Shown here: piece after piece, positions 1 to 64,000 of the stretch | Position numbering within the stretch: position 1 is the stretch's first letter | Layout of the letters: each line of letters begins with the position of its first letter | Assembly: GCA_963674595.2 (NCBI GenBank) | Contig: CAXXFV010000010.1 | Span: forward strand, 1 to 64,000 | Direction of reading: 5' to 3' | Origin: a bacterium | Lineage (GTDB): Bacteria; Zhuqueibacterota; Zhuqueibacteria; Residuimicrobiales; Krinioviventaceae | Length of the DNA stretch: 64,000 nucleotides | Notes under the pieces: model-generated | Databases searched by the model: none | What the model saw: only the letters and a program-made list of their open reading frames with translations | Told to the model about the DNA's origin: nothing | Translations under genes and position numbers: made by a program

Positions 1-791
1 TCAATCGATACGGGTTCCGGCATTAAAGAGGTAAATGCCCAATTACTGGCAATTTGTAAATTTGGAACAGATTTGTGTAATTCAGTAACATAATGCCGTA
101 CATAATCCCGAAAACCATCCCGGCAAAATTGATTAAACTCGAACCAATAAGGGTCATCCGGAGACCTTGGAACCGATGTAATACCGGTTTTTTCATGAAA
201 AGCTTGAAGTGCTTTTTCAGAATAGTCCCGTTCAACAGCCCAGCACTCGCCGTCTATCCATACACCGTCAACACCATAATCGACAGCCAGTTCCTCGATT
301 TGAGGAATGAGTAACTCATCGACATAAGGGCTAAACACGGAAATTTTCCGCTTACTTTTTTCACCTTTTTCATTTATACAAGCCCATTCCGGATGAACCT
401 CGCAGGACTTGTCGTCCCATACGCCGGAATGATGCACATACAAAGCAACGCCTCTTTCAGCCGTTACCTCACGCCATATTTTTAAGGGATCACCGACAAA
501 ACCGGGAGCCCGATTGCCGACCTTTGTTAAATAACTGGATTGACCAGGATGCCCCTTTGAATCACACTGAACATAATCGGGATGTACCTTATCAATAATA
601 TATTCTACCATTTCACGATCAACGTTTTTACCTATTTCTTTACAATCGTTTCCCGCATGAAAGTCAAAATGAATCCCCAGAAAACTTTCAGAACGTTTTA
701 ACCGCTTGACGTTTGAATTATCCTGTGAGAAAAGATTGCCGTAAAGAAAAACCATCATCATAACAATCACGTGAAACAAAACCTTTTTCAT
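1..791 (-). CDS. Secreted glycoside hydrolase, alpha-L-fucosidase-like (GH151/GH29-type TIM barrel); 3' end beyond window edge
   Basis: Not in the ORF track because it is open at the edge. Manual translation from ATG 791: signal peptide then SESFLGIHFDFHAG...DYVQCDSKGHPG...YGVDGVWIDGECW. Confidence 0.75.
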   Translation of the reverse strand, partial: MKKVLFHVIVMMMVFLYGNLFSQDNSNVKRLKRSESFLGIHFDFHAGNDCKEIGKNVDREMVEYIIDKVHPDYVQCDSKGHPGQSSYLTKVGNRAPGFVGDPLKIWREVTAERGVALYVHHSGVWDDKSCEVHPEWACINEKGEKSKRKISVFSPYVDELLIPQIEELAVDYGVDGVWIDGECWAVERDYSEKALQAFHEKTGITSVPRSPDDPYWFEFNQFCRDGFRDYVRHYVTELHKSVPNLQIASNWAFTSLMPEPVSI

Positions 792-837
792 TTTAAATAT
801 CCTTTCGATATAAATAAAGTAAAAGTAAACAATAGTT

Positions 838-1500
838 CTAACGTACATATCCTATTCCCATTTGAATGCCTTTAAAACCGTTTTCAAGATTAACGGTGCC
901 TCGCATGGCAACATAAAATTTGTATAACATCTTGAAATTCATTTCACAACCAATACCCGTATATTCTGACCCCCGAAACGCACATATCATTATTTTTGAA
1001 ACGTCGTCACTGAACAGATAATTTATATTCATACAAAGTAATCCAAAAGATATTTCATGTAAAAAATCTAATGACAAAAACATCTTTTTCATTTTTCCGG
1101 CTCGAATGCTGATTGTCGGTAAAACAAGGTTTTCAGGTCCTTCACAGTCAATGGGTTTTATAAAGATTATGCCCGGAACAACTCCAAAATATTTACCCTG
1201 ATAATAAATCTGTGGATGAATATAATAAAACTGCTCCTCGCTGGTGTCTGCATATAATCCATTTGAACTTTCACGAACAAAACCGACTCTTACGCCTGGG
1301 AAACCATTCAGCTTATGAGGTTGAATGATAATAGAATGATAAAATACTTTTTCAGAGGTCGATTCATTAAGGACGGTTCTGTTATATCCTGAGTAAAATT
1401 GAAAATTATATCTGGTTTTAATGCTTTCCTGGGCATGCAAAGTACAATTACAAAAAACAAATATTATAACTATATCTAGCTTGAAATTTTTGATCATCAT
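838..1500 (-). CDS. Hypothetical exported/outer-membrane protein
   Basis: Signal peptide (LHA-Q), amphipathic beta-strands, ends GIGYVR. Confidence 0.6.
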   Translation of the reverse strand: MMIKNFKLDIVIIFVFCNCTLHAQESIKTRYNFQFYSGYNRTVLNESTSEKVFYHSIIIQPHKLNGFPGVRVGFVRESSNGLYADTSEEQFYYIHPQIYYQGKYFGVVPGIIFIKPIDCEGPENLVLPTISIRAGKMKKMFLSLDFLHEISFGLLCMNINYLFSDDVSKIMICAFRGSEYTGIGCEMNFKMLYKFYVAMRGTVNLENGFKGIQMGIGYVR

Positions 1501-1659
1501 TCCAACTCCTCCCTTTACTTAATCCTTAACATCCTCTTTTTCCGTTTCATTAATTCTTTTATATTCTTTTTGCTTCTACTTTGCAAGTTAAAAAGCCGGA
1601 TAAGGATCAACAAATAATATCAATGATTTAAATATAAAACAAATCTTTTCCTTATTTTG

Positions 1660-1688
1660 ATAATACAAAATATAGACCCTGTGTGCAA
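1660..1688 (-). promoter_or_regulatory. sigma70-type promoter TTGCAC-N17-TATTAT (extended TG)
   Basis: Read directly; 17-nt spacer; points at 838..1500. Confidence 0.55.
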
Positions 1689-1910
1689 GTGTTTTTCAAA
1701 AATTATCCATGTAAAAATTGACGATTATCAAATTAGAAATAAAACCAGAGAATAATTTTCAGGGAATTTTCTTATATAGTGGTTTATTTTAAAATTACAT
1801 GGATATGGATTTTACCTGCAAACCAGGAAATAATACCAATTATGTACAAAATGTTTTTGTATATTAAAAACGATATTCCTCAATCTTAATCAAATAAAGA
1901 AAGGTTCATT

Positions 1911-3962
1911 ATGAAAAAACTTTTTCTCCTTTTACTCTTTCCTGCATTTTTGTTTGCCTCTGATATTTCTGATTTTACCGGAAAATGGGAAATTATCCCG
2001 GGTAAAAGCATTGATCTGGGTAGACGCGGTGGATTCAAACTTGAGTTAAACACCAGCAACAAAAATGTAACGATTATCAAAACAATGGGACGCAGGTACT
2101 CTTACGCCGATACACTGGAATTAGTACCGGGCAAAACAATTAATAAAGAAATAACATCCTATCGGTTCCAGGGAGCTTATTATCTTGGAGTACGAATGAA
2201 AAAGGGCGATAAGCAAAAATTTACGACTCAGTATAGCCCGGAAACAAAAACATTGACTATTATCGAAGAAATACCGGTGTTAATTTCACAGGGTTCCAGT
2301 TCAATAACCAACACACACGCCTATACGCTAAATAACGATAATACGCTGACCTATAAAATAAACAGATCAAGCCGAACCGGTGGAGATGAAATTGTTTACA
2401 CCTTTAAACCGGAAGGAACAAAAAATTCCTGGTATATGGAACTTGAAAATGACTGGACCATCGACGGAAAACTTGATCAAAATGCTTTATTAATAAGCCT
2501 GCAGGGTGTGACCAACATGAGCAATCCCAATCTCTATTTCATCTATCCGGAAAAATGGGATTACAATTTTACACCAAATGTTCTCGATTATCTGAAAAAC
2601 CAGCACAATTATACGTTTACACAACTAAAAACAGTTGATCAGGCGGTAAAAACATTCAAAGATGATATAAAAGGTTATATCATTTGGGACAAAGACGTCA
2701 GAACATCTTTAATAGTCGCATTTACACTAGCAGGTCTGGAAAACAGTATTGTTGTATCTGAAGCTCAGATCCCGTTAATGGAAAAATACAACATCCCCAT
2801 GATTAAAGATTTTCGGGGTCAGTTTACCGGCCAGGATGATCTTCAAATTTACACATGGGCCAAAGAACAATATTGGGACCGATGTTCTAAAGAATGTATC
2901 GTTTGGCTTGGCGGAGAACATGGTCAAACCATGAAACCGGGTGTTGTTGATTGGGGAATGCATAACAAAGCCTTTTTTCAGGACCTTTCGTGTAAAAAAA
3001 CAGATACGGAAGAATATACGATGGCAAACGAATTATTGGCTGACCTGAAACCCATGTCAATGGTTTACGGATGGCATTCCTATAAAAAAGACAGCGAAGG
3101 TGATTTTACCACTCTTTGTTCCAGTTATGGTCATCGTGTTAGTGGATTACATACTCTTCCCAACGTGTCCTTTTTGTGTCAGGAACCAGTCACTCCGGGA
3201 TTTGAATTCAAGAATCAGCACAACATAGAACCTGGTAAAGAATATATACCGGAGAAAAAAGTTTATATCGCTTGTATTCAAACAGACTGTCTCGGACTCG
3301 GTGCCTGGACCCAGCCCGGACGCGGCGACATTCCCTACGCATGGGAAGTGACCATGAACTGGAAATGGATGGCACCGGCAATGCTGGAGTTTTTCTACAG
3401 CCAGGCAACACCAAACGATTATTTTATCGGTTCACTGGGTGGTCCCGGATATATGTATCCCCGGGCAATACCAAAAGAAAAATTGCCGGAACTGGTTAAA
3501 AAAGCCGCCTCTATGATGAAAGACCTCGATCTTAACTATTTTGAAATTATGGACCACGCCCGACTGGGTCAAAAAGAATTTAGCAACGATATTACTCTTG
3601 ATATTATCAAAACCTATTTTAAATATATGCCGGATGTAATTGGATTTGGAAATGGTTACGGTCCTTCACACACATTTTATAGCGACGGCGAACGGACCCT
3701 TGTTTCGTTTGATTATTATTTATCACAGGACAGGGCTGAAAAAGATGCTGTTGCCGACCTTCAGGAACTCATAACATTAAATAAAGAAAAACCCTACTTT
3801 TTACTGTTACATGTTAGACAATGGAGCAACATTGACAGAGTAAAAAACATTCTCAACCAGCTCGGTCCGGATGTGGAAATCGTTCCCCTGGACATTTTTA
3901 CAAAAATGGCAAACAACAATCCGACGTTTAAAAACTGGTATCTGAATAGTATTGATGATTAA
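1911..3962 (+). CDS. GxGYxYP-family putative glycoside hydrolase/deacetylase, secreted
   Basis: GGPGYMYP motif, SLQGV..N, signal peptide. Confidence 0.85.
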   Translation: MKKLFLLLLFPAFLFASDISDFTGKWEIIPGKSIDLGRRGGFKLELNTSNKNVTIIKTMGRRYSYADTLELVPGKTINKEITSYRFQGAYYLGVRMKKGDKQKFTTQYSPETKTLTIIEEIPVLISQGSSSITNTHAYTLNNDNTLTYKINRSSRTGGDEIVYTFKPEGTKNSWYMELENDWTIDGKLDQNALLISLQGVTNMSNPNLYFIYPEKWDYNFTPNVLDYLKNQHNYTFTQLKTVDQAVKTFKDDIKGYIIWDKDVRTSLIVAFTLAGLENSIVVSEAQIPLMEKYNIPMIKDFRGQFTGQDDLQIYTWAKEQYWDRCSKECIVWLGGEHGQTMKPGVVDWGMHNKAFFQDLSCKKTDTEEYTMANELLADLKPMSMVYGWHSYKKDSEGDFTTLCSSYGHRVSGLHTLPNVSFLCQEPVTPGFEFKNQHNIEPGKEYIPEKKVYIACIQTDCLGLGAWTQPGRGDIPYAWEVTMNWKWMAPAMLEFFYSQATPNDYFIGSLGGPGYMYPRAIPKEKLPELVKKAASMMKDLDLNYFEIMDHARLGQKEFSNDITLDIIKTYFKYMPDVIGFGNGYGPSHTFYSDGERTLVSFDYYLSQDRAEKDAVADLQELITLNKEKPYFLLLHVRQWSNIDRVKNILNQLGPDVEIVPLDIFTKMANNNPTFKNWYLNSIDD

Positions 3963-3965
3963 CAT

Positions 3966-3999
3966 AAAGGCCTCTTCTTTTTAAGAAGAGGCCTTTTTT
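3966..3999. terminator. Bidirectional intrinsic terminator
   Basis: AAAGGCCTCTTC / GAAGAGGCCTTT stem with T tract, between convergent genes. Confidence 0.85.
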
Positions 4000-4898
4000 T
4001 ATATACAATAATAAATTCTAACAACCGGGGATGTACCTGTAAAAACGTTTTCACCGGTAACGTCAAACAAGTAACTTGCATCTATTTTTAAATCTTTGAT
4101 AAATAATGGAAAAACAATTCCCGGGGCAAGAGTCAATTTTTGTTGTCCCTCATTTGTGGCTAGTATATCAGGTGTTGTATCAAAGACATAATAATAATTC
4201 GTTTCAAATTTGGCGGTAAACATTTTTATTTCTTTTGTCAAAACAGCATCAAAGAAAATTTCATTACCATTTTCAATTTTCTCTATGTTATTGAAAAAGG
4301 GGAAAATATTATCACTTTTGCCTGTAAAAATGTACCCGGTATCAAAGAAAAAACAAAAATCCTTAAAATGAACATCAGAATAAAGTATTATAGGGACATC
4401 ATAACTTCCTGTACCAAGCGTTATTTTTTGCTTACCAAACTTGTAATATCCAACCGGTAGTTTGAGGCCGCTCGAAATTGATAACGTATAACAGTTCGAA
4501 GTAAATATCTGCAGAACCCCGCTTACAAGGAAATCACTTATCCCCCATTCGGTTTTGTCCCGCATCGGCATCGTTATACCAACATAAGGCATTCGCAGAC
4601 TAAGCATAAACTTTTCAGAAGGCATATAGCCTATAGAAACAATATTTATAAAACGGGAATAAGTCGGGTACTCTTTCAATCCACCTGTAATATCACGATA
4701 GTGTTTAAAACGATAATATCGGAAATCATTATTTATTACAATGTCCCCTTTAGATTGTTTTATCGGATTAAAAAACAAGCGTTCCCCGGTGGTACCACGG
4801 AAATAATCACCAGCCGGCAAATATGGCCAGAAAATAATATTGGCGTATAAACCAGAGTAAAATAAAAAACAAATCGCACAAACAAATGCCCGTTTCAA
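3999..4898 (-). CDS. Outer-membrane beta-barrel, 'transporter'/MetA-pathway-like family
   Basis: GISDF..SG and GLKLPVG...LGTGSYD motifs; signal peptide. Confidence 0.6.
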   Translation of the reverse strand: MKRAFVCAICFLFYSGLYANIIFWPYLPAGDYFRGTTGERLFFNPIKQSKGDIVINNDFRYYRFKHYRDITGGLKEYPTYSRFINIVSIGYMPSEKFMLSLRMPYVGITMPMRDKTEWGISDFLVSGVLQIFTSNCYTLSISSGLKLPVGYYKFGKQKITLGTGSYDVPIILYSDVHFKDFCFFFDTGYIFTGKSDNIFPFFNNIEKIENGNEIFFDAVLTKEIKMFTAKFETNYYYVFDTTPDILATNEGQQKLTLAPGIVFPLFIKDLKIDASYLFDVTGENVFTGTSPVVRIYYCI

Positions 4899-5019
4899 TT
4901 CATTCTCCCTTTTTTAAGAAATGTATAAATCTAAAACATTTTCTTAAACAAAAAGTTCCAATAAAATGATATTGTCAAAATCAATTTTTTAAGAGGAGAG
5001 AAATAAAAGTCTTTCAATT

Positions 5020-6143
5020 TTATTCCTGTGGCCGCCCTATAAAATCAAGGACCAAACTATTAAACTCGTCCGGTTTTTCAGCGCTTAATAAATGGCCGGT
5101 TTCAAGGACGTTGACCCGAATATCTTTGATATTTTTACCAAGTTTTTTCGTGTTCTCCGGATTCCCAACCAAACCATCTTTTGTTCCGAGAAGCAGTAAA
5201 ACCGGCATAGACAGAGATTGTAACTGCTCTTGTGTAAAAGGCTGTGGACGAGCCTGTCTGGAAATGACGCCTTCCAGAATAAGCCGAAACCAATCGTTTA
5301 CCTGGCTGATAATATAAGGATCATCACCAAAGGCCCAGCGTGTGGCACTCTGCTGAATGGGTTTGACCGGAAACATGGTCGTAAAAACAATTCTTAATAC
5401 CGATGAATTGGTACCGGTATATCCCATCGGACCGCATAACACCAGTTTTTTAACACGTTCCGGGGCATATAAAGCCAGATTTGTCGAAATAAAACCACCC
5501 TGCGAGGCGCCGATAAAAACGGCCTGGGAGACTCCAAGCTGGTCCATAATATTTTTATAAAATTCGGACAGTGTTTTGCCGTCCTTTGGAAAAACATTGG
5601 CATCAGCCAGCACGCTTTTTCCGGCATCTCCGATAGTATCAACCGCATAGATGCGATAGTAACGGCTGAGTTCCTGCATATTATACAACCATGACCAGCT
5701 CGCCATAGCCGAGGCATGCAATAGAAACACTGGTTCAGCATCTGCCGCTCCGCAGATAATCACATGGACGTTGCCATATTGTGTTTGCAAATCCCTGGTT
5801 TCATAGGGCACCGGCCATTGTGTCATTTTTTGATCATAAATTGACATGAGGCCATTTTCAATTTTCACTGTTTTTATAAATGGAATAATTATTTCCCATG
5901 CCTTTAAAAATGAGGAATACAAACAGAAAAAACAATATGGGGACCAGTAAAACCACACAGCCATCCCGGCAAAGGAATATGAACAGTATCACCAAGCCAG
6001 TGCCGAACAGGAGGAATAAGTAAAAGCGAAATAATTAAAACAAAAATCGAAGGCACGTAATGCTTTGCATACAAACTGAGTAAAAATAAAAACAAGAAAA
6101 AGATCCCAAAAATCCAGCTTAATATGGTAAATAAATATTTCAA
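5020..6143 (-). CDS. Membrane-anchored alpha/beta hydrolase (carboxylesterase-like), frameshifted near 5860-5965
   Basis: GASQGG nucleophile elbow, LLHA, GH at C-terminus; ORF 5904..6143 supplies N-terminal TM helices. Confidence 0.75.
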
Positions 6144-6203
6144 TTCTTACCTCCTGTTGTTCTATACTGTTCTGATCTCATTTTCATTTTTATTCAGAAA
6201 AAT

Positions 6204-7847
6204 CTATTGTTGTACCTTCTTAACAGCCTTTAGCACATCAAGCAGATTTACAGAACCATCGCGGTTTATATCTGCGGCTTTACGCTGTTCTTCGGAATAA
6301 TCGTTATCATCCATTGCAATTTCAGCAACAGACCAAACATCATTTATGGTTATTTCATCATCGCCGTTGATGTCACCCCGGTTGTAAATAATGCAGCGCC
6401 GCATAGGCATCGACAATTCCCCATCCATATAAATTGTCCGGATTATCAGCCCGGTCCGCTGTTTCCATTAGTGCTTCCCGCAATTGTACAGGCGTCCCAT
6501 TTGGGATGCGCTTCCAGCAACAGGGCGGCAGCACCAGCGACAAGAGGCGCTGAATAGGACGTTCCGCTAACAGATTGATATTCACCCACTCCAGTCGGGT
6601 CCACAGCGCGCACACCCAATCCTCTGGCCATTACTTCAGGTTTTATACGTCCGTCAGATGTAGGCCCGGCAGAACTAAAAGAAGCAACAGTCCCCTTGGA
6701 ATCTACTGCGCCCACAGCCACAACACTATCGGCATCGGCAGGCGGATCTATGTAATACCAGGAATTTATACGATCATTTCCGGCGGAAATGCACACAAAA
6801 ACCCCGAGCCTTACCGCCATATCTGCGGCCCGGGTCGTTACAGCGGTGTTACCATCTAAATCGGAAGGATTATACCAATCCGTGTACCCAACAGAACTGC
6901 TGATAATATCTGTTCCCAAAGCTTCCGCCCATTCTGCAGCAGCAACCCCAATAGTCCTCTTCAATTGGGATCTTCATTCAGGACGACTTCTGTTTTTCCC
7001 CAAAATAAAATCCGCACCAAAAGCCGGTCCGATTAACTGATCGTCAGCTTTTCCGGCCAGAACAGACAACACCTCAGTTCCATGATTATGCTGGGTTGGG
7101 CCAGTCAGCAGGTAAATTGTTTACTGTGCTCTCATCATTATGTATAAAATCATATTCGGCAACAACGTTTATATGCTGCAAAGCGACATGGTCCCGTCTA
7201 AAGCCCGTATCAAGTACAGTTACCAGCACACCTCTACCGGTATAACCATATTCATGCACAACCGGAATATTCAATTGCTCCAATTGTGGAGCCGAAGGAC
7301 CATATAAATAAACATTGTCAGTCTTTAAGCTTTCAACCTGTTTTCCCGGATTCAGCGGAACGACTTTTTTTCCTGAACGCAGCAAATCAATTTTTTGCAC
7401 AAAAGCCAATTGTGCTACAGTGTGTAATTGGTCCCTGGGTAAAAATCCACTGACGGCATTCAACCACCGGCTGGATTTTCTAATTTTAAAACCATAATCC
7501 GACAGTTCATTTTGATAAGGTCCATATACGCGGAGATCGAAAAAACCGGTCCTTTTTCCGGTTTTTTGACGTCGCTTCAAGGTCCGTTCGGATATATTTA
7601 TATTTTGTATTTGATAAACATAGTCCTTTTGGCTAAACAAACCCTTATCTGTAAAATATATCCAAACCGGAATATTCGCCGAATCGGTTTGTGAAATATA
7701 ATCAAAAACAGATGTTTGAATAACAGGCTCTGATTTCTGTTTTACAAATTTATCATTTGCAAAACATACGAAACCGTCATCACAAAAAAGCAATATTAAA
7801 CCAATAAAAATCAATACTTGCAACATAAAAGGAAACCTCAACAACAA
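6204..7847 (-). CDS. S8 subtilisin-like serine peptidase with C-terminal dockerin-like domain; split by about five +1 frameshifts
   Basis: Catalytic VLDTG (7086..7847), HGTE (recovered after removing an extra C near 7095), SGTSYSAP (6446..6964), YGWG, then GDINGD..DIN..G.VN dockerin repeats. Confidence 0.85.
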
Positions 7848-8450
7848 CCTAAAATACCTCCATTTTTCACCATTTTTGGTTTATTTATCGTAAAAAAATC
7901 GTAAAAAAATATTGCCCAACATTTTATTTAGGCAGTTTTGGGTAGAAATATTTTTTCTGCATAGCAGAAATTTATTTCAAAGCATGTCCGGAAAAGAAAC
8001 CTATTATGATAATACTATTGTTAAAAGTTTTTTAGTCCTTTGAAATAGAACTATTGTATCATGATACTTATAAATTACGATCAATCGCTAAACGATCAAT
8101 ATTTAAATATATTGAAATATTTTATAACGAAAAAAAATTCATTTCTTTTTGGGTAATATGTCTCCAATACAATTTTTAAAATTTAACAAAGCAGCTTAAA
8201 CATGTTCGTTTTTTTATTGTAATTCCTAATTGGTAATTGTTGTACTTGCAAAGTTTTAGACCAATTATAAATTACAAGTTGTAATCATTATAGAAGTTTT
8301 CTTTTTTAAACAAATCGTTTTCGTAATGAAGTGAAGAAAACACCTTATTTTACTTTTTCCCCTCATAGGAATTAAGAAAAAATTTGTTTTAATTCCTTAT
8401 TTTTAAAGTGTAACAAAAACTTCCTTTAAAAATGGTAAAAAATGTATATC

Positions 8451-8511
8451 GGACAACGAACTTACTATGAGCAATAGCGTTTTTTGCTATTGCTCATAGC
8501 TTTTGTTATTC
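8451..8511 (-). repeat. attC-like site (61 bp) closing the helicase gene
   Basis: Minus strand GAATAAC (contains the helicase stop codon) - 14-bp IR CTATGAGCAATAGC/GCTATTGCTCATAG - GTTGTCC. Confidence 0.6.
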
Positions 8512-11500
8512 GCTGTATCCTTTTTTCATTTTATTTTCAATTGCGATTATTATATCATCTTCACTATTTTTCACTCTTCTAAGAATTATTTCTAAGTAAT
8601 CACTGCCGATTCTTCTTCGCAAATTTTCTATATTTTGGATTAGTTCATCGTATGGCTTTTTGATAGACTTATCCGGTAAAACAAGTTTTCGTAATGTATT
8701 TGTTGATAGTGTTTTGTAACGTTTTATATCTTTTAGCAGAGTATCAATAAAGGAAATATGCGTTTGATTTAATTCGTCTCTCTTTTGCTTCAATAATGAT
8801 TTTAAACTATTTGATGCTTTTTTTTCTATAGTAAGATCAGAACTGCCCGATTTATATTGCGGTTTATATACTTTTATTTTTTCATAAGATTTCCAAAATT
8901 GTTTACTTAATGAAAGTCTTCTTTCATCAAAAGAACACTTTACAAAATTAAATAATTCTTGAAAGTTTTTTTCGGAAATTTTAATTTCCCCTCCTTCATA
9001 ATTTGCAATTAGCGAAAATAACGCCATTCCTTTTTTCCTAAAAACTACAGTATTATTTTCTAAATAGAGTTTTGCTGTTTTTGTTCTGTTTGGTAATTCT
9101 TTTACTCTTTTTATAATTTCGGGATGAACTTCGTTTATCTTGTTAAACTCGTTTCTTACAATAGTTACAATATTCAAATCTTCATCTACTTCGGGGTTAG
9201 AATTGATTTTTTGAAACAAACCGCTTGCTGTTGGCTCTTCATCGGAGTCAAATATTTTGGCATCTTCGCCAAGTGCATTATGAATTAAAAACATTTTTTG
9301 CTGTGCAATTTCTCTTATTTTAACTTGGTTTGCACCTTGCTCGGTGGGGAAAAGATTATAAATAAAAAGTTTATCAAATACTTTTGTTCCAATTCTGTTT
9401 ATACGACCTACACGCTGAATAACTCTAGTAGGATTCCAAGGAATATCATAATTTATTATTAATCCTGCACGATTTAGATTTACACCTTCGGAAAGTTTAT
9501 CACTCGTTATTAAAACATCGAATTCGTTTTTCTGCTTTACATATTTTGCATTAAAATTAGCGTCCAACTCAATTGCAAATTTTTTAGTAATACTGCCGTC
9601 ACAAAATAAAACTCTTCCGAGATTTTTTTGAAAATATTCTCTTAAATGAGAAACGGTATCTGTATATTCAGTAAATATTACTATTTTTCTCATTGGTTTT
9701 TTTTCTTTGCATAAGATTTCTTTTACATTTTTTAAAACTTCTTTTCGCTTAGGGTCTTCATTTACTAAATTTAATGTTTCAATTTCTTTTTGTATTTGCT
9801 CGAACAGCTTAATATCATTATCAATATCTTTTAAAAACTTGTCTTTATACTCAAACGAATCTATTTCATAAATTGTTGTGTGCTTTGGTGATGTTTTATT
9901 TTTGGCATTCCTTTTAAATTCATCCAATGCGTTTTCAATTGCTTCCAGTGTAAAATTATCAGCTTTATCTTCTTCGTTGTAAATAGAATCAATCACTTTT
10001 CTGTCTAAAATATATTTTCCAGAACTTTCTATAAATGATTTAACCATTTTATGAGTTCGTAAAAAGCGTTTAATACTTTTATCAAAAGCACCAAAAGAGC
10101 TTTCAAATCGTTTTACTAACAATCTCCGCATAAAATCGTACAAGTTACGCTGCTGTTGGAAAGTTCTGTTTGCCTCTTCATCCTTTTCCTTCTTCGGTTT
10201 TGTTTCATATTCAAAAGGACGATAAATAGCACCGTTAAATATACCTTCTTCGCTAAAATATATTTCTATTATTCTGTCGTAAAATTCTGATTGCTCCTTA
10301 TTCAATTTATAAAATAATTCTACCGGGTCTTTAATTTCCGAAAGGTTTTGTATCTCTTTTTTATATTCAAAATCAGTTTTAAGGTCTAACCTGTTTCGTC
10401 TTATAATTACTGGTGTAATAACATTCTTAATATCGTCAGCCATTTCACTGACATTTTCTTTTGCAAGGGTAATATCAATTGGTAGTTTTAGTCCAAACAT
10501 TTTGGTATAAAGTCTCTCTGCTTTTGTTCTTTTTTCACGATTTGCCGAACTATGATTCTTTAGAATATAGGAGAGATTTTTAAAACGATAGTTATAAGAA
10601 TGAAAACGTCCTTCCAAATCGGGCTCAATAGTGATGCCCGATTGACCGGGAATAATAAATAGTTTAAGGAGCGAAAAAATATCAGCCGGCGAGTTATTAA
10701 AAGGTGTTGCTGTTAATAGAATTACAATTTTCCCCCTGCAAATATCTGCAAGGGCTTCATAGGCTGAGGTATCCTGGTTACGGAATCGATGTGCTTCATC
10801 AACAATTACAACTTCATATTCTAAGTTGTTTTTTCTAATTGATTCTGATAAATTCTCAATATTACCTGTGCTTTCAATATCCCAGTTATAGAGCTTAAAT
10901 TTATTCCAATACTCATACCATCCTGAATTTTCTTTTCTATCCCCAATCAATCCGGGTGGACAGAGAATTAAACCTCTTTTGCCGAGTTGGTTTGCAATTA
11001 AAGAAGCAATAACCGATTTCCCCAAACCTACTACGTCGGCTATTATAACACCATTATAGGTTTCAATAACATTTAATGCTTGATTTACTGCGTCTATTTG
11101 ATAAGCGTATTTTTCAAAACCGTTTTCTTTAAGAATACGGCCGAGGTAAGGGTTTACTTTTTTATTTTCATACAATTCAATATAAGTTTTTAAGATATAT
11201 GCATACGCTTCGTATGGCGTTATTAATGATGTTTGTGTTTTATTTTGTAAAAAATCAAGGATGATTTTCTTACCATTGGGGGCTTCACTTATTGGGATTG
11301 CTTTGTTCCATAATTCATCAAAATAATTTTCTGCGGTTTCAAAACCATAATCTCTAATTTCAACATTAAACTCTTCCTGCCTATGTAAACCTGCTTTAGT
11401 AAGATTACTACTTCCTGTTATAAATTGTCCTTCAATATTAAATAAACTTTGAAATTGGCTATCTAATTTAAAGAGATAAACCTTTGCGTGATTTGGATTA

Positions 11501-11890
11501 AGTGTTTTCTTAATTGTTAAGCGCCCATCTTCAAGAAGTTTAATAAAAAACTCTATCTGATTATAAAAAATCTTCATTATCCATTTCAGCATTGTTTATT
11601 GCATAGTTAAGTGATTTTATGAACTGCGTAAAGTGTTCTTCTCTGCTTAAACTATCATCTTTGTTTTCAATCTCAACAATTCTGGATAGATATTTATCGA
11701 CCTGAAGACCAACAAGAATATTAAGTTTTACTTTATTATTTTCCTGTAATTTTTGATAAATTTCTTGCCAGCCGGAAAAATAAAAGAATCCTACTAAAAA
11801 TTTTAGTTCACTGCTTGCACTTATAAGTTTTTGCAAACGGTCTTTTAGGGATATTGTTTTTTCTGTGTTTGTAATAAAATTATTTATCAT
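8506..11890 (-). CDS. PLD-family nuclease fused to SNF2/SF2 helicase; one frameshift near 11565-11590
   Basis: VGFFYFSG (11561..11890), HAKVYLF and GSSNLT (HKD-like), ADVVGLGKS, DEAH, TATP, SEGVNL, QRVGRINR. Confidence 0.85.
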
Positions 11891-11894
11891 ATTT

Positions 11895-12756
11895 TTATAG
11901 GTTTTTATTCAAAAATTCTGTTAATCCGTTAATGACATCATCCACATTGGGTAGATCTTCTTTAGGAATTTGATGTTTTAAACTACTCTCCCAAGCAGTT
12001 TTAATTATCTTTATTGATCCGGTATTTATTAACTGCTCAACATTTTTGTATTCTAATCCTTTAAATTCCATCTTTGATAAAAAAGCTGATTTTATTTCTT
12101 TGCAATCCTCCTCCTTAAATGAACTTTTCAAGTTGTAAATATCATAATAATCACGCGGAGCAGTATATGAACGCTGAACCAATGATCTAATTTTTTCAGC
12201 AACAACTTCTTTCAAATTGTAACAATATATTTTACCCACTTCCATTTAATAGCGAATCTGAATAAGGATGAGTTATTTCTCTTAACTCAGGTTTAGAATA
12301 CCATTTTTTCGTATAAAGTAATTTCTCACTTTAATATTTGTCATCCATCTTTGCGGACTTGGCGGGCTCTTGATTTTTAGAATGATTTGCTCCCCAATAT
12401 GCTAACTTTGCCTGGTATCCGGTTAATTTGTCTTTATACCTAAGTTCAGAAATTTCTTGAATATGAAAGAGAATTCCAGAACTATGTTTAACTGTTTTAA
12501 TTACATCATTCAATATTTTACGAGTTAATTTGTAATCAGTAGTTCGTGAAGTAAAATCTAAATCTTCTGAAAAACGATAATTTGGTAAGTAACATTTGCG
12601 AAGTGCTGTTCCGCCTTTAAAGACTAATTTTTCTTTATTTTCATCTAGTGAATAAAATGCCGAAAGGAAATGCCCCAACACCCAATCTTTATCAACCGTA
12701 TCGGGCGGAACTTTCCACTCAATAGATTTATCGGTTATTTCCTTTTTTAGAATCAT
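11895..12756 (-). CDS. abiEii: AbiEii/AbiGii-family nucleotidyltransferase toxin (type IV TA), frameshifted
   Basis: DKDWVL, FKGGTAL, RFSEDLDF in 12331..12756; AEKIRS...RDYYD in 11895..12245. Confidence 0.85.
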
Positions 12757-12757
12757 T

Positions 12758-13559
12758 TTAATAAAACTCTTTATACAAATTCATAATTTCATCCCTACTT
12801 ACATTTAATCTTAGCCGCCAACTCGAAATAAATTCACCACTATCTTCGCCTGCTGAATCTATTAAAGTATATTTTTTATTTACCTTAAGTTTTGCAAACT
12901 TAATAAATTTTTGCAATCCCTTTTTATTCAATAACTCTGCTAAAAAACCAAGTCTTTTCGTTACTGAAATATTATTAACTGCTTCGGCATATTCAATCAT
13001 TTTTTTTGCTGTTAAGTTTTGCTTGTGAAAATGCTGATACTACCAAATCGAAACCGCCAGAATATATTGGCAAATCGAAGCAATCAATAATTGTTTTTTC
13101 AATATCAGTTATTGCATATCTGTAGTTTCCGTAACCAAGTGTTGTTATACCAACTCTTTTTCTTTCTGGAATTGTTACAAACTTGTAATTCACTCCGAGA
13201 ATTGCCTTATCTCTTTTTCGATTTGTGGTTTGAATAAAAACTTTGTTGGGAAATCGTGATGTTAAGCCGTGTATGTTTAAAGCCGACCAATATGCAACAG
13301 CACTGTTTTGTGAAATAAATGTGCCTATTACATTTTGGTCATTGAAATTAATATTAGAATATTTTGCTCTTTCTAAACGATTCAGAATTTTCTTATCAGC
13401 AAGATTTTCAACTACTTCGCCGATATTTTTAAATTTTTGATTTACTGATTTTTCAATTTCATTTAAATTAAAGTATTCTATTTCAAATTCATTTAGCAAG
13501 CGTACTAATTTTAGTTGCTCACTCGTTAAATTTTCCGATTTGTAACTACTTCTTGCCAT
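12758..13559 (-). CDS. abiEi: AbiEi-family antitoxin/transcriptional regulator, frameshifted near 13000
   Basis: AYWSALNIHGL, TDIEKTIIDC, KRLGFL, W.L..N; directly upstream of the toxin; A-run at the junction. Confidence 0.85.
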
Positions 13560-13600
13560 TACTTTTTATGTTGTTTAAACACTCAATAATTGGGGTTTTT

Positions 13601-13619
13601 TGTTACGTAATTAGTAACA
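13601..13619. promoter_or_regulatory. Near-perfect palindrome, candidate AbiEi operator
   Basis: TGTTAC-G-TAATTA-GTAACA about 40 nt upstream of abiEi; AbiEi proteins autoregulate via promoter inverted repeats. Confidence 0.45.
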
Positions 13620-13707
13620 CCAATATAAACATAATTTGTTGCAAATGCACGTATTTTTATCTAATTCACCATTCATAACTTATAATTTATAACTCGTATC
13701 TTATAAC

Positions 13708-16700
13708 TCATTTTAATGCGTCCTTAATTATCCTCACTTCCTCAATACTATCCAGAGTTTCCAGGTTGTTACGCAGCAGGTGATTTGAGTCGTACAAGCG
13801 TTGAAATTCACTTTGGATAATAGCCAGTTTTTTTTCCGAGCTCATCTCATCAGTTATCGGTTTTAAATTGCCCAAATTTTTTAAGATTTGTTTGTTGGCG
13901 GCTTTGAGTTCTTCGGGGAAAACAATTTCATAAACAAGCCCATCAACAACAGATTCAAAGTAATTTGATAATGGCTGTTCTTTTGATTTATCCCTGTACT
14001 CTCCCTTATAAAAACTTATGTAGTCAACAAGTTTCTCAATTTGTGAGTTAAAAAATTCTATCGGTTCAGGAATTGGTAAATGTTCCAAAAAGGATTTCTT
14101 GTATCGATACTTGCCAACCAATTCTCCTCCAGCATAAAAAATTCGGAACAAAACCGTTATAAGTTCAGAGTTCAACAATGCTGTAAGCCATTTCAAGTTT
14201 TCACCGGTAATTAAGAAAGCTGTTGCTTCCGGATAATATCTTTGAGTGTCGTAATAGAATTGGGGTTCGGAAACTATTTCTGAAAAAACAATTTTCTCCT
14301 TCTCTACCTCTTCAAGAAACGCACAGTTTCTTAAATTAGTCCAATGGTCGCCTTTATCTGCTCTAGTTCTAATATTTTTGGGGAAATTTTCTAAATACGA
14401 ATACAATTCTGGAAATTCATATTGAACATCAATTCGCTTGATACCTCTTTTTTTATCACCATTATGCGTATTGACCAAATAAAGATTGTGATAATTGCAA
14501 TAATAACGCCTAGTATCCCTTCCTCTTAGTATTGGTTTTATAATAGTTCTAATTTTTTGATTTAATAATACAAGTTCCTTTTTCTTATCTTCATTTATAA
14601 TAAAAGCGTCATTGTAACCTGTTAAAATGCCTCTGTAAAAGCTTAAGTTCCATTTTTTAAGCTTGACACCCACTTTTTCTAATTTCAACTTAATTTCAAT
14701 CATTTCAGGACATGATATTGCCCATACTTCTTCATTAAAATAATCTAAATCAATAGAATTATCTCTAAAATATTTAACCATTGAATTTAGTTTGGACTTG
14801 GAAAGTTGACATCCTCTGAATTCATTTTTAAAATTATCTCTTTGAAACAAAAGAATGCTGGAGTGAACAATAGCTGATGAAAAAACCATTTCTTGGCCAA
14901 AATCAAAAAGTAGCTTAGGATTAGTTTTAGCTAAGAAGTACTTACGTGTTGAAGTCCCGTAATTTGCTCTAAGCCATTTATTTGATGTAATGTAACATAA
15001 GTGTCCTCCTTTAGCTAATATTTTATTTCCAGTCTCATAAAACAATTCATAAATATCTCCGGATGAAGAAAATGTTTCAAAATTAATTTTAGATAAATTT
15101 TTCTTCAATTTTTCATCAAGCTTTGAAATTTGAATATATGGCGGATTTCCAATCACGATATCAAAACCTTCCCTTCGAGTCCGCTCAGGGTGGGCCTTCT
15201 GCGAAAAGACCTCCGCAAAGTAAACATTCCACAAAAAGAAATCTTTTGGCTTTCTGCCTTCGGTGTAGGCAGTTAAATCTTTTTCAATTTGTTCAATATC
15301 AAAGCCAAGTTTTTTAGTAAGATTTTGTTTCTCTTCGGCAATATATTTTTCGCGTTGTTCTTCTTTTGGAAATTGTTTGGCCTTTTCTTCAATATTTTTT
15401 ACCTGCTGAATATTGTCACTTATTTTTTCTTCAAATATTTTAATAATTGCTTTATCAATTTTATCTCGCAGTACTTTTTTAGTTTCGTTATCCGGCTCGT
15501 TTTGGTATTGGTGTTTCAACTCTTCAAATTCTTGAATCAATTTTTTGTGCTCTTCACTAACAGCACTATCTTTATTATTTTGTATTTTTTTTAATTCGTT
15601 CTCTAATTTATTTATTGTTTTAGACAGTTTCTCTAACTCTTTTTTTAATTTTTGATCTTGTCTGTTTTCTGCATTTAATATTTTTATAAATTCAGATTGA
15701 ACTTCTTTTTGTTTAATTTTTATATCATTTAGTTGTTCTTTTATTTCTTCTCTTTGAGACTTTATAGCCTCATTCTCATTCTTTTTATCATTAAAATCAA
15801 TTCCGGCATAAGTAGAAATTAAGCTGTTGCCCTGCATCAGTTTAAAATCGAGATTGGGAAGCGGTTCAATTCCATAATTGCTATCCGGCTTATCCCAGTC
15901 AATTTTTTCATCCACAAGTAGCGAAATAAAGAAACGGAGTTTTGCAATTTCAACTGCAATCTGCTGAATATCTACGCCGTAAATACATTTTTCAATTAAG
16001 TATAGTTTTCTGCCGTAGTCGGCATTTTTTTCTTTAAACTGCCTCTTAATCTGTTCAACAAGTTTACGCTGCACAACAGAATCGCTGACAGATTTTTTAA
16101 CTCCCTCAATTTGCGATTGCTTCCAGTATTCGTTTTTGAGATCGAGTTTACCCAAAATAAAAACAAGTTTATTCAGCATAGCCATCGGGAAAGCGCCCGA
16201 GCCGACTGCGGGATCAACAACTCTTAAATTGTTTATTAAATCGATTATTTTTTTTGTTGTTCCTTCATCAAACGGATTTTCAGAGTTGCCAGCATTTATT
16301 AGGGATTCTAAATTTTCATCAATATTAGAACTGGTTTCCAAGTTTGTTTTAAAATATTGTTTCAGACTTTCATTAGTCATATAATTAACAATTTCGCGGG
16401 GAGTATAAAAACTGCCGGTAGCTTTTCGTGCGGTGGTGGAAGTCTCTGGGTTGTAGCTTGCAAGTAGATTTTCAAAAATAGAACCGAGCAGTTCGGGGTC
16501 AAGGGCAACTTCAACATCATCTGGTTCATTTTCATCAATCGTAAAGTTGTAACCGTTAAGTAAATTTATTAAACCTTCTACTTCATAAGTTTTGTTCTCA
16601 TTCCCAAAGAAACTGCTGATGTCAACTTTTTCCGTTTCTGAAAAGAAAAGGAAATTTGGAACTTTTGGTTGTTGCTCTTTTGTTGCAGTAAAACCGTCAA

Positions 16701-17700
16701 TATATTTTCTTTCATTTTTATCTTTGGTTTTATAATCCAAACATTCGAATAACCCACCGTTTAGAAATGGAATATTTCCAAACAACTTTTCAAGTATTGC
16801 CGAATCACTAAATAAATTTTGATAACGAAATACATTATGGTTACCATAATCCGGGTTGTAGCCTTTTGCTCCTCTATCTTCGCTTCGGAATTTTCTCTCT
16901 TTTTGCTCTGTGTTCAGTGTTGCAAAAAAGAGATTTTGCAACACTGCTTTATAATATGTCGATTCTTCTTTTGAAAAATCTTTTAGCATTTTACTGATAT
17001 TTTTTTCATCAAAAAGATCGGTTGGAATAAGATTACGTACTTTCATAAACCAGATAAACATAAGCCTGGTGATAAGCCTTATAATTGCAACTTCTCGGCC
17101 ATTGGTTTCTTGTTCGGCATCTCTGGGAAATTCCACATTTTTAATAGCCCAAAAATACCAGCGCTGAAGTTTCTCGTAGAATTGTTTAGTAATTGGCTCA
17201 ACACTAAAAGCCTCTTGTATACTATCTAAGCTATTAAAATCACATTTGGAAATTTGGTTAATGAAAGTTTTGTTTGTCTGCTTTGAGCTTACAAAATAGG
17301 TGTATCTTTTAAAATCTGTAAAATCTCTTTTTGCACCAAGAAAATTAACCCGAATTAAACTAAATCGGAAGTTTCCTCCATCATCATAAAATATAAAAAA
17401 GGCAGCGTCTTTATTTTCTTTTTTAAGAATTTTCTTTGCAATTTCATACTGTCCTTTTTTCCCGGTTTTCCCGGTTAGCGGCGTTAAAGTTTTTGCAGTA
17501 AAAACAAGAATGTCGTCTGTATTAGTTAAATCAGCTTCACCAATTTTTACAATGTCTTTGTAATTATCAGTTATATACTCATTTTCATCAAACAGATATT
17601 CATAATTTTCCACATCCAGTTTGAAAGTCTTAATTTCTTCTCGGAAAAAATATTTTAGATTGGTTACAGAAAAATTTTCAATTAAGGTACTTATTGTCAT
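13708..17700 (-). CDS. Type IIG (Eco57I-like) restriction-modification enzyme, N6-adenine MTase with TaqI-like C-terminal TRD
   Basis: FLNGGLF, GSFYTPREIV, DPAVGSGAF (motif I), IGNPPY (motif IV), ITSNKWL, LLNSEL. Confidence 0.9.
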   Translation of the reverse strand: MTISTLIENFSVTNLKYFFREEIKTFKLDVENYEYLFDENEYITDNYKDIVKIGEADLTNTDDILVFTAKTLTPLTGKTGKKGQYEIAKKILKKENKDAAFFIFYDDGGNFRFSLIRVNFLGAKRDFTDFKRYTYFVSSKQTNKTFINQISKCDFNSLDSIQEAFSVEPITKQFYEKLQRWYFWAIKNVEFPRDAEQETNGREVAIIRLITRLMFIWFMKVRNLIPTDLFDEKNISKMLKDFSKEESTYYKAVLQNLFFATLNTEQKERKFRSEDRGAKGYNPDYGNHNVFRYQNLFSDSAILEKLFGNIPFLNGGLFECLDYKTKDKNERKYIDGFTATKEQQPKVPNFLFFSETEKVDISSFFGNENKTYEVEGLINLLNGYNFTIDENEPDDVEVALDPELLGSIFENLLASYNPETSTTARKATGSFYTPREIVNYMTNESLKQYFKTNLETSSNIDENLESLINAGNSENPFDEGTTKKIIDLINNLRVVDPAVGSGAFPMAMLNKLVFILGKLDLKNEYWKQSQIEGVKKSVSDSVVQRKLVEQIKRQFKEKNADYGRKLYLIEKCIYGVDIQQIAVEIAKLRFFISLLVDEKIDWDKPDSNYGIEPLPNLDFKLMQGNSLISTYAGIDFNDKKNENEAIKSQREEIKEQLNDIKIKQKEVQSEFIKILNAENRQDQKLKKELEKLSKTINKLENELKKIQNNKDSAVSEEHKKLIQEFEELKHQYQNEPDNETKKVLRDKIDKAIIKIFEEKISDNIQQVKNIEEKAKQFPKEEQREKYIAEEKQNLTKKLGFDIEQIEKDLTAYTEGRKPKDFFLWNVYFAEVFSQKAHPERTRREGFDIVIGNPPYIQISKLDEKLKKNLSKINFETFSSSGDIYELFYETGNKILAKGGHLCYITSNKWLRANYGTSTRKYFLAKTNPKLLFDFGQEMVFSSAIVHSSILLFQRDNFKNEFRGCQLSKSKLNSMVKYFRDNSIDLDYFNEEVWAISCPEMIEIKLKLEKVGVKLKKWNLSFYRGILTGYNDAFIINEDKKKELVLLNQKIRTIIKPILRGRDTRRYYCNYHNLYLVNTHNGDKKRGIKRIDVQYEFPELYSYLENFPKNIRTRADKGDHWTNLRNCAFLEEVEKEKIVFSEIVSEPQFYYDTQRYYPEATAFLITGENLKWLTALLNSELITVLFRIFYAGGELVGKYRYKKSFLEHLPIPEPIEFFNSQIEKLVDYISFYKGEYRDKSKEQPLSNYFESVVDGLVYEIVFPEELKAANKQILKNLGNLKPITDEMSSEKKLAIIQSEFQRLYDSNHLLRNNLETLDSIEEVRIIKDALK
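15172..15195. repeat. 24-nt REP-like palindrome inserted in frame in the RM gene
   Basis: CCCTGAGCGGACTCGAAGG(G) GC-rich hairpin encoding AHPERTRR just before EGFDIVIGNPPY. Confidence 0.6.
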
Positions 17701-17767
17701 GAGTAATTTCCAAATATGTTAGTTTTAATACAATTTTTGATATTACGTTTTTTTCTTTTAATATTGT

Positions 17768-17900
17768 GCATAACGGTTCGGCTATGGCAAGTCGCGATTT
17801 ACAGAGCACGTTCTTGTCGGCCGAGACAAGAACGCCTACGAGAACCGGAACGCCCAAAACCCAACTTCACCCGCCATTGGCTATAGCTTTGTTACCAGCC
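17768..17900 (-). repeat. attC site (~130 bp)
   Basis: Minus strand GGCTGGTAAC..GCTATAGCCAATGGC...GCGACTTGCCATAGC..GTTATGC, with internal palindrome CGTTCTTGTC/GACAAGAACG; begins 4 nt after the stop of 17905..18543. Confidence 0.8.
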
Positions 17901-17904
17901 GTAT

Positions 17905-18543
17905 TTATTCTTTATTTGAATCTGACTTCCATTTTTCAAGTGATTTAATAAACCTTTTTGTCAATAGATCATTTGAGTCAGAAAGTGCTTTAATTATATC
18001 GTCAAATGAAATTATTGATTTTTTATTTTCCTTATTCAATGGTTGTATGTAAATTATTGTTGGCTCAGTCTCTATGTCTAGATTCTTAATAATTTCTTTG
18101 TCCCTTTCAATCCAACCAATTTTTTCAATCTTGTCAAGTAAGTTATTGTATTTAACTTTATGATTTGTTGCGCTATAAATTTTCAGTAGTCCGCTTACAA
18201 GTCCTTTTACTTTAATTTTTGAAGCACTTTCTAAATACCAGTCTTGTTTTTCTCTACGTGACCTTTGGTCCGTTTTAAGTTCAATTAAATATACTTTGTT
18301 CTCGTTTTTTGAATAAGTCAGATAGTCAATTTTGAATGACTTATTCAATTCAGGATGTGTTGCAGAAATTTCTCCAACCCTTACCGAAAATTCAGGTATT
18401 ATAAAATCAATTTTTACCTTGATTACTTTTTCAATGATTTTGTCAAGATGAATTGCGAAAAAGATGTCTGCTCTTCTTTCTAGTTGATACGCTGGTAAAT
18501 TTCTCCAATCGTCAAGTAAGTCAAAAAGTCTATTTATGGTCAT
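17905..18543 (-). CDS. PD-(D/E)xK-like nuclease-fold protein, gene cassette
   Basis: KIDYL...YLIELKTD motif; flanked by GTTACCAGCC (18570-18561) and its exact complement in the downstream attC. Confidence 0.65.
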   Translation of the reverse strand: MTINRLFDLLDDWRNLPAYQLERRADIFFAIHLDKIIEKVIKVKIDFIIPEFSVRVGEISATHPELNKSFKIDYLTYSKNENKVYLIELKTDQRSRREKQDWYLESASKIKVKGLVSGLLKIYSATNHKVKYNNLLDKIEKIGWIERDKEIIKNLDIETEPTIIYIQPLNKENKKSIISFDDIIKALSDSNDLLTKRFIKSLEKWKSDSNKE

Positions 18544-18560
18544 TTTCTCTTTTTTTATAT

Positions 18561-18640
18561 GGCTGGTAACGGTTGTGTATAATCATTGTTCTTATTCCTC
18601 CGATTCAGGAGCATAAAGACAATTGTTTATGTCTATTTCT
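18561..18640 (-). repeat. Cassette 5' recombination junction with a degenerate attC-like hairpin
   Basis: Core GTTACCA preceded by an imperfect IR (ATTGTCTTTATGCTCC / GGAATAAGAACAAT). Confidence 0.5.
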
Positions 18641-18709
18641 TAAAATTAATTATAGTACCTTTCACTCCCACCACTAAAAAATCCTCAAATTTTCAAATAA
18701 GTATTTTTT

Positions 18710-18738
18710 ATTGTAATGGATAATTTTAAAAAAGTCAA
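18710..18738 (-). promoter_or_regulatory. sigma70 promoter TTGACT-N17-TACAAT driving the nuclease/RM cassettes
   Basis: Near-consensus hexamers, 17-nt spacer. Confidence 0.6.
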
Positions 18739-18797
18739 GTGTCGATTAAAAAATTTTTAAAACATTGATTTATTCAATAAATAATACAACGGTTATT

Positions 18798-19631
18798 TTA
18801 TTTATGCTTTTCAAGTTCACTAATTATTTCTGAACAATCAATTTTGCTCTTCTCCATTTTCTTTACAATTTCCCACGCTTCGTCATATTTTTTTTGTTCT
18901 AAATAAACAAGTGCAAGATTATAATTAGCTTCTTTCGAATCTTTATTTCTTAGTAAAGCAATTTTAAACTTTTCTTCAGCTTCATCGAATTTTTTTTGTT
19001 CATATAATTCTACACCTTTATTAAGCAAGTCATTAACACGAACAAGCGGATCAAAACCATATTTATTTAAACCGTTTGTACCTTTTTTAAAAAGTAATAA
19101 AAGTTGCAAATAGAAATTATAAATAGGTATAAAAAGTAACCAAAATTGTCTCCCTGGTCGTTCAATATCATGGAGTCGTTTAATTACAGTAATTGATTGT
19201 AGAAACAACATTATAATAAAACTAGTTATATAAATAGGTAATAATATAATATTATCCAAGTCTCCTATTAACCACATAGATATAAAAATTACAATGAACA
19301 ATGCAATCCCAATAATTGCGTTCAACATATAATATTCTGACCGGCTAATTCGGCCGTTAAACAATGATTTCTTTTTATTATTTAGTATATCATCAAGGCT
19401 ATAGGGAATTTGTACGTTCTCATCTACTTCATTATTTGAGAGTTCAGTAACTGTTTCATTTTTTTCCTTTTTCTGTATATCTTCTTCAAAGAATTTACCA
19501 TTACATTTTTTTGTAAACACTTTTGGATTACTTGGAATGTTTTCATGAATTTCACTGCAAACACCAAGTGTTGAGTTATAGTTGATACATAGAGGACAAA
19601 AATCACTAAAAGATTTCATTTCTTCACTCAT
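18798..19631 (-). CDS. DUF805-family membrane protein with N-terminal Cys motif and C-terminal TPR
   Basis: FNGRISRSEY, IKRLHD, G.NKYG.DP; TPR (ANYNLALVY); RBS GGAGAGG. Confidence 0.8.
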   Translation of the reverse strand: MSEEMKSFSDFCPLCINYNSTLGVCSEIHENIPSNPKVFTKKCNGKFFEEDIQKKEKNETVTELSNNEVDENVQIPYSLDDILNNKKKSLFNGRISRSEYYMLNAIIGIALFIVIFISMWLIGDLDNIILLPIYITSFIIMLFLQSITVIKRLHDIERPGRQFWLLFIPIYNFYLQLLLLFKKGTNGLNKYGFDPLVRVNDLLNKGVELYEQKKFDEAEEKFKIALLRNKDSKEANYNLALVYLEQKKYDEAWEIVKKMEKSKIDCSEIISELEKHK

Positions 19632-19719
19632 TTTACCTCTCCTATTCGATGTTAATTATCGTTGACATAGTTTATCTTCCATATTACCGCGCATTCCTTT
19701 GTCCATATATAGAAAAAAC

Positions 19720-20048
19720 GGCTGCATTTATAACCTTGCTTGTTTTCCTATATCTGGGCATTTTTTAATTCCCTTCCAAATCAGATAAACAAATCCGAAT
19801 TTACGATAAACCAGTGCACCCAACCCAAAAATTTTGACTGTGAAATAACAGGAATGTGATTTTGTGAGCAACTCAATCTCTTCCTCGTGTGTTTTTTTTT
19901 GAATTCCATTTATATGTGTAGAAAATCAGCTAAAGGGCATCAGGAGTTCCCATGCTCGACCAAATCATCCTAAAAAACAGTCCTTTATGACTAATAAAAT
20001 TATTATACAAATTTTGTTGACCCCGTGCAAGTGGTTTCTAAAGAATTT
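19720..20048 (-). promoter_or_regulatory. Promoter (TTGCAC 20030-20025, N17, TATAAT 20007-20002) plus conserved leader, copy 1
   Basis: Collinear similarity to 51773..52147, e.g. ATTCCTGTTATTTC, GTCAAAATT.TTGGGTTGG, TTTTTTAGGA, ACGAGGAA. Confidence 0.7.
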
Positions 20049-20126
20049 CACAATTTTTTCTCGCACGAAATGTGCTGTTTATAGTTATGAAGCTAAAAAT
20101 TATAGATAAAAAAACTCAGTTTCCTC

Positions 20127-20155
20127 TTGCGTTTTTTCCGTTTTTAGCATATAAT
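20127..20155 (+). promoter_or_regulatory. sigma70 promoter TTGCGT-N17-TATAAT for the Roc-COR gene
   Basis: Read directly; divergent from the array promoter. Confidence 0.65.
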
Positions 20156-20172
20156 TAATAAACATATCTATC

Positions 20173-20241
20173 GGAGGGAATTCAATGTTGAAAGCATTTT
20201 AGAAAAGGCGTTTTTACTGCAAGTCAGGTGAATGCCTTTTT
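20173..20241 (+). promoter_or_regulatory. Leader with RBS, mini-ORF MLKAF* (20185-20202) and terminator-like hairpin
   Basis: GGAGG-N7-ATG TTG AAA GCA TTT TAG followed at once by AAAAGGCGTT...AATGCCTTTTT. Confidence 0.5.
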
Positions 20242-20340
20242 GCGTTTTGGGTGGGATAAATTTATAAATAATTGCATTAATAAGGTAATTAGGTCGAAAA
20301 ATAATAGGTAGATTGCCACTTTAGAAAAAGGTAAAATGTA

Positions 20341-22983
20341 ATGAAAGATGAAGAGTTTAAGAAAAAATTAAATGAAGAAACAAGAAAACTTTCTAAAATG
20401 CAAACGACGGATTTCGCATGGCGTTGTGCTGTGCGTGCTTTGCCATTTCTCGCGATTAATGGTAATTTCAACTTTTGGGATGAACAAAATAGAAAAAATC
20501 ATATCTATAGTATATTCTATGCATTAGATATAAGTGTCTCCAGTGTCGCCGCCAACACCGCCTATGACGCTGCTAACGCCGCTAACGCCGCCGCCCACGA
20601 CGTCGTCCATTTTGTCGACTACAATGCCGCCAACGACGCCACCTACGTCGTCGCCTACGCCGTCGCCAACGCCGCCAACGTCGCCGCCAACACCGCCAAC
20701 ACCGCCGACTTCGCCGCCGCCAACGCCGCCTACGCCGCCGCCAATGCCGCCAACCACACCACCAACGCCGCCAACATCGCCGACTTGGTCATCGGCAAAG
20801 CCTCTGACTACGCCCCAAAAAGAATAAAAATAGAATCAATAATTTTACAGGATTTGAAATACTTGCAGGGTGGAAAAGAACAATTCACATCAATAGAATG
20901 GTATGGCGTTATATGGTATAATTTTCAAAAAGCTCTTGAAGCCGAAGGATGTGCATATTGGGGTAAATTATATAAAAATATTTTCGACAATCAATTTATA
21001 ATGGACAAAGAAGCCCTTAAAAGGCGTCTGAGCGTCCCTAAAGAAATACAAGCACAGGGCGCTGCAGCGGTCGCTAGTTATTTAGAAGAAATCGAAAAAA
21101 AAGGTGCCGAACAACTTAACGAGGCCCGTATTATCATACTCGGAGATAAAGGGTCCGGTAAGACCTGCATAGCGCGAAGATTAGTTAATCCTAATGCTCC
21201 AATGACGAAAGAAAATGAAAGTACACCTGGTGTTGAAACTACTTTCTGGAAATTGGAAAAAGATAATATAAATGTACGTATCTGGGATTTTGCCGGGCAT
21301 GTTGTTACTCACGCTGTTCATCAATTTTTTCTTTCAGAACGCTGTTTATATATTATTGTTTACAACGGGCGTACCGACAATCAAAACCAGAATGGAAATG
21401 AATTGCAATATTGGTTAGATCACATGAAAAACTATGGCGGAGATTCTAAAGCAATAATTCTTGTTAATAAACGAGACCAACATCGTGTTGAAATTCCAAT
21501 TAATTTTCTCAAGGAACAATATCCTATCATAAATCATTATACATTTTCTATTAAAAAAGATAAAAAGGAATTAGAAACTTTTCGAACAGATGTTGCTCAA
21601 TATATAAAAAACAATCTTTCCTGGGAAAATCAAATAATACCGAAAAGCTATTTTGAAGTCAAAGAGAGATTAGAAGAACTTTTTAAAGGTATAAACAGAG
21701 AATCAACAGATTTTATTACCAAAGAAAAATTCATAAAGATAGCAGAAAATATTGATAAAAGTAAACAAGATGAATTATTAAAAGACCTGCATTTTCTGGG
21801 CGTTGGATTATGGTATGAAAACATGGAGGATTATAATACTCTGGTACTTAATCCGGAATGGATCAGTCACGGTGTTTATAAAATCATCAATTGGGTACAT
21901 AATGAAAAACAACATTCTCTGGGTTTGGCTGATTTTGAACAGGTCTTTAAGAATGAAGCCAACCGCTATCCCAAAGACAAACATGAATTTCTATACAAGT
22001 TGATGATACACTATGAACTTGCCTATGAAACAGACGGCAAAGACTGTTTAATCATTCCCCATTTGTTAAAAGAAGACCGTCCTGAAAATCTGCCTGATTT
22101 CCCTGTTGGTGAAAGTTTAATGTTACGCTATAAAGCGGACCAACCTTTGCCCCCGAATACCATTTCCCGTTTTATTGTTCGTCATAATCATGAGATCAAA
22201 AAAGAAAAATCCTGCTATTGTGTTTGGCGATATGGAGTTGTACTAGAAGATAGTAAAGGAACAACTGCATTAGTACGGGAAGAAGATCGAACTATTAACG
22301 TTTCCGTAAAAGGTAAGAACAAGACAAACTATATCAGCACATTAAGAGATACTTTGAATGACATTTTTAAAAGTTATAAGAGTAAAATACCTGACCTTCA
22401 ATATCGCATAGTACGTTTTGGGGAAATTCCGAAAGAAATAGAGAAAGAGAATCCTTTATGGTTATCAGAAAAAAACATTTTTTATCATTTTCTCAGAAGA
22501 ACCCCTTTTTATGATGCCGTAACAGGACAATATATTGATCTAAAATCCATAATTGATAAATTAGAAATCAACATTAAAAATTTGACTTTAGGGAGTGGCG
22601 ATATTATAGATAATTCAATACATAATACTTTTAATTTTCAAAATTGCAATATCAACTTACAGAGTAATTTAAATGAATTAGCCCGATTATTTAAAAAAAC
22701 GGGTAATTTGGAAGAAGCGGAAGAACTCGAATATACTGCAGAAGTATTAGATGAGGCTAAACAACTTCAAAAAGATGAAATCAAGAAAAAAGGTGTTTTT
22801 AATAACGTGAGACGCTTTTTAGAAGATTTAGGCGACGATAAATCCAAACTGCATAAAACAGTTAAAGGACTAAAGCGAGGAATTAGTATTGCCCAAGATA
22901 TAGCAAAAACATATAACGATATTGCACAATGGGCTGGGTTACCTCAAGTACCAAAACCATTTTTAAAGAAGGAAGATAAATAA
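20341..22983 (+). CDS. Roc-COR (Roco-family) GTPase lacking LRRs, with Ala/Asn-rich N-terminal helical region
   Basis: GDKGSGKT (G1), STPG (G2), WDFAG (G3), NKRD (G4); COR motifs LH.LG, LNPEW, IPHLL, WRYG. Confidence 0.9.
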   Translation: MKDEEFKKKLNEETRKLSKMQTTDFAWRCAVRALPFLAINGNFNFWDEQNRKNHIYSIFYALDISVSSVAANTAYDAANAANAAAHDVVHFVDYNAANDATYVVAYAVANAANVAANTANTADFAAANAAYAAANAANHTTNAANIADLVIGKASDYAPKRIKIESIILQDLKYLQGGKEQFTSIEWYGVIWYNFQKALEAEGCAYWGKLYKNIFDNQFIMDKEALKRRLSVPKEIQAQGAAAVASYLEEIEKKGAEQLNEARIIILGDKGSGKTCIARRLVNPNAPMTKENESTPGVETTFWKLEKDNINVRIWDFAGHVVTHAVHQFFLSERCLYIIVYNGRTDNQNQNGNELQYWLDHMKNYGGDSKAIILVNKRDQHRVEIPINFLKEQYPIINHYTFSIKKDKKELETFRTDVAQYIKNNLSWENQIIPKSYFEVKERLEELFKGINRESTDFITKEKFIKIAENIDKSKQDELLKDLHFLGVGLWYENMEDYNTLVLNPEWISHGVYKIINWVHNEKQHSLGLADFEQVFKNEANRYPKDKHEFLYKLMIHYELAYETDGKDCLIIPHLLKEDRPENLPDFPVGESLMLRYKADQPLPPNTISRFIVRHNHEIKKEKSCYCVWRYGVVLEDSKGTTALVREEDRTINVSVKGKNKTNYISTLRDTLNDIFKSYKSKIPDLQYRIVRFGEIPKEIEKENPLWLSEKNIFYHFLRRTPFYDAVTGQYIDLKSIIDKLEINIKNLTLGSGDIIDNSIHNTFNFQNCNINLQSNLNELARLFKKTGNLEEAEELEYTAEVLDEAKQLQKDEIKKKGVFNNVRRFLEDLGDDKSKLHKTVKGLKRGISIAQDIAKTYNDIAQWAGLPQVPKPFLKKEDK

Positions 22984-23046
22984 CAACATCTTATTATATA
23001 AAAAATGAATTATAACCATTTGATTTATTTAAATATATGGCAAATC

Positions 23047-23075
23047 AAAAGCCCCATTTTCACAGGGCTTTTTTT
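23047..23075. terminator. Bidirectional intrinsic terminator
   Basis: AAAAGCCC...GGGCTTTTTTT between convergent genes. Confidence 0.8.
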
Positions 23076-23085
23076 ATAAAAGATT

Positions 23086-23427
23086 TTATTCGGCCAGTAC
23101 ATCTTCAACAGTTTCAACCGCTTCCTCAACAGGCCGCTCCCAATCCGCTAATTCAGGCAATGGCCAACCGCCTTCCTGCGCTGTATCTTCACACAACGCC
23201 ATAAAGGTTTTGTAGCCTTTGTCATCTGTGGTTGTTTTACTCTGCTCGACCAAATCCTTAAGCCAAATCCTGGCCGAGATATAACCTTCCTGAACGATTT
23301 TGATCTCACGATCATTCAACTTTTCACCTTTGACATATTTATCAAGAATGGTTTGAGCAATATCAATAGAATAGTTGATTAGCCACTCTGTTGGTAGGGC
23401 CGATACTGCTGATGTTAAAATAGACAT
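23086..23427 (-). CDS. Phage hypothetical protein (end of lysis module)
   Basis: RBS AAAGGA; co-oriented. Confidence 0.65.
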   Translation of the reverse strand: MSILTSAVSALPTEWLINYSIDIAQTILDKYVKGEKLNDREIKIVQEGYISARIWLKDLVEQSKTTTDDKGYKTFMALCEDTAQEGGWPLPELADWERPVEEAVETVEDVLAE

Positions 23428-23479
23428 GTAATTGATCCTTTCTGTGTTTGTTTATTGTGAATTAATAAAGAGATAATGT

Positions 23480-23722
23480 TTATTTTTTCTTTAACGAATT
23501 GACAACACTGATCTCATTTTTAAATAATGTTTCCGGTTTGACAGATTTTTCCTTTACAATCCTTGCTCCTTTGGCCACTCCCCCGGCAACGGCAATAGCT
23601 GAACCCACTTTGCAAATCCATGGACTTGCTACAGGTCCAATACCGGGAATGAGTGAAACAGCGCCTCCAAGTAAAATCACACCCAATCCGGTTAATGTTT
23701 TAGGTATTTTTGGAATTTTCAT
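23480..23722 (-). CDS. Putative holin
   Basis: Two hydrophobic segments, basic C-terminus, adjacent to the endolysin. Confidence 0.55.
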   Translation of the reverse strand: MKIPKIPKTLTGLGVILLGGAVSLIPGIGPVASPWICKVGSAIAVAGGVAKGARIVKEKSVKPETLFKNEISVVNSLKKK

Positions 23723-23743
23723 ATTTAAAATTTCCTTTCTAGT

Positions 23744-24145
23744 TTAATCAACTTTCTCAAAATGAACCAAATCCTGAAAATCCTGGTCCGTCATAACCTC
23801 CGCATCCATATCCCAGTTGCCTCCCCATCTTAGCCTGACACCTTCCAGTTCGGCAACAGCCATCACGACACCCGCAAAATATATACAGTGTGGAATTTGA
23901 TAAGAAGCCTTTCCGTTTACCCAGGGTGCAACATCAACAGCCTTGCTTGGTTTTCCGTTGTGTTTACCTTTAGGATATTGTACACGGGATTTGTTTTCTT
24001 TATAATATTGATTCTGTTTGTTTTCGTCTCTGTAGCCCTCTAAAACAGCGTGGTCAACTATTTGTAGTACTTTTCTAAAGACCCTTTGTAAATCCGGATC
24101 TGCTGTCGATAAACGTTGTTCCGATATAGGTGAATAAAAATACAT
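23744..24145 (-). CDS. Endolysin, M15 family (L-Ala-D-Glu peptidase-like)
   Basis: EGYR...Q, KHN..PS.AVD, LRWGGNWD, DLVHFE. Confidence 0.9.
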   Translation of the reverse strand: MYFYSPISEQRLSTADPDLQRVFRKVLQIVDHAVLEGYRDENKQNQYYKENKSRVQYPKGKHNGKPSKAVDVAPWVNGKASYQIPHCIYFAGVVMAVAELEGVRLRWGGNWDMDAEVMTDQDFQDLVHFEKVD

Positions 24146-24157
24146 TAAGCCTCCATT

Positions 24158-24478
24158 TTACCAGGTGTTTTTTTCAAAAATAATGGAATCGATATCCTCG
24201 TCATCCGGTGTTGAAACCGGTTCTGTTTCATCCTTTAATTTGATTTTAGCTTCTTCATATTGTGAGAGCATTTTATCACAAAAATCTCTCATCCTCCTGA
24301 TGGCTGTATAACCTTTTATATCAATCGTCCGGGTCGGATCGTCTTTGATGCCCTCTTTGGTATCGATTTTAATTCCGATCTGGATTCTTAAATCATCGGG
24401 ATTATTCGTGACAATACCGGTAACAACCGGGTAGACATAATACCCATCAAGCTTTAAACCGAGTTTTTTATAATCCAT
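24158..24478 (-). CDS. Phage hypothetical protein
   Basis: Tightly packed ORF with RBS. Confidence 0.6.
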   Translation of the reverse strand: MDYKKLGLKLDGYYVYPVVTGIVTNNPDDLRIQIGIKIDTKEGIKDDPTRTIDIKGYTAIRRMRDFCDKMLSQYEEAKIKLKDETEPVSTPDDEDIDSIIFEKNTW

Positions 24479-24501
24479 TATCTTCCCTTTTCAGATAACA
24501 C

Positions 24502-25677
24502 TTAATACATTCTCCCGGAGGTCATAATCCGGTTATTAGAGCCTGAAGTCGCCGCAGCAACAAAAATCCCATTACCATAAGCAACGGCCCGCCAGGCGTT
24601 ATCGGCGGCACTGGCGCGGGACGTCCATGTGATACCATCCGTGGAAGTCATAACGCGGTCACCCGTGCCGCTATTGGCAACGGCAACGAACAGCCCGTTT
24701 CCATAGGTAACGGCCCGCCAGGCATTATCGGAAGCACTGGCGCGATATGTCCAGTAAAGACCCTCCGGGGACGTCATAACACGGTCACCGGTGCCGGAAG
24801 CGGCAACAGCAACAAACATCCCATTACCATAGGTAACAGCGTACCACTGGTTATCAGAAGCACCCATGCGGGAGGTCCAGGTAATACCGTCCGTAGAAGT
24901 CATAACACAGTAAACAGTACCATTGGAAGCAACGGCAACAAACCGCCCGTTACCATAGGCAACAGAACTCCAGTACTCATTATCGGCAGCACTGGCGCGG
25001 GACGTCCAGGTAATACCATCCGGCGATGTCATAATTTGGTGGCCTGTACCGGTAGTACTCGCAACAGCAACAAACAACCCATTACCGTAGGTAACAGAAT
25101 TCCAGGAAATATCTGCGGCGCTGGTACGGGACGTCCAAGTAATGCCATCGGGGGACGTCATAACACGGTTACCGGTACCACTAGCCGCAACAGCAACAAA
25201 CAGCCCGTTCCCGTAAGCCACAGAGGTCCAGGAATTATCGGCAGCGCTGGTGCGGGACGTCCAGTAAACACCATCCGTAGATGTCATGACGCGGTTACCA
25301 ATCCCGGAAGCAGAAACAGCAACAAATATTCCGTTGCCATAGGCTACAGACCGCCAGGTATTATTCTCCGGGTTATTACGTGATTCCCATATAATACCCC
25401 GGTCAATGAGATAGCCGGTGAGTTCTAAATTTCCTTGCGGGTCTAAATAAAACGTTTGTGCGCCGGTCGAGTTGTAGACCATAATGGCCCAAACACCATC
25501 CATATTTTTTAATACGATCGAACTTGTATCATAGTCTGCGATAGTCGAATGACTTTTTTCATAATTAGAATCAAACCACACCTGACCGTATATTCCCCGG
25601 TTATGGGTATAGGTAATCTGGCAAAAAGCCGAAACGCTCATCATGACCAAAATCAACAACATTAACCATTTTTTCAT
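24502..25677 (-). CDS. Seven-bladed beta-propeller (BNR/Asp-box repeats) with N-terminal signal-like sequence
   Basis: Seven ~43-aa repeats W..V.YGNG.FVAVA..GTG.RVMTS.DG.TWT. Confidence 0.85.
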   Translation of the reverse strand: MKKWLMLLILVMMSVSAFCQITYTHNRGIYGQVWFDSNYEKSHSTIADYDTSSIVLKNMDGVWAIMVYNSTGAQTFYLDPQGNLELTGYLIDRGIIWESRNNPENNTWRSVAYGNGIFVAVSASGIGNRVMTSTDGVYWTSRTSAADNSWTSVAYGNGLFVAVAASGTGNRVMTSPDGITWTSRTSAADISWNSVTYGNGLFVAVASTTGTGHQIMTSPDGITWTSRASAADNEYWSSVAYGNGRFVAVASNGTVYCVMTSTDGITWTSRMGASDNQWYAVTYGNGMFVAVAASGTGDRVMTSPEGLYWTYRASASDNAWRAVTYGNGLFVAVANSGTGDRVMTSTDGITWTSRASAADNAWRAVAYGNGIFVAAATSGSNNRIMTSGRMY

Positions 25678-25706
25678 ACTGTATTCCTTCCTGTTAAATA
25701 AAAAAG

Positions 25707-25973
25707 TTATGCTCCAACAAAACCAATTAAATCCGGTCCCTGTATTCGACCGATTTTTATTCCATCTTTATATATATCATAAGCCAGTTCGGTATCACCA
25801 TCCGAGTCCGGTTTATATTCCGACAGGCTGGCCAACTGATTGGCATTTATAGCTCCGGTCGGATAAGCCTGATCTGCCGGCTGATATTGTATTGTGTGAG
25901 TTGTGGTGTCCGGTTTCCCGGTTGTTCCGTGTTTCATGCTTATTATCATGTATTCAGCAGCCCATGTGCTCAT
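25707..25973 (-). CDS. Phage tail-region hypothetical protein
   Basis: Position and packing. Confidence 0.6.
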   Translation of the reverse strand: MSTWAAEYMIISMKHGTTGKPDTTTHTIQYQPADQAYPTGAINANQLASLSEYKPDSDGDTELAYDIYKDGIKIGRIQGPDLIGFVGA

Positions 25974-25975
25974 TT

Positions 25976-26404
25976 TTAAAATCTCCCTAACGGCATAAAA
26001 TCAAATGTAAATGTGGCCTGGTCCCCGATTGTTTCGTAAAAAGTGACAATAACCGGTTCTACGGCATTGTATTTCCCCTCTATCATCGGGATTTTAATAT
26101 TCGGGTCAACCCGGACAATAACGGATTCCTTTGGACGGTCCTTATAGTCCCGGAACAGATTGATGTAATCCGTGACGCCTCGTAAGGTTTCAGCGCTCTG
26201 GATATAGGAGGAATCATCCGGGTTGAAAAGATACAACGTGTATTTTTTCCACATGGTCCCGGTCAGATAGATTATTGGCCGTCTGTTTTGTAGTATCTGA
26301 ATATCATAGGCCTGGTTCTTTTCAATTTCTAATCTCATGGCCGTCTGATCATCGAATAAAAGCGTACCGCCCGGCCAGGTTAATTTCATCACGTCATAAA
26401 TCAT
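25976..26404 (-). CDS. Phage tail-region hypothetical protein
   Basis: Position; loosely resembles 29530..29916. Confidence 0.6.
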   Translation of the reverse strand: MIYDVMKLTWPGGTLLFDDQTAMRLEIEKNQAYDIQILQNRRPIIYLTGTMWKKYTLYLFNPDDSSYIQSAETLRGVTDYINLFRDYKDRPKESVIVRVDPNIKIPMIEGKYNAVEPVIVTFYETIGDQATFTFDFMPLGRF

Positions 26405-29400
26405 TTAATCAAATATCCCGTTTTTAACATATCCCAATAATTCGACGTTAAAACCGTCTGACAATTTAAATCCGGATAGTCCGATCAGCTCGACATCAAG
26501 TTCAAAACCCGGCTGGTCACTGACCACATGTTGCCGGTCACCCAGTCTGGCCAGAGCACCCAAAAGCGTCAGGTTGTAACGGACCAGTTTTACTCCCCCT
26601 TCCCAAAACCTGTATTTGTTTTGAGCGATAAATTGGGCCGGAGTAGATGAATAGAATCCGGGTAAATAAAGTTCTTTGGTGCGTTTATAACCGTTGCGGA
26701 TAAATGACGTGTTCTCAGCATTGGTAGCCGGATAGGTCAAGGTGTATAAAAAAGACTCCTTCGCATAATCAAAGCCATAATAGACAATGATCTCATTAAC
26801 AAAATCCAGCTCCTCAATCTGCGGGTCCGGTATTTTTAAGGCATTGTTTGAATTGATTTCCGGCAAGGTTTCTCCGGCAGGTGAGGCTTTAAAAATGTGG
26901 ATATGATGAACGCCCCAGTTATCCTGAAACTCAAACCCGTCAAAATGGGCCGAAATCACTTCAAGGGCCTGTAACACGTTCATGGCCGTATCAAGCGTCA
27001 GGGAAATATTCAAATTGTTGTCATCACAATAGGAGAACTCGTTATCAAAAGTATATTCGAGTTCATTCCCGGTATCAACGGCAGCACTTTGTTTGAGCTC
27101 AACCTGCGCGGCCATGGAATAAGAGTTTGTCAGGGCTGATACACCGATCTGAACATACGGCGGGTAGCTGCTCAGGGTATCATTGCCCGTACTGATGACA
27201 AGGTCCTCTGTTGTAGTCCCTTCGGTAATAGTAAGAGTCGCTCCGGTCTTTAGCAATGTGGGAACATTAACTTTGATCTTGATGGCCGTAGCCCCGGAAC
27301 CGGCCTTCTCATATAAGGTGCCAACGGCTTTATTTCCGAAATAAGAAGATGACCCGATTAAACCGGTTCCTATCTGATTGGCTGTTAATAAATCATAAAT
27401 GGCCTGTACCGGATTTTCATCAACCCATGAAATCCCGGTTAAAAAGGACAGCTTGTAGCCTTCCAGAATCAAACCGCCCCAGGCAGAAGATGGTATCTGA
27501 ATAAATCCGGGTAATGTTAAATTTGAGCCTATATTTCCTGTCGAGCTGATACCCGGACCGGAAATGGTATAATCCGTATCACTGGTAAATTCGATATTCC
27601 ATCTTCCGACTTTGCAGCCGTCATAAACCGTTACCAAAGTTCGATCCAGTTCACCGGCTCCGAGAACATTAAACGCCTGTGAATAGGAACCGTTCTCAAC
27701 AGCCACGGCAGCCACATTGGGAAGAACACTAATATCACTGGATTGAAAGCTCAATACCTGAAACTCAAAACTCTGTGAGGCTGTGTCACTGTTCGAGTCC
27801 GTCACCTGTACGGTAAAATTAAAGGTCCCTGCCTGTGTCGGTGTGCCGGATAAAATGCCGGCAGTGCTCAATGTCAAACCGTCCGGCAGAATACCACTGA
27901 TCACCTGAAAGGTGTAACCGCCCTGACCGCCGGATGCTTTTATGGTTGCCGAATAAGCAGCCCCTTTAACGCCGTTGGTGACAACGCTTGTGGCAATATC
28001 CAGAGCGCCTTCATAAAATCTCATGTAATCGAATTTGCATTGAAAATTGGTAATATTCACGGTACAGGCAAAGATACCGACATAATCAATGGTCCCGCTT
28101 TGCGTTGAGTTACCCATGTGTATCCATGCGTCACCCTCATTGGCCTTGTAATTAAAAGAGAATGTGCCGGAGCTGTACCTGATCTTTAAATAAACTGTGT
28201 TGCCGCCCGCATAAGTGGTGATATAATCCAAATTTCCGACAGTCGTTCTTTTGGCAAAAATCCGGGTGCTTAAATTATCAAAACCAAAAAGCACATAATC
28301 TTTTGATGTTGAAAATTTAACCGCAAGCCCGGCCATGATGCCGGTCCAGTCCGTGTAGGAAATCAAATCCACTCTACATTCAAGCACCCAATTTGATGTT
28401 GTAATCGGGTCGGCAGGTTCGGTAAAATAGACTCTCGGCCCCTGTTCATAACTGGAATCCAGTTTAAAACTGCCGTCCAACTCAAAGGTCAAATAACCGT
28501 CATTCTCACTAAAAGAAACGTCTGCGCTGTTCGGATTAACAAGGTCCAGACCGGTATACCCCTGACTCTCAACCAGTTCCGTGTTGGCCGGTTCCGGTTC
28601 GACCTCAAGGGTGATGAGCTGGTTTTTTGATTCACCATCATCATTGGTCACTTTTAACGTAAACTCGAATGTCCCGTCCTCAAGCGGTGTGCCGGATATG
28701 ATCCCGGTTGCTGTGTTTAAGGTGATACCGGAAGGCAATGCACCGGATTCAATCTCCCATTCGTATGGTGGTAAGCCCCAGCCACCTTCCCATTCAACAG
28801 AGTTTTCCAGGGTGCCGTTTGCGCCGACCCGCATGAGTTTTTTATCGGAATCCCTGTCGGCCCCGGCCACATCCACATCAAGGGCCAGTTTGTTTGTATT
28901 TGCCAAAATAAGCGTTGTTCTGCCGTCCTGACAAACCGGCGGCGCGATGATCCGGCCACGGTAACAGGAAATCCATGTTTCACAACCCACAAACTGCAGT
29001 TTGATCAAAAAGTCTTTTTTGGAATAACTCTGCGTATAAACCGGCGTTCCGGCATCATAGGAGTTTACTAAAGTATCGATGGGAAGGATTGTCCGGGATA
29101 AGGCCGTTCCACTGAAATCATTGACAATGACAACCTCTTGATTTGTGCCGTCATTTATGATTAAAGTTTCTCTCACCTGCGGGCTGAATCCTTTTTTAGA
29201 TGTTACGGTAAAAGAAGACGCCCCGGAACTTACGCCACTGCCCAGCTCACCATATCCCTGGTAAAACAAACCGTTCGGGTTCAACGGATTTAAAAATCCG
29301 TCCGGATCATTTAAAACCATCGTGATCTCCTGTATCATGGTCTGGTCCGAATAGGCGATATCCAGCTCCCGTTCATTAGAGATCGGCGTAACAGACACCA

Positions 29401-29530
29401 CATCATAACGCCCGGACAACTCGACGGCATAACCGTCAGGATCGTATATGACCTTGACACGGGGTTTGGCGCCAGTCTTTTTTTCAAGAACAGTCTGCAG
29501 TTCGGTCGGAAGTTTGGTATACCAGGGCAT
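26405..29530 (-). CDS. Tail tip/hub protein with putative Ig (He_PIG-like) domains and a ConA/LamG-like insert
   Basis: SGALPSGITLN..TG.ISGTP...GTF.FT twice; AGLAV...YLKIRY...FNY...W...FDY lectin-like block; follows the tape measure gene. Confidence 0.75.
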   Translation of the reverse strand: MPWYTKLPTELQTVLEKKTGAKPRVKVIYDPDGYAVELSGRYDVVSVTPISNERELDIAYSDQTMIQEITMVLNDPDGFLNPLNPNGLFYQGYGELGSGVSSGASSFTVTSKKGFSPQVRETLIINDGTNQEVVIVNDFSGTALSRTILPIDTLVNSYDAGTPVYTQSYSKKDFLIKLQFVGCETWISCYRGRIIAPPVCQDGRTTLILANTNKLALDVDVAGADRDSDKKLMRVGANGTLENSVEWEGGWGLPPYEWEIESGALPSGITLNTATGIISGTPLEDGTFEFTLKVTNDDGESKNQLITLEVEPEPANTELVESQGYTGLDLVNPNSADVSFSENDGYLTFELDGSFKLDSSYEQGPRVYFTEPADPITTSNWVLECRVDLISYTDWTGIMAGLAVKFSTSKDYVLFGFDNLSTRIFAKRTTVGNLDYITTYAGGNTVYLKIRYSSGTFSFNYKANEGDAWIHMGNSTQSGTIDYVGIFACTVNITNFQCKFDYMRFYEGALDIATSVVTNGVKGAAYSATIKASGGQGGYTFQVISGILPDGLTLSTAGILSGTPTQAGTFNFTVQVTDSNSDTASQSFEFQVLSFQSSDISVLPNVAAVAVENGSYSQAFNVLGAGELDRTLVTVYDGCKVGRWNIEFTSDTDYTISGPGISSTGNIGSNLTLPGFIQIPSSAWGGLILEGYKLSFLTGISWVDENPVQAIYDLLTANQIGTGLIGSSSYFGNKAVGTLYEKAGSGATAIKIKVNVPTLLKTGATLTITEGTTTEDLVISTGNDTLSSYPPYVQIGVSALTNSYSMAAQVELKQSAAVDTGNELEYTFDNEFSYCDDNNLNISLTLDTAMNVLQALEVISAHFDGFEFQDNWGVHHIHIFKASPAGETLPEINSNNALKIPDPQIEELDFVNEIIVYYGFDYAKESFLYTLTYPATNAENTSFIRNGYKRTKELYLPGFYSSTPAQFIAQNKYRFWEGGVKLVRYNLTLLGALARLGDRQHVVSDQPGFELDVELIGLSGFKLSDGFNVELLGYVKNGIFD

Positions 29531-29916
29531 TACTTGCTGCTCTCCAGAAAAGTCAATACATGCCGGTTTTTAGCTTCCCGGTCCCCGTAAAATCTGACCT
29601 CTTTAATGCCGCTTGGAATTAATATGACGTTTAGAGATTTTTCCACACCGGCAGAAGCATAGGCATAATAAAGCGTCATTTCATCTTCTTCATCAATCAG
29701 CCGTTGTATTTTGTCCCGTGTAGAGGCCCACTCTTCAATAAAGATTATCGGCATGACGTTCCAGGATTGCCCTTTGAAAAACAAAACAGGTCCGCCCTGC
29801 TGGTTTCTCTGTATCTCAATTTCCTGTTGCGGCTGGTCATCGTGGTTCAGGATTTCTTCTTTGTAAAAATCAACATCACCGGATGTTAAGGTAAATTTTA
29901 TGGCTGTTTCGCTCAT
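29530..29916 (-). CDS. Putative distal tail protein
   Basis: Immediately downstream of the tape measure gene. Confidence 0.5.
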   Translation of the reverse strand: MSETAIKFTLTSGDVDFYKEEILNHDDQPQQEIEIQRNQQGGPVLFFKGQSWNVMPIIFIEEWASTRDKIQRLIDEEDEMTLYYAYASAGVEKSLNVILIPSGIKEVRFYGDREAKNRHVLTFLESSK

Positions 29917-32900
29917 CGTTTATACGGACTGCTCCCTGCTTTAAAATTTCTGTCTCGTGTTTGAATTCTCGGGTGAATGTATTTATCCGTTATTTCAACA
30001 TAGGTCTGCGGTCCGGCCTCATGGACGATGACATTAACCGGATCGGATTGCCCGATATATTGTACAGGGTCGTTTTGTTTTTTATCATTAAAAACATCAG
30101 GATCAAGAGATGCATTAAACGTTTTTAAACGTTCCGGCCCGAACCGGTCGGTCACTTCCGGCCTTAATACAAACTCTCTTTTATCTATTTTAGCAAGGGT
30201 CTCATTGGGGAACAACAATCCGGTATGTGCGGTCGGATACCCGCCGACATGCAACGTATCACCGCCGCCGCCTTTTTTATCTCCTCCTATTTGAAGTTGC
30301 GGATTTTGTAAATCTTTCAACTGCCTTTTTAAAATTTCTATCTGATCAAGCGCCGCCTGAATGTCAATATCAAGCTGGAGGTTGATGGCATTCAGATCAT
30401 TAATATCCTGATTTAAAACGTCAATCTGGTCTTTTGCATCCTGAATATCAGTCGTTATTTTTAAATGTTCCTCTGCATATTTCGAATAGAGTTCCTGAAT
30501 TTTTAAATTAACCGCTTCGACATTGTCCATGGCCGCCTGAACATCAATATTAAATTGCAGGTCATTTTGGGTTATCTGGTCATATAAATCCTGAATTTCC
30601 TGATCTATATTATCAATCCCGTCACCAGCCAGGTCAATATTTAAATCAAGTGCCTTTTCCCTGTCAAGTTCGCCGCCCATGCTCTCAAACTTTTTAATCA
30701 GTTCATCAAGCCCTTTTTTCGCTTCCCTGTAGGCGTCAGAATCCGGATTTAATGTTTTCAAATAATCCTGCATTCTGAAAATAGCCGCGTTTATCTGCTC
30801 GTCCGCCTCTGTGGTATCCAAATCCAGATTAAAATAAAGAATCTGGTCAATGGCTTCGGTTGCCGTTTTTAAATCGTTTTCAAAGCCTGAATACTCTGAA
30901 AACATTTCGTCAACCATTTCACCCCAGGCAATCGTCAACTCGGTTGTTTTTCCGGTCAAATTTTCAATAGCTTTGGAAATCTCGTAAAAATCCATTTCTT
31001 CCATAGCTTTTTTAAATCCGCCCTTGCCGTAATCCATATTTAAGGCAGATTTATACTTTTCTAACTGACCTATTATATCAGACAGACTTTTTTTATCGGC
31101 TTCTTTAAGCTGAATATCAAGCGTCAATGCAGAATTTTTGTCATTATGCTCCTGTGATATTCTCGCGACCTCGTTTTGTGCGTCCTGTAATTCCTGCCGC
31201 AGACTTATCAGGTCAGCACTAAACTTGATCGGCAAATCAGCCAACTCTTTTGCTTTTTCTAAAATAAAAGCATTCAAACCCTTGACCGCATCTTTTTTAG
31301 CGGTTATCTGAACTTCAATTTCAGTTTTTTGCTGCTGCATGGCGGCAACAGCCCCGGTATAAGATGCGATCTTTATATTTATGGCATCAATTGTCGCTTT
31401 CAAATCATCAGCGGTATTGTTCACCGATGTACTGAGCTGATCCGTTCCATAGGTCATATCATAGATACGCAGTGTCAAATCATCGATGATTTTTTTCAAA
31501 TCAGCCCATGCCTGGCTGTTCGGGTCCAGCTCAGACAACTGTTGATTCAATTCACCCATGAACTTTGAAATATCGTCCTGGTAATCTGAGCCGATTAAAT
31601 CGATATTAAAATATTCAAGCTGGTCTAACAGTTTGTTGACTGAATTGGCATCTTTGGTCCATTGGTTAAAATCACCGTTTAATCCGTCAATTGCTTCGGT
31701 CCATATTTCCGACCAGGTTTTAACCTTGTCAATATTCTCTTCGAGTTCGTCATTATTCTGGTTTAACTGGTCATTGACCCCGGCAATCACGATTCCATGC
31801 TGCTCATAATATTGTGTTGCCGTCTCCACTTCGCCACGCATAACCGCCATGGCCGCCTCAGCTTTCCAGATGGATTCCTGCATGTCAATATAGGCCTGTG
31901 TAGTCGGGTCAAGTGTCGCTAAAATCTCTTTGTTTGCCGTTATCGATTCATTTAATAATTCCTGCAATCCGGCGTTATCAAAAGCGCTGCCAAAATAATC
32001 GGTCATTTCCAAAGCTTTTGAACTCAAATAATCAAGCCCCTCTTTGGCGTTTGAAAAATCAGTATCAAACTGAAAAGCTTTTGTCAGCCGTTCAATATCT
32101 TCAAGCAACTTGTTTATAGCGACGTTCGTTTCATAATACCATTTATTTATCTGGTCTTTTTGTCCTTGAGTAACGGCATGGTCATACATCGTAGTTAATT
32201 CAGCCGCATGTTCCATTAACCCTTTTAAAGCCTTTTGTTTGCCTTCAATCAAAGAGCTTTCAAATTCATTTCCAAAATTATCAAGGGCTGCTTGCGCTTC
32301 TGTAATTCTGTCTCCGAGTTCCCCCATACGTTCCTTTAATTCATCTGTCGAAATTACTGCAACTTTAGTGGTATTATTAAACGCTCCCATTATAAAAGAA
32401 AAGGCAGTTGTCGCAATAGTCAATGGGTCAAATCCGGATGTAACAACATTGACCAGGCTTGTAGTAAATTTTTTCAATCCGTCATCAACACCAGGGATTT
32501 CATTTATAATATCACCTATAAATTTTGCGTAATCAGCAAAGTCTTTACCGCCTTTGTCAGTTTCTTCACTTAATTTTTTTATGGCTTTTTCTATTTTTGC
32601 AGCCTGTGCAGGTGTATGTTCATAATTCATTAAAACAAGTTCAAGCTGTTCGATTTGTTTTTCCCGGGGATCTTCTAAAAGTTTTTCAGCCGCGGCAACA
32701 GCTTCATTCGCATCTCTGTATCCAATAACGGCAAAAGTGGCGTCGTTTGTTGAAAGAGTTATCTTTTTATTACCTTCATCTATTGTATCCTGATAACCAC
32801 GAACATCAAACATCATTCCCATTACCGTACTTAATTCAGAACCATAAGCAAAAGTTGAATCTTTTAACGGTATATTTGAAGCGGTAACTTTATCCGTTGA

Positions 32901-34841
32901 TGGTGACAAAACATCCATCTGCCCTTTTAATGCACTTATTTTATCCAACAAATCTGCATGTGCAAAATAATTATCCTTCGTACCTGGCAGTAAAGCAGCA
33001 TATTTATCTATCTGAGCCTGAATTGACCCGACAGTTGCCTGGGTTGAGGTATTTAAACTGTTTGTTGCCGGTATATTTTTTTGCTCAAGCTGTGTTTGTA
33101 ATTTAACTAGTTGCGTTTCATAGGCCCCAACTTCGCCGTTAAGCGTTTTACTCTCCTCGTGCAGTGTTTTCGTTACGGAAGCATACATGCCGTATTCGGC
33201 AAACAAACTTTTAGAGTTGGCATCTGTTATCGCTATGGATGTTGCATTATGATCAACGGTTGTGTTTAACTCTGAAATTTTTCCATTTACTTCTTCAATC
33301 CGTTTATTAATAACCTCTCCGCCCAAATTACCCATCTTAGTTGCGGCATCGCCTGCATTAATACCCACGTCGGCATATAATAATTTTAACCCCTCCGTGA
33401 TGGTGGATAATGTTTTTTCCTGTTCAGCTGTTTTATTTTCTTGTTCTGCAAGCGTTCTGTATTGCTCTTCCAGTTTTAATAAATTACCCGTCTGAACGGA
33501 AATATTGTCAATATCAGATAATCTTTTGCTTTCCAAATAATCATTTACCGTATTAAGAGCCACGATGGCAGTGACAACAGAACCTATGGCAATAGCAAAA
33601 ACACCTAATGGCGTGGCAATTAAAGTTGAAAGCGCACCGGACACTTTGGTTATGGCTAAATAAGTGCCGCCAAGCGTTCCCAAAGATAAAGCTAAATTGG
33701 AAATTCCTGTTACCGTTGCTGTTACAGCCTCTTTATGCTCATTCAGCCCTTTTAAAAAATCCGTTAAAATCGGCAAAAAGGATGATTCACCCATATCAAT
33801 AAAAGCAACCTGAACGGTATTTTTAAACAGTTCAGCCTGACTCAAAAATGTATTCATCTGAATATCAAAAGCGGCTTTAGCGGCTCCGGCAGCATTGTAC
33901 ATGGCTTCCGTTTTTGTTCTAAAATCCTCAGCCTGCTGCCCGGTCAATGCAAAATAAGCAAGCAGCCCCTCTTTTCTGCCAAGCAAATCACCAATGGCGA
34001 CGTTGTATTTTTCCGTATATCCCTTGATTGCTTCCAAAGCCCCTGAAAGCCCGCCCATAGACTCGATCAATTCTTTGCCGGAGGCAACCTTTAGAGCTTC
34101 AAAAAGCCCCTGCATTTGTTCGGTCGGTTTAATCAAGGCCGTCAACAGCGATTCGATTTGTGTGGTGACTTCCGACGTATTACCGGTCACACCGGTTAAA
34201 GTCGCCACGGCCCCGGACAGTTCTTCAAGCGGGACTTTCATTTCAGCGGTAAGCGGAATAGCGCCCTGTAATGATGAGGCTAACTGCTGAATAGTCGTAA
34301 CACCCAAAGCTACGGTCTGAAAAGCAATATCTGAAACCCTGTCAACTTCCGTCCATTCAAGCCCGTACCCCTTAATCGTCGCGCTGAACAAATCAAAGGT
34401 ATCTGCCGTGTTGGCAACTCCGCCGATGGCTGCTTGCGCTGAGGTTCCCAAAACGTTCATGGCATCTTTGGCCGGAACAGTGGCAGAAATAACCTGGTAT
34501 AATGCATCGCTCAAAGCTCCGGGTCCCTGCGGTATTCTGGTTGACATTTCCAGAATATCCGCGTTCATATTATCAAAAGCTTTTGACGCCTCGGATGATG
34601 GACCTAATAATGTATGGACATTCGCCATTTTTGATTCAAACAGCGCCGATGCCGTGACAGCCGTACCAAATGCGGCAGTGGCAGCGCCGACAGCAACTAC
34701 AAGAGACTGGTTGATCAATTTTGTCGTATCATCAACCTGCCCGTTTGCTGTTTTAAGGGCATTTGCAAATTCTGTCGTGCCTGCTATTCCAAGATAGGCG
34801 ACAATGTCGCCGCTTCCGAACGACCCGGAGAATAAAGACAT
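29913..34841 (-). CDS. Tail tape measure protein (TP901-type core)
   Basis: FESKMANV, ALYQVISA, FQTV.LGVTT..QLA; long coiled coils; C-terminal H.GG..HTG..EFVL. Confidence 0.93.
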   Translation of the reverse strand: MSLFSGSFGSGDIVAYLGIAGTTEFANALKTANGQVDDTTKLINQSLVVAVGAATAAFGTAVTASALFESKMANVHTLLGPSSEASKAFDNMNADILEMSTRIPQGPGALSDALYQVISATVPAKDAMNVLGTSAQAAIGGVANTADTFDLFSATIKGYGLEWTEVDRVSDIAFQTVALGVTTIQQLASSLQGAIPLTAEMKVPLEELSGAVATLTGVTGNTSEVTTQIESLLTALIKPTEQMQGLFEALKVASGKELIESMGGLSGALEAIKGYTEKYNVAIGDLLGRKEGLLAYFALTGQQAEDFRTKTEAMYNAAGAAKAAFDIQMNTFLSQAELFKNTVQVAFIDMGESSFLPILTDFLKGLNEHKEAVTATVTGISNLALSLGTLGGTYLAITKVSGALSTLIATPLGVFAIAIGSVVTAIVALNTVNDYLESKRLSDIDNISVQTGNLLKLEEQYRTLAEQENKTAEQEKTLSTITEGLKLLYADVGINAGDAATKMGNLGGEVINKRIEEVNGKISELNTTVDHNATSIAITDANSKSLFAEYGMYASVTKTLHEESKTLNGEVGAYETQLVKLQTQLEQKNIPATNSLNTSTQATVGSIQAQIDKYAALLPGTKDNYFAHADLLDKISALKGQMDVLSPSTDKVTASNIPLKDSTFAYGSELSTVMGMMFDVRGYQDTIDEGNKKITLSTNDATFAVIGYRDANEAVAAAEKLLEDPREKQIEQLELVLMNYEHTPAQAAKIEKAIKKLSEETDKGGKDFADYAKFIGDIINEIPGVDDGLKKFTTSLVNVVTSGFDPLTIATTAFSFIMGAFNNTTKVAVISTDELKERMGELGDRITEAQAALDNFGNEFESSLIEGKQKALKGLMEHAAELTTMYDHAVTQGQKDQINKWYYETNVAINKLLEDIERLTKAFQFDTDFSNAKEGLDYLSSKALEMTDYFGSAFDNAGLQELLNESITANKEILATLDPTTQAYIDMQESIWKAEAAMAVMRGEVETATQYYEQHGIVIAGVNDQLNQNNDELEENIDKVKTWSEIWTEAIDGLNGDFNQWTKDANSVNKLLDQLEYFNIDLIGSDYQDDISKFMGELNQQLSELDPNSQAWADLKKIIDDLTLRIYDMTYGTDQLSTSVNNTADDLKATIDAINIKIASYTGAVAAMQQQKTEIEVQITAKKDAVKGLNAFILEKAKELADLPIKFSADLISLRQELQDAQNEVARISQEHNDKNSALTLDIQLKEADKKSLSDIIGQLEKYKSALNMDYGKGGFKKAMEEMDFYEISKAIENLTGKTTELTIAWGEMVDEMFSEYSGFENDLKTATEAIDQILYFNLDLDTTEADEQINAAIFRMQDYLKTLNPDSDAYREAKKGLDELIKKFESMGGELDREKALDLNIDLAGDGIDNIDQEIQDLYDQITQNDLQFNIDVQAAMDNVEAVNLKIQELYSKYAEEHLKITTDIQDAKDQIDVLNQDINDLNAINLQLDIDIQAALDQIEILKRQLKDLQNPQLQIGGDKKGGGGDTLHVGGYPTAHTGLLFPNETLAKIDKREFVLRPEVTDRFGPERLKTFNASLDPDVFNDKKQNDPVQYIGQSDPVNVIVHEAGPQTYVEITDKYIHPRIQTRDRNFKAGSSPYKR

Positions 34842-34849
34842 TTATACCT

Positions 34850-35200
34850 TTATGTTTTATTTAAAAACTTGCTCACCATACTTTTGACCTTCTTTTTTTC
34901 ATTTTCACTTTTCACGTCCCGAAAGACACTTTTTATATTTTTCTCTTTTGTGAAAATCCGTATGATGACAACGATCAACGCATCAAACAGATTTTCCAAT
35001 ATTCCCGGTAACTGCCTGGTTAAAAACTCTAAAATTACATCTGATGAGGTTTTAAAGTTTAAGGATTCAATCAGTAATAGACGCCGGTCAGTGTGGTTCA
35101 AATCTTTCAAAAGCTCAGGATCAAAGGGTCCTCTGTATCCGAACTTTTCGGCAAGAGCTACCTGGAGTCTGTACTCTGTCCACTCTCCGACGTCCCTGAG
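34850..35200 (-). CDS. Tail assembly chaperone -1 frameshift extension (gpT-like)
   Basis: The -1 frame is open from slippery site A AAA AAC (35206-35200) through ORF 34850..35110. Confidence 0.8.
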   Translation of the reverse strand, partial: LRDVGEWTEYRLQVALAEKFGYRGPFDPELLKDLNHTDRRLLLIESLNFKTSSDVILEFLTRQLPGILENLFDALIVVIIRIFTKEKNIKSVFRDVKSENEKKKVKSMVSKFLNKT

Positions 35201-35748
35201 TTTTTTTCCGTACCGCCGGTCTCATCAGGTTTGATTAATTTTGACAACTTTATCCAGTTTTCGGTAATTAACGTTATAAGCTTGGTATTGCTTTTCATAA
35301 TCTGTTTGAGGTATTCTATATCAGCGGTGTTTTTACAAAAGAGCTCACCGGTATCCGCCTCTTTTAACATTTTCGGGATTAATTCAAATATGGTCCGGGT
35401 CCGGCTGGAATCATTGGCAAGATAATGCGCCAGAGTTTCCGGTTTTGCCTTATCAAATTCCGCCAGTAATGCTTTCTGAATGTCTTCCGGGTTATTCGCA
35501 ATTGCTTTTAAATAATCAGCCCTGTCTTTTTGCCATTCATTTTCATCAACCGGAAATTTGTCCAGACCTTCCAGTTTTAATTCGGCAAGACGCGTTTTAT
35601 AAATTTTGTTTTGTTCATCCCGGATCGACCAGGCGTCAGGGGCCGATAACAACACCTGAATACCGTCGCTGCCGTTTACCGGTATGGTAAATTCAACGGT
35701 ATGAATTTTATACTCGTTGGCATTTTTTAATAGTTCAATGGCTCCCAT
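35158..35748 (-). CDS. Tail assembly chaperone (gpG-like)
   Basis: Between tail tube and tape measure; ends ...TEKNSG at a slippery heptamer; RBS AAGGAG before ATG 35748. Confidence 0.8.
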   Translation of the reverse strand: MGAIELLKNANEYKIHTVEFTIPVNGSDGIQVLLSAPDAWSIRDEQNKIYKTRLAELKLEGLDKFPVDENEWQKDRADYLKAIANNPEDIQKALLAEFDKAKPETLAHYLANDSSRTRTIFELIPKMLKEADTGELFCKNTADIEYLKQIMKSNTKLITLITENWIKLSKLIKPDETGGTEKNSGTSESGQSTDSR

Positions 35749-35752
35749 GGTG

Positions 35753-36013
35753 TCAATTCTCCTTTTCATATTTTTGTAATACCGGAAAAATCATTTTTTT
35801 CAACTTTAATATCGTTTGTTTGAATTTAAGGGGGTCCACTTTGAGGCGGCCCCCTTCAAGGTCTTTAATCACATTGTAATCAACGTTTTTAAAGTGAACG
35901 GTGGCCCGTGGACCGTATTCTGTTGTCATGGGTTCGATTTTTTCAGGTTCCAAACCGGTGACAATCATAAGGGCGCTGGCCCGATAAAAACAATCTGTTG
36001 TATAGTTTTTCAT
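35753..36013 (-). CDS. DUF5659-like small phage protein
   Basis: YTTD.Y.ASAL...G and VDP..F......LK pattern. Confidence 0.55.
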   Translation of the reverse strand: MKNYTTDCFYRASALMIVTGLEPEKIEPMTTEYGPRATVHFKNVDYNVIKDLEGGRLKVDPLKFKQTILKLKKMIFPVLQKYEKEN

Positions 36014-36060
36014 TTTTTTCTCACATTTTAAATAATAGGACAAGCCGCCTGGGTAAAATA

Positions 36061-36855
36061 TTAAGCGGCGGCTTTTGCATATAAAACTTCGATAACAGTG
36101 CCGTTGGCCGGAGGGGTTGCAAATACAATTTTACCTGTGGAAAAAGAAACGCCTGACTTTTGCCGCGCACCCTGGGCCGTCGCCGATGACCGGACCTTGA
36201 CATAAACGATATTATCAAGCAGCCAGTCTTCACGACCTCTGTCCGTGACCGTGACCAGGTTCAATGGTGTGCCGGACAGGGTAAATTCCGTAGCCGCCCC
36301 GGTGCCGGTGAATTTGTCAAGACAGAGCATAGCCCCGGATGCCAGCAAAAACCAGTCATGACGGCCATAAAAATTTAAGGTCGCTTCGGCATTGAGCATG
36401 GGCTGGTTCCAGTTAAAGGGTTTTATGATCACATCCTGTAAACAAACACTGGCAATATGGGTATTGTCCGGTGTTCTTAAAACAGCTTCAAAAGCGGCAA
36501 TCGGGGTCTGGGGAATGCGGCTCGGCAGGGCATACTCGCCGGTCGCACCCCATGTTTTACCGAGTAATCCGGCGATAACCTGGCCGAGATAACCGGCTTT
36601 GATTTTCATATTCCCGGTAAATCTAAAATTTCTCTCGGATATTAAAGAGTCTTCACCGGCTCCCTGGTGAAAAACTTCATTGGATTGCTGGGGGGCCATT
36701 TCTCCTATTGAAGCATCCTGAATACCGGAAATGTTTACCGGCTGAATATCCGTGGCAACAGCCGCCCCGATATTAAACATTCTCGTTAATGCATATTGAC
36801 CGTCAACCATCAGGTCATCATTCAACGCCTCTAAAATTTCATAGATTGAGGCCAT
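36061..36855 (-). CDS. Major tail (tube) protein
   Basis: Position before the chaperone; strong RBS; C-terminal FTGTG..T.F / F.TPP..G domain. Confidence 0.7.
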   Translation of the reverse strand: MASIYEILEALNDDLMVDGQYALTRMFNIGAAVATDIQPVNISGIQDASIGEMAPQQSNEVFHQGAGEDSLISERNFRFTGNMKIKAGYLGQVIAGLLGKTWGATGEYALPSRIPQTPIAAFEAVLRTPDNTHIASVCLQDVIIKPFNWNQPMLNAEATLNFYGRHDWFLLASGAMLCLDKFTGTGAATEFTLSGTPLNLVTVTDRGREDWLLDNIVYVKVRSSATAQGARQKSGVSFSTGKIVFATPPANGTVIEVLYAKAAA

Positions 36856-36880
36856 AGTTACTCCTTTGTTAAATTAAATG

Positions 36881-37372
36881 TCACGTTTTGATATATAAAT
36901 CGAATTCATACCGAAATTCGTCTTTGTCCTTTGTAAATACCTCTCGCGGGCCTTGAAGTTCAAGCAGCTTGATACCCATATCAGACATTTTTTTGCCTGT
37001 ATAGTTTGTAAGCCCAAGCGTGATATTAAAAGCCACGTCGTTGATTTCTTCTTTTTTCTCCACGATCTTGAATAGCTGGGAGGAAATAATATTGATCTCC
37101 TCAGTCCCGCCGGTTTTACGGTCATCCCAGGCACCGATGGTACAGCGCCAGATTCTATTGGCCCTGCCGCCCTGGTGCGCGATCTTATCAACAAGCACCG
37201 GCTTTTCAAAATAAATCACCGGTTTTTCAAATTGATCAAGGACCTCCTGCAGGGGATAGGCTTCTACATATTCCCAGGCATCCCAGGGTGAAGCATCTGA
37301 CAATTTCCGAAAAAACGTCAAAAGCGTTTTTTGGATATCGTCCAGTAAATGGGTTTCACGTATCAGGCTCAT
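36881..37372 (-). CDS. Putative tail terminator
   Basis: Synteny and size. Confidence 0.55.
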   Translation of the reverse strand: MSLIRETHLLDDIQKTLLTFFRKLSDASPWDAWEYVEAYPLQEVLDQFEKPVIYFEKPVLVDKIAHQGGRANRIWRCTIGAWDDRKTGGTEEINIISSQLFKIVEKKEEINDVAFNITLGLTNYTGKKMSDMGIKLLELQGPREVFTKDKDEFRYEFDLYIKT

Positions 37373-37800
37373 TGTCCCGCGTTCCTTATTTCGCTCATAA
37401 CTTCATTCTCAAAATAGTTTCTAATTTCTTTCGATTTGCTGTCAACAGCGTCCTTGATAAAACGCCTCGGCTTTTGAGAGTTTGCTCCGTCATGCACAAA
37501 CACATTATGCGGCGCTTTTTTGTTTGAGCTGTAAATGGCTCCCATTTCCGGGTTCCGCTTGTCATAAGACATTTGAACGGAACCGGCCAGATCAGCCGTA
37601 ACTCTCGGCACCGGCATTTCTCCTGTGCCCGGCCCACGCGTACCCGGTTTGTAATGCGGACCGGATACGTTTTGAATGACTTCCTGATGCAGCACATCCA
37701 GACCGTATTCCACAACCCTGGGAACGACTTTTAACAGTACGGCATTTACATCGTTTGATTTTTTAAACCAGCCGCTTGTATCGACATATCTCTCAGGCAT
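37369..37800 (-). CDS. HK97 gp10-like tail completion protein
   Basis: VPRVTADL..S, APH..FVHDG...PRRFI. Confidence 0.75.
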   Translation of the reverse strand: MPERYVDTSGWFKKSNDVNAVLLKVVPRVVEYGLDVLHQEVIQNVSGPHYKPGTRGPGTGEMPVPRVTADLAGSVQMSYDKRNPEMGAIYSSNKKAPHNVFVHDGANSQKPRRFIKDAVDSKSKEIRNYFENEVMSEIRNAGQ

Positions 37801-38273
37801 TATTCGGATCTCCGTAAAAAAGCCAGTTGCCCGATGAGTCCGTCGGTCGTTAAATCATAAAAGTGTTTGATATAACAGGCATAGTTGTAAACGGACGGGG
37901 TCACTTTAAAAAGCTCAAGGTTGATAATGTTTAAGTTAAAAAATGAACAATCAGCCAGGTTCACCGCTCCGATCATGGCCAGGTCATCTTTTTTAATGTC
38001 ACCGATGATACTTTTCAGGTCTTTGGATTCCAGCAATGTGTTGACAGCCGCCTTTAAAGGCATAAACCGGGCTTTAATATGAAAAGTGACGGGTGTTGTA
38101 TTTATCAATTTTGTCCCGTTACAGTTTGCAGCAGACGGATACAACCGGTGCCATTCCGCACTGTAGGTGCCGCGTTCAACGGTACAGGGGCATGTTGTCC
38201 CTGTTGTGCCGGTAACGACTGCAGCCTGGCCGCTCATAAAAAGATCACTGATAAAAACATCCTGGTCCGTCAT
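37800..38273 (-). CDS. Putative head closure protein
   Basis: CPC...C.G motif; synteny. Confidence 0.55.
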   Translation of the reverse strand: MTDQDVFISDLFMSGQAAVVTGTTGTTCPCTVERGTYSAEWHRLYPSAANCNGTKLINTTPVTFHIKARFMPLKAAVNTLLESKDLKSIIGDIKKDDLAMIGAVNLADCSFFNLNIINLELFKVTPSVYNYACYIKHFYDLTTDGLIGQLAFLRRSE

Positions 38274-38275
38274 TG

Positions 38276-38731
38276 TTACAACTCGAAAACTGTTTTGTTA
38301 TTGGTTAAAACCTGACCTGTTAAACTGTAATCATCCCCGCCCGCAGATGTAAAATACATCTGTTGCAACGGGATACCCAGCTCGGACAGACAGTCTTTCC
38401 ACTCCTGTTCCAAAAGCAATGCAATCCGTTCCAAATCAGAAGCTTTGACATTTTTGATCTTGATGGGTCCGGTCTCAGAGTCCCCTCTTGGAGGAGCGGC
38501 GACAATCTTTTGAGCGACAAAAGCAATCTCTGCCGTTTTGGCAATGATTTGATCGCCTGCGTTTAATCCGCTGAATGTCTGTGATTTTCTGCCCAGCATC
38601 TTGTCGATCCACTGATCGGCAAAGGGAATAAAAGCAACCGAATTCAGCAAAGCGTCTGAAACCTCAATAACGGCCATTGTCCGCAACCGGAACCGAACTT
38701 CATCGGGAGTTATGTTATAACTGTCAGCCAT
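38276..38731 (-). CDS. Putative head-tail adaptor
   Basis: TPDEVR at the N-terminus; synteny after capsid. Confidence 0.6.
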   Translation of the reverse strand: MADSYNITPDEVRFRLRTMAVIEVSDALLNSVAFIPFADQWIDKMLGRKSQTFSGLNAGDQIIAKTAEIAFVAQKIVAAPPRGDSETGPIKIKNVKASDLERIALLLEQEWKDCLSELGIPLQQMYFTSAGGDDYSLTGQVLTNNKTVFEL

Positions 38732-38733
38732 TG

Positions 38734-39063
38734 TTATTTTTTAGTGTTTGCCGTTGGTGTGGTTTTTGGCTGATTAGAATTTGCGTTTGGACCGGGCGCT
38801 GTCTTTGGCTGATTAGAATTCGCATTTGGACCGGGTGCTGTCTTTGGCTGAACAGGATTTTCAACCTTATCTTTTTCCGGGTCACCGGCAGCCGTCAGCT
38901 TGCCGTCAATAATCAGTTTCATCCAGAACCCGGTCTCCGGGACTTTGTAAACCTTGTCAGGCTCTTTTTTAAAAGCGGTCCTGGAAACATCGAGCGTAAA
39001 ACCGTTCTCATCTGTTCGCCAGATAGGTTCCTTCACTCTGACAGGTATCATTTTATTTGCCAT
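38734..39063 (-). CDS. Small phage protein with 13-aa tandem repeat
   Basis: QPKTAPGPNANSN twice plus QPKT. Confidence 0.7.
   Translation of the reverse strand: MANKMIPVRVKEPIWRTDENGFTLDVSRTAFKKEPDKVYKVPETGFWMKLIIDGKLTAAGDPEKDKVENPVQPKTAPGPNANSNQPKTAPGPNANSNQPKTTPTANTKK
38762..38850. repeat. 39-bp tandem repeat, about 2.3 copies
   Basis: TTTGGCTGATTAGAATT.GC.TTTGGACCGGG.GCTGTC repeated. Confidence 0.85.
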
Positions 39064-39098
39064 GTTTTATTACTCCAATTAAGCAGTTACTTACTCGT

Positions 39099-39133
39099 AA
39101 AAAGTTTCACCCGCTTCATGAGAAGCGGGGTTT
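39099..39133 (-). terminator. Hairpin/terminator after the major capsid gene
   Basis: CCCGCTTC-TCAT-GAAGCGGG then AAACTTTT. Confidence 0.6.
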
Positions 39134-39138
39134 ATAAA

Positions 39139-40260
39139 TTAATGTTCAATATCAAGACAGCCGATTCCGTCGGAATCGTTGATATTAAAATGAGATCGTT
39201 TCGAGACTGTAGACAAAACTTTTTGTTTGGTGATGATCTTGTCCATTTCGGTCATGTTCATGGTATCATTGGTGATATAGGAAACAGTAGATGAGGAATC
39301 CACACCGATAAAACGGTCTGCGGTCACAACATCTTCATCCCAGTCCTTACCAACCGGCAGTTTCATTCCGGTCATGCCCCATTGAGCAGACGGGTTCTGC
39401 ATATTTGAAAGGGTGTCCCAAAATTCCTGCATATAGGCTTTACGGCCTACAAAGACATCGAGTTCATATCCGGATGGCAGCACAGATGCCAGTTTGATAA
39501 TATCTTTCTTTTCAATCGAACCGGATGTTACAGTCGTGTCGGTATTTGCCGCTTTTAATCCGTTTCCGTTGCCGTCACCATTCTGTAAGATGTAAATGAG
39601 GTCGTTGGTCTCATCGACGCCGATCTGTCGGCCAATCCGGTCCAGAGTCATTCCATACAAATTCAAAGGACTCAGGTAATAGACTTCATAGTCAAACTCG
39701 ATACCGATGGCATATTTGTCCAGGGAAACGTTTTGTTTACCGGCTTTAACACGTTTGATCGGAATGTCCTCATCCCGGTTGACTCTTGATGTCCGGCGGT
39801 CCCCTTCGGTATCTTCAAGGTAAATGGACTTGTAATCCAACGCATCAATGGATACCATATTGGCGACAAAATCCGGATAAAGAGCATTTCGGATGGACCC
39901 GGCAAAGATGGTATTGGCAACAAATTCCAGAAACAGAATACTGTTGCTGCTTACTTCAAAAAACTTGCCGACCAGGTCTGTTTTATCACCATAGGCCCGA
40001 ATACCCGACATCTCAAGCGCCATTTCAAAAGCATTTTTTGGAATCGGCTGGTTGCTTTTTACAAGCTGCCGTCTGTATTTGATCATCTCAAACTTTGACA
40101 TGCCCTTGTAAATGGTTGGTTCAATGCCCTTTTCTTCAAAATAATCTTCAAGCCAGGCTGTAAAGGATTTTCCTTTATTAGCGGCTTCATCAAACATCCC
40201 TTTCTCAAATTTTAGTTTGACATCAGGAAGTTTTTGTTTTTGTGTATTTATAAAAATCAT
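39139..40260 (-). CDS. Major capsid protein (HK97 fold)
   Basis: Size and synteny; V.L.KY....F.YE and IG.QIG.D.....I..L.NGDGN pattern. Confidence 0.85.
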   Translation of the reverse strand: MIFINTQKQKLPDVKLKFEKGMFDEAANKGKSFTAWLEDYFEEKGIEPTIYKGMSKFEMIKYRRQLVKSNQPIPKNAFEMALEMSGIRAYGDKTDLVGKFFEVSSNSILFLEFVANTIFAGSIRNALYPDFVANMVSIDALDYKSIYLEDTEGDRRTSRVNRDEDIPIKRVKAGKQNVSLDKYAIGIEFDYEVYYLSPLNLYGMTLDRIGRQIGVDETNDLIYILQNGDGNGNGLKAANTDTTVTSGSIEKKDIIKLASVLPSGYELDVFVGRKAYMQEFWDTLSNMQNPSAQWGMTGMKLPVGKDWDEDVVTADRFIGVDSSSTVSYITNDTMNMTEMDKIITKQKVLSTVSKRSHFNINDSDGIGCLDIEH

Positions 40261-40314
40261 TGTGTCCTCATGTTAATGAATGAATTGTGTACATGTATTT
40301 ATCACACAGAGCGA

Positions 40315-40770
40315 TCAAAGTAAAATGTCGGCGTACCCTGAAGCCGGTACATCAACAGCCAGCACTTTACCGAATCCGCCAGTTGTGCCGTCATCAACCG
40401 CTTTCGCTGTTGAACCGTTGATAATGACCGTGTCACCAAGAGCAATGGTGCCGCTATAGGGTTTGTTTCGGATGCGTGTGGCCGGGTAACGGTTGCCGTT
40501 CTGATCGGCAAAGGTCTCCAGGTCAATGGTTAAATGATAGGTGTTGTAATTATCATTCTCATAGGCTACGATCTGACCGTCCGGTATAGCATCATTGGCT
40601 GCCAGTCCGACCGTGTAAGCGGCTGAGGTGTCTATGCTGACATGAGTGCCCTCAACCTTTGAACCTGCATTGATCAGAGAAGTAATATGTGTAATCAAAG
40701 CGGAGTTTGGTTTAAAACCGATTCGCAACGAGTGTCCCCGGTCACCACCTCCGTAACTTCTGCGTCCCAT
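40315..40770 (-). CDS. Putative head decoration protein
   Basis: Gly/Ala/Thr-rich protein between protease and capsid. Confidence 0.6.
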   Translation of the reverse strand: MGRRSYGGGDRGHSLRIGFKPNSALITHITSLINAGSKVEGTHVSIDTSAAYTVGLAANDAIPDGQIVAYENDNYNTYHLTIDLETFADQNGNRYPATRIRNKPYSGTIALGDTVIINGSTAKAVDDGTTGGFGKVLAVDVPASGYADILL

Positions 40771-40820
40771 TTAAATATCTCCTAAAAAATTAATCGTTAA
40801 TAAATTCTCACTTGGTCCGG

Positions 40821-42113
40821 TTATATGACCGGGGCCATATATCTGTCTATGGCTTCTTTTTTCGGCTCTTTTTCATCACCGTTCTTAGTATCGGTATTGT
40901 CCGGCAATTGACCCGAGTTCGGATGTTTTTCGTTAAAGACCTTTAAATAGTCGGTAATCCGGTCGTTCAGCTCATCGATGCTGAATTTCTGGAACATGGC
41001 TTTCCGCTCTTCCAGTTTATCATCCTCGATCATCCCGGACAACTTGCCGATCTTTAAAGCATCCTGTACTTTTTCAGCATGGTAATCTTCAGCTTGCTTT
41101 TTTAAAGTTTTAGTTTGTTCAACTGATATATTTTCATTGCCCAAAGCTTCTTTAAAAGCTTTCAGGTTATTTTCAACGGTTTCTTTGGCTGTTGCGGCAT
41201 CTGATACATCTTGAGAAAGATCAGATATTTTCTTCTCAACAGCCGTCTCAATTTCTTTTATTACACTTTCTATGTTTTCCTCGGACACTTGTTTTGCAAG
41301 GCCCAGTGATTTGATTTGAATCAGTGCCATTCTGGTCTCCTGTTTTATGTGTGAATCATGTCTGACATCCTGTATATCTTTCATAAAGGGCGAGTCGAAA
41401 ATCTCTTTTCGTTTATCTTCAGGTAACTGCCCTACAAATTTTAAAAATGAGGGGTCTGTCTTTTTAACGGCTTCAGCTCCATATTGTGCACCCAGGAATA
41501 CAAAAGACCCCTCTAACGCTTCTGCTTCCCATTCGTCCGTATTTTGATATTCGGCCCAGAGAAGCTTTTCGTTCATGTCGCGTATTGCCATGCGTGCCGG
41601 AGCATTAAAGCCGATGGAAACGTGTTTAATAATGCCTGCATCTATCTTGTCAATGTCCTCATGACTGGAAAGGAAATAACAGGTCGGTACGAGAAAATAT
41701 AAACCGCCATCCATTTCCTGAACTTTTTCCAGCATTTGTTTGAATTTCCTGTATGGAACATTGCCGACTAACGCCAGTACCTCGTCGACGGTCAATTTTT
41801 CCAAACGGGATTTATAAAAAGTACCTTCACCCGGAGGTCCCCACCAGTGGCCATAAAGAACCGATTTGCCGGAGATGGTATTGTTAAAACTCTTTAAAAC
41901 CGGAAGTGAAAACCGCTCACCATCCCGGTCACGAAAGTTATTGGCCAGCCACAGGTCATAGGTTTTAAAATTCTCTTTTTGCCACCGATCAGGATTGGGC
42001 ATGCCTTTTTTCATCAAATCAAAATCATTGTCAATCAACTCAACGGATTTGATGGATATGTCCCGCAGGACCTTTTCCAGTTTTTCACCTTCTTTAAAAT
42101 GTGTATCTTGCAT
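40821..42113 (-). CDS. Prohead protease fused to scaffold
   Basis: DRDGERF, GH.W, VSIGF, EGSFVFLGAQ; charged helical C-terminal half; internal RBS+ATG at 41330. Confidence 0.8.
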   Translation of the reverse strand: MQDTHFKEGEKLEKVLRDISIKSVELIDNDFDLMKKGMPNPDRWQKENFKTYDLWLANNFRDRDGERFSLPVLKSFNNTISGKSVLYGHWWGPPGEGTFYKSRLEKLTVDEVLALVGNVPYRKFKQMLEKVQEMDGGLYFLVPTCYFLSSHEDIDKIDAGIIKHVSIGFNAPARMAIRDMNEKLLWAEYQNTDEWEAEALEGSFVFLGAQYGAEAVKKTDPSFLKFVGQLPEDKRKEIFDSPFMKDIQDVRHDSHIKQETRMALIQIKSLGLAKQVSEENIESVIKEIETAVEKKISDLSQDVSDAATAKETVENNLKAFKEALGNENISVEQTKTLKKQAEDYHAEKVQDALKIGKLSGMIEDDKLEERKAMFQKFSIDELNDRITDYLKVFNEKHPNSGQLPDNTDTKNGDEKEPKKEAIDRYMAPVI

Positions 42114-42135
42114 AATGCCCTCAATACCTGATGAA

Positions 42136-42432
42136 TTATTTACCAAAAATGCTGTCAACAAAAGCATTCAACCGGCGCACCCATTTGACACGGGAATAGA
42201 CCAGACCATAAAGCCGGTGTAACGGACTCTTGTAATCGGGATGTGATCTGCCTTTGATGTGCTGGTAAAAATCATCGGCAAAAATAAACAAGCCGGCAGT
42301 TCCGATCAAAACCGGACAAAACCAGTGATCAGCAAACCAGATCATGACAAAACCGATATAAAGAATCAAAAGGCCCAAATACCCGTGATGAAAACCTTTC
42401 ATGGAATGATTGTAATGGTCTTTATCTGTCAT
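42136..42432 (-). CDS. Small His-rich membrane protein
   Basis: FHHGYLG, two TM segments, DD.YQH, SPLH. Confidence 0.7.
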   Translation of the reverse strand: MTDKDHYNHSMKGFHHGYLGLLILYIGFVMIWFADHWFCPVLIGTAGLFIFADDFYQHIKGRSHPDYKSPLHRLYGLVYSRVKWVRRLNAFVDSIFGK

Positions 42433-42711
42433 TTACTTTTTTCCCTGATATTTTTGGCCCTTAAAATGGGAATCCTGCGATTCACTTTCCCTGACATCTC
42501 CAATATTCCCGGTGAACTTGCCGCCAGCCGCTTTTGATTCTGGCCAGATATGCGTTTTTTGGCCAGATTCTTTATTTACTGATTTTTCAGTGTTTAAATC
42601 GTTCTCTGCTTTTTTTCTTTGCTTTTGAAGCTGTTTGAAAATCTTTTGCGGATCATCACGTCTCCCGTATACAAAAGAGATCCCGGTTTCTTTATCGTAA
42701 TATGTCGGCAT
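42433..42711 (-). CDS. Hypothetical basic protein
   Basis: Packed between neighbours; RBS GGAG. Confidence 0.6.
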   Translation of the reverse strand: MPTYYDKETGISFVYGRRDDPQKIFKQLQKQRKKAENDLNTEKSVNKESGQKTHIWPESKAAGGKFTGNIGDVRESESQDSHFKGQKYQGKK

Positions 42712-42737
42712 ATCTAAACTCCATATTTAAATTATTT

Positions 42738-43127
42738 CTATTTGGCCAGTTCCGCCTTGATCTCATCCAAAGCTTTAAAAATACTTTCCAGTTGATTGTT
42801 AATGACCGGTATGGACTCGATCACGGTATCATGTTTTTCAAGCTCTTTCATCAAACTCTGAAAACGGTTGTCCGTGATCTTTTGCCTCAATTCAAGCTTG
42901 GTTGACTTTATGTGTAAATTCTGAATCTTATCCTTGTTCTCATCAACGTCTTTTCTCAATGAAGCCTGGTCGGCAACGATGGTGTTGTGAAGTGTGCATG
43001 GATCACCTGGTTTTTGCCCTTTTTGATTGAGAAAAATATCTGAAAAAACCTTGATCGCATACAAAACCACAAGCGCTCCAATCAAAAAGCCATTACCACC
43101 GGAAGCAATTTTCAACAGTTCATCCAT
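42738..43127 (-). CDS. Single-TM coiled-coil protein (holin/XhlA-like architecture)
   Basis: N-terminal TM helix then coiled coil. Confidence 0.6.
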   Translation of the reverse strand: MDELLKIASGGNGFLIGALVVLYAIKVFSDIFLNQKGQKPGDPCTLHNTIVADQASLRKDVDENKDKIQNLHIKSTKLELRQKITDNRFQSLMKELEKHDTVIESIPVINNQLESIFKALDEIKAELAK

Positions 43128-44230
43128 CAGGCAGCCCGCCTCAGGTTTTCCCGGATTCGTAAAACATCATCAGCCGTATATCGTTGTTCATAGGGGCTCG
43201 GTTCTGCCCAGGCTGGTTGAACAGGTTTTTCCGTATTGAATTTCGGTACCCTGACACACAGACAATGAGGGTGTGTACTGGAAACCGGTTGTGGTCCTTC
43301 ACCCAGTATCCACACATGACCATTTAAAGCGGAACATATCGGACAGGCATTCGCCGCAGAACTCCATTGTTCATATCGAACACCCGATGCTCTGCTCTGA
43401 ATATCAAAAGCTGAATTCATGGACAAGACACTCTCGGACCGGGAGAACCTGAGCCAGTACCAGGATTGCCCTTCACCGACAGCCTTATGTAAAAACCGAC
43501 CGGCCCTTAGGGAACTGACGCCCTCTTTTGTCATGGTGCGCAGTTCTTTTAAAACCTCATCAAGATAAGGCCCGCTTAAACGGTCAAAAACTCGTTTTTC
43601 CAGTCGTTTGTAAAATCCCTGGGAATACATATCATCAAAAGAGGGTACGATTTTATATTTTGCAAAATCCTCAGGATCAACAGCATCCGGCAGTTCATCC
43701 AGAATATCAGACCAGGTTTTGTCCATGCCGATGTTAAAAGACTGGTAAGCAAAGGTTGAACAGATCGCTACATCTTCCGGACTGGCCTCTTTGATGGAAG
43801 CTTCACCACCGATCAGGTCTTTTTTCCATTCGCCTAAAATTCTTTTATATCCCTTAACCTTTGCCGGGGTCAGTTCAAAGGGTCTGCCCGCAATAACCTC
43901 TTCACCCTGCAAAGACCGTCGAATTTCTTCTATATCCGGTAATCCGAACAGTTCAATTATATCTTTTTCGTATTCAGTCGTTTTATGAATCAGGTTGGTG
44001 AAAAAGTCTTTCTGGACCGTCCGCATGGATCGCAAGCGATGTTCACGGGCAGAAAGATCAAGTTCAATCAGGGATGGTGTTTCAACTTTTACAGCCGGAT
44101 AATAGCCGAAACAACTGGAACACTCTTTTTCAGGGGGAACGGTACCAAGTAATAAGGAACGGGCGTGGTAATCGCTTTCGATTTTAAAATCTTTTAAAGA
44201 GATAATATTACTGACACCGGAATAGGCCAT
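43127..44230 (-). CDS. Head morphogenesis/minor capsid protein (SPP1 gp7 / Mu gpF family)
   Basis: RSES, W....ACPIC..LNG, HPHCLC; directly after portal. Confidence 0.85.
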   Translation of the reverse strand: MAYSGVSNIISLKDFKIESDYHARSLLLGTVPPEKECSSCFGYYPAVKVETPSLIELDLSAREHRLRSMRTVQKDFFTNLIHKTTEYEKDIIELFGLPDIEEIRRSLQGEEVIAGRPFELTPAKVKGYKRILGEWKKDLIGGEASIKEASPEDVAICSTFAYQSFNIGMDKTWSDILDELPDAVDPEDFAKYKIVPSFDDMYSQGFYKRLEKRVFDRLSGPYLDEVLKELRTMTKEGVSSLRAGRFLHKAVGEGQSWYWLRFSRSESVLSMNSAFDIQSRASGVRYEQWSSAANACPICSALNGHVWILGEGPQPVSSTHPHCLCVRVPKFNTEKPVQPAWAEPSPYEQRYTADDVLRIRENLRRAA

Positions 44231-45634
44231 CTATAAACCCCTCGTATCTATATCAGCATAAGAAACAGATACTTTTTCACCCAACAGGAAATCGATGGAT
44301 TGTTTGGCCAGATGTCGCTTTTTCCGGTTGACGAAATTTTGAGCTACCCGTTTAATAGAGGCATCTTTATTGATCTTGGATACAAATCCCAAACCAGCCA
44401 CATATTCAACAGCTTCCTGTTCTTCCATCAGTTCATGGTCCAGTAGCCATTCCAGGGCCTTTAATTCCTTTTCCAATGCAGAAGCATTTAAGTGTCTGGC
44501 TCGTGCCATTTCGGTCTCATCAAACAGTCCCACCGGGTTCCATTCATGGTACCATTTTGCACCGGTATACCCCTCAAACATTAAAAAGGTGTTGGTGACT
44601 TTTTCTATGACAGAATCAACAGAATCCCGTCTCTCTTCAATACTGGAAATCAAAAGGTCTTTCTGGTCTTCACTCATTTTGAAATTAGAGTTCCAGTTGT
44701 ACAATCCGAAACTAAAAGGAGGTAATTCTGTCCGGGCGATGATCTGCTCTATAATGATCCTGGAAGGGATTTCCATATCCATTAATTGAGCACCTTCACC
44801 CAAAACTTTAACACTCACTTTGGATTCACTGGGAACAGCTCCGCCAATATCCCGGACCTGACCGCGTTTGCGGTCTTTGTTCACATCTTCCAATTGGGTC
44901 AACAGCTTATCAGCAGAATCTTTCAGGTCAGTATAATTTGTACCTCTCCCTCCTTCAATCAGTAATACAAAAGTCGGATCACCGATCCTGACAACAGCGT
45001 TCTTGATGGATTGCTGTATTCTTAACAGTATCTCGGCAACAAAAGGCATGGAATTAAACAGACTCACACCCTGAGGATGGCCGTCTCTTAAATCAAATGT
45101 CAAATACTGAACAAATTCCGGGTGTTCTAATATAACAGGTTTTGCAGCATCATGAGGTAAGGAAGCCAGCCATAGTCTACCGTCTTTCCGGATAAAACGA
45201 ACCTTGGAAGCATCACCGACTTTTAACCGGTCCACACCATTCAAACCGGCAAAAGGAACGGTCTCAAAGACACCATAACCATTGGCCAGAGCAGAATCAT
45301 AGACTTGTTGTAAACACCCATGTAATCCCTTGTGAAAATATCCGACCCTGATCTCTTTTTTGAAGTTGTTCAAGGCTTTTAAGACATTCGGATTATCGCA
45401 ACGGTATTCAAAATCACCGATCAGTCTCCGGAGCTTTAATACAGCTACATCTAAAATCGGGATGGCTTCACGAAGAATATTATAAATCTTTAGATTGTAC
45501 CTTAACGGCTCATATCCGTTTAAATATGTCTGAAATGGGCTGTCACTTGCAGAATAAAGCTGGGATTTAACAATAACGTTGTTGGATTGTTTCGGTGGGA
45601 AATATTTATTAAGATTGAATTTTGGAAGGTTCAT
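44231..45634 (-). CDS. Portal protein
   Basis: 467 aa; LREAIPILD.A..KL, P.GVSL; upstream of the gpF-like gene. Confidence 0.85.
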   Translation of the reverse strand: MNLPKFNLNKYFPPKQSNNVIVKSQLYSASDSPFQTYLNGYEPLRYNLKIYNILREAIPILDVAVLKLRRLIGDFEYRCDNPNVLKALNNFKKEIRVGYFHKGLHGCLQQVYDSALANGYGVFETVPFAGLNGVDRLKVGDASKVRFIRKDGRLWLASLPHDAAKPVILEHPEFVQYLTFDLRDGHPQGVSLFNSMPFVAEILLRIQQSIKNAVVRIGDPTFVLLIEGGRGTNYTDLKDSADKLLTQLEDVNKDRKRGQVRDIGGAVPSESKVSVKVLGEGAQLMDMEIPSRIIIEQIIARTELPPFSFGLYNWNSNFKMSEDQKDLLISSIEERRDSVDSVIEKVTNTFLMFEGYTGAKWYHEWNPVGLFDETEMARARHLNASALEKELKALEWLLDHELMEEQEAVEYVAGLGFVSKINKDASIKRVAQNFVNRKKRHLAKQSIDFLLGEKVSVSYADIDTRGL

Positions 45635-45643
45635 TAACTGCCC

Positions 45644-45680
45644 ATATATAGAACGTACTCAAACAACACGTTCTATATAT
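45644..45680. repeat. 13-bp perfect inverted repeat just upstream of the portal start
   Basis: ATATATAGAACGT (45644-56) / ACGTTCTATATAT (45668-80). Confidence 0.8.
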
Positions 45681-45767
45681 AGCAGAATAGGGGTAATTAA
45701 TCAATATTTTGTGGGTAATTAACCCATAGCTAGTGATAAGGCAGTTTCTCTTGGATGGAATTGCAAT

Positions 45768-45890
45768 AAAAAAACGGACCCATGAGAGACAATGCACTAT
45801 GGAAGGTAGGTTCGGGATACTCCCTAGTCTTCGGTTAGTACAATGCAGTCATGTAGTCCGTTAATTCATAATCCCTCTCTGGTGATTAAG
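45768..45890 (-). ncRNA. Candidate structured sRNA/attenuator upstream of the portal operon
   Basis: Nested stems AACGGAC/GTCCGTT, CATGA/TCATG, TGCATTGT/ATAGTGCA, TAGG/CCTA, ending in T7; preceded by RBS + ATG AAT TAA. Confidence 0.55.
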
Positions 45891-45898
45891 TTAATTAA

Positions 45899-45927
45899 AT
45901 AATACAAACTTTATTAAACCCGTGCAA
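45899..45927 (-). promoter_or_regulatory. sigma70 promoter TTGCAC-N17-TATTAT
   Basis: Read directly; upstream AAATTCTTTA.AA block shared with the promoters at 20030 and 52128. Confidence 0.65.
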
Positions 45928-46038
45928 GCAGATTTTAAAGAATTTATCAAAGTATATTCGATTCAGACTATTATAAATGTATCACCTTTATAAAAATTCT
46001 TAATATCCTGGTATGTGAATTGTTTATACAACAAAATA

Positions 46039-46494
46039 TTAAGTTATCATTAATGATTTATCATCAATAATTAATTTACCATTTTTACATGCTGGACAAT
46101 TAAATTTTTCAATGTATCCCGGATAATAAATCATTTCATTCTTGCAGGTTGGACATTTGATAGCAGAGAAACTAAAACATTCAGTAGGTAATTTTGTCTT
46201 TTCAGGATTATCTTTTTTATAATCTTTGTAATTTTCTCGATATTCTTTTTTAATATTTTCCAAATTCATTTCCCATGGATTATAATTCGCTTCAATAAAC
46301 TCGACAATTATCAACTTTTTGTATTCAACACAATGCGGACAATAAGCATTTATATACAATCCATCTGCTTTCTGATTACCAACCGGATGTGGTAAAGCTA
46401 TCATATTACCAAATTGGAATTTGAATTCATGGGGACCAGAGACGGAAATTTTAAAATTGCAGTCGACACAGATGAAGCTTATGTAAGTTGCCAT
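46039..46494 (-). CDS. Multi-CxxC zinc-binding hypothetical protein (accessory)
   Basis: Four CxxC pairs; AT-rich. Confidence 0.7.
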   Translation of the reverse strand: MATYISFICVDCNFKISVSGPHEFKFQFGNMIALPHPVGNQKADGLYINAYCPHCVEYKKLIIVEFIEANYNPWEMNLENIKKEYRENYKDYKKDNPEKTKLPTECFSFSAIKCPTCKNEMIYYPGYIEKFNCPACKNGKLIIDDKSLMIT

Positions 46495-46893
46495 ATTTTA
46501 TCCTATCTTTTCAAATGTTTTCATTGACAGTATAAAAAGGTTAATTGAAAGGAGGATAAATAAATACCCAAATATAAATAAAAAAATCTTCTCAATTTAT
46601 AACGAGGTGCATAATGCTTTTCACCAAATAGACACAATGCCATTCCAGTTAACTTGAATGTTTTCTTAAACCAATTCCAACAATTAGGAGTATTGCACCT
46701 AATAAAATTTTTAACACGTTAATTAGTACTTCCATTACTTTATAATTCCAAATCTAAATAATTTTATTTACTATACAAATTCTGCAATATTGATTAAGGT
46801 CAAAAGTAGTGTAAAAATCTAAAGTCTTAAAACACAATAAGGTTTTACGAATATGAATTAACATGCATGAAATGGTATTTTGCTTCATTAACT

Positions 46894-47157
46894 TTAATCA
46901 TTGTTTTCTTCATCTTCATCCAGTACATGCCTTCTAAAAATGCTAACAGAATCTTGAGAATCTATATTGGGATCATTAACTAATTTATCAATTTCTGAAT
47001 CAGAAGCTTTTAAACCTACCTTGAAAGAAATAGTAGACCAAATTAATAATAAAACACATATTGTCTTTGCAACAATATTGTCAAATATTAATAAAATTTA
47101 AGTAGCAATTAAAACTTTAATTATTCCTACAGCTATTGGCACATATCTTGGTTTCAT
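46894..47157 (-). pseudogene. Small two-TM membrane protein gene with in-frame TAA at codon 20
   Basis: MKPRYVPIAVGIIKVLIAT*ILLIFDNIVAKTICVLLLIWSTISFKVGL...; frame continues to TAA at 46894. Confidence 0.5.
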
Positions 47158-47297
47158 TTTATATACAATCCTTTGGTTAAAGATAAATTATCTTGAGAAA
47201 TCAAGTTTTATTGATTCCTATATTATTTTACATAAAGCCATATAATAACAAGCTATTTCATCAAATGATTCGAATAATAATAATTTCATAAAATATA

Positions 47298-47738
47298 TTA
47301 CGTGGAGAATTGTGTTGCAATTTCAGAAGAATAGCTAGCTATCTTAGTCCAGTAAACAATCCAGCAGATTAATCCAATTATAAATATAACAGTACCAATT
47401 GTTGGGATAATACTGCACAAACCTAAAACACACCACGCTATGCCAAGTGATTTTCCTGGATTTGGTTCTTTTATAATGTTTCTACGCTTAAATTCGTTAT
47501 CTAAGGAAGTAGCAATTCTTGAGACAACTATAAACTGCCAGATAAGATTGAAAAACGGAATCAACATTAACCATACCTGGCTTGGATTCATAGCTCGACT
47601 CAATGGATCACATCTCTCGAGGCATTTCTGCAAAGTTAGTAGAAAAAAAATTAATGGTATTAAACTAATTAGTAGAAAAAATATAATAATTAATTCAGGT
47701 CCACTTGGGGACATCATTGCGAAGATAGATGCTATCAT
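47298..47738 (-). CDS. DUF4328-like membrane protein
   Basis: R.MNP.QVWL.LIPFFNLIWQF motif; RBS GGAG. Confidence 0.7.
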   Translation of the reverse strand: MIASIFAMMSPSGPELIIIFFLLISLIPLIFFLLTLQKCLERCDPLSRAMNPSQVWLMLIPFFNLIWQFIVVSRIATSLDNEFKRRNIIKEPNPGKSLGIAWCVLGLCSIIPTIGTVIFIIGLICWIVYWTKIASYSSEIATQFST

Positions 47739-47874
47739 TTATATTCTCCTTTTTTTGAAAATTATAATTGCCAATTAATTTCATTTCCAGCGAATTTCTA
47801 TATTTTTTGATTTAGTAAATCACTTTGCTAAGCGGTCAAAAAAAACATAACGTTTCATTGCTTTTTCCTTATTG

Positions 47875-47997
47875 ATCATACAAAGGTGCAGTAGAACCGC
47901 ACCGTACAACTTGAGAAGTAAGCAAAATTAGATGCTGACATTAAAATTTCTTGATTTCATCGTCCGCCCTGCGGTCAGCTGCATTAAAAGTTAGCAC
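47875..47997 (-). repeat. attC site with degenerate 3' core
   Basis: GTGCTAAC..TGCAGCTGACCGCA...TGCGGTTCTACTGCA..GTATGAT; the inverse core is the exact complement of GTTAGCAC (48945-48938) upstream of the same gene. Confidence 0.7.
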
Positions 47998-48043
47998 AAT
48001 ATACTATAGTTAATGTTTTATTATTATATTAAAAAACTATATA

Positions 48044-48928
48044 TTAAACAGGATCTTGCTTTTCCCAATACTTGCAGGATTGAGGAAACAAAGACCGCTT
48101 AATAATTTGAGTTGAAAATTGTTTTTCCCAAACGGCTTTAGTTTTTTTATGAATTTTGCAAGGGATATATTCAATAAAAAGCATGACTGGGTACATCCAT
48201 AATTCACTTTCATACTTTTCAATTTTACGATAATGTTTGCAAGTCTTACACCACATTAACTTGTCTAAATCCGTTTGATGTGCAAGGCCGGGATTATAGT
48301 CAGCTCCAATAATATTACCAAGCTTTTGCATCGATTTAATATACTCTTTTGCATCATTAAATTTTTGATTTATCTCGATTGAACTGTAAGTCTCTTCAGT
48401 GTTTACTCTACTAACACTATTCTCATTTTTTATTTTCAACAAAAAATAAGCGGCTAATATCAATCCAATTACAATGAATATGCTTAATATTGCTGCTCTA
48501 AAATTATATTTGCTTGCCGAATTATTTATTTGATTTAATTCATTCTTTGCTTCTTTTAATAGTTTTCGATGATTTGCTAAGCTTTGCGAGTACAAATTCA
48601 AAACATCTTTTTCAGCTTGTTTTTCAGCTTCGCAAATTTCAAAAGCTAATTTTCTTGATGAGTCCGGTGAAATTCCTTGCTTCGAAAATTCAAAAGTCAT
48701 TTCCTTTATTTTTCTATTATAATCTTTTGTTGCTATCTTCATATTAAAATCGTCTATAGATTTTTCGAAATAATTAATATTTTTACTCAATGCTTCAACT
48801 CTTTCAGACCAATATTTTTTGGGATTAATTGATTTTTTTATAAAATCATCAGGGACAAATAAATTATACACAATAATTAATATTATTGAACTTATAATTA
48901 TATGTTTTAACGATATTTTTATTTTCAT
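48044..48928 (-). CDS. Two-TM coiled-coil protein with C-terminal Cys cluster, gene cassette
   Basis: TM - coiled coil - TM - WCKTCKHY...PC...CKYW. Confidence 0.7.
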   Translation of the reverse strand: MKIKISLKHIIISSIILIIVYNLFVPDDFIKKSINPKKYWSERVEALSKNINYFEKSIDDFNMKIATKDYNRKIKEMTFEFSKQGISPDSSRKLAFEICEAEKQAEKDVLNLYSQSLANHRKLLKEAKNELNQINNSASKYNFRAAILSIFIVIGLILAAYFLLKIKNENSVSRVNTEETYSSIEINQKFNDAKEYIKSMQKLGNIIGADYNPGLAHQTDLDKLMWCKTCKHYRKIEKYESELWMYPVMLFIEYIPCKIHKKTKAVWEKQFSTQIIKRSLFPQSCKYWEKQDPV

Positions 48929-49094
48929 ATTAATTCCGTGCTAACATAGTTTTAATATATTCAGACAGTCATATTTACAGTGAAAACATTTAGTTTCATG
49001 GTGTAGTTTTACTGCATTTTTTAATTGTATTTTTATTTAGATTTAAGAATGGGGCGGTAGAACTGGCACCCTATTTCTGAGCAAAAAATATTAT

Positions 49095-49700
49095 TCATTT
49101 CAATGAACTTCTTGATGAAATTACCTCAATACGTTTATAATATTCTTCTTCTGTCTTTAATGATAGCAACAGAAATACAAAGAAACCTAAAAAATTAATA
49201 GCAAAAACAATAACAACCTGATAACAACATTTGTTAAATATCAAATAAATCAAATTAATTAAAAACATTAAAAAATTTGCACCGCTTAAATTCCATCGCA
49301 TATGATTTAAAATATTATAGCGTTCAATATACTCGTAATATGCATTCGTATTTTCATTAAATATAGCAACTTCTTTATTTAAAATATCTTCTATTTTATT
49401 ATCAATTGAATATTTCAGTATTTTTTTAATTTTGCTTTCAACTTTTGTTTTTTCAAAAACAACATACATTAATGCGTATGTCAAATGACCAAATGTATAT
49501 GAAAATAGTAAAAGTATAATAAAAAGATATGGAAATTCTTTCCAATAATTAAATATAGATTGTTCATAGTAAAAATAATCGATGAAAAATAACTCAAACA
49601 GGATAAGGGAGCCGCTTAAAATATAAACTTGTATTTCACGAGCTATATGTTTGAATGCCTTTATTAGTTGTTCCGTGATATTTGTCATTGCTTCTTCCAA
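49095..49700 (-). CDS. Four-TM hypothetical protein (accessory)
   Basis: Hydrophobic pattern; SY..GH motif; preceded by GTTGGGT core-like heptamer. Confidence 0.7.
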   Translation of the reverse strand: MEEAMTNITEQLIKAFKHIAREIQVYILSGSLILFELFFIDYFYYEQSIFNYWKEFPYLFIILLLFSYTFGHLTYALMYVVFEKTKVESKIKKILKYSIDNKIEDILNKEVAIFNENTNAYYEYIERYNILNHMRWNLSGANFLMFLINLIYLIFNKCCYQVVIVFAINFLGFFVFLLLSLKTEEEYYKRIEVISSRSSLK

Positions 49701-49791
49701 TTCACTCTAGGTTGATTTATATTTTTGAACCCAACATTGTCACCAGGGTTTTGTTAAATGGTGGTTTATAAACACATATCAAGCCTACTAT

Positions 49792-50070
49792 TTACCTACT
49801 TTTATCTTTTAAAATTACGACCAATCCAATTGTAATAAGGCATATTGAAATAAGTTGAGCATAAAAAGTTGGAGTATGCAAAAAAACAATATTTGTAACT
49901 CCACTTGCTGTGCTTTTAACTTTGAAGATAGCAAATGGTTTGTACCCCATAGGTACATTTTTATCACCATAATCTACATAACATGGTGGCACCAAAAATG
50001 AGAGTATAATCAGTAGTATGCCCATGAGAATTACTATCTTCTGTTTGGAATTCAAATTCATATGTTTCAC
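49792..50070 (-). CDS. Small two-TM hypothetical protein
   Basis: LNSKQK...PP...GY pattern. Confidence 0.65.
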   Translation of the reverse strand: MKHMNLNSKQKIVILMGILLIILSFLVPPCYVDYGDKNVPMGYKPFAIFKVKSTASGVTNIVFLHTPTFYAQLISICLITIGLVVILKDKSR

Positions 50071-50190
50071 CTTTTTAAATACCTGCTTACATAGTTCATT
50101 ATATTTATATATCCGTATTTACTGTGGCGAGATATTGTCATTTGTTCCAAAAGTAAATCGCTTCCACCTCAATTATATCTTATTGAAGTG

Positions 50191-50314
50191 GTCTAACATT
50201 TGGCATAATCGGTCGCTAACAAACCGATATTTTATTTGTATTTTGTTTTTTACCAACTTTTAAACTGCTCAAAATGGACCGCTGAAGCGGTCCGCGTTCA
50301 GCCCGTTGTTAGCC
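50191..50314 (-). repeat. attC site (124 bp)
   Basis: GGCTAAC AACGG GCTGAAC GCGGACCGCT...AGCGACCGA TTATGC CAAAT GTTAGAC; begins 4 nt after the stop of 50319..51281. Confidence 0.8.
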
Positions 50315-50318
50315 ACTA

Positions 50319-51281
50319 TTACTCACCAATTATCGTTTCGAAAGGTAATGTAGCTCTTATAGTTGCCTTTAACTCATTTAATGCTAAATAAATATTATCG
50401 AGATCCCAAATAATAGTTGTATGGTGATTTGTATCAAAATGTGGTTTTGTTTTAATATCATCAAAAGCTTTCTTTTCACATAAATATATTACTGGTTTTC
50501 CAAGACCCTCAGCATATCCTGCTTCCCAATATGCACCATTATTATTATGGGAAAGGTCTGCAAGTAAAATTCTTGATTTCCTGATTTCTACTCTTAACTG
50601 ATTATCAATTAATCCTGCTTGTAACACATCTTTTAGTATTCGTAATTCAAAGCCTGTTTCTTCAACTGCTGGGACGAAATATTCTCTAAATATTTTTATC
50701 ATCTTCTCATCATATTGCATTGCCATAAAGGATATTTTACTATCAGACCCTTTTATTAATATTTCATGATACTTTTCCCAACCATTAAAAGTCAGACCAA
50801 ACTTGCATATAGGACCATCCTCACGTGCATCACCACATTTTTTGAAATATATTAACCCTCTATTTGAGAGTTCTGAAGAAATATAATCTACATCTGAAGG
50901 AAACTTAGCACCAATTATTGAGGTAACATGTCTACCAATCCTTTCAATGTTTTCAGCATAATGTGTTAATGTCGAACCTAAAAATAAAATCAGATTTTCT
51001 GATTGCTCATGTAATGTAGGTAAATTAATCTCATATGGTATTTTACTGAAAATATTAACAGTAACTTTTACAGGTTTATTTTCTGATTGATTATTCCTTA
51101 TCCAATAACTTAATACCCACCTCCAGTCTTCGTGTGGATCATCAGGATCTATCATTGCTTTAATTTTTTTTTCTAATTGAAATTTCCCGCATCTTGGGCA
51201 ATCGATGGACAAAACATTATTTACAATATCATCGTAAATTTTATTAAGAAGTGTTGATTTACATATAAGGCATTTCTGCAT
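50319..51281 (-). CDS. Zn-finger/winged-helix protein with C-terminal nucleoside 2-deoxyribosyltransferase/TIR-like domain; candidate defence effector
   Basis: CxxC..CPRCG; FMAM, ADLSHNNNGAYWEAGYAEGLGKPVI, HFD. Confidence 0.8.
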   Translation of the reverse strand: MQKCLICKSTLLNKIYDDIVNNVLSIDCPRCGKFQLEKKIKAMIDPDDPHEDWRWVLSYWIRNNQSENKPVKVTVNIFSKIPYEINLPTLHEQSENLILFLGSTLTHYAENIERIGRHVTSIIGAKFPSDVDYISSELSNRGLIYFKKCGDAREDGPICKFGLTFNGWEKYHEILIKGSDSKISFMAMQYDEKMIKIFREYFVPAVEETGFELRILKDVLQAGLIDNQLRVEIRKSRILLADLSHNNNGAYWEAGYAEGLGKPVIYLCEKKAFDDIKTKPHFDTNHHTTIIWDLDNIYLALNELKATIRATLPFETIIGE

Positions 51282-51476
51282 TCAACTTCTCCTATTATAA
51301 CAATGTTAATTAATTATATGAACCAATTGCCCCTATAATGCTAATTACCAGACATACAGAATTGGTATTGAATTATCATAACAGCTAAGCCAGAATTTGA
51401 TCGCTTATGAGCTATGCCATATTTTGCGGTACAACGGCAAGCAAAAATAGCATTAAGAAATAAAACACTTAAATAT

Positions 51477-51701
51477 TTATGAACAAGCTCGAATAATCAA
51501 TATTACAATAAGTATTGTAAATGCAAATTTTGCGAAACTCCAAATTCCCATTAACAAATTTAGACCTGCTGCCATTATTGCACCAACTAATCCATCTTCT
51601 TGATATGATTCTAAAACCATCATAATTGCAATAAATATACGCCATAATACTACAATACCAATGTAAACAAGAGCTAACCAAAATAATATTTGACCGATCA
51701 T
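51477..51701 (-). CDS. Small membrane protein
   Basis: Hydrophobic 74 aa with RBS AAGGA. Confidence 0.6.
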   Translation of the reverse strand: MIGQILFWLALVYIGIVVLWRIFIAIMMVLESYQEDGLVGAIMAAGLNLLMGIWSFAKFAFTILIVILIIRACS

Positions 51702-51772
51702 TTTAGATTCCTTTTTAAATCAGTAAATAAGGATAGTTATTGAAATAAATATTAGTGCAATAACACATAGTC

Positions 51773-52147
51773 AAGCTACCTTTATCAAGCAGCAAGTATT
51801 TTCTAATATTGGAAGATTTTGTTTATATGTGCTTTCCACAGATTTATAAAGAAACAATTTCAAATACATACATTTTGCTAGGAAAATATCTTGATTAATA
51901 TTGAACATAAACTGAACCAACCCAATAATTTTGACCGGGAAATAACAGGAATATGACTATCTAACCGACGCAATTCTTTCCTCGTAACTGTTTTTACTTC
52001 CCATATATTAATTTTATGTGGTAATTCAGTTAAAGGCTTTCAGGACTCCCATTTCCGACCATATTGTCCTAAAAAATCTTCCTTTTACCTGACAAAATAA
52101 TGATACAAATTTATAATTTTTCCCGCAAGTTGTTTTTAAAGAATTTA
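51773..52147 (-). promoter_or_regulatory. Promoter (TTGCGG 52128-52123, N17, TATCAT 52105-52100) plus conserved leader, copy 2
   Basis: Homologous to 19720..20048. Confidence 0.7.
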
Positions 52148-52171
52148 ATTTTTTTTTCTCTTCAAAAATAT

Positions 52172-52197
52172 AAAAGCCCCGCATCACTACGAGGCTT
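52172..52197 (-). terminator. Intrinsic terminator ending the terminase operon
   Basis: AAGCCTCGTA-GTGA-TGCGGGGCTTTT. Confidence 0.75.
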
Positions 52198-52228
52198 GAC
52201 AAACGATTAAGTCCCCCCTTCTAAACCC

Positions 52229-52423
52229 TCAATACTTGTAATAAACATCTCTTAAATAACTCACAGAAAACCCGCTCTTTCTAGAGACCTCCCGGATTGC
52301 ATCACTTGCCGGACTTTTAGAGCCACTCTTTTCAAATACTTTACTCATTTCGTAAATATGGTTTTTTAATATCGTCAATCGTTTCTTTGTCGACTTTAAC
52401 TTTGGATTTATTTGTACTGGCAT
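52229..52423 (-). CDS. Small HTH-like protein
   Basis: AIREVSRKSGFSVSYLRDVYY; RBS AAAGGA. Confidence 0.55.
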   Translation of the reverse strand: MPVQINPKLKSTKKRLTILKNHIYEMSKVFEKSGSKSPASDAIREVSRKSGFSVSYLRDVYYKY

Positions 52424-52444
52424 ATTATTCCTTTCTATTAAAAT

Positions 52445-54124
52445 TTATCTGGCCTTTCCAGCTCTGCTCCACACCATCGATCCCCCGATAGTTCCACCAA
52501 TTTCTTCACTGATTAAAGAATATGCTGCTGCATGAAGTAAGTGGTCTCCACTGATGGGCTTGCTCCAAACCTGACGATTTGTGTTTGGGTCAAAATACCT
52601 AACTGGTAATGTAAAATGGTCCAATAACTCACCGTCAGATACTTTTCTCCAGTTTCTCGGAAAGATAAATCCATCCTGTTCACTTTTTAAAATATTCTTT
52701 AAAACACGATCAAGCGCTTGTGTCCGGTCAAGAGCGATAATTTTATTATCAATGTCAACTGTCTGATCTTGCAAGCTCCCCCCTTTTTTATACCAACACA
52801 GCCATACTTTACCAGGTCGGGATGCTTGCAGTTCTTTGGCTTTTGTGGTATCATATTCACCATCGATTGTACATACTTCGACATTATATTGATCAATTAA
52901 AAAATCCAGTGTGTCCCAATCATAAGCTGCGCCACAAGCAACCAGTCGTTTTCTTCCATTATATCGTTCCCAAATGAAATAGTGATGCCGTCCACCCGGA
53001 TCAACTCCCATAAAAGTATTGTTTCCTGTCGATGGCATGAGATAATCATCTTTACATTTTTCCATCAAAGCTTCAGTTATTTTACTTCCCTTTGGAGCAA
53101 AAGCACGGCCCAGGTTTGAGTTGTGAAACAATTGTGTCTTTGTGGTATCTCCCAGTGCTTCCTGAAATTCATTCCACAATTCCAAAAGATCAGTATCAAA
53201 ACTGATCAACCTTGAAAATCGGTAACCGACTCTTGGTTTATCCGGATATTTAGCAACCCATTCACCGACCCAGGGTTCATATATAATCTTTTCACATTTA
53301 TCACAGATGATTTGAGGCTTTCCCTTTTCTTCTTTAATGACTTTATAAATCAAACCTTCAGAATCAACCTGACGAACAACATGTTTAAACCAATCCAGTT
53401 CAATGTATTTATTACAATGCTGACACCGGGTCAGGTATCGGGATTGATTTGTAGACCGGTATAAACCATCCACACCACAATTTTCAACAGTGGGTCGTGA
53501 TGAATAGCGGAGCATTTTATATTCAGATGCTTTCAACCTGTCTTTTAACTGGTCCAGGTTGTCCATGTCTGATTCATCATATTCATCAACAAAAGCGATA
53601 TCTACAGGATTTTCTACAAACTCTGTCCTTGAATTCGATCCCACAAACCGCATGGTCCCTTTACCATAATGTTTCTGTAAAACACTGTCACTTTCACCGC
53701 CTTCATCCAAATGACTTTTGTACAGGGGAACATAACTAAGAAGTTTGTCAATCCGGTCATGTACAAAGTTTGATCTCAGGGTTTGGTTCGGCATGACATA
53801 CAGACCACGTAATCCACTGGAAACATAGTGGAGCAATTCAACTAAAAGACGCTCCGTAATTCCGACCTGTACCGGCTTGATAAACACCATAAACTGAGGC
53901 ATTTCTGTTTTGGGTTTTATTCCTTTGGCGATGTCATTGAAAAAGCCTGGCGGAGCATATAAATCCTGCAGCCAGTCCCGATTGATAAAAGACATGCGCT
54001 TGAAATGCCGGTTTAAATGATGTTCTCTGGCCAACCCGAACACCGGAGCCAGGGTATTAATACTCTCTCTGAATTTTACTAACTGAGTTAATGTCAATGA
54101 TGTTAAATACTCAGGAGTGACCAT
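52445..54124 (-). CDS. terL: Terminase large subunit (lambda gpA family)
   Basis: KPVQVGITE Walker A variant, FVDEYD Walker B, SRPT, C..C Zn site, MGVDPG nuclease, DHLLHA. Confidence 0.92.
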   Translation of the reverse strand: MVTPEYLTSLTLTQLVKFRESINTLAPVFGLAREHHLNRHFKRMSFINRDWLQDLYAPPGFFNDIAKGIKPKTEMPQFMVFIKPVQVGITERLLVELLHYVSSGLRGLYVMPNQTLRSNFVHDRIDKLLSYVPLYKSHLDEGGESDSVLQKHYGKGTMRFVGSNSRTEFVENPVDIAFVDEYDESDMDNLDQLKDRLKASEYKMLRYSSRPTVENCGVDGLYRSTNQSRYLTRCQHCNKYIELDWFKHVVRQVDSEGLIYKVIKEEKGKPQIICDKCEKIIYEPWVGEWVAKYPDKPRVGYRFSRLISFDTDLLELWNEFQEALGDTTKTQLFHNSNLGRAFAPKGSKITEALMEKCKDDYLMPSTGNNTFMGVDPGGRHHYFIWERYNGRKRLVACGAAYDWDTLDFLIDQYNVEVCTIDGEYDTTKAKELQASRPGKVWLCWYKKGGSLQDQTVDIDNKIIALDRTQALDRVLKNILKSEQDGFIFPRNWRKVSDGELLDHFTLPVRYFDPNTNRQVWSKPISGDHLLHAAAYSLISEEIGGTIGGSMVWSRAGKAR

Positions 54125-54515
54125 TTTCACCCCTGTTTTTAAAAATAGCCAGCTCCTCAGTAAGAATATCAAGAGCCTTGTCTTTGGTCATCTCTTTCGT
54201 TTCTACAGGACCACCATCAGCACCGGTAATTTCCTGTCTCCGGGAATATCCCCGGTCCTTACCCTTTGTCGACAGGATAAACTTAATGGCCCACGGCTGA
54301 GCATTCAGAGCAGCATCTTCAAGTTTCAATTCAACTTTGTCAAGGGTTCGTTCTTTTTCTTCCTCGAAGACAGCTTTTACTGTTGCATACTTTTGTATAT
54401 AGTTATATATAGTTTTACGTTCACAACCTAAGGCCATAGCTGCATAAGTAGCGTTGCCCCGCGTTTTCCTTAAAGCTTCAATAACCTGTTTTGTCGTAAA
54501 AATATTTTCTGCCAT
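54111..54515 (-). CDS. terS: Terminase small subunit-like (Fis-type HTH)
   Basis: GNATYAAMALGCERKTIY, AI.F.L..KGK.RGY, EITGADGGPV; upstream of terL. Confidence 0.8.
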   Translation of the reverse strand: MAENIFTTKQVIEALRKTRGNATYAAMALGCERKTIYNYIQKYATVKAVFEEEKERTLDKVELKLEDAALNAQPWAIKFILSTKGKDRGYSRRQEITGADGGPVETKEMTKDKALDILTEELAIFKNRGENGHS

Positions 54516-54567
54516 AAAAAAAAGCCTACCAGTGTGTAAAATGTGTAAAATGTTTAAAGCACAACTT

Positions 54568-55254
54568 TTAATAACTATTCTTTGAGGTTACATATTGAAA
54601 GCCATCTCCCCCGCTTCCGATCATTGTCAAATCCGGTCTAAACAGCGGAGGCCTCTCGATCGACGGTTCCCAGGTTGACAACTCTTGCTCCTGCGGAATC
54701 ATTACAATCTTTCCGTTTTGAATATCAGATAAAACTTTTCTAAATAACCTGACACCCATAGGTTGTAATTCACGCCGCCATAGTGAAGAAGCCGTATCAT
54801 CTGACCTTATAAAACAAAAGTCATGTGCCGCAATTGGTCCGGCATCGACATTATCTGTTAACCAATACACTGTGCCACCCGTTACTTTTTCATTCATCCT
54901 GATGGACCAATATATAGCATCACGACCTCTATGAAGCGGCAGCAATGAAGGGTGGAAACCGATCGCTCCAAATTTTGTTTTCAACCTGGTCTTTTTACTT
55001 ATGAAATCATGAGAATGGGCAGCAATAATCAAATCCACATTTTCCGGTAATGATTCAGCATTTAACTTTCCAGCTTCAACAAGAATGACTTTATCCCTGA
55101 GTGCAGTATGATAGAGCCTGTCATATTTTCCCGTGTAATTCGACGGGGCACTGACACCGACAATATTATATCCCTGTTCTTTGACCATGTCATAGACCAG
55201 TTTTCCAAAATACTTTTGACCTGTAATAAATATATTAATATCCTGTGGATTCAA
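54568..55254 (-). CDS. Formyltransferase (N10-formyl-THF dependent, Fmt/PurN fold, N-terminal domain only)
   Basis: FHPSLLPLHRG, GGTV.W...VDAGPI. Confidence 0.9.
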   Translation of the reverse strand: MNPQDINIFITGQKYFGKLVYDMVKEQGYNIVGVSAPSNYTGKYDRLYHTALRDKVILVEAGKLNAESLPENVDLIIAAHSHDFISKKTRLKTKFGAIGFHPSLLPLHRGRDAIYWSIRMNEKVTGGTVYWLTDNVDAGPIAAHDFCFIRSDDTASSLWRRELQPMGVRLFRKVLSDIQNGKIVMIPQEQELSTWEPSIERPPLFRPDLTMIGSGGDGFQYVTSKNSY

Positions 55255-56399
55255 TTTTCACCTCGGGTTGATGTTTTTGTTTGATTGCCAATGTATTTAA
55301 AACTTTGAACCGCACGAAAATGCCCACCATATCCGGCACCACGTATGTTCCCTTTCCCGGTTCGTAAAATACTTTTGATTGAAGAAAGTTTGTTATCACC
55401 ATATAAGGATGCTTTTTTATGAATCCATAACGGAGATCTTCTTAAATAACCACACAGTTGCGGGTGACTGGTATGAAAAAAAGTTGAATACTTTTTGAAA
55501 CATCTGCCAAAGCCTTCCAGGTGATATTGTGCAATCCAATTTAAAAAGGTTGTTCCGACACCAGCCCCTTGCCATTCCGGCATAACGACCAACCGGGTTG
55601 CCCGATAAGCATGAGCAGTAAAAAGCGGACTGACCATGACATGTGAAACAAGCTCACCATCGACAGTGCCCACAAAAGCTTCTGCAGCCGGGGGAATCGG
55701 TAAATCTAAATAATAATGCGGTTTAAAATATTTCCAGTAACTATAGTCTGTCTTCCTGATTTCGAGTTCAAATTTGGGACGTCGCCGAAGACGCCCCCGT
55801 TCAAAATTTTTACTTTTCGTATCAAATACCCAATCAGGCTCGAGCCAATCCAAAACATCATAATGCGGTGTTAATAAGACACATTTGCCATTCGGATTTG
55901 AGCGACGCCAGGACTTTTGAAAAGCTTGAGCACCTATTTTAGCGATTTGTCTGTCAACCACACTGGTGAACTCATCAATAACGACTTGTTCAGGTTTTTC
56001 ACAAATAATTCGGGCCAAACCAGCCCGGAATTTTTCACCATTACTCAAAACATGAAAAGGTCTTAACCATGAAGGCACATCTCCAAGTCCAACTGCCGCC
56101 AAAGCACCCGTGACATTATCAAATGAACCATCAGGGATGATACAATCGATAATCGGTTTATCTGCCGGCCAACCTTCTTCATAATTATGTATCAAATTTT
56201 CTTTAAAAATCAATTTACCGATGGAGGTTTTGCCGCTTCCGGACGGACCGACTACAACTCCTATATTCCAACTGTCTTCAATATCAATATCAGCAATCAA
56301 ATCAAAGTTACAACCACTCTCAGCATTAAATAGACTCTTAACACGAGCAGCCCTGTAACTGGTAAAATCAGAACATTTATTATGTACTTTTATTTTCAT
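55251..56399 (-). CDS. ABC-type ATPase fused to GNAT acyltransferase
   Basis: GPSGSGKT, LSNGEKFR, IDEFTS; RLVVMPEWQGAGVG acyl-CoA-binding motif. Confidence 0.9.
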   Translation of the reverse strand: MKIKVHNKCSDFTSYRAARVKSLFNAESGCNFDLIADIDIEDSWNIGVVVGPSGSGKTSIGKLIFKENLIHNYEEGWPADKPIIDCIIPDGSFDNVTGALAAVGLGDVPSWLRPFHVLSNGEKFRAGLARIICEKPEQVVIDEFTSVVDRQIAKIGAQAFQKSWRRSNPNGKCVLLTPHYDVLDWLEPDWVFDTKSKNFERGRLRRRPKFELEIRKTDYSYWKYFKPHYYLDLPIPPAAEAFVGTVDGELVSHVMVSPLFTAHAYRATRLVVMPEWQGAGVGTTFLNWIAQYHLEGFGRCFKKYSTFFHTSHPQLCGYLRRSPLWIHKKASLYGDNKLSSIKSILRTGKGNIRGAGYGGHFRAVQSFKYIGNQTKTSTRGEN

Positions 56400-56959
56400 A
56401 CAGTCACCACCTTACAGGTATATCCTTGTTCCATTAATTCATCATAGACTTGCTTTTGTTGCTCTTCACTGTCACACATCACAATGACGCCAAACTGCTG
56501 TTTGTAGTGAATGCCTTCCTCACTGTTTGAATCCGGGGCATCATCTGAAATTTCTTCCTGATTATTAGACAGTTCTTTTAAAAGTTTATTGATATCTTCA
56601 TCCTCAGACTGAACTTTATCCAACAAATCAGTTAAAAGTTTTTCATCTGTTTCCGCTAAAGCAGATATCGGGTCAAAAACTGAAAGAGCAAGCATTTCCT
56701 CCTCTTGAGTAAGGTCTACATATTTTACTGGAACCTGTGTCTCTTTGTTTTTCATAGCAAGTGTGACTCGCAAATGACCATCTATTAAATGTCCTGTTTG
56801 TTTATTTATAATAACGTCCTGAATCCAACCTATCTCTTTTAATAAACCCTGTAAAACATCCTGTTGAAACTTGGGATGAATACGATAATTAAAAGGATTT
56901 GATAAAATGTTAATCGGGTTTTCCTCTCCGCTTCCGATTATTCTGTTCTGCCACTTCAT
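56396..56959 (-). CDS. ParB/Srx N-terminal domain protein with small C-terminal domain
   Basis: NP.N.R.H, IDGHLR; ATGA overlap with the next gene. Confidence 0.85.
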   Translation of the reverse strand: MKWQNRIIGSGEENPINILSNPFNYRIHPKFQQDVLQGLLKEIGWIQDVIINKQTGHLIDGHLRVTLAMKNKETQVPVKYVDLTQEEEMLALSVFDPISALAETDEKLLTDLLDKVQSEDEDINKLLKELSNNQEEISDDAPDSNSEEGIHYKQQFGVIVMCDSEEQQKQVYDELMEQGYTCKVVTV

Positions 56960-57072
56960 AGCACCTCCAGGCTTTCAGAGATTTAGTAATATTGTTAGTT
57001 ATCGTCTATCTCTGCGCCCTCCCGATCCATTGGTTTATTTTCTCCGTCAGTAATGCATGTCCGTTTTCCTCA

Positions 57073-57642
57073 TTAAAGATTAATGGTTAATTGCTCAGAA
57101 TACGATTTTATCAAATCATACCAGGGCTGTTTTTGAGACAACAAAGGCCATTTATGAATTGTGGCCGCCAACTGATGCAACGCTTCAAATGTCAAATTCC
57201 CGACAAAACGATTGGCAAATTGAAAAACATACCGTCCGATCAAGGCACTGTTGATCTCCGGGATATTTCTCAAATTCAACCGGAGAGTTTGTAAAACGAC
57301 CTGACGTTTCATATAGTCCTGATGCCTGACCCGGTTCCATTGTGACGGGCTGATAAGGATATGAGAATCAAATATCTCTTTACAGATCGTCAGTTGTGTT
57401 TGAACGGCATGGGCATTCACCGCCCATGTCATTCTCCCGTTTGTTTGCCGGTCATGGTCCTCAATGACAGCAAAAGCAATATTGTGATGTTGTTTTGTTT
57501 TCTGTAACCTTTCACTAAAATCAAGATGTCTAAAATATTTTATCGTCCCGGTATTTATATGTTTGCCATACTGGTCCCAGACGGTTAACCCGGTAAAACT
57601 ACCAGGGGAAATACTCACAAAAGTCACATTCTTCATAATCAC
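57073..57642 (-). CDS. RuvC-like RNase H-fold protein, probably inactive
   Basis: SISPG..TG, VIED, P.QW, EINSA (Asp replaced by Ser and Asn). Confidence 0.6.
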   Translation of the reverse strand: MIMKNVTFVSISPGSFTGLTVWDQYGKHINTGTIKYFRHLDFSERLQKTKQHHNIAFAVIEDHDRQTNGRMTWAVNAHAVQTQLTICKEIFDSHILISPSQWNRVRHQDYMKRQVVLQTLRLNLRNIPEINSALIGRYVFQFANRFVGNLTFEALHQLAATIHKWPLLSQKQPWYDLIKSYSEQLTINL

Positions 57643-57645
57643 ACC

Positions 57646-58272
57646 TTAATTGTTTTGGTTGGCAAGCCATGGTTTTAATTGATTGACGGTCGGATATTGC
57701 AGTTGTTTGGAAGCCATCCACTTCATAGCTGTAAACCCGCCACCATTTGTGTCGAAATCTATAATTCCAAAAATCAGTTTACCCATCAGCGCCGAATCGG
57801 TTTGATGAGGATTTGGCAGTTGTTCACCAAACATACTCCTGGCCCATTGTCGTTTAAAAGTATCATTTTTCCCTTGCCGGTTCCATTGGATGTGAAGGAT
57901 TAAGATGTGGTCCGAAAACACTTCTTTACATATCTGGATTTGGACAGAGACTTTATAAGCGTTTTTTCTTTTCATACCGATAAATGGCTTATAGTCTTCA
58001 AGAAGAATAAATTCAATTTTATATTCTTTTTTAATCTGTTCCAGTAAAAGCTTGTATTGCTGAGTATCCTTAAAAGGTAAATTTTTTGAACAAACCTTTG
58101 ATCCGATACCGTCAAAAATACTGATACCGCCGGGATTGCCCGGATCAATAGCTCCCCAAAATCTGTTTAAATTCGACATCGCCTTTTGTTTTTGAGGCTC
58201 CAACAAAGCTGCTATAGAACTATTCTGCAATCGAATCATGTCATACTCCTGTTTTCTTTCCCAAATCATCAC
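57646..58272 (-). CDS. RuvC-like Holliday junction resolvase
   Basis: AIDPG..GG, LLED, QW, HQTDSA. Confidence 0.7.
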   Translation of the reverse strand: MMIWERKQEYDMIRLQNSSIAALLEPQKQKAMSNLNRFWGAIDPGNPGGISIFDGIGSKVCSKNLPFKDTQQYKLLLEQIKKEYKIEFILLEDYKPFIGMKRKNAYKVSVQIQICKEVFSDHILILHIQWNRQGKNDTFKRQWARSMFGEQLPNPHQTDSALMGKLIFGIIDFDTNGGGFTAMKWMASKQLQYPTVNQLKPWLANQNN

Positions 58273-58946
58273 CTTTGAGATTCGCCTTGAATCTCTACAT
58301 ATTTAAACAACTTTTTATCCGACCAGCGGTCAACTACACGGGTGTATATTTCTATCTCTCTCAGTTGTTTACTGTCAAGATTTGTAGTGATGATAGTCGG
58401 TAATAAATTCGCGTACCGGTACTCCACAAAATCCTCAAACGAGGATACCGGAAATTCATGTTGATATTCTCTGCCAAAATCATCAAGCAATAACAGCCTG
58501 CATTTTTTAAATTCATCAACCACCCTGTTTTTTTCAAAAAATAGACTGAAAATATGGTTGATAGATGCAAACTTGACAGTACAAAACGGCTTGTATTTAA
58601 CGGGATACCAGCCATCATTAAACTCGGATTTTGTAATTTCACCCAAACCAAAAACAGATTTGGCGATATAACACAGGGCCGTTGTTTTACCGACTCCGAC
58701 ACTTCCACTAAAAACGATCCCTTGACCGGTACGAATATTTTCTGCTAAATTTTTAACATAATTGAAAACAACAGAACTACCGGCAAGCCTTTTTTTGTCA
58801 GTGTCCCAATACATTCGACCGATACCAATTTCCAGCAAAAACGCTCGCAATTTTTCAGAGCGAAATGACTCGAACCGTTTGTTCTCCAAATCCTCGCGTT
58901 GCTGTCGGTCGAGTTGTTTGTTTCTTATAATTTCCGGTATTGCCAT
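58269..58946 (-). CDS. DnaC/IstB-like AAA+ helicase loader
   Basis: GSVGVGKT, LLLLDDFG, RY....PTIITTN, R..DR. Confidence 0.9.
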   Translation of the reverse strand: MAIPEIIRNKQLDRQQREDLENKRFESFRSEKLRAFLLEIGIGRMYWDTDKKRLAGSSVVFNYVKNLAENIRTGQGIVFSGSVGVGKTTALCYIAKSVFGLGEITKSEFNDGWYPVKYKPFCTVKFASINHIFSLFFEKNRVVDEFKKCRLLLLDDFGREYQHEFPVSSFEDFVEYRYANLLPTIITTNLDSKQLREIEIYTRVVDRWSDKKLFKYVEIQGESQR

Positions 58947-59763
58947 TTTTTAATTTCCTCATGTATTTAGCAATGTTTGTTTTTGCAAAACCGATTGGTT
59001 TTGAAGGATTTATCAACATGAATAATCCTCCATTATTGACAAACCAGTCTTCTGCCTTGATGTTATCCACAGCAGTTTTCAATGCCTGAAAACCTGTCAC
59101 GCCCCCTATCATATCCCCTGTACAAATAAGCTTTAACATTTTGTAAAGCAAATAGTATGGGTCATCTTCTGTAAACTGATTTTTTTCAAGCATTGCTTTG
59201 TATTCAGGGTGAACATTTAAAAAAGATTCGATAATTTGGAAATCCTGAAGAGGAATCGTATTATAATTTCCTTTACTTTCCTTTTCTTTTCTTTCCTTTC
59301 CTTTCCTTTGTGAATTAATGTTTACATTTTCGCGATTAATGTTGACATCAATTCTATTTATGTTGACATTTTGATCACCTAGTAAATAGTAATCTTCTTT
59401 CATATCAACATCCTTTCGTCTCTTTGTCGCTTCGATATATCTTTTTTGGATCCCCCGACTTGTAAGAATCTGGAACCTATCAAAAATAGTTTTATCAAAA
59501 AAACCACGTCGGATCAATTCACTAACCACGCTACTCACTAACGCATCTGTGACTCCATCACCCACACGTTTCGCAAATAACAAGCTTTCATCTTTTCCCC
59601 ATTTAATATAGTATCCATTTCTATATATACGACAAAGCAACTTTACAGCTATAATTTCACCCTTAATACCAAACTTTGCACTTATAAACTCTATCTTTTC
59701 ATCGTCGAAAAAATCAACATCAAATGAAAAATAATCTAATCCAGACTTTAGAACGTTCGCCAT
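58855..59763 (-). CDS. Phage replication initiator (DUF4373 / Lin1244-like N-terminus)
   Basis: GLDYFSFDV, IY.NGYY, ILTSRGIQKRY; upstream of the loader. Confidence 0.85.
   Translation of the reverse strand: MANVLKSGLDYFSFDVDFFDDEKIEFISAKFGIKGEIIAVKLLCRIYRNGYYIKWGKDESLLFAKRVGDGVTDALVSSVVSELIRRGFFDKTIFDRFQILTSRGIQKRYIEATKRRKDVDMKEDYYLLGDQNVNINRIDVNINRENVNINSQRKGKERKEKESKGNYNTIPLQDFQIIESFLNVHPEYKAMLEKNQFTEDDPYYLLYKMLKLICTGDMIGGVTGFQALKTAVDNIKAEDWFVNNGGLFMLINPSKPIGFAKTNIAKYMRKLKNGNTGNYKKQTTRPTATRGFGEQTVRVISL
59266..59370. promoter_or_regulatory. Candidate phage replication origin
   Basis: Three ATGTT(G/T)ACAT palindromes at 59318, 59339, 59360 (21-bp period) next to a CTTT(C)-repeat pyrimidine tract, inside the initiator gene. 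Confidence 0.7.
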
Positions 59764-59807
59764 TCAGATATTCCTTTTCCATTTGTTTGTGTCTGTCAGA
59801 CGGATCA

Positions 59808-60296
59808 TTAATTATTGTCCTCGTCCGCTTCGATCTGCTCGACCGGTTCCTCCGGCACGTCCAATTCATCCTGGTCGGTAAAATCATTAACGCCAATATC
59901 TATAGTTTCATTGTCGTTTTCCTGATCATCATCAACTATGTAAAAATCCGGATCGTCGTTTTCTTCATTTACTTCACTGAATTCAGCATCCTCAATTTCG
60001 CCGTTGTTTTCGGAAAGCATCAAAGGTTCCTGAGGTTCCGGCTCCGGCTCGGCTTCGGGCTGTTCAGAATCAAAATCAAACTCTGTTTGTTCTTTGTCTT
60101 TGTATTGTTTAAATAAATCCAACTGAGGGTCTTGAATAAGAACTTCGACAGTAACATTTTGCATTTCCGATAGCTGTGAAAACTTTTCAAAGTCTCTTAC
60201 GGTCCATTTGATAACCAACTTTCCTTCTATACCTTCACCTTTTCTGGCACTAATGACCTGCTCGATGGTCCCTTTTAATTTTACTTCGCCTTGCAT
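59808..60296 (-). CDS. Hypothetical protein with long acidic tail
   Basis: RBS GAGG; D/E-rich C-terminal half. Confidence 0.7.
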   Translation of the reverse strand: MQGEVKLKGTIEQVISARKGEGIEGKLVIKWTVRDFEKFSQLSEMQNVTVEVLIQDPQLDLFKQYKDKEQTEFDFDSEQPEAEPEPEPQEPLMLSENNGEIEDAEFSEVNEENDDPDFYIVDDDQENDNETIDIGVNDFTDQDELDVPEEPVEQIEADEDNN

Positions 60297-60330
60297 TTTT
60301 TCCTCACTTTCGTATTATTACATTTTTTCT

Positions 60331-60648
60331 TCAAACTATTCTTTTACGAGCGAACGGCCCGCCGCGTCTTGGTAACGGTTTCCAACCGGCAGCACGATCA
60401 CTTTTAATCATCCTCACAACATCATCAATGTGTTTCTTTTTCAAAGCAAGAAAAGCTGTAACGGAATCCCTGCCGATGAACCACCAGCCTTCACCTTTCT
60501 CCGGAGGATTATACTCCCAGGTTTTCAGCTTTTTAACTTCCCGGTGTAATCCGTTAGTATCACCTTGCCAGTCACCAACCTGACCGCGTTTTGCTTTTTC
60601 CAATTTCCAGAAAATACCGCCGCATGGAGCTTTTTCTATAATCATCAC
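60331..60648 (-). CDS. Phage hypothetical protein
   Basis: RBS AAGGA; co-oriented. Confidence 0.6.
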   Translation of the reverse strand: MMIIEKAPCGGIFWKLEKAKRGQVGDWQGDTNGLHREVKKLKTWEYNPPEKGEGWWFIGRDSVTAFLALKKKHIDDVVRMIKSDRAAGWKPLPRRGGPFARKRIV

Positions 60649-60707
60649 GATTCCTTCATTTTAATCCGGGCCGCCGTAGTTAAACAACGACCCGGGCGGG
60701 TGAAAAC

Positions 60708-61895
60708 CTACAATAACGATCCCTGTTTGCTCCACTCTTCACGGACCTTTGTGAAAACAAGAATGGTATTTTGTTTGACTTGATCGTTCATCTGAGTACT
60801 AAGAAGCTCATCGATTGATGAGTAACCAAGAGTACCAATTGTGTCACTAATGACATTGGCCGGTAATCCCCTTACTAATTCTCTAACTTTGTCAGAAAAG
60901 GTAACTTTTTTATCAGGCTGACTCGGTTTTTCTTCCTGAGTATTTTGGCTGCCGGCAGGTTCGGATGGTTGTTGAGTCTTGCCGTTCTGTTTTTTCTGTT
61001 CCTCGACAACTTCTTCATAGTCGGCATCTTCAACCTGGTCAGCTTCCTTATTATCCCAATCAAATTCTATTTTATTGAGATCGACTTCTTTGGTTTGTTT
61101 ATCAAAACTATCAGGAGTGATCACAGCCTCATCAGCAGCGACTTTACGATAATCATCAACCTGTAAAGGCTGTCGTTTTAAAAGTCTCTTTAACACTGTT
61201 TTTCGCCACATTTCCGGCTCATCCGTGTTCCAGGGTGAATAAGTTGAATCTTTTGCCTGGGATTTGGCTTTTACATGCAGAATATCTTCACGATTCATCA
61301 CCTCAAAATCATAAGCCTGATCTTTATATTTGATAATCGCATAAGCATACTTTAAATCCCCCCGGTTTTCCAACGTCGGTTTATGTTGGACATCCGGATA
61401 AAGTCCGTATTGAAAAGCGAACTTGTCACTCTCATAGACAACATGGGCATATATCGAAGCGACATCCCCGGTACGTCGGATCAGTTGAATAAGGCCCTTG
61501 TAACCTATTTGAAATTGAACTTCTTTAGATTTTATGTTCTTATTATAATAAGGAACGAAATAGCATTGCCCCAAATGCGGCGTAGGGTCTAAATTAAGAA
61601 TGGATGATTGAAGGACAGCACCGATAATACTTTGAGCGGTGCAATTTTTAATATCAAGATTTGCACTGATAACCGTCGTACAAACCTGCAAAATACGCTC
61701 AGGAGTAACATGATTCGGAAGAACCTGGGCAATCTGTAATTTATAAGAATCTAGAATATCTCTTATATTGTTTGCTTTAAGCCCGGACATCGTTCTGGGG
61801 ACCGGTTTATCGTTTCCATTTTCACCGTTCGCATTATTACCATTCGTTTTTAAAACATTTTTAGCTTTATCAGCAACAGCCATATTCATAACCAT
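60708..61895 (-). CDS. recT: RecT-family single-strand annealing protein
   Basis: LG.CY.VPY, QFQIGYKG.I.L..R, SPW......M..KTV. Confidence 0.93.
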   Translation of the reverse strand: MVMNMAVADKAKNVLKTNGNNANGENGNDKPVPRTMSGLKANNIRDILDSYKLQIAQVLPNHVTPERILQVCTTVISANLDIKNCTAQSIIGAVLQSSILNLDPTPHLGQCYFVPYYNKNIKSKEVQFQIGYKGLIQLIRRTGDVASIYAHVVYESDKFAFQYGLYPDVQHKPTLENRGDLKYAYAIIKYKDQAYDFEVMNREDILHVKAKSQAKDSTYSPWNTDEPEMWRKTVLKRLLKRQPLQVDDYRKVAADEAVITPDSFDKQTKEVDLNKIEFDWDNKEADQVEDADYEEVVEEQKKQNGKTQQPSEPAGSQNTQEEKPSQPDKKVTFSDKVRELVRGLPANVISDTIGTLGYSSIDELLSTQMNDQVKQNTILVFTKVREEWSKQGSLL

Positions 61896-61902
61896 GTCCC
61901 TC

Positions 61903-62841
61903 CTATCTTAAGCACAGTCTAAAAGTTCTATACCCGTCTTTGGGCTCAACATACTGATTATAGATATCCGGGTTCTCTGACTGGAATTTGTCTTTATTAA
62001 ATTGGTTACCGTCTTTATTCTTTTTAAAAGTCGCTACTTTTTGACCATGAAATACGATGGTCTCGGCATCAGCCATCATGATCTTGAAAGATTCTTTTAA
62101 TTTGCTTTCACGGTCATCAAGTAATTTCTTTGCGGCCTGGATACGTTTTAACTTGAGTGCCAAATTGAATGTATTTTCTGTTGCTTCGATAATTTTCCCG
62201 GCTTCTTCTTTCGGATAAAGATATTTGATATCGCTTTCATTTCTCGGTTCCGGGGGATTTTGTTTGACAATATGATCTTTCCAAAAACCTACAAGCTGGT
62301 CGGTCATCAAATCAACAAACTCTTTATCATATTCAACAGGGATAACCTGAAAGTCACGACCGTCAACAAGGACGGCAAACTCGCCCCATTTATGACCGGT
62401 AACACTGAAATAATGCTGTATCTGTGAATAATATTGTAATGGGAGTCCGTCATCTGCCCAGCTTTTAAATGCCCAGCCCGAAGCGGTTTTAACTTCCAAA
62501 ACGCCGGTCCCTTTGCCATTGCCGTTGGCCGTAATCAACCGGTCAATGTTTGCAATTAAAAATTCATGTTTTGAATGGATTCGGATTTTATTGTCCTTTT
62601 GGATTTTATGACCGGTCTCCTCGGAATACCATCGGGCGACCGTATCTTCCAACATGCGCCCGGCTTTCATCGCGTCATTATCCTCAACTCTCTGGCCTTC
62701 AATCTTTTCACGATAAACATCAAGGGGCGTTTTCCAGGGATTTAATCCGAGAACAGCGCCAACATCTGATCCGCCTAATCCTTTACGGTGCAGGTCCTGC
62801 CAATCTTCATAGCTCATTGCTCTTTTATCTATACTTTTCAT
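61903..62841 (-). CDS. YqaJ/lambda-exonuclease family viral recombinase
   Basis: GLGGSD, G..LE, ANIDR, LEVKT, Y..Q.QHY. Confidence 0.93.
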   Translation of the reverse strand: MKSIDKRAMSYEDWQDLHRKGLGGSDVGAVLGLNPWKTPLDVYREKIEGQRVEDNDAMKAGRMLEDTVARWYSEETGHKIQKDNKIRIHSKHEFLIANIDRLITANGNGKGTGVLEVKTASGWAFKSWADDGLPLQYYSQIQHYFSVTGHKWGEFAVLVDGRDFQVIPVEYDKEFVDLMTDQLVGFWKDHIVKQNPPEPRNESDIKYLYPKEEAGKIIEATENTFNLALKLKRIQAAKKLLDDRESKLKESFKIMMADAETIVFHGQKVATFKKNKDGNQFNKDKFQSENPDIYNQYVEPKDGYRTFRLCLR

Positions 62842-62874
62842 CTTGTCACCTTTTCAGTTAAATTCTGTCGCATC

Positions 62875-63141
62875 TTAAAAATTTGTTTCAAAAAGACCGG
62901 TTTCCTGATCATACTCTACATCAAACCTTCTTTTGCAGCAGCCGACAGGACACTTTATGGATTTCGTTTTTCCGGATTTAACACGGTCCTCAATTCCCGA
63001 ATCCAAAAAACCATCCACAACAGCGCCGCAATGCGGACAAATGATATTATAAGCCTTTGTGTCGATTTCTTCTACTTCAGGAACATCAAACGGCGCGACG
63101 AATAAAGGATTTGTCCAACCGCCATCATAATTATTATACAT
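62875..63141 (-). CDS. Small zinc-ribbon protein
   Basis: CPHC...CPVGCC; RBS GGAGG before ATG 63141. Confidence 0.6.
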   Translation of the reverse strand: MYNNYDGGWTNPLFVAPFDVPEVEEIDTKAYNIICPHCGAVVDGFLDSGIEDRVKSGKTKSIKCPVGCCKRRFDVEYDQETGLFETNF

Positions 63142-63493
63142 CTTTAGATCCTCCATCCTGTTCACGTTCTCCGGTACGATCATACAGGTACAAATCTTCA
63201 CAACCCATAATGTTTCTGGCCATGCGAAGCCACCTTAACCGATTAGCACGTCTGATCAAATTTGAAATAATCCGAAAGTCACCGGCGTCTATCGGCGTCC
63301 GTCCGCCTTTACATAAATTGTTCAACCGCCCAATCGTCATCTTTGCCTCCTGAGCGAACCATTCCCTGGTCAATTGTCTGTTCTGTGAGATGCAATCTTC
63401 AATAGCGTTATCAATTTCTGATGCAATAAATCGGAACAATTTCTCCTCCACGGTTGAGATTGTGTCTATATTTTCAAATTGTTGTTCTTTCAT
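63134..63493 (-). CDS. Putative HTH regulator (XRE/CII-like)
   Basis: LTREWFAQEAKMT..RL..LC.G helix-turn-helix pattern. Confidence 0.55.
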   Translation of the reverse strand: MKEQQFENIDTISTVEEKLFRFIASEIDNAIEDCISQNRQLTREWFAQEAKMTIGRLNNLCKGGRTPIDAGDFRIISNLIRRANRLRWLRMARNIMGCEDLYLYDRTGEREQDGGSKDV

Positions 63494-63853
63494 TTCTCTA
63501 CCCGCTCTTTCAATTGGTTTTTATGCTTGACCGTTAATTTTTGCAAATTCTTGTAAAAATTAATTGCACTGCCCATTGTAAAAACCATTCACCCGTTGTA
63601 TATTTAATTGTTTATTTTAAAAATTGAGGTCAATTATGAATGCAAATAGAAAAGAACCCGTTAAATACAATCAGAACTTGTCCTGTGAAATCAATTTCGA
63701 TTTATTGGAAATTTTAGAGACGGCAAGTATTTTAGAGAAAGCTTATATTTCTTCATTGTTAAAAAATGAGAATTTTACTACTTTAAAATACAAAGGCTGC
63801 TCTGGTGTTTATGTTGATGTTCAACAGGCTCTTTGCAGTTCTTTGTTATCATC

Positions 63854-63901
63854 GCCCTCTGGTCTCGATAGTCGCCAAACTTTGCAGACCAGGGGGTTTT
63901 T
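63854..63901 (+). terminator. Hairpin with CGCCAA loop and T tract; possible 3' end of an antisense RNA
   Basis: GCCCTCTGGTCT / AGACCAGGGGGT stem, upper stem AGT-CGCCAA-ACT, then TTTT. Confidence 0.55.
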
Positions 63902-64000
63902 ATTTTAATTGACCTGAAAATACTATTTTAACAGGGATCACGGATTTTCAGGCATGAGCACCGTAATTCCATTAAAATGAAATGTTCTTTGGCATTATAC

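Follow-up and report, generated by a model that had tools for sequence, protein, structure and literature searches.

The window, which is the whole 64,000-nt stretch of DNA analysed here, carries on its minus strand two copies of a promoter joined to a leader, each followed by an array of genes. BLAST within the genome confirmed that the two copies are collinear, with 72% identity over 240 nt (E 4.2e-26; a second within-genome search of the pair gave E 9e-25). The homology extends over 20050-19808 in copy 1 and 52148-51905 in copy 2. The initial annotation had located both copies correctly, whereas its 3′ limits (19720 and 51773) lie too far by about 90–130 nt of unrelated sequence, because the homology spans only these two intervals. 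The shared blocks listed there are all present in the alignment of copies 1 and 2, and the pairings AAAGG/CCTTT, AGGA/TCCT and AGGAA/TTCCT, given as possible, are true conserved helices. In the array behind copy 1, a clean integron cassette is formed by the second gene (212 aa, 17905-18543), whose 5′ end, G|TTACCAGCC, exactly complements GGCTGGTAAC, the sequence opening the attC site; the site ends in GAACC G|TTATGC. The array behind copy 2 contains one attC-like site. The positions of the features are collected in Table 1.

Table 1. Features of the two copies and of their surroundings in the window.
Feature	Position	Strand	Basis and details
Copy 1 promoter, with A/T-rich UP-like tract and TG	20002..20050	-	Read from the sequence; most conserved columns of the family profile
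Copy 1 -35 element TTGCAC	20030-20025	-	17-nt spacer to TG and -10 TATAAT (20007-20002)
Copy 1 leader domain 1, nested helices P1-P3	19925..19995	-	Pair counts
Copy 1 hairpin P5, GAGGAA..GAUU / AAUC..UUCCU	19849..19887	-	Family alignments, pair counts
Copy 1 tail GUUAUUUCACAGUCAAAAUUUUUGGGUUGGGUGCACUGG, apparent relic of intI codons ~11-23 (..SKFLGWV..)	19808..19848	-	End of family homology
Copy 2 promoter	52100..52148	-	Sequence and nhmmer; -35 TTGCGG (52128-52123), 17-nt spacer, TG and -10 TATCAT (52105-52100)
Copy 2 leader	51905..52093	-	Domain 1 52093-52025; tail to about 51905
Copy 2 P5 with GAGGAA and TTG	51983-51947 (TTG 51973-51971)	-	
Terminator-like hairpin AAGCCUCGUAGUGAUGCGGGGCUUUU after a 64-aa phage gene, just upstream of copy 2	52160..52228	-	
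Promoter-only family member before the portal gene, at the other edge of the prophage cargo slot	45892..45946	-	nhmmer, profile positions 5-59
attC of the 212-aa cassette, 135-nt GC-rich hairpin	17770..17904	-	R'' GGCUGGUAAC ... R' G|UUAUGC; complementary cassette ends
attC-like site after the 320-aa gene, copy 2 array	50214..50314	-	GGCTAAC ... GTTAGCG, 101 nt, -28.3 kcal/mol

The promoter of the family consists of an A-tract, CTTGCnC, a spacer of 17 nt and TG-TATTAT, which is the architecture of the tandem rRNA-operon promoters of the host (TTGACA-N17-TAnnnT). It is followed by a leader of ~190 nt with conserved helices and moderate covariation. The first domain of the copy 1 leader comprises the helices P1 (AUUAG/CUGAU), P2 (AAGGAC/GCCCUU) and P3 (UAGGA/UCCUG) and the conserved loop UGGUCG.GCAUGGGA. 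P1 begins 6 nt past the -10 element in this copy, and the same distance is found in 38 of the 49 copies in which both elements were located. Further downstream, P5 encloses the Shine-Dalgarno-like GAGGAA and a near-invariant TTG (19876-19874 in copy 1). Among the copies, which are 70-79% identical overall, the unpaired blocks UGGUCG.GCAYGGGAG, CUGAUUUACCAC and ACGAGGAAGAGAUUG are highly conserved between variable linkers.

The helices were evaluated in two alignments. With MAFFT, 86.3% of the cells pair, compared to 33-51% when slid, and changes on both sides occur at 12 pairs (7.6±1.8 in shuffled alignments, 6/500); in the model-fitted alignment, 88.6% pair and 35 cells are compensatory (15.6±3.1, 0/500 shuffles), both shuffle tests being inflated by covariation that comes from paralogs of one genome. 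The compensatory changes are present in P2 and P3. RNAalifold alone kept just 13 pairs at -2 kcal/mol, and neither window leader folded more stably than shuffled sequence (z +1.69 and -1.10). Conservation of the nested inverted repeats could also reflect a function as DNA rather than as RNA.

The element had been regarded as a feature of this pair; instead, nhmmer returned 129 family matches (E<1e-3) in the 6.6-Mb genome of this uncultured bacterium, the source assembly being a metagenome bin with an estimated contamination of 5.06%. Three sequencing runs of unstated type, all from one study, contain the interval 18700-20400 of the window in whole or in part, and none listed for it is an RNA run. 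Eighty of the matches are near full length (at least 170 of the 244 profile positions) and are spread over 18 contigs, with the rRNA-operon contig included. The tail is reached by 63 matches, 18 end in or after P5, 16 consist of promoter and domain 1, and 31 of the promoter only. Over the whole element, most matches are 68-79% identical to copy 1, and values of 82% and 90% occur only over pieces of 39-66 nt. The scattering of the 3′ ends along the profile fits better with erosion than with one precise junction. A MITE or transposon-borne promoter of the Correia type found no support, since neither terminal inverted repeats (5′ flanks of 50 copies and the profile ends AAATTTTTTAAAAAC... and ...GGGTGAGGTG) nor target duplications were seen in the flanks read by eye.

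Beyond this genome, the covariance model of the leader had no match in 40 relatives or, with 16-60 candidates scored in each, in 150 genomes sampled from the phylum, and it detected no leader upstream of intI in 24 relatives. The pattern GAGGAANAGATTGN{10,30}ATTCCTGTT occurred at 32 loci in genome_contigs, 75 in metagenome_contigs and 20 in viral_contigs, collections in which records of the source genome or its close kin may be masked. No full-length element was among these 127 loci, and nhmmer over them aligned no more than short stretches surrounding the pattern (best E 6e-4). A second pattern, taken from domain 1, was absent from viral_contigs, and blastn of copy 2 against a phage collection gave no match. 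At the gathering thresholds of Rfam 15, the whole window had no match to riboswitches, ribozymes, leaders or sRNAs, and around copy 1 the hits at E up to 10 were noise only (E 0.97-7.4), in line with the earlier statement that the element was not recognised as a known family.

The copies are oriented toward the genes that follow them. Behind 63 of the 80 near-full copies, an ORF of 100 aa or more follows on the same strand within 400 nt, and an antisense ORF is found in 8. At the level of sequence, the promoter is consensus-like and co-oriented with the downstream genes, as is the case for the promoter that reads into the cassettes of an integron platform. The downstream genes are unrelated to each other and include defence genes, type IX secretion substrates, toxin-antitoxin genes and prophage cargo. 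Examples are DUF805/TPR genes with an Eco57I-type methylase and an SNF2/PLD helicase, TIR, Schlafen, KAP NTPase, DUF4238, HNH, a Gp49 toxin, Por_Secre_tail proteins, a histidine kinase and an IS200-like transposase; 11 of the 30 cargo proteins examined have no Pfam family. The proposal that both window copies head attC arrays holds insofar as the copy 1 array has its cassette and the copy 2 array its attC-like site, while most family copies head ordinary genes. Of the portable Pc/attI-like platform proposed earlier, the portable promoter with its leader and the link to integrons stand, whereas the idea that it defines attC arrays fails: in the 32 copies scanned, most first downstream ORFs are ordinary accessory genes, an observation that the initial annotation had itself named as speaking against its reading.

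The link to integrons is provided by the copy at C3:116982, which continues in frame into an intact integron integrase gene (C3:115823-116812, a 330-aa ORF with the IntI-specific patch). This ORF opens at the TTG of P5, after the conserved GAGGAAGAGA. A decayed twin, with the module leading into a decayed intI, is located at C6:1538-1963. Among the 129 members, intI follows only these two, and neither window copy has it. The 3′ tail of the family matches the first ~23 codons of intI: the tail sequence SKLLGWVR stands at the same spacing from P5 as KLLEQL of IntI, KLLxxVR is present in 12 of the 21 N-termini of IntI from relatives, and identical AAATTATTGG codons occur in two relatives. In the tail, 5 of 7 residues agree with the IntI consensus of the phylum, and at the nucleotide level the agreement with the intI starts of single relatives is about 17 of 22-24 nt. 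Judged by these matches in a short tail, the leader seems to stem from the 5′ part of an integron integrase gene, so that the possibility of a decayed fragment of a known gene, raised in the initial annotation, applies to part of the element. In a further copy, at C29:7138, the leader is joined to the sequence lying behind intI in C3. Of the genomes searched in the phylum, about half (83/167) contain integrase homologs, and a search for literature on KSB1 integrons returned only unrelated Klebsiella papers.

The reading frame that continues into intI raises the question of translation. The similar peptides noted earlier in one frame of the two copies do exist; that they belong to a leader peptide, MRRxQNHIPVxSxSKLLGWV..., acting on the cargo through its product or its translation, is scarcely credible. 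The SD-like GAGGAA with the TTG is the best-conserved block of the family, and of the 47 copies in which the frame could be placed, 36 keep it open over 21 codons or more. Against this, the other 11 copies have stops at codons 1-19, the ends of the frame are otherwise variable, and it is interrupted by single-base and 4-base indels. The variability at the three codon positions (1.12/1.02/1.02 bits) reveals no excess at the third one. In only 5 of 46 copies does the stop fall at -20..+30 nt from the start of the next ORF; translational coupling is therefore not general, and an uORF coupled to the next gene was rejected on these positions.

Intact IntI and the real cassettes or attC sites downstream of both window copies raise the possibility that the module is a docking site, i.e., an attI-type platform with Pc, where IntI would insert cassettes at the core G|TTGGGT of the tail or at the hairpin of domain 1 and each full copy would head its own array. 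Such a mechanism is quite unlikely. It would account for the 63 of 129 matches that end at the same tail, and for GTTGGGT, which fits GTTRRRY and is present in the tail of 15 copies; the closing of the SD-TTG frame by inserted DNA would also resemble ORF-11 of attI1 (PMC8876359). However, GTTGGGT is no more frequent in the genome than expected (494 occurrences against 528), conservation runs ~15 nt beyond the putative crossover, many copies are truncated at other points, and the verified cassette cores here, GTTACCA, GTTATGC and GTTGTAT, differ from it. An inverted-repeat site, GTCGTATAAC...GTTATACGAC, is located separately, downstream of intI, where attI lies in reverse integrons (PMC3607928). 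Large operons come first after copy 1 and after many other copies.

A crude scan around the 80 copies, low in sensitivity, found 13 attC-like hairpins downstream, 17 upstream and 12 on the opposite strand, hence no downstream enrichment, and a search for cassette ends complementary to each other returned 163 candidates, roughly proportional to contig size. Both missed the verified cassette and are therefore too crude to serve as evidence; nhmmer with the verified attC matched only this site itself. The resemblance to an integron platform remains in several respects. One copy drives an intI transcribed toward the cargo, as in the Treponema-type integrons of PMC3607928, cassettes with attC lie downstream of both window copies, and the SD with a start codon whose frame is closed by inserted DNA recalls ORF-11 and ORF-18 in PMC8876359. 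In contrast to one platform beside one intI, the module forms about 80 heads, of which almost none has intI and most precede genes that are not cassettes; its tail is an apparent relic of intI coding sequence, in which a recombination site is only putative.

The surroundings of copy 2 show how the module relates to exchange of cargo. Between sibling prophages, identity is ~85-92% as far as the tail of the leader; the cargo beyond it differs, and the same level of identity returns at the next copy of the promoter. For copy 2, the homology stops at 51917-51944 and resumes at 45951. The full module thus stands at one border of this slot and the promoter-only copy at the other. On the upstream side, the order of gene, hairpin and module is kept at 4 of the 5 close copies of the 64-aa gene. 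This swapping, which begins exactly at the tail, would suit the docking site as well as a recombination linker or a selfish promoter-bearing repeat without an RNA role, spreading by homologous cargo exchange (PeSL-like) or by mobility (Correia/REPIN-like). The latter is a very doubtful explanation. It agrees with the position of copies at the exact boundaries of the variable slot, with the 93 of 129 matches within 10 kb of another one and with the location of copies in islands rich in other repeats. Its weak points are the ends described above, the strong bias of orientation toward downstream genes, and the divergence of the copies by 20-30% with retention of the helices and loop blocks, which argues for selection beyond mere homology. 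PeSLs combine a promoter and a stem-loop at the shuffling junctions that border variable gene blocks in related phages, according to PMC2839356 and PMC4122927. They are described there as short early-promoter/terminator motifs within lytic phages, whereas the module has 240 nt, is mostly chromosomal and carries its hairpins downstream of the predicted start site, where they do not act as the terminator of the preceding gene.

The conserved unpaired blocks amid variable linkers and the compensatory changes in P2 and P3 are also what a dedicated cis-regulatory RNA would show, be it a leader that binds a protein or ligand, an attenuator or an antitermination element of the put/EAR kind, placing ~80 accessory operons, the integrase and the prophage cargo under one signal. 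A strong constitutive promoter before toxins, defence genes and a recombinase would moreover need downstream control, and a NusG paralog is present. Still, this explanation is possible rather than probable. The family lacks both an Rfam match and a stability signal, no obvious intrinsic terminator was seen by eye in or just after the leader of the window copies, and, unlike riboswitches, it is confined to one genome among those searched. The leaders of processive antitermination systems (HK022 put RNA, EAR, RfaH/ops, LoaP), some of them structured RNAs (put, EAR), are promoter-proximal and head long horizontally acquired operons or lie in prophages. In the prophage slot studied here, in contrast, read-through into the late genes would be harmful. 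Two NusG-family genes are encoded in the genome, the paralog being located at C7:125383-125658.

Stabilisers of the transcript offer a further comparison. The 5′ UTR of ompA is a 5′-terminal stem-loop that stabilises the mRNA, and STAB-SD of cryIIIA is an SD-like stabiliser. The module resembles them in its helix, predicted to start from the first transcribed bases, and in an SD-like sequence far upstream of the real start codon; the known stabilisers of the ompA or STAB-SD type belong to single genes rather than to a multi-copy family.

As to multiplication before unrelated genes, there is a close likeness with the putative mobile promoters (PMP), homologous non-coding upstream sequences that precede unrelated genes within one genome (Nijveen, Matus-Garcia and van Passel 2012, PMC3575422). 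Their authors considered that such sequences may carry post-transcriptional regulatory elements (PMC3575422). Most PMP families are pairs with ~92% identity over 50-100 nt (PMC3575422), whereas this family has 80-129 members with ~70-79% over 240 nt. Applied to the module, the PMP definition (at least 80% over at least 50 nt, unrelated genes) agrees in the unrelated downstream genes, while the identity to copy 1, taken over the whole element rather than over the -150..-50 window, is mostly 68-79%. The module further differs in having a defined promoter, conserved helices and a probable origin traceable to the 5′ end of a gene. We assign it as a promoter-leader expression module of probable integron origin, in which promoter reuse takes a new form.

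The explanation that we favour, with somewhat better than even confidence, is that a strong housekeeping-type promoter and a leader, probably taken from the 5′ end of intI, were copied before unrelated cargo as an expression head. This head would unite a sigma-70-like promoter, with its UP-like A-tract and extended -10, with the ~190-nt leader, predicted to fold into the 5′-terminal three-helix hairpin P1-P3 and then into P5 with its Shine-Dalgarno-like GAGGAA and TTG. Most likely, it originated as the promoter, the 5′ UTR and the first ~23 codons of the intI of this lineage, in an integron of the 'reverse' type, where intI is transcribed toward the cassettes. Within one lineage it would then have been copied about 80-130 times, before integron cassettes, defence operons, genes of secreted proteins, toxin-antitoxin pairs and prophage morons. 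Transcription presumably starts at the base of P1, and the 5′-terminal hairpin together with the ribosome-binding site of P5 may stabilise the transcript or set the level of expression; in the intI copy, P5 may gate the translation of the integrase. In addition, the module could act as a shared point of homology, or junction, for the exchange of cargo, as between the sibling prophages.

A bolder reading, offered as a speculative and unlikely one, is that the leader is a lineage-specific tag, which puts ~80 accessory operons (intI, cassette arrays, defence, secreted proteins, prophage morons) under one post-transcriptional switch, with a putative protein or ligand reading the loops, and which serves as a cargo junction as well. 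The result would be a many-headed, integron-like system of capture and expression that arose from the 5′ region of intI.

If the favoured origin as a copied expression head is correct, the front end of intI has been turned, in one bacterium, into a standard plug for the expression of acquired genes, and the family would be a concrete, sequence-defined case of how horizontally acquired genes obtain promoters. The ~80 natural variants supply a test set for which features of the leader matter, and the element would represent a compact natural promoter-plus-insulator part. As integrase homologs occur in 83 of the 167 genomes, the integrons of this little-studied phylum merit a proper survey. Integrons, defence islands and prophage morons would thereby be linked through one regulatory unit.

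The two window copies of the promoter-leader module belong to a large family rather than to a pair. The initial annotation described them as collinear minus-strand copies, and all of the blocks which it named are present in the alignment of copies 1 and 2, with 72% identity over 240 nt (E 4.2e-26 in a search within the host genome, E 9e-25 in a second search). The extents originally proposed hold for the homologous part listed in the table, but their 3′ limits overshoot by ~90-130 nt into unrelated DNA. Two nhmmer rounds over the host assembly (6.6 Mb, 37 contigs including the window's C10, completeness 97.6%, estimated contamination 5.06%) yielded 129 matches at E<1e-3, and the family is known from this single metagenome-assembled genome. 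Classed by their reach along the 244-position profile, 63 matches reach the 3′ tail, 18 end within or past hairpin P5, 16 comprise the promoter and the first domain, 31 the promoter only, and one is without the promoter. The 80 near-full copies (at least 170 profile positions) are located on 18 contigs, including C3, which also bears the 16S gene; contig C29 alone carries 18 of them. Of the 129 matches, 93 have a neighbour match within 10 kb.

Features of the window and related loci of the host genome (contig given where outside the window)
Feature	Position	Strand	Remark
Copy 1, homologous part	20050-19808	minus	
Copy 1 -35 TTGCAC	20030-20025	minus	
Copy 1 -10 TATAAT	20007-20002	minus	
Copy 1 operon	8506-19631	minus	DUF805/TPR protein; 212-aa cassette ORF; 1330-aa Eco57I/TaqI_C-type methylase; small ORFs; 1028-aa SNF2 helicase with N-terminal PLD domain
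Copy 2, homologous part	52148-51905	minus	cargo: small ORFs; 320-aa protein with weak nucleoside deoxyribosyltransferase-like end
Copy 2 -35 TTGCGG, -10 TATCAT		minus	
ACAGCACATTTCGTGCGRGAAAAAA block	20051-20075		equivalent position in C22:4735, C29:35675, C29:14593, C29:26302
GC-rich repeat/CCCTTACAGGATATTTA loci	C29:49480-49600, C29:50820-50940, C13:70130-70260		and others
Roc-COR GTPase, 880 aa	20341-22983	plus	
~260-nt repeat	7978-8237		in 658-nt intergenic stretch below SNF2 gene
Prophage	23000-64000	minus	RecT, Lin1244-like protein, ORFs of 1642 aa and 1041 aa
gpA-type large terminase	52445-54172		upstream of copy 2
64-aa gene, then terminator-like hairpin			upstream of copy 2
Promoter-only member	45946-45892	minus	nhmmer
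Promoter-only member with portal-gene leader	45946-45760	minus	
Portal	44231-45634		downstream of copy 2, with structural genes
~126-nt tandem repeats, 72-77% identity	24517-25364		in 391-aa ORF (24502-25677), prophage tail region; also in C22 sibling
Second NusG-family gene	C7:125383-125658		open frame 178 aa; in addition to canonical one on C8

The module is a conserved promoter-leader unit which stands co-oriented before unrelated accessory genes and marks the cargo junctions. A same-strand ORF of at least 100 aa starts within 400 nt downstream of 63 of the 80 near-full copies, and an antisense one at 8 of 80. The rival reading as a mere linker or selfish repeat has to be weighed against this orientation. 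The Pfam reading of the cargo covers the first ORF of at least 90 aa at 32 of the 40 best copies. It includes TIR, Schlafen/AlbA_2, KAP NTPase, SNF2, DUF4238, HNH, a Gp49-type toxin, LVIVD and other Por_Secre_tail proteins, PA14/lectin, an outer-membrane barrel, a hybrid histidine kinase, GFA, Bro-N, an IS200-like transposase and a tyrosine recombinase, and no Pfam family was found for 11 of 30 first-downstream proteins. The initial annotation inferred that the module defines the two attC-containing arrays. A cassette or attC-like site does lie 3′ of both window copies, which would also suit the rival reading as an attI docking site, but other copies precede unrelated accessory genes. The 212-aa ORF after copy 1 is a textbook cassette; in the copy 2 array, a 101-nt GGCTAAC...GTTAGCG site follows the 320-aa gene, and GCTAAC...GTTGTAC features follow a 294-aa gene.

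The copy 1 operon, with its methylase and helicase, has the look of a defence island, which we take to be DISARM/BREX-like. The Roc-COR GTPase is divergent from it on its upstream side, and the ~260-nt repeat has five further copies of ~80% identity (C3 twice, C29, C8 and C18).

Copy 2 is located inside a prophage. Homology of sibling prophages to the window ends at 51917-51944, in the leader tail, and starts again at 45951, at the promoter-only copy; the cargo between these edges differs among the siblings, the one on C3 carrying intI and two genes. The module lies 79-86 nt after the 64-aa gene in 4 of 5 close copies of that gene. At least four siblings are present elsewhere in the host genome (C3 twice, C9, C22, C25, C5; 80-98% identity), their differences being concentrated in the slot that separates the terminase/64-aa gene from the portal. 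Before the portal gene, the promoter-only member is followed by a different ~130-nt leader ending in a long hairpin and a U-run (..CGGACUACAUGAC...CAUGGGUCCGUUUUUUU), which has the apparent layout of a late operon under antitermination or attenuation.

The family promoter, at the 5′ side, consists of an A/T tract ending AAAAAC, followed by CTTGCnC, a 17-nt spacer and TTTG-TATTAT. The tandem promoters of the host rRNA operon are built alike (A-tract, TTGACA, N17 and TAnnnT with TTTG or TTTA before it), and from this likeness the module promoter is taken to be strong and of the housekeeping type. The host genome contains 200 occurrences of a loose promoter pattern. One subfamily has an extra conserved block just 5′ of the A-tract, ACAGCACATTTCGTGCGRGAAAAAA, whose dyad GCAC-N5-GTGC could be an operator. 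Directly 5′ of several modules, a GC-rich repeat (..GTCACCCTGAGCGGCCTTTCGGCTCTGCTCAAGGACCGAGTCGAAGGGTG..) is found with tandem CCCTTACAGGATATTTA units; an IS200-like Y1 transposase, driven by the module C23:98724, is possibly the partner of these repeats.

Helix P1 (AUCAG...CUGAU) starts 6 nt past the -10 element in 38 of the 49 copies with both located, which predicts that the transcript should start inside or at the foot of this first helix. P1 forms a nested hairpin, domain 1, with P2 (AAGGAC/GUCCUU), P3 (UCAGGA/UCCUGA) and the conserved loop UGGUCG.GCAYGGGAG. An AU-rich, variable linker with conserved CCAC and GGGA leads to P5 (GAGGAA-GAUU/AAUC-UUCCU), which holds a Shine-Dalgarno-like GAGGAA and, five bases 3′ of it, a near-invariant TTG. 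In the tail (...GUCAAAAUUAUUGGGUUGGGUGAGGUGUG), conservation fades ~8 nt past GGGUGAGG.

The structure statistics bear on the conserved helices of the module and also on a rival reading, a true regulatory RNA. In a MAFFT alignment of 40 copies, all paralogs from one genome, standard pairing is present in 86.3% of cells, versus 33-51% with the partners slid, and 12 of 28 pairs changed on both sides, versus 7.6+-1.8 when shuffled (6/500). A model-fitted alignment, which is biased toward structure, gives 88.6% pairing, 13 pairs changed on both sides (1/500; five each in P2 and P3) and 35 compensatory cells versus 15.6+-3.1 shuffled (0/500). RNAalifold alone kept only 13 pairs at -2 kcal/mol, and the leaders of copies 1 and 2 are no more stably folded than their dinucleotide-shuffled versions (z +1.69 and -1.10). 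There is moderate support for the helices as conserved features; the inverted repeats are possibly DNA-level hairpins or protein-binding dyads instead of a functional RNA fold.

Read from the TTG, the copies yield LRRxQNHIPVxSxSKLLGWV-like strings, as the rival reading of a leader peptide would have it. This proposal of the initial annotation is contradicted by early stops (within 19 codons in 11 of the 47 copies with the start located, the remaining ends being variable), frame-breaking indels among copies in the TTG-initiated frame, flat entropy (column means of 1.12 bits for the first codon position and 1.02 bits for each of the other two) and the rarity of stops close to the following ORF (5 of 46 copies have the stop at -20..+30 nt from its start).

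Outside the host genome, the leader covariance model R1, which matched 60 of 60 scored candidates in its own genome, gave 0 matches in 40 relatives (18 of the same family, 22 of the same order) and in 150 sampled genomes of the phylum; as only 16-60 candidates were scored per genome, the negative result applies to the searched genomes at that depth. Exact-pattern scans returned 32 single matches in genome_contigs, 75 in metagenome_contigs and 20 in viral_contigs, which were rejected as chance, nhmmer aligning the pattern region only. A second exact pattern had 0 matches in viral_contigs.

The recombinase after module C3:116982 is an integron integrase, 330 aa long when its frame is taken to begin at the GAGGAAGAGA-TTG of the module itself, with the IntI-specific segment (..ALDKKYPNA..WQWVFP..RRHH..) and Phage_integrase and SAM_4 domains. 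A decayed twin of leader and intI fragments lies at C6:1538-1963, and an intI C-terminal fragment at C29:38744. Homologs of intI at E<=1e-40 are present in 83 of 167 genomes of the phylum, counting the host itself and one unpublished genome, G115, which enters no other result. Among 21 relatives' IntI N-termini (..PKLLDQVR..IR.KHYS), 16 have KLL and 12 KLLxxVR; SKLLGWVR of the family tail and IKLLEQLQ of the C3 gene stand at equal distance from P5. The KLL codons differ synonymously between the tail (AAA TTA TTG) and the C3 gene (AAA CTG CTG), and an identical AAATTATTGG opens KLL in intI of two relatives. In one relative, an A-tract, CTTGACA, N17 and TATTAT lie ~130 nt 5′ of intI, but a leader homologous to that of the module is absent. 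Because of the module-intI fusion, its decayed twin, the likeness of the tail to IntI N-termini and the shared codons, the module probably represents the front of an intI gene, from its promoter through the 5′ UTR to codon ~23.

The genes after the C3 intI are co-directional with it, and an inverted-repeat site (GTCGTATAAC...about 85 nt...TTATACGAC) lies 3′ of it; on these sequence features, the host integron is classed as reverse type. This arrangement agrees with the Treponema-type integron described in PMC3607928. Many relatives' contigs break ~550-670 nt past the intI 3′ end (loci L201-L224 and the 167-genome table), as though a repeated array started at that point, and reverse-type integrons are suggested to be widespread in the phylum. 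In copy C29:7138, the leader breaks off in the P5 loop and continues directly into the post-intI inverted-repeat site, which indicates that intI was deleted from a platform at least once.

In the proposed working, the strong module promoter would fire constitutively, and the 5′-terminal hairpin and the ribosome-binding site held in P5 would set transcript stability or output, by analogy with 5′ stem-loop and SD-type mRNA stabilisers. At the intI copy, P5 would restrain translation of the integrase. The P5 ribosome-binding site can be likened to the attI1 ORF-11 signals (PMC8876359). The module may have spread through loss of intI from platforms, through IntI action, or through homologous exchange with the module as an arm, similarly to what is reported for the promoter/stem-loop (PeSL) motifs of T4-type phages (PMC2839356, PMC4122927). 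Promoter reuse (PMC3575422) and integron platforms are already known. What is unusual in the module family is its scale of ~80-130 copies in one genome, the leader architecture kept despite 20-30% divergence, its probable origin in the front end of an integrase gene, and the range of settings that it serves (cassettes, defence islands and prophage slots).

Follow-up and report, generated by a model that had tools for sequence, protein, structure and literature searches.

A cargo block between the terL and portal genes of a prophage that resembles a decayed, integrase-less phage integron

In the window analysed here, a stretch of 64 kb of bacterial DNA, the terL and portal genes of a prophage lie on the minus strand (PHROG matches) and are parted by a 6.2-kb AT-rich block (24-33% GC, against 38-47% in the flanks) of seven co-oriented and mutually unrelated ORFs of 74, 320, 92, 201, 294, 146 and 151 aa, much as an earlier note on this DNA had described. 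We consider it fairly probable that this block constitutes the variable, cargo-bearing part of an integron-type platform, situated in a terL-portal cargo hotspot of sibling prophages whose bacterium is uncultured and apparently KSB1-like. It looks like the decayed, integrase-less counterpart of a small integron that is complete at the same spot in a sibling prophage, on contig C3 of the same assembly. The integron-like cassette array that the earlier note proposed is thereby sustained in part: the sibling integron, the junction modules and an exact complement around one ORF argue for it, whereas the window has no intI and its attC support is marginal.

Results

The left side of the block is formed by a 64-aa gene that is kept in all siblings (tblastn identity of 89-92% at C3:27594, C3:117068, C9:141990 and C25:5245) and that found no family match in profile searches including Pfam and PHROG, followed by a hairpin of 10 pairs with a T run, where a terminator had been claimed (Table 1). 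Next comes a promoter with its conserved leader. The promoter had likewise been proposed. It is absent from the output of a generic promoter scan, which returned 45 sites against 45.5 expected, but in 35 aligned copies of the element its TTG and TATnAT boxes show little or no variation. BLAST finds 44 copies of the promoter-leader in the assembly, and the 38 examined precede diverse ORFs; as a near-identical region upstream of unrelated genes at many loci, the module matches what has been called a putative mobile promoter. It was not found in 40 related genomes, and the leader gave neither an Rfam match nor a consensus RNA fold. Homology between the window and its siblings ends at 51917-51944 and resumes on the other side at 45951 with C9 and C25 and at 45891 with C3, where the border is 80% identical to C3:43730-43839. 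It had been suggested that the portal operon restarts from a promoter at this right border (45927-45899). However, a long hairpin with a T run (~45866-45770, -14.4 kcal/mol) intervenes before the portal start, and as such the promoter may drive a small RNA instead.

The expected membrane genes are present among the cargo, as five of the seven proteins bear hydrophobic segments. The defence genes that had also been expected were not recovered with confidence: none of the seven gave a confident match, and one, the 320-aa protein, gave a weak match to a TIR effector in PADLOC (2.3e-4), besides Pfam PF05014 at 2.2e-5 (under the cut-off), PHROG 16139 at 3.2e-20 (unknown function) and 4691 homologues at E<=1e-5. 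The 74-aa ORF found no match in Pfam, PHROG or PADLOC, and none of the cargo ORFs has a paralogue elsewhere in the assembly among the matches listed. By these features the cargo comprises five small membrane proteins and two zinc-ribbon proteins with no assigned function.

Table 1. Features of the terL-portal interval, in the order of the minus strand
Feature	Positions	Strand	Details
terL, terminase large subunit, 575 aa	52445..54172	-	PHROG 675 2.6e-73 (terminase large subunit); Pfam GpA_ATPase 3.5e-23
64-aa gene	52229..52423	-	Kept 3' of terL in every sibling copy (tblastn)
Terminator-like hairpin and T run	52174..52197	-	Closes terL operon; 10 pairs, 5 G-C
Multi-copy promoter and ~190-nt conserved leader	51917..52128	-	-35 at 52128-52123, -10 at 52105-52100; left border of variable region
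attI-like junction module, type 3	51761..51788	-	ACTATGT core 51771-51765, then GTTA
Cargo ORF, 74 aa	51477..51701	-	2-3 hydrophobic segments
Cargo ORF, 320 aa	50319..51281	-	N-terminal Cys-rich zinc ribbon; C-terminal domain nucleoside 2-deoxyribosyltransferase/TIR-like
Site A, degenerate attC-like	50189..50316	-	R'' GGCTAAC 50314-50308; outer R' GTTAGAC 50197-50191; inner R' GTTAGCG 50220-50214
Y2, attI-like junction module	50083..50126	-	Core 50095-50089, degenerate GTAAGC
Cargo ORF, 92 aa	49792..50070	-	Two hydrophobic regions
X motif, short conserved intergenic element	49715..49770	-	Also C25:9146-9193, C13:65938-65973
Cargo ORF, 201 aa	49095..49700	-	4-5 hydrophobic segments
Y1, attI-like junction module	48938..48982	-	Core 48950-48944; ends G/TTAGCAC
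Cargo ORF, 294 aa	48044..48928	-	2 hydrophobic segments, Cys-rich tail
Site B, attC remnant	47875..47997	-	R'' GTGCTAAC 47997-47990 and short stem; terminator-like hairpin 47903-47885; no R'
Cargo ORF, 146 aa	47298..47738	-	3 hydrophobic segments, weak DUF4328
Cargo ORF, 151 aa	46039..46494	-	9 Cys, zinc-ribbon-like
Right border of variable region	45770..45951	-	Promoter 45927-45899, then long hairpin and T run
Portal protein, 467 aa	44231..45634	-	PHROG 30703 1.3e-58

The evidence that relates this block to integrons comes first from the sibling on C3. A TIGR02249 profile search of the assembly gave 13 matches, one of which exceeds the cut-off of 265 (C3:115823-116767, 453.7-454 bits); it is an open frame of 341 codons with zero stops. 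Its product aligns full length to the solved integron integrase 2a3v (298 bits, residues 19-328), and the alignment is gapless over the segment, lacking in Xer recombinases, that splits the Xer matches into two stretches. The gene lies directly 3' of a 97%-identical terL, the 64-aa gene and the leader, which is the place homologous to the window block, and the homology between the window and C3 (91%) ends at the start of intI. The order on the one strand is leader, intI, attI-like site, cassette 1, attC, cassette 2, attC. The attC sites were scored with a covariance model, R2, that we built from integrons of other phyla only (11 seed sites, then 55 hits in 71 loci), and which is not that of IntegronFinder; its E-values are rough. 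With default filters attC1 scores 36.1 bits (E 2e-6) and attC2 25.6 bits (E 1e-3), the first of which a first-round model (R1) had already found at 27.6 bits, and cassette 1 has an R'' box exactly complementary to its 5' junction (GTTAGCG / CGCTAAC). With an intI of the integron subfamily and attC-ended cassettes, C3:112999-117005 qualifies as a complete integron; the prophage that carries it is itself defective. Elsewhere in the assembly, R2 matches C25:13226-13304 (24.2 bits), C9:145509-145647 (18.4 bits) and, with filters off, an attC on C29 (25.2 bits). Over 157 nt, the C3 attI region and C29:6883-6727 agree at 90% identity; right after ACTATGTTA the two copies are unrelated, and the cassettes that follow them differ, each with an attC that the model supports. 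The earlier note had looked to a host IntI for recombination in trans; the assembly does hold one true integron integrase, in a sibling prophage rather than as a chromosomal host gene. On the window's own contig the TIGR02249 matches reach only 27-35 bits and lie at 66617-67174, beyond the window end. The block, having no intI adjoining its array, was rejected as a complete integron.

The second line of evidence lies in the junctions. Across the assembly, homology breaks at G/TTA (the slash marks the crossover point) in 12 att-like sites, four of type 1, two of type 3 and six of type Y; the sequences of these three module types are unrelated, and their sole common part is an ACTATGT-GTTA core. 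The type-3 module of the window, which lies 3' of the leader, shares a left arm of ~28 nt with C29:~212.7 kb and diverges after GTTA, while the six Y-type copies, found at four loci besides those of the window, share ~40 nt and diverge right after GTTA. Y2 is a direct repeat with 48930-48982. The junction octamer of Y1 is the exact complement of 47990-47997, and the complementary core and inverse core that had been described around ORF 48044..48928 are confirmed as an 8-nt exact match: GTGCTAAC occurs twice in the whole 64 kb on both strands (expected 1.05), at 47990-47997 (-) and 48938-48945 (+), in inverted orientation at the two ends of this ORF, which is the best candidate for a cassette captured at Y1. 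Furthermore, ACTATGT follows the leader within 330 nt on the same strand in 9 of 38 copies (expected 0.30, binomial P 1.6e-11) and on the opposite strand in none of the 38. In the window as a whole the motif is not enriched (8 found, 5.55 expected); three of the eight matches fall in the block on the coding strand, where we estimate a chance expectation of ~0.27.

As had been anticipated, the terL-portal interval is variable in gene content: those of five siblings and one distant relative were compared, and all six hold different genes. Deviating GC, a promoter and terminator of its own, and content that varies among relatives make the block a phage moron, or cargo hotspot. It is possible, though in our judgement unlikely, that it is nothing beyond this, and that whole blocks are swapped by homologous recombination between conserved flanks (terL, the 64-aa gene and the leader on one side, the pre-portal hairpin and portal on the other). 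On such an account the C3 integron would be one cargo among many, the window genes would never have been cassettes, and the att-like motifs would have been imported along with the DNA. The borders of the variable region are indeed alike in all siblings (51917-51944 and 45891-45951), public contigs break exactly at the borders (45834 and 52258) with a depth that rises from 6.7 in the block to 17-26 in the flanks (2.5-4 times), and a gap of 6.1 kb, in which no leader copy was found, is present as well in a distant prophage on C26 (terL 63%, portal 49.5%). The window contains no confident attC, and the leader behaves as a promoter module reused ahead of many unrelated genes. Also at odds with the integron reading, three sibling intervals hold large ORFs (724-1048 aa), unlike typical cassettes, and of 36 leader loci with 3.2 kb downstream, two gave an attC match with default filters, which argues that most leader-driven cargo is not made of classical cassettes. 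However, block swapping leaves unexplained the stop of homology at G/TTA in 12 att-like sites, the exact 8-nt complement between junction and R'' around one ORF, and the enrichment of the ACTATGT core after leaders. The two accounts are also compatible, as recombination between flanks can move arrays that an integrase has built. The phage family was not found outside the assembly, and as such the comparative support comes from copies that are possibly strain variants binned together.

The attC sites claimed within the block fare unequally. Site A, put forward as an attC at 50191-50314, has on each strand a fold that none of 200 shuffles equals (z -3.3 and -3.6), its R boxes pair with a closing stem of ~11 bp, and it is the top R2 match in 45000-53000 with filters off on the coding strand. 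It is nevertheless marginal as an attC, for its 13.9 bits (E 0.046) are far under the 24-36 bits of the sibling sites, and its L stem has at least four non-standard pairs in the model alignment. A genome-wide duplex-energy scan returned 73 sites at or below the level of site A (-13 kcal/mol), against ~126 in reversed sequence. For site B, claimed at 47875-47997, the fold is no better than that of shuffles (z -0.3 and -0.5), R2 gives no match at E<=10 (45000-53000, filters off), and the R' partner is absent, so that a 5' half is what is left of the proposed attC. The covariance-model check that had been suggested for the block thus returned, with our own model, one marginal match at site A and none at site B; with default filters R2 finds no attC anywhere in the window, and the X motif scores 6.4 bits (E 4.3). 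An array is called a CALIN when at least two of its attC sites are recognised by the attC model. The term denotes a cluster of attC sites lacking an integron integrase (IntegronFinder; Cury et al. 2016, Neron et al. 2022). Like a CALIN, the block is an array of small, unrelated genes in one orientation, with att-type sites and no integrase, but where two attC sites are required it has one marginal one, from a self-built model. It was rejected as a CALIN on one R2 match under E 1 (site A) and none at site B, the model being our own and not that of IntegronFinder.

We regard it as improbable that the block is an active capture site today, with IntI acting in trans on functional attC sites at 50191-50314 and 47875-47997. 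The intact intI (341 codons open) lies in the same assembly, site A is the best attC-model match of the region, and attI-derived sites can serve as cassette recombination sites in class 1 integrons, by the account of PMC12901181 drawn on here. Against this stand the failure of site B in the fold and model tests, the single marginal attC, the want of any cargo paralogue in the assembly among the matches listed, and the public contigs, in which neither an excised circle nor any other joint within the block was seen; moreover, contamination of the assembly, which is a bin, stands at 5%, and the C3 IntI copy and the window prophage are possibly not in one cell. That AT-rich intergenic DNA has simply yielded GTTA/TAAC motifs and hairpins unrelated to integrons is a very remote prospect: an ad hoc attC scan did give, on either strand of AT-rich DNA, many hairpins of equal quality, and neither the -13 kcal/mol matches nor the whole-window ACTATGT count is enriched, but chance does not account for a sibling integron at the same locus, ~40-nt Y repeats common to four other loci, GTGCTAAC solely at the two ends of one ORF, or the placement of the core after leaders (P 1.6e-11).

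Discussion

Given these observations, it is reasonable to postulate a platform that would consist of a strong conserved promoter with its ~190-nt leader, then an attI-like site with crossover at G/TTA after the ACTATGT core. The window cargo would be a mosaic of three units, each an attI-like module plus gene(s), of which at least one (ORF 48044..48928) appears to bear the footprint of insertion as a circle, and the attC sites would have decayed since, one being marginal and the other a 5' half. Transcription through the block would start at the leader promoter, with the terminator presumably insulating it from terL. We infer that the junctions were made by the C3 IntI, which would have to recognise the ACTATGT-GTTA sites. 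Fresh capture or excision would need IntI in trans and is probably rare, if it takes place at all. The prophage capture hotspot served in trans by a host IntI, as the earlier note had it, is thus upheld as a variable hotspot; its IntI is in a sibling prophage, and capture in trans today is at most putative.

Y modules inside the array, with no leader ahead of them, are not explained by simple attI x attC insertion. A bolder and doubtful extension is a distributed phage-borne integron, in which one co-directional IntI would serve many dispersed pads of promoter-leader and attI-like site (ACTATGT, G/TTA). The assembly has at least 10 pads with promoter-leader and attI-like core, and several of these lie in the hotspot between terL and portal of sibling prophages. 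If this were true, phage packaging could carry cargo captured in one cell, along with its expression module, into others, and in-array attI-like modules (Y1, Y2) would act as cassette ends replacing attC.

Integrons are foremost among the gene-capture devices of bacteria, as phages are among the vehicles that move genes between cells. The present locus places an integron platform at a fixed hotspot in the packaging module of a family of prophages whose host phylum is little studied, with a complete and several integrase-less copies that can be compared side by side; the window itself is the more modest member, a decayed relic. Two questions thereby become directly testable: do phages maintain such platforms to capture accessory genes, and can cassettes outside clinical integrons be delimited by attI-type sites alone?

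Phage-borne integrons and CALINs have been reported before. In a survey of 10,705 phage genomes, Qi, Rajabal, Ghaly, Tetu and Gillings (2023, Front Microbiol; PMC9892861) found a complete integron or In0 in four temperate phages, each of Proteobacteria, and in addition 17 CALINs; cases are few, and our locus adds a rare one. As far as that account goes, the closest case is the Shewanella prophage M16-3, whose complete integron and CALIN are flanked by tail, capsid-scaffold and terminase genes. Both systems have intI, attI, attC and cassettes in a prophage beside structural and packaging genes, both set an integrase-less array beside a complete one, and in both the integron-bearing prophage is itself defective. 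Unlike the phages described there, ours have an uncultured host of the FCB group, an intI co-directional with its cassettes, a platform at a fixed terL-portal hotspot common to sibling prophages, and, in the window copy, attI-like modules in place of a series of attC sites. The atypical integrons of Treponema (PMC3607928) also have intI transcribed toward the cassettes and not away from them, and the C3 integron resembles them in bearing leader, intI, attI and cassettes on one strand; the Treponema integrons are chromosomal and large, whereas that of C3 is phage-borne, and no shared promoter-leader is described for Treponema in the portion of that source used here. The Delta-attI-type cassettes of Gonzales Machuca et al. 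(2026; PMC12901181), which occur in arrays with attI-derived ends and are recombined by IntI1, look analogous to Y1 and Y2; in that account they belong to class 1 and 2 clinical integrons with experimental proof, whereas ours are candidate sites of three unrelated sequence types with only the ACTATGT-GTTA core in common. Last, the block shares with morons AT-rich accessory genes that have their own promoter and terminator and stand between conserved late genes, and with mobile promoters a promoter-plus-leader module reused before unrelated genes. To our knowledge, morons and mobile promoters carry no site-specific recombination sites, and it is in this respect that the present system differs, since 9 of its 38 promoter modules precede an integron-type crossover core.

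Results

The AT-rich block between the prophage terL and portal genes extends over 6.2 kb at a GC content of 24-33%, versus 38-47% in its flanks, and carries seven co-oriented ORFs of 74, 320, 92, 201, 294, 146 and 151 aa. The PHROG matches, the GC profile and the hairpin data bear out the anatomy that the earlier note had described, in which terL and portal are parted by AT-rich, co-oriented ORFs and a terminator. None of the seven ORFs could be assigned to a family with confidence. Hydrophobic segments occur in five, two encode Cys-rich zinc-ribbon proteins, and the 320-aa protein, with 4691 homologues at E<=1e-5, comes from a large family of uncharacterised proteins; the C-terminal domain of this protein is nucleoside-2-deoxyribosyltransferase/TIR-like, below the Pfam cut-off (PADLOC 2.3e-4). 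Among these seven proteins and the two cassette proteins of contig C3 described below, PADLOC returned no confident match.

Coordinates and supporting matches of the features discussed; positions without a contig name refer to the window, and R2 is the attC covariance model made for this analysis
Feature	Position	Strand	Support or remark
terL	52445..54172	minus	PHROG 2.6e-73
64-aa gene	52229..52423		between terL and portal
Terminator-like hairpin	52197-52174		between terL and portal
Leader promoter	52128-52100
Leader, block copy	52128-51917
Third-type junction module	51788-51761
Site A	50189-50316	coding	R2, filters off: 13.9 bits, E 0.046
Module Y2	50126-50083
Module Y1	48982-48938
Site B	47875-47997
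portal	44231..45634	minus	PHROG 1.3e-58
Leader, second window copy	19820-20062	minus
ACTATGT core after second leader copy	19665-19671	minus
intI	C3:115823-116767
C3 attC1			R2, default filters: 36.1 bits, E 2e-6
C3 attC2			R2, default filters: 25.6 bits, E 1e-3
Site at end of C25 interval			R2, default filters: 24.2 bits
Weak site in C9 interval			R2, default filters: 18.4 bits, E 0.08

Further copies of terL (97-98% identity) and of portal are present on contigs C3 (twice), C9 and C25 of the same assembly, and a distant terL/portal pair is found on C26 (63% and 49.5%). A comparison of the terL-portal interval among sibling prophages, which had been suggested earlier, revealed variable content: the six intervals measure from 4.5 to 16.7 kb and have no cargo genes in common. 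This comparison is internal to the assembly because no outside relative of the phage was found; a single-sequence terL search of genome_contigs and viral_contigs gave no confirmed phage relative, a two-sequence terL alignment gave nothing in genome_contigs and, in metagenome_contigs, two weak matches at 29% and 25% identity, and terL was present in 0 of 60 related genomes.

The window lies on contig C10. The assembly as a whole (6.6 Mb in 37 contigs, 97.6% complete and 5.1% contaminated) gave 13 matches to the integron integrase model TIGR02249, and the whole-genome search for IntI proposed in the earlier note thereby identified one integrase above the curated cut-off (453.7 bits vs 265), on C3, in a sibling phage module; the cut-off was passed by none of 14 control genomes. 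Alignment of the C3 protein to 2a3v, an integron integrase of solved structure, is full-length (298 bits) and covers the segment at which matches to Xer recombinases split in two. Its gene lies directly downstream of a second copy of the phage module, made up of terL (97% identical at the amino-acid level) together with the 64-aa gene and the intergenic element, and the 91% DNA homology between the window and C3 runs from 57073 down to 51944, stopping at the start of intI. On the minus strand of C3, a promoter-leader repeat stands directly before intI, which it would drive, and intI is followed by a spacer of ~170 nt ending in ACTATGTTAGCG, a 419-aa gene with CHAP-like and type IX secretion tail domains, a 135-nt imperfect hairpin extending from CGCTAAC to GTTAGGT, a 322-aa DUF5677 gene and a second hairpin; 3' of the latter come the pre-portal sequence that the window also has and the start of portal, as far as codon 229. 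The C3 sibling carries a small complete integron, with all parts co-directional, exactly at the position that the AT-rich block occupies in the window. In the host class, integron integrases are common (25 of 61 genomes pass the cut-off, its own included), and the second-best relative of the C3 IntI is from a KSB1 bin (69%). The one match in viral_contigs, a weak generic recombinase at 27% identity, was set aside. Near the end of contig C6 (1756-1945), two short stretches are 60-61% identical to residues 20-50 and 59-83 of the C3 IntI, possibly a decayed second intI.

The junctions within the block resemble those on C3. Counting both strands, the 64-kb window contains GTGCTAAC only twice (1.05 expected), with ORF 48044..48928 between the two copies and the copies inverted relative to each other, which confirms the core/inverse-core complementarity reported earlier for this gene; such a pair is unlikely to be due to chance, and the bona fide first cassette of C3 has the same relation. 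The upstream copy forms the end of a conserved module of ~40 nt, Y, which is present twice in the block and at four further loci, at two of these directly after a leader copy; the six Y copies align through ACTATGTTA and are unrelated beyond it. The C3 attI region is 90% identical to C29:6883-6727 over 157 nt with divergence right after ACTATGTTA, each then continuing into a different gene with a model-supported attC at its end, and its last ~45 nt recur in two more copies (C9 and C29 at ~97 kb). A third sequence type, at the head of the window block and at one C29 locus, again breaks after GTTA. These 12 sites, of three unrelated sequence types, have in common only the ACTATGT-GTTA core, and homology is lost at the canonical integron crossover point, which is how attI sites loaded with different cassettes should look.

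The promoter that had been claimed ahead of the block is part of a ~240-bp repeat with 44 BLAST copies in the assembly, and its -35 (TTGC) and -10 (TATnAT) boxes are invariant or nearly so in 35 aligned copies, which upholds the claim. A conserved sequence of ~190 nt follows, after which the copies diverge and precede unrelated genes. Of 38 leader copies, 9 have an ACTATGT core on the same strand within the 330 nt that follow (P 1.6e-11 against 0.30 expected), and none has one on the other strand. Over the whole window this core is not enriched (8 found vs 5.55 expected); three of the eight are on the coding strand of the block, and another comes ~150 nt after the second leader copy of the window, ahead of a 277-aa ORF, this pair of elements being possibly another landing pad. 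The leader was not established as a structured RNA: it had no Rfam match at E<=1, RNAalifold gave four pairs at -0.2 kcal/mol with no compensatory changes, and a hand-drawn 7-bp hairpin was kept in 83% of cells with only three compensatory cells, and 12 of 500 shuffles had at least as many pairs altered at both positions as were observed. The 40 related genomes searched yielded no copy of the leader. An 18-nt leader motif gave 51 single matches across unrelated taxa in genome_contigs and six in viral_contigs, which for so short a word we read as chance.

The attC covariance model was built from integrons of other phyla, drawn from the loci around 80 relatives of the C3 IntI (41-73% identity; mostly Cyanobacteria, Acidobacteria and Proteobacteria). 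It was seeded with 11 cyanobacterial sites of 87-89 nt and rebuilt as R2 from 55 matches at E<=0.01 in 71 of those loci. Applied with default filters to 200 kb of the assembly (the window plus eight loci), R2 recovered the C3, C25 and C9 sites listed in the table and a match in locus L010 (14.0 bits, E 1.1) that was taken as noise, and gave no match in the window. With filters off, the C29 attC, which served as control, scored 25.2 bits, the best match in 45000-53000 was site A, and site B gave none at E<=10. On either strand, the DNA of site A folds better than all 200 of its shuffles (z -3.3 and -3.6), and that of site B no better than shuffles (z -0.3 and -0.5); site B retains an R''-like box (GTGCTAAC) and a 6-bp stem, similar to the 5' half seen in the C3 sites, but lacks an R' partner. 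As the model and the folding results agree, of the two attC sites that had been claimed site A stands marginally and site B is at best a remnant.

Two ad hoc attC scans were discarded. The first demanded complementarity at 6 of 7 R-box positions and failed to detect the true C3 sites, since the R' tail in an array belongs to the next cassette, and the second, by constrained folding, was non-specific, with dozens of matches on both strands of AT-rich DNA. A whole-genome duplex-energy scan recovers the three strong attC sites, whose energies range from -16 to -22 kcal/mol; at -13 kcal/mol there were 73 matches vs ~126 in the reversed-sequence null, such that signal is not separated, and site A is not exceptional by energy. 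The attC model found no site at E<=0.1 in short intI flanks from six related genomes and the three closest IntI loci, a result without bearing on the orientation of arrays in relatives.

Several further features were recorded. The pre-portal promoter is followed by a ~100-nt hairpin and T run, resembling a small terminated RNA; this stretch (45770-45927, minus strand) has no Rfam match and is 80% identical to C3:43730-43839, just beside a 60-repeat CRISPR array, and the hairpin could be a small RNA common to phage and CRISPR locus. A short GC-rich hairpin (GGTGC..GCACC, GGTTCTAC-like loop), which may be a portable terminator, lies 3' of block genes at 47885-47903 and ~49045-49065 (minus strand), and directly after leader copies at ~C29:233.8 kb and ~C13:62.9 kb. 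The portal copies at C3:111920, C3:66461 and C9:149577 end at the same base, after codon 229 (window 44948), and run into a 37-nt CRISPR-repeat-like sequence; the integron-bearing copy lies against the far end of a large CRISPR array, in which a related 37-mer is repeated 72 times (C3:99371 to 111843). Beside this array, a 990-aa fusion of reverse transcriptase, TPR, archaeo-eukaryotic primase (TOTE) and Mu Gam-like domains (L009 7753..12051; C3:103752-108050) is followed by Cas1 and Cas2. The terL copies at C9:140400 and C3:29375 match only from residue 54; their N-terminus differs and their frames stay open over 537 and 522 codons, and upstream of one of them is DNA like the portal start region. 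Upstream of the terminase genes (54568..56399, minus strand) are encoded a 228-aa formyltransferase-like protein and a protein of 382 aa that matches ABC-ATPase and GNAT weakly. Elsewhere in the window, 24517-25364 contains internal repeats of 72-76% identity, and 23043-27662 (4.6 kb) matches the end of contig C22 at 92% identity.

Discussion

The best-supported reading of these data is that the cargo hotspot of the phage is occupied by an integron-type platform. The C3 copy of this platform is the complete form, and the window copy, which has no intI, may be described as a mosaic of three units, each an attI-like module plus gene(s), with attC sites that have presumably decayed. The 294-aa gene, at least, looks to have been captured as a circle. 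The strong form of the original claim, an active CALIN (a cluster of attC sites lacking an integrase) served in trans, is unsupported by the attC tests, whether by R2 or by folding.

The main rival explanation is that the content of the window arrived through homologous recombination between conserved flanks that exchanged the whole block. All close siblings have the same borders of the variable region, and exchange of this kind is probably also at work; it does not account for the inverted cores around ORF 48044..48928 or for the loss of homology at the crossover point. The two public holder runs represent a single sample, which is probably the source of the assembly, and no RNA run is listed beside them. 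Public contigs of the two runs break at 45834 and 52258, and read depth in these runs is 6.7 in the block vs 17-26 in the flanks, which fits several variants with common flanks. Their contigs cover the block without any joint inside, the only joint reported being one that skips 79 nt (52147-52227). The variants may be paralogues within a single genome or, alternatively, alleles from different strains that were binned together, and the distinction bears on the claim that IntI acts in trans.

An integron-type platform in a phage is of a kind already known, since phage integrons and CALINs, co-directional integrons and attI-bounded cassettes have all been described. Integrons, In0 elements and CALINs have been reported in phages, a screen of 10,705 phage genomes having found intI in four temperate phages along with 17 CALINs (PMC9892861). 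The cryptic Shewanella prophage included in that screen, with an integron and CALIN beside terminase and tail genes, resembles the present case in having an integron within a prophage and adjoining terminase (PMC9892861). The co-directional integrons of Treponema (PMC3607928) are likewise similar to the C3 element, whose parts all point one way, and in class 1 integrons, cassettes that have attI-derived sites as their boundaries are functional (PMC12901181). Relative to these systems, what is new here is the phylum, the fixed terL-portal location common to sibling prophages, the fusion with a reused promoter-leader, and the presence of several attI-like sequence types, spread across at least 10 loci.

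Follow-up and report, generated by a model that had tools for sequence, protein, structure and literature searches.

The window, the 64,000-nucleotide stretch of DNA analyzed here, carries a three-gene prophage cassette that encodes a ParB-like protein, a fusion of an ABC-type ATPase with a GNAT acyltransferase (AG) and a stand-alone formyltransferase (FT). We tentatively propose, at somewhat less than an even chance for the reading as a whole, that the cassette is a late phage module that acylates a base of the phage's own DNA, resembling Mom of phage Mu in its working although unrelated to it, and that FT supplies formyl-CoA to this module. The target is probably DNA and, given a DNA target, the balance tips slightly toward FT as a supplier of formyl-CoA. 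The cassette is almost certainly an ordinary copy of the phrog_11143 family of phage ABC-GNAT cassettes (4.3e-144; AG residues 1-376 aligned with positions 1-355 of the 357-position profile), and the window contributes no system of a new kind. A DNA-acylation role of ABC-GNAT proteins was already in print before the present analysis. Iyer et al. (2021, Viruses 13:63, PMC7824862), citing a 2013 paper in NAR, describe a phage GNAT that is coupled to an ABC ATPase, predict that it performs an acyl modification of a DNA base and name Tenacibaculum phage pT24 as a carrier. Their system, as described in 2021, shares the protein family, the fused architecture and the predicted role with AG and shows no difference in kind, and pT24 is found among the tblastn matches of AG (H64). 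The 2013 paper of Iyer, Zhang, Burroughs and Aravind may already cover FT or the adaptor tail of the ParB-like protein in its text or supplements. A search of the accessible literature found neither a bench test of the cassette nor a modified nucleoside from any cassette-bearing phage, and PMC10853773 limits its mention of GNAT to DndF.

Table 1. Coordinates of the cassette, its protein domains and the context genes in the window.
Feature	Position	Strand	Description
ParB-like gene	56396-56959	(-)	187 aa
ParB/Srx-like N-terminal domain, ~residues 17-147	56519..56911	(-)	putative DNA- or NTP-binding targeting domain
C-terminal tail of ParB-like protein, ~40 residues, conserved adaptor	56399..56518	(-)	phrog_28816 3.7e-11, residues 148-187
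ABC-ATPase::GNAT fusion (AG)	55251-56399	(-)	382 aa
ABC-type ATPase domain, residues 1-205	55785..56399	(-)	ABC_tran 6.5e-7; VIA Z ~14
GNAT acyl-CoA acyltransferase domain, residues 210-372	55284..55772	(-)	Acetyltransf_1 2.9e-5; VIA Z up to 15.4
Stand-alone formyltransferase (FT), formyltransferase fold, proposed formyl-CoA maker	54568-55254	(-)	228 aa, TTG start; Formyl_trans_N 1.7e-18, residues 8-162; phrog_9240 2.4e-51
terS, small terminase subunit (context)	54111-54515	(-)	weak HTH_8 2e-4, phrog_309 5e-4; directly before terL
terL, large terminase subunit (context)	52445-54172	(-)	GpA_ATPase 3.5e-23, phrog_675 2.6e-73
Type IIG enzyme	13708-17700		Eco57I 2.3e-34, TaqI_C, MmeI_Mtase

The three genes form a conserved operon directly before terS, as an earlier sequence-only reading of this DNA had described and as ORF coordinates and recurrence in relatives now establish. 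The ParB-like gene and the AG gene overlap by 4 nt (ATGA, 56396-56399), the AG and FT genes overlap by another 4 nt (TTGA, 55251-55254), and the FT stop lies 52 nt from the terS start, which places the trio upstream of terS and terL in prophage DNA. A second prophage in the same genome carries the same three-gene arrangement, which also recurs in all 70 of the related viral loci with sufficient downstream sequence, a regularity that chance does not explain. A promoter and terminator scan of positions 54000-57700 gave no clear signal, with 14 promoter-like sites versus 9.8 +/- 3.2 in shuffles and five terminator-like sites versus 3.1 +/- 2.0. The sequence-only reading had also invoked a neighboring type IIG enzyme as a restriction system against which the cassette might protect. 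The enzyme is real (Table 1) but is not a neighbor, because its gene is located ~37 kb from the cassette, on the far side of the tail genes, within a low-GC island of its own. Given this distance, and with no evidence found in our analysis that links the two, we dropped the type IIG enzyme as the protection target.

AG combines its two activities in one chain, in agreement with the earlier reading: the ABC_tran and Acetyltransf_1 matches fall within a single 382-residue protein, and the AF2 model of AG displays two domains (pLDDT 90, pTM 0.84). In VIA comparisons of this model, ABC nucleotide-binding domains are the counterparts of residues 1-205 (Z scores of ~14), and small GNATs, including 1y9k (Z 15.4) and RimI (Z 14.5), those of residues 210-372; the neighbors listed in the fold searches are generic ABC and GNAT proteins. 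Across 73 aligned AG sequences, the glycine-rich P-loop, LSNGE, DEF and H179 of the ABC domain are invariant or nearly so. S53, G54, G56, K57, S119, G121, D142, E143, H179, Q277, G278 and G280 are identical in 73/73 sequences, and the GNAT domain additionally retains R269, V271 and P274 in all of them. We take these residues to represent the ATPase motifs and the CoA-pyrophosphate motif of the GNAT. The ATPase has no apparent membrane partner, another point on which the earlier reading holds: the adjacent ORFs (ParB, FT and terS) match no permease family among the Pfam and PHROG profiles, and the NCBIfam transporter matches all fall far below their cutoffs. On these grounds, we rejected the assignment of AG as an ABC transporter. 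The entries for AG in the ESM Atlas comprise the family's own clusters only.

The protein encoded upstream of AG consists of a ParB-like domain and an adaptor tail. It matches phrog_620 (ParB-like, 3.3e-16), and its domain matches phrog_498, the ParB portion of DNA methyltransferases from phages (5.9e-18), and the PADLOC family MTase_II (2.9e-8); no Pfam family, including ParB_N, is matched at E<=0.01. In related loci, ParB_N is detected in 11 of 13 long upstream proteins at E<=5e-5, four of which reach the gathering score, and one homologue of AG (P0189) is a ParB_N::AG fusion. We rejected an identity as a chromosomal or plasmid partition ParB, given that the 187 residues comprise only the N-terminal domain and the adaptor tail, with neither the central HTH nor the C-terminal dimerization domain. 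Moreover, no ParA gene was found to adjoin the cassette among the ORF, Pfam and PHROG matches. The phage ParB-domain DNA methyltransferases (phrog_498; MTase_II) provide the best match to the ParB-like domain and occupy the same near-terminase slot, whereas here the ParB-like domain belongs to a separate protein that ends in a putative docking tail and is accompanied by an acyltransferase rather than a methyltransferase. A phmmer search with the tail sequence locates the tail immediately before AG in 79 of 80 viral loci, where it forms either the C-terminus of a 176-262 aa protein (30 loci) or a small ORF (49 loci), and also upstream of AG in 64 of 80 genome loci. The tail also occurs alone as an adaptor gene of 40-89 aa. 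In Porphyromonas phages, the adaptor genes are annotated as 'acr candidate'.

The genomic surroundings of the cassette point to DNA. The gene-neighborhood survey that the sequence-only reading had called for bears out the expected company of AG: FT follows AG in every viral locus with room for it (70/70), and, in the first distant set, terL and terS are found near AG in 76/129 and 44/129 loci, respectively. In more distant phages, the cassette is located among replication and recombination genes, and in Mu-like and Porphyromonas phages, it is placed after the tail genes. Every context found is one of DNA metabolism or packaging. The earlier description of the modification as packaging-coupled is not supported by these placements. 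Because the cassette elsewhere follows tail genes or joins replication genes, its adjacency to terS looks like a late-operon placement rather than a mechanistic link. The same comparison bears on a packaging or partition accessory that involves no covalent modification, in which the ParB-like protein and the ABC ATPase would organize the DNA on which the terminase acts, with the GNAT and FT as vestigial or regulatory parts. The cassette does adjoin terS and terL here and in most ParB-type loci. However, it is also found far from terminase genes, and the CoA-binding motif of the GNAT and the catalytic triad of FT are invariant across the family, which indicates that both proteins are under selection as enzymes. 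We therefore consider an accessory of this type highly improbable.

The cassette of the Mu-like phage phiE255 provides a specific point of comparison. In this phage, the gene of a Com homologue (Zn_ribbon_Com 5.7e-16) precedes and overlaps that of the adaptor, AG and FT follow, and the whole group is positioned after the tail-fiber genes, in the slot that mom occupies in Mu. The location of the phiE255 module in the mom slot under a Com homologue favors a Mom-like, self-protective DNA modification. In Mu, the GNAT-fold Mom modifies adenine at N6 under translational control. The likeness to Mom/Com of Mu extends to a late phage enzyme with an acyl-CoA transferase fold and, in the phiE255 copy, to an overlapping Com homologue behind the tail-fiber genes. 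In contrast, Mom operates with neither an ABC ATPase nor an adaptor, ParB-like protein or FT, and the window copy lacks Com and is placed before terS. The 113 nt that precede the ParB-like gene of the window contain no ORF of >=50 aa that could represent com. Homology of AG to Mu Mom was also considered and rejected (hhalign probability 0.2%, E 0.26), so that the kinship with Mom suggested by the earlier reading is reduced to analogy.

What does AG acylate? ParB_N upstream of AG, the ParB_N::AG fusion, the methyltransferase-type ParB-like domain, the Com homologue in the mom slot, the terminase and replication neighbors and the inteins present in two AG homologues together suggest, from sequence and gene order, that the target is DNA. 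A protein or small molecule, such as a host defense signal, a polyamine or a capsid or terminase protein, could instead be acylated for host takeover or anti-defense. The structural neighbors listed for the GNAT domain (HP0935, SpeG, RimI and Naa50) are protein, polyamine and antibiotic acetyltransferases, and the 'acr candidate' label of the Porphyromonas adaptor genes would also fit such a role. However, these structural matches are typical of the fold at large, with all Z scores within ~2 of each other, and the PADLOC scan of the cassette returns only generic matches and no defense-system match. In addition, a protein or small-molecule target would leave the ParB link and the Com control unexplained, and we regard it as improbable. 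The GNAT-domain model likewise retrieves generic GNATs only among the Foldseek matches listed, and such neighbors are silent on the substrate.

RNA is a second conceivable target. To our knowledge, TmcA/NAT10 are the only characterized ATPase-coupled GNAT nucleobase acyltransferases, and they produce ac4C in RNA. AG could similarly modify a tRNA or rRNA cytidine and thereby protect or retune translation during infection, with the ParB-like protein serving some other role. AG shares with TmcA/NAT10 the logic of an NTPase that is fused to a GNAT for acylation of a nucleobase amine, whereas the ATPase is of the helicase type and accompanied by a tRNA-binding domain in TmcA/NAT10 but is of the ABC type and lacks such a domain in AG. 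TmcA/NAT10 are absent from the best 50 matches listed in either fold search, although a family beyond those listed may still match. ASCH genes lie beside AG in Streptococcus phages and in 11/129 and 10/126 loci. ASCH proteins are tRNA ac4C and N4-acylcytosine amidohydrolases, and thus their company fits RNA and DNA-cytosine targets equally. The removal of tRNA ac4C by ASCH proteins is reported in a recent preprint (bioRxiv 10.64898/2026.02.27.708502). In the first distant set, however, 10 of the 11 ASCH genes are located on the strand opposite to AG. Given also the ABC type of the ATPase and the ParB domains, Com/mom slot and terminase or replication neighbors that point to DNA, we judge an RNA target to be improbable as well, and DNA remains the preferred target.

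What is the biological function of FT in the cassette? The absence of the C-terminal tRNA-binding domain of Fmt, noted in the sequence-only reading, is confirmed by a Formyl_trans_N match that covers only residues 8-162 of 228. FT scores below every NCBIfam cutoff, and we rejected its assignment both as Fmt (TIGR00460, 61.1 bits versus a cutoff of 201.5; no C-terminal domain) and as PurN (TIGR00639, 40.2 bits versus a cutoff of 150.1); the PHROG label of its match, 'cyanobacterial phosphoribosylglycinamide formyltransferase', is a family name only. The PDB matches of FT include Fmt, PurN, ArnA and sugar formyltransferases. The highest-scoring PDB relative is the N-terminal domain of 10-formyl-THF dehydrogenase (FDH), which FT matches over the whole domain in a single-sequence search (4qpd; 5.5e-25, 91 bits, residues 8-197 on 3-202) and in a profile search (3.7e-34, 121 bits, versus 4.9e-21 for Fmt). 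The runners-up are a sugar formyltransferase at 50 bits in the former search and Fmt at 78 bits in the latter. H101, S103 and D137 of FT align with the His/Ser/Asp triad of FDH and are invariant in 37/37 and 8/8 sequences. In amine formyltransferases, the residue two positions before the catalytic histidine is a catalytic asparagine; in FT, it is glycine. The resemblance of FT to FDH may reflect ancestry rather than acceptor.

The precedents of FDH and HypX suggest a thiol as the acceptor of the formyl group. According to PMC6802093, which assigns roles to the catalytic residues, the FDH N-terminal domain hands the formyl group to the thiol of 4'-phosphopantetheine, and HypX is proposed in PMC8748788 to be a formyl-CoA maker. 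In both cases, the acceptor is a pantetheine thiol, provided by the carrier arm in FDH and, as proposed, by CoA in HypX. FT retains the triad of the FDH (ALDH1L1) N-terminal domain, its closest solved relative, but differs from both precedents as a stand-alone 228-residue protein that lacks a carrier, an aldehyde dehydrogenase domain and an enoyl-CoA-hydratase-like domain. The match of FT to HypX is weak (9.7e-5), and no CoA-binding domain is recognizable in FT. A search for longer FT forms and FT::AG fusions yielded none that contains AG, and the sole longer relative, a fusion with formate-THF ligase, is unrelated and constitutes weak evidence.

A swap of accessory genes argues further for a role of FT in donor supply. 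In Rhodococcus phage Jace, the ParB-like gene and AG are followed by PanD (aspartate decarboxylase, 2e-33) and a CoA_transf_3-like gene (2.2e-8) instead of FT. Cultured carriers of the FT type include Gordonia phages Axumite and Ligma and Pseudomonas phage Komp_PAO1_1, a phage of strain PAO1. In Lactococcus phage P335, ABC and GNAT are encoded by split genes, and no accessory enzyme is recognized. Among 160 distant loci, PanD is present in 15 and the CoA-transferase-like gene in 16, with both together in 15, and FT is present in none; conversely, 135 of 160 close loci contain FT and none contains PanD or the CoA-transferase-like gene. The FT and PanD/CoA-transferase-like modules thus never co-occurred among the loci surveyed, and the accessory state tracks the AG tree (14 changes, compared with 77 on average and no fewer than 67 in 500 shuffles), although the tree and exclusivity counts overstate independence because the loci were selected for their resemblance to a small number of seeds and related loci carry the same labels. 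Two of the seeds, P0175 (one locus) and P0262 (zero loci), contributed no usable loci. FT is absent from 15 of 80 close genome loci, and most distant AGs lack any accessory gene, and therefore the core appears to work without FT.

The sequence-only reading had proposed a base modification that uses both acyl-CoA and formyl-THF, which corresponds to a direct action of FT on DNA. Such an action would produce either two marks (an acyl group from acyl-CoA and an N-formyl group from 10-formyl-THF) or a formylated form of an amino-acyl group installed by the GNAT. Most characterized formyltransferase-fold enzymes do formylate amines, including the Fmt, PurN, ArnA and sugar formyltransferases that FT matches, and the tight coupling of FT to AG, with the 4-nt overlap and the 70/70 viral loci, is also consistent with direct action. 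However, the thiol-acceptor FDH domain outscores every amine formyltransferase by >=40 bits as a match to FT, and FT carries glycine in place of the catalytic asparagine. Furthermore, FT-type cassettes encode no source of an amino-acyl-CoA, and the PanD/CoA-transferase module found in place of FT suggests synthesis of a donor. We therefore find direct action of FT on DNA the less likely of the two serious readings. The closeness to FDH with its triad, the PanD/CoA-transferase swap and the correspondence of the accessory state to the AG tree suggest, again by comparison of sequences, that FT supplies a donor.

Thus, we propose a mechanism in which FT would transfer the formyl group of 10-formyl-THF to the thiol of free CoA and would not itself act on DNA. 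The ParB-like N-terminal domain would recruit the enzyme machinery to DNA, and the 40-residue tail of the same protein would dock on AG. ATP-driven closure of the ABC ATPase may then engage the DNA and present a base, allowing the GNAT domain to move the acyl group from acyl-CoA onto the exocyclic amine of that base. With formyl-CoA as the donor, the product would be an N-formyl base; N-formyl amides are labile. In the sister cassettes, the aspartate decarboxylase and the CoA-transferase-like protein may analogously generate beta-alanyl-CoA. A broader and more speculative reading, to which we give distinctly less than an even chance, is that phages make their own acyl-CoA donors for the ParB-tethered AG, with formyl-CoA yielding an N-formyl base and beta-alanyl-CoA yielding an N-beta-alanyl base in the sister clade. 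If true, the family would provide programmable acyl-DNA hypermodifications, and formyl-CoA would for the first time have a role in nucleic-acid chemistry. Donor supply of this type predicts exact mass additions to the modified base, namely +27.995 Da for phages of the FT type and +71.037 Da for those of the PanD type.

The size of the AG family extends the relevance of this question beyond the window. AG ranks with the best-conserved uncharacterized phage proteins. Should it acylate DNA, it would add a widespread and so far unread layer to phage anti-restriction chemistry and be a likely source of odd behavior of phage DNA in cloning and sequencing. At least 7701 clusters at 90% identity are matched at E<=1e-5 among the 8000 candidates scored, and 511 clusters at 50% identity are matched at E<=1e-30. 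AG homologues with 51-72% identity are distributed across Bacillota, Bacteroidota, Pseudomonadota, Planctomycetota, Spirochaetota and other phyla.

The sequence-only reading described three translationally coupled genes directly upstream of terS, and their ORFs, overlaps and position are borne out. Genes for a ParB-like protein, AG (an ABC-ATPase::GNAT fusion) and FT (a stand-alone formyltransferase-fold protein) are joined by 4-nt overlaps, ATGA between the ParB-like and AG genes and TTGA between the AG and FT genes. A gap of 52 nt separates FT from terS, and terL comes next. This cassette belongs to a prophage that spans ~23 kb to >64 kb of the window and carries RecT/YqaJ recombination, terminase, capsid, tape-measure and tail genes. 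The ParB-like protein has no Pfam match; its PHROG matches are to ParB families and to the ParB portion of DNA methyltransferases from phages, and PADLOC assigns it to MTase_II.

Features of the window, in window coordinates
Feature	Position	Strand	Evidence or setting
Defence-like low-GC island	8506-22983		outside structural genes, separate from cassette
PLD/SNF2 helicase	8506-11592		low-GC island
AbiEii, split over two ORFs	11895-12245 and 12331-12756		low-GC island
Type IIG Eco57I/MmeI-like enzyme	13708-17700		low-GC island
Roc-COR GTPase	20341-22983		low-GC island
Low-GC island (27-31%)	46000-52000		immediately downstream of terL, ahead of further structural genes
320-aa protein	50319-51281	-	in 46000-52000 island
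terL	52445-54172	-	GpA_ATPase 3.5e-23; phrog_675 2.6e-73
terS	54111-54515	-	position: past FT, before terL
FT, 228 aa, TTG start	54568-55254	-	Formyl_trans_N (Pfam)
AG, 382 aa	55251-56399	-	ABC_tran + Acetyltransf_1 (Pfam)
ParB-like protein, 187 aa	56396-56959	-	ORF listing
Adjoining ORFs, 189 and 208 aa	57073-57642 and 57646-58272	-	directly upstream of ParB gene; no Pfam match

The window cassette is an ordinary example of a type that is already known and very common. Along its whole length AG fits phrog_11143 (4.3e-144), and a search of 5.8 billion proteins gave at least 7701 AG-related clusters at E<=1e-5 among the 8000 candidates scored; 511 relatives reach E<=1e-30 among 50%-identity representatives. 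A tblastn search places AG in 61 phage records at E<=1e-5; at 1e-3 the number is 75, but the weakest of these are generic ABC matches. Among the hosts are Porphyromonas, Burkholderia, Pseudomonas, Gordonia, Streptococcus, Lactococcus, Oenococcus, Leptospira, Aeromonas and Tenacibaculum. Copies at 51-72% identity are found in genome contigs from many phyla, and a search of 40 related genomes yielded no true homologue (best matches <=22 bits, generic ABC). The same genome holds a second ParB-AG-FT-terS-terL array in the same order at 92-97% identity (contig C3:118591-122736), and thus has two related cassette-bearing prophages. Iyer et al. (2021, Viruses 13:63; PMC7824862) cite their own 2013 NAR prediction that the ABC ATPase-coupled GNAT acylates a DNA base and name Tenacibaculum phage pT24 as a carrier; this phage is also among our tblastn matches. 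A full-text literature search found no experimental study of the cassette. The DNA base modification suggested by the sequence-only reading is a reasonable prediction, and one already in print.

In the AF2 model of AG (pLDDT 90, pTM 0.84), residues 1-205 form an ABC nucleotide-binding domain (Z ~14) and residues 210-372 a canonical GNAT (Z up to 15.4, to 1y9k). An alignment of 73 diverse AG sequences shows no variation in the ATPase motifs or in the GNAT CoA motif, and Foldseek searches with the whole model and with the GNAT domain alone (pLDDT 86.6) gave only generic relatives among the matches listed. The conserved part of the ParB-like protein is its last 40 residues. Of the 80 best among 470 related viral loci, 79 have a homologue of this tail that runs up to the AG start, in 30 cases as the C terminus of a longer protein (176-262 aa) and in 49 as a separate 40-89 aa ORF. 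ParB_N is matched at E<=5e-5 by 11 of 13 distinct long tail-bearing proteins (four above the gathering score), and one homologue, P0189, is a ParB_N::AG fusion. In our reading, the tail is probably an adaptor for docking, and the ParB domain would be a targeting head that some loci do without. Other architectures include Hint/LAGLIDADG inteins within two AG homologues (P0231, P0253) and an N-terminal Tudor-like domain in another (P0268). Firmicutes phages encode the ATPase and GNAT in separate adjoining genes, such as Orf24 and Orf25 of Lactococcus phage P335 (L085), and in phiNIH1.1 (L004) the GNAT part lacks annotation.

On what would the cassette act? The evidence on its target is genomic context, and the common factor of its placements is DNA metabolism. 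ParB-type loci carry the cassette ahead of the terminase, as seen in phages of Gordonia (genes 1-3), Pasteurella, Leptospira, Lactococcus (P335) and Streptococcus. A set of 129 unique distant loci has ParB in 99, terL in 76 and terS in 44. In phiE255 (Burkholderia, Bcepmuvirus) and Komp_PAO1_1 (Pseudomonas), a tail-fibre assembly gene is followed by a small adaptor gene, AG and FT, and a Porphyromonas phage has these three downstream of its tail genes. Two clades that are further removed still (126 unique loci) have AG amid replication and recombination genes: 21 loci encode a DnaA-C-like HTH protein, 20 a PD-(D/E)XK nuclease, 12 a 5'-3' exonuclease, 10 ERF, 6 NinG and 5 a primase, and only 15 have ParB. 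Adjacency to terS is thus common, not constant, which leaves the proposed coupling of modification to packaging unsupported.

An unannotated phiE255 ORF (L002:3563-3868) that overlaps the adaptor gene gp28 encodes a homologue of Com, the translational regulator of the GNAT-fold DNA modification enzyme Mom of phage Mu (Zn_ribbon_Com 5.7e-16; BLASTP against Mu Com 1e-4). Phage Mu has the corresponding overlap, of com with mom, at this position. AG itself is unrelated to Mom (hhalign probability 0.2%). An ASCH protein is an occasional companion of the cassette, found in Streptococcus phage phiNIH1.1, in 11 of the 129 distant loci (10 on the opposite strand), in 10 of the 126 further distant loci (same strand) and in 3 of 80 close genome loci. 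ASCH proteins are described as N4-acylcytosine and tRNA ac4C amidohydrolases (PMC6972931, PMC9599836; bioRxiv 10.64898/2026.02.27.708502). These companions hint at cytosine N4 as the modified site; they fit RNA as well as DNA, and equally keep alive an RNA target.

The closest solved relative of FT is, by a wide margin, the N-terminal domain of 10-formyl-THF dehydrogenase (FDH). The single sequence matches this domain over residues 8-197 (91 bits, 5.5e-25), ahead of a sugar formyltransferase (50 bits) and Fmt (47 bits), and a 37-sequence profile gives 121 bits versus 78 bits for Fmt. In FT, H101, S103 and D137 take the place of the FDH triad His106/Ser108/Asp142 in the alignment. They are invariant in 37/37 homologues and in 8/8 AG-linked FTs, among them the FTs from phiE255, Komp, a Porphyromonas phage and a Gordonia phage, whose gene is annotated 'tRNA-methyltransferase' and matches Formyl_trans_N. 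As the sequence-only reading noted, FT lacks the C-terminal domain of Fmt; Formyl_trans_N is its sole Pfam domain. FT scores under the NCBIfam cutoffs for Fmt, PurN, ArnA and PurU. Short forms of ~160 aa (L001:5131-5604, L052:5130-5612 and similar), which adjoin the small-adaptor type, lack about residues 35-70 of the window FT through an internal deletion and keep the triad. According to Muraki et al. (2019, PMC6802093), the FDH domain takes formyl from 10-formyl-THF and transfers it to a thiol, that of a 4'-phosphopantetheine arm, and the homologous HypX domain is proposed to formylate CoA to formyl-CoA; Tsybovsky et al. (2022, PMC8748788) state the same transfer for ALDH1L1.

Profile searches found FT in 70 of 80 close viral and 65 of 80 close genome loci. 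All ten viral exceptions run out no more than one base from the AG stop codon, so FT is present in 70/70 informative loci. These IMG/VR contigs (L036, L037, L042, L048, L049, L060, L074, L079, L080, L081) end where FT would begin; our guess is that provirus trimming removed a 'host-like' formyltransferase gene. The linkage does not extend to distant loci, where FT is found in 0/160 and 0/160. A different module appears in the first 160, with aspartate decarboxylase (PanD) in 15 and a CoA-transferase-like protein in 16 (both in 15); neither occurs in the further 160 or in the close loci. Rhodococcus phage Jace (L088, NC_047974, gp85-gp88) encodes ParB, AG, aspartate decarboxylase (Asp_decarbox 2e-33) and a truncated, 227-aa protein that matches the N-terminal part of CoA-transferase family III (2.2e-8); L171-L174, L197 and L203 are of the same type. 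Gly-Ser, presumably the self-cleavage site, is retained in the PanD homologues, as is a Gly-Asp motif in the CoA-transferase-like proteins. On a FastTree of 263 AGs, accessory state changes 14 times versus a mean of 77 (minimum 67) in 500 label shuffles, a contrast that is descriptive and not a test because the sequences were collected by similarity to a small number of seeds and close relatives have labels in common. The FT-linked AGs fall into a single clade, in which 110 have FT, 12 lack it and 12 are not judgeable.

FT and PanD/CoA-transferase are unrelated modules, each tied to its own AG clade, and no fetched locus has both by profile searches. These exclusive modules handle carboxyl or one-carbon units able to end on a CoA thiol, and the GNAT next to them depends on acyl-CoA. 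Most simply, they would supply its acyl-CoA donor. FT in the window would provide formyl-CoA, the Jace-type module would provide beta-alanyl-CoA, and AGs without an accessory gene would draw on common host acyl-CoA. A plausible rival account is that FT itself formylates DNA or the group installed by the GNAT. The donor-supply reading and the PanD/CoA-transferase sister module are new here as far as the literature searched shows, which stops short of the 2013 paper itself.

The type IIG enzyme was earlier tentatively linked to the cassette; it lies ~37 kb away in a separate low-GC island, and the analysis found nothing that ties the two. Of the two ORFs directly upstream of the ParB gene, one has a weak PHROG Holliday-junction resolvase match (3.8e-4), and the pair may be divergent RuvC-like paralogues. 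The 320-aa protein downstream of terL has a Cys-rich N-terminal part and a C-terminal domain that weakly resembles nucleoside 2-deoxyribosyltransferase/TIR (Pfam 2.2e-5; PADLOC TIR effector 2.3e-4), and its region may be a prophage-borne defence moron.
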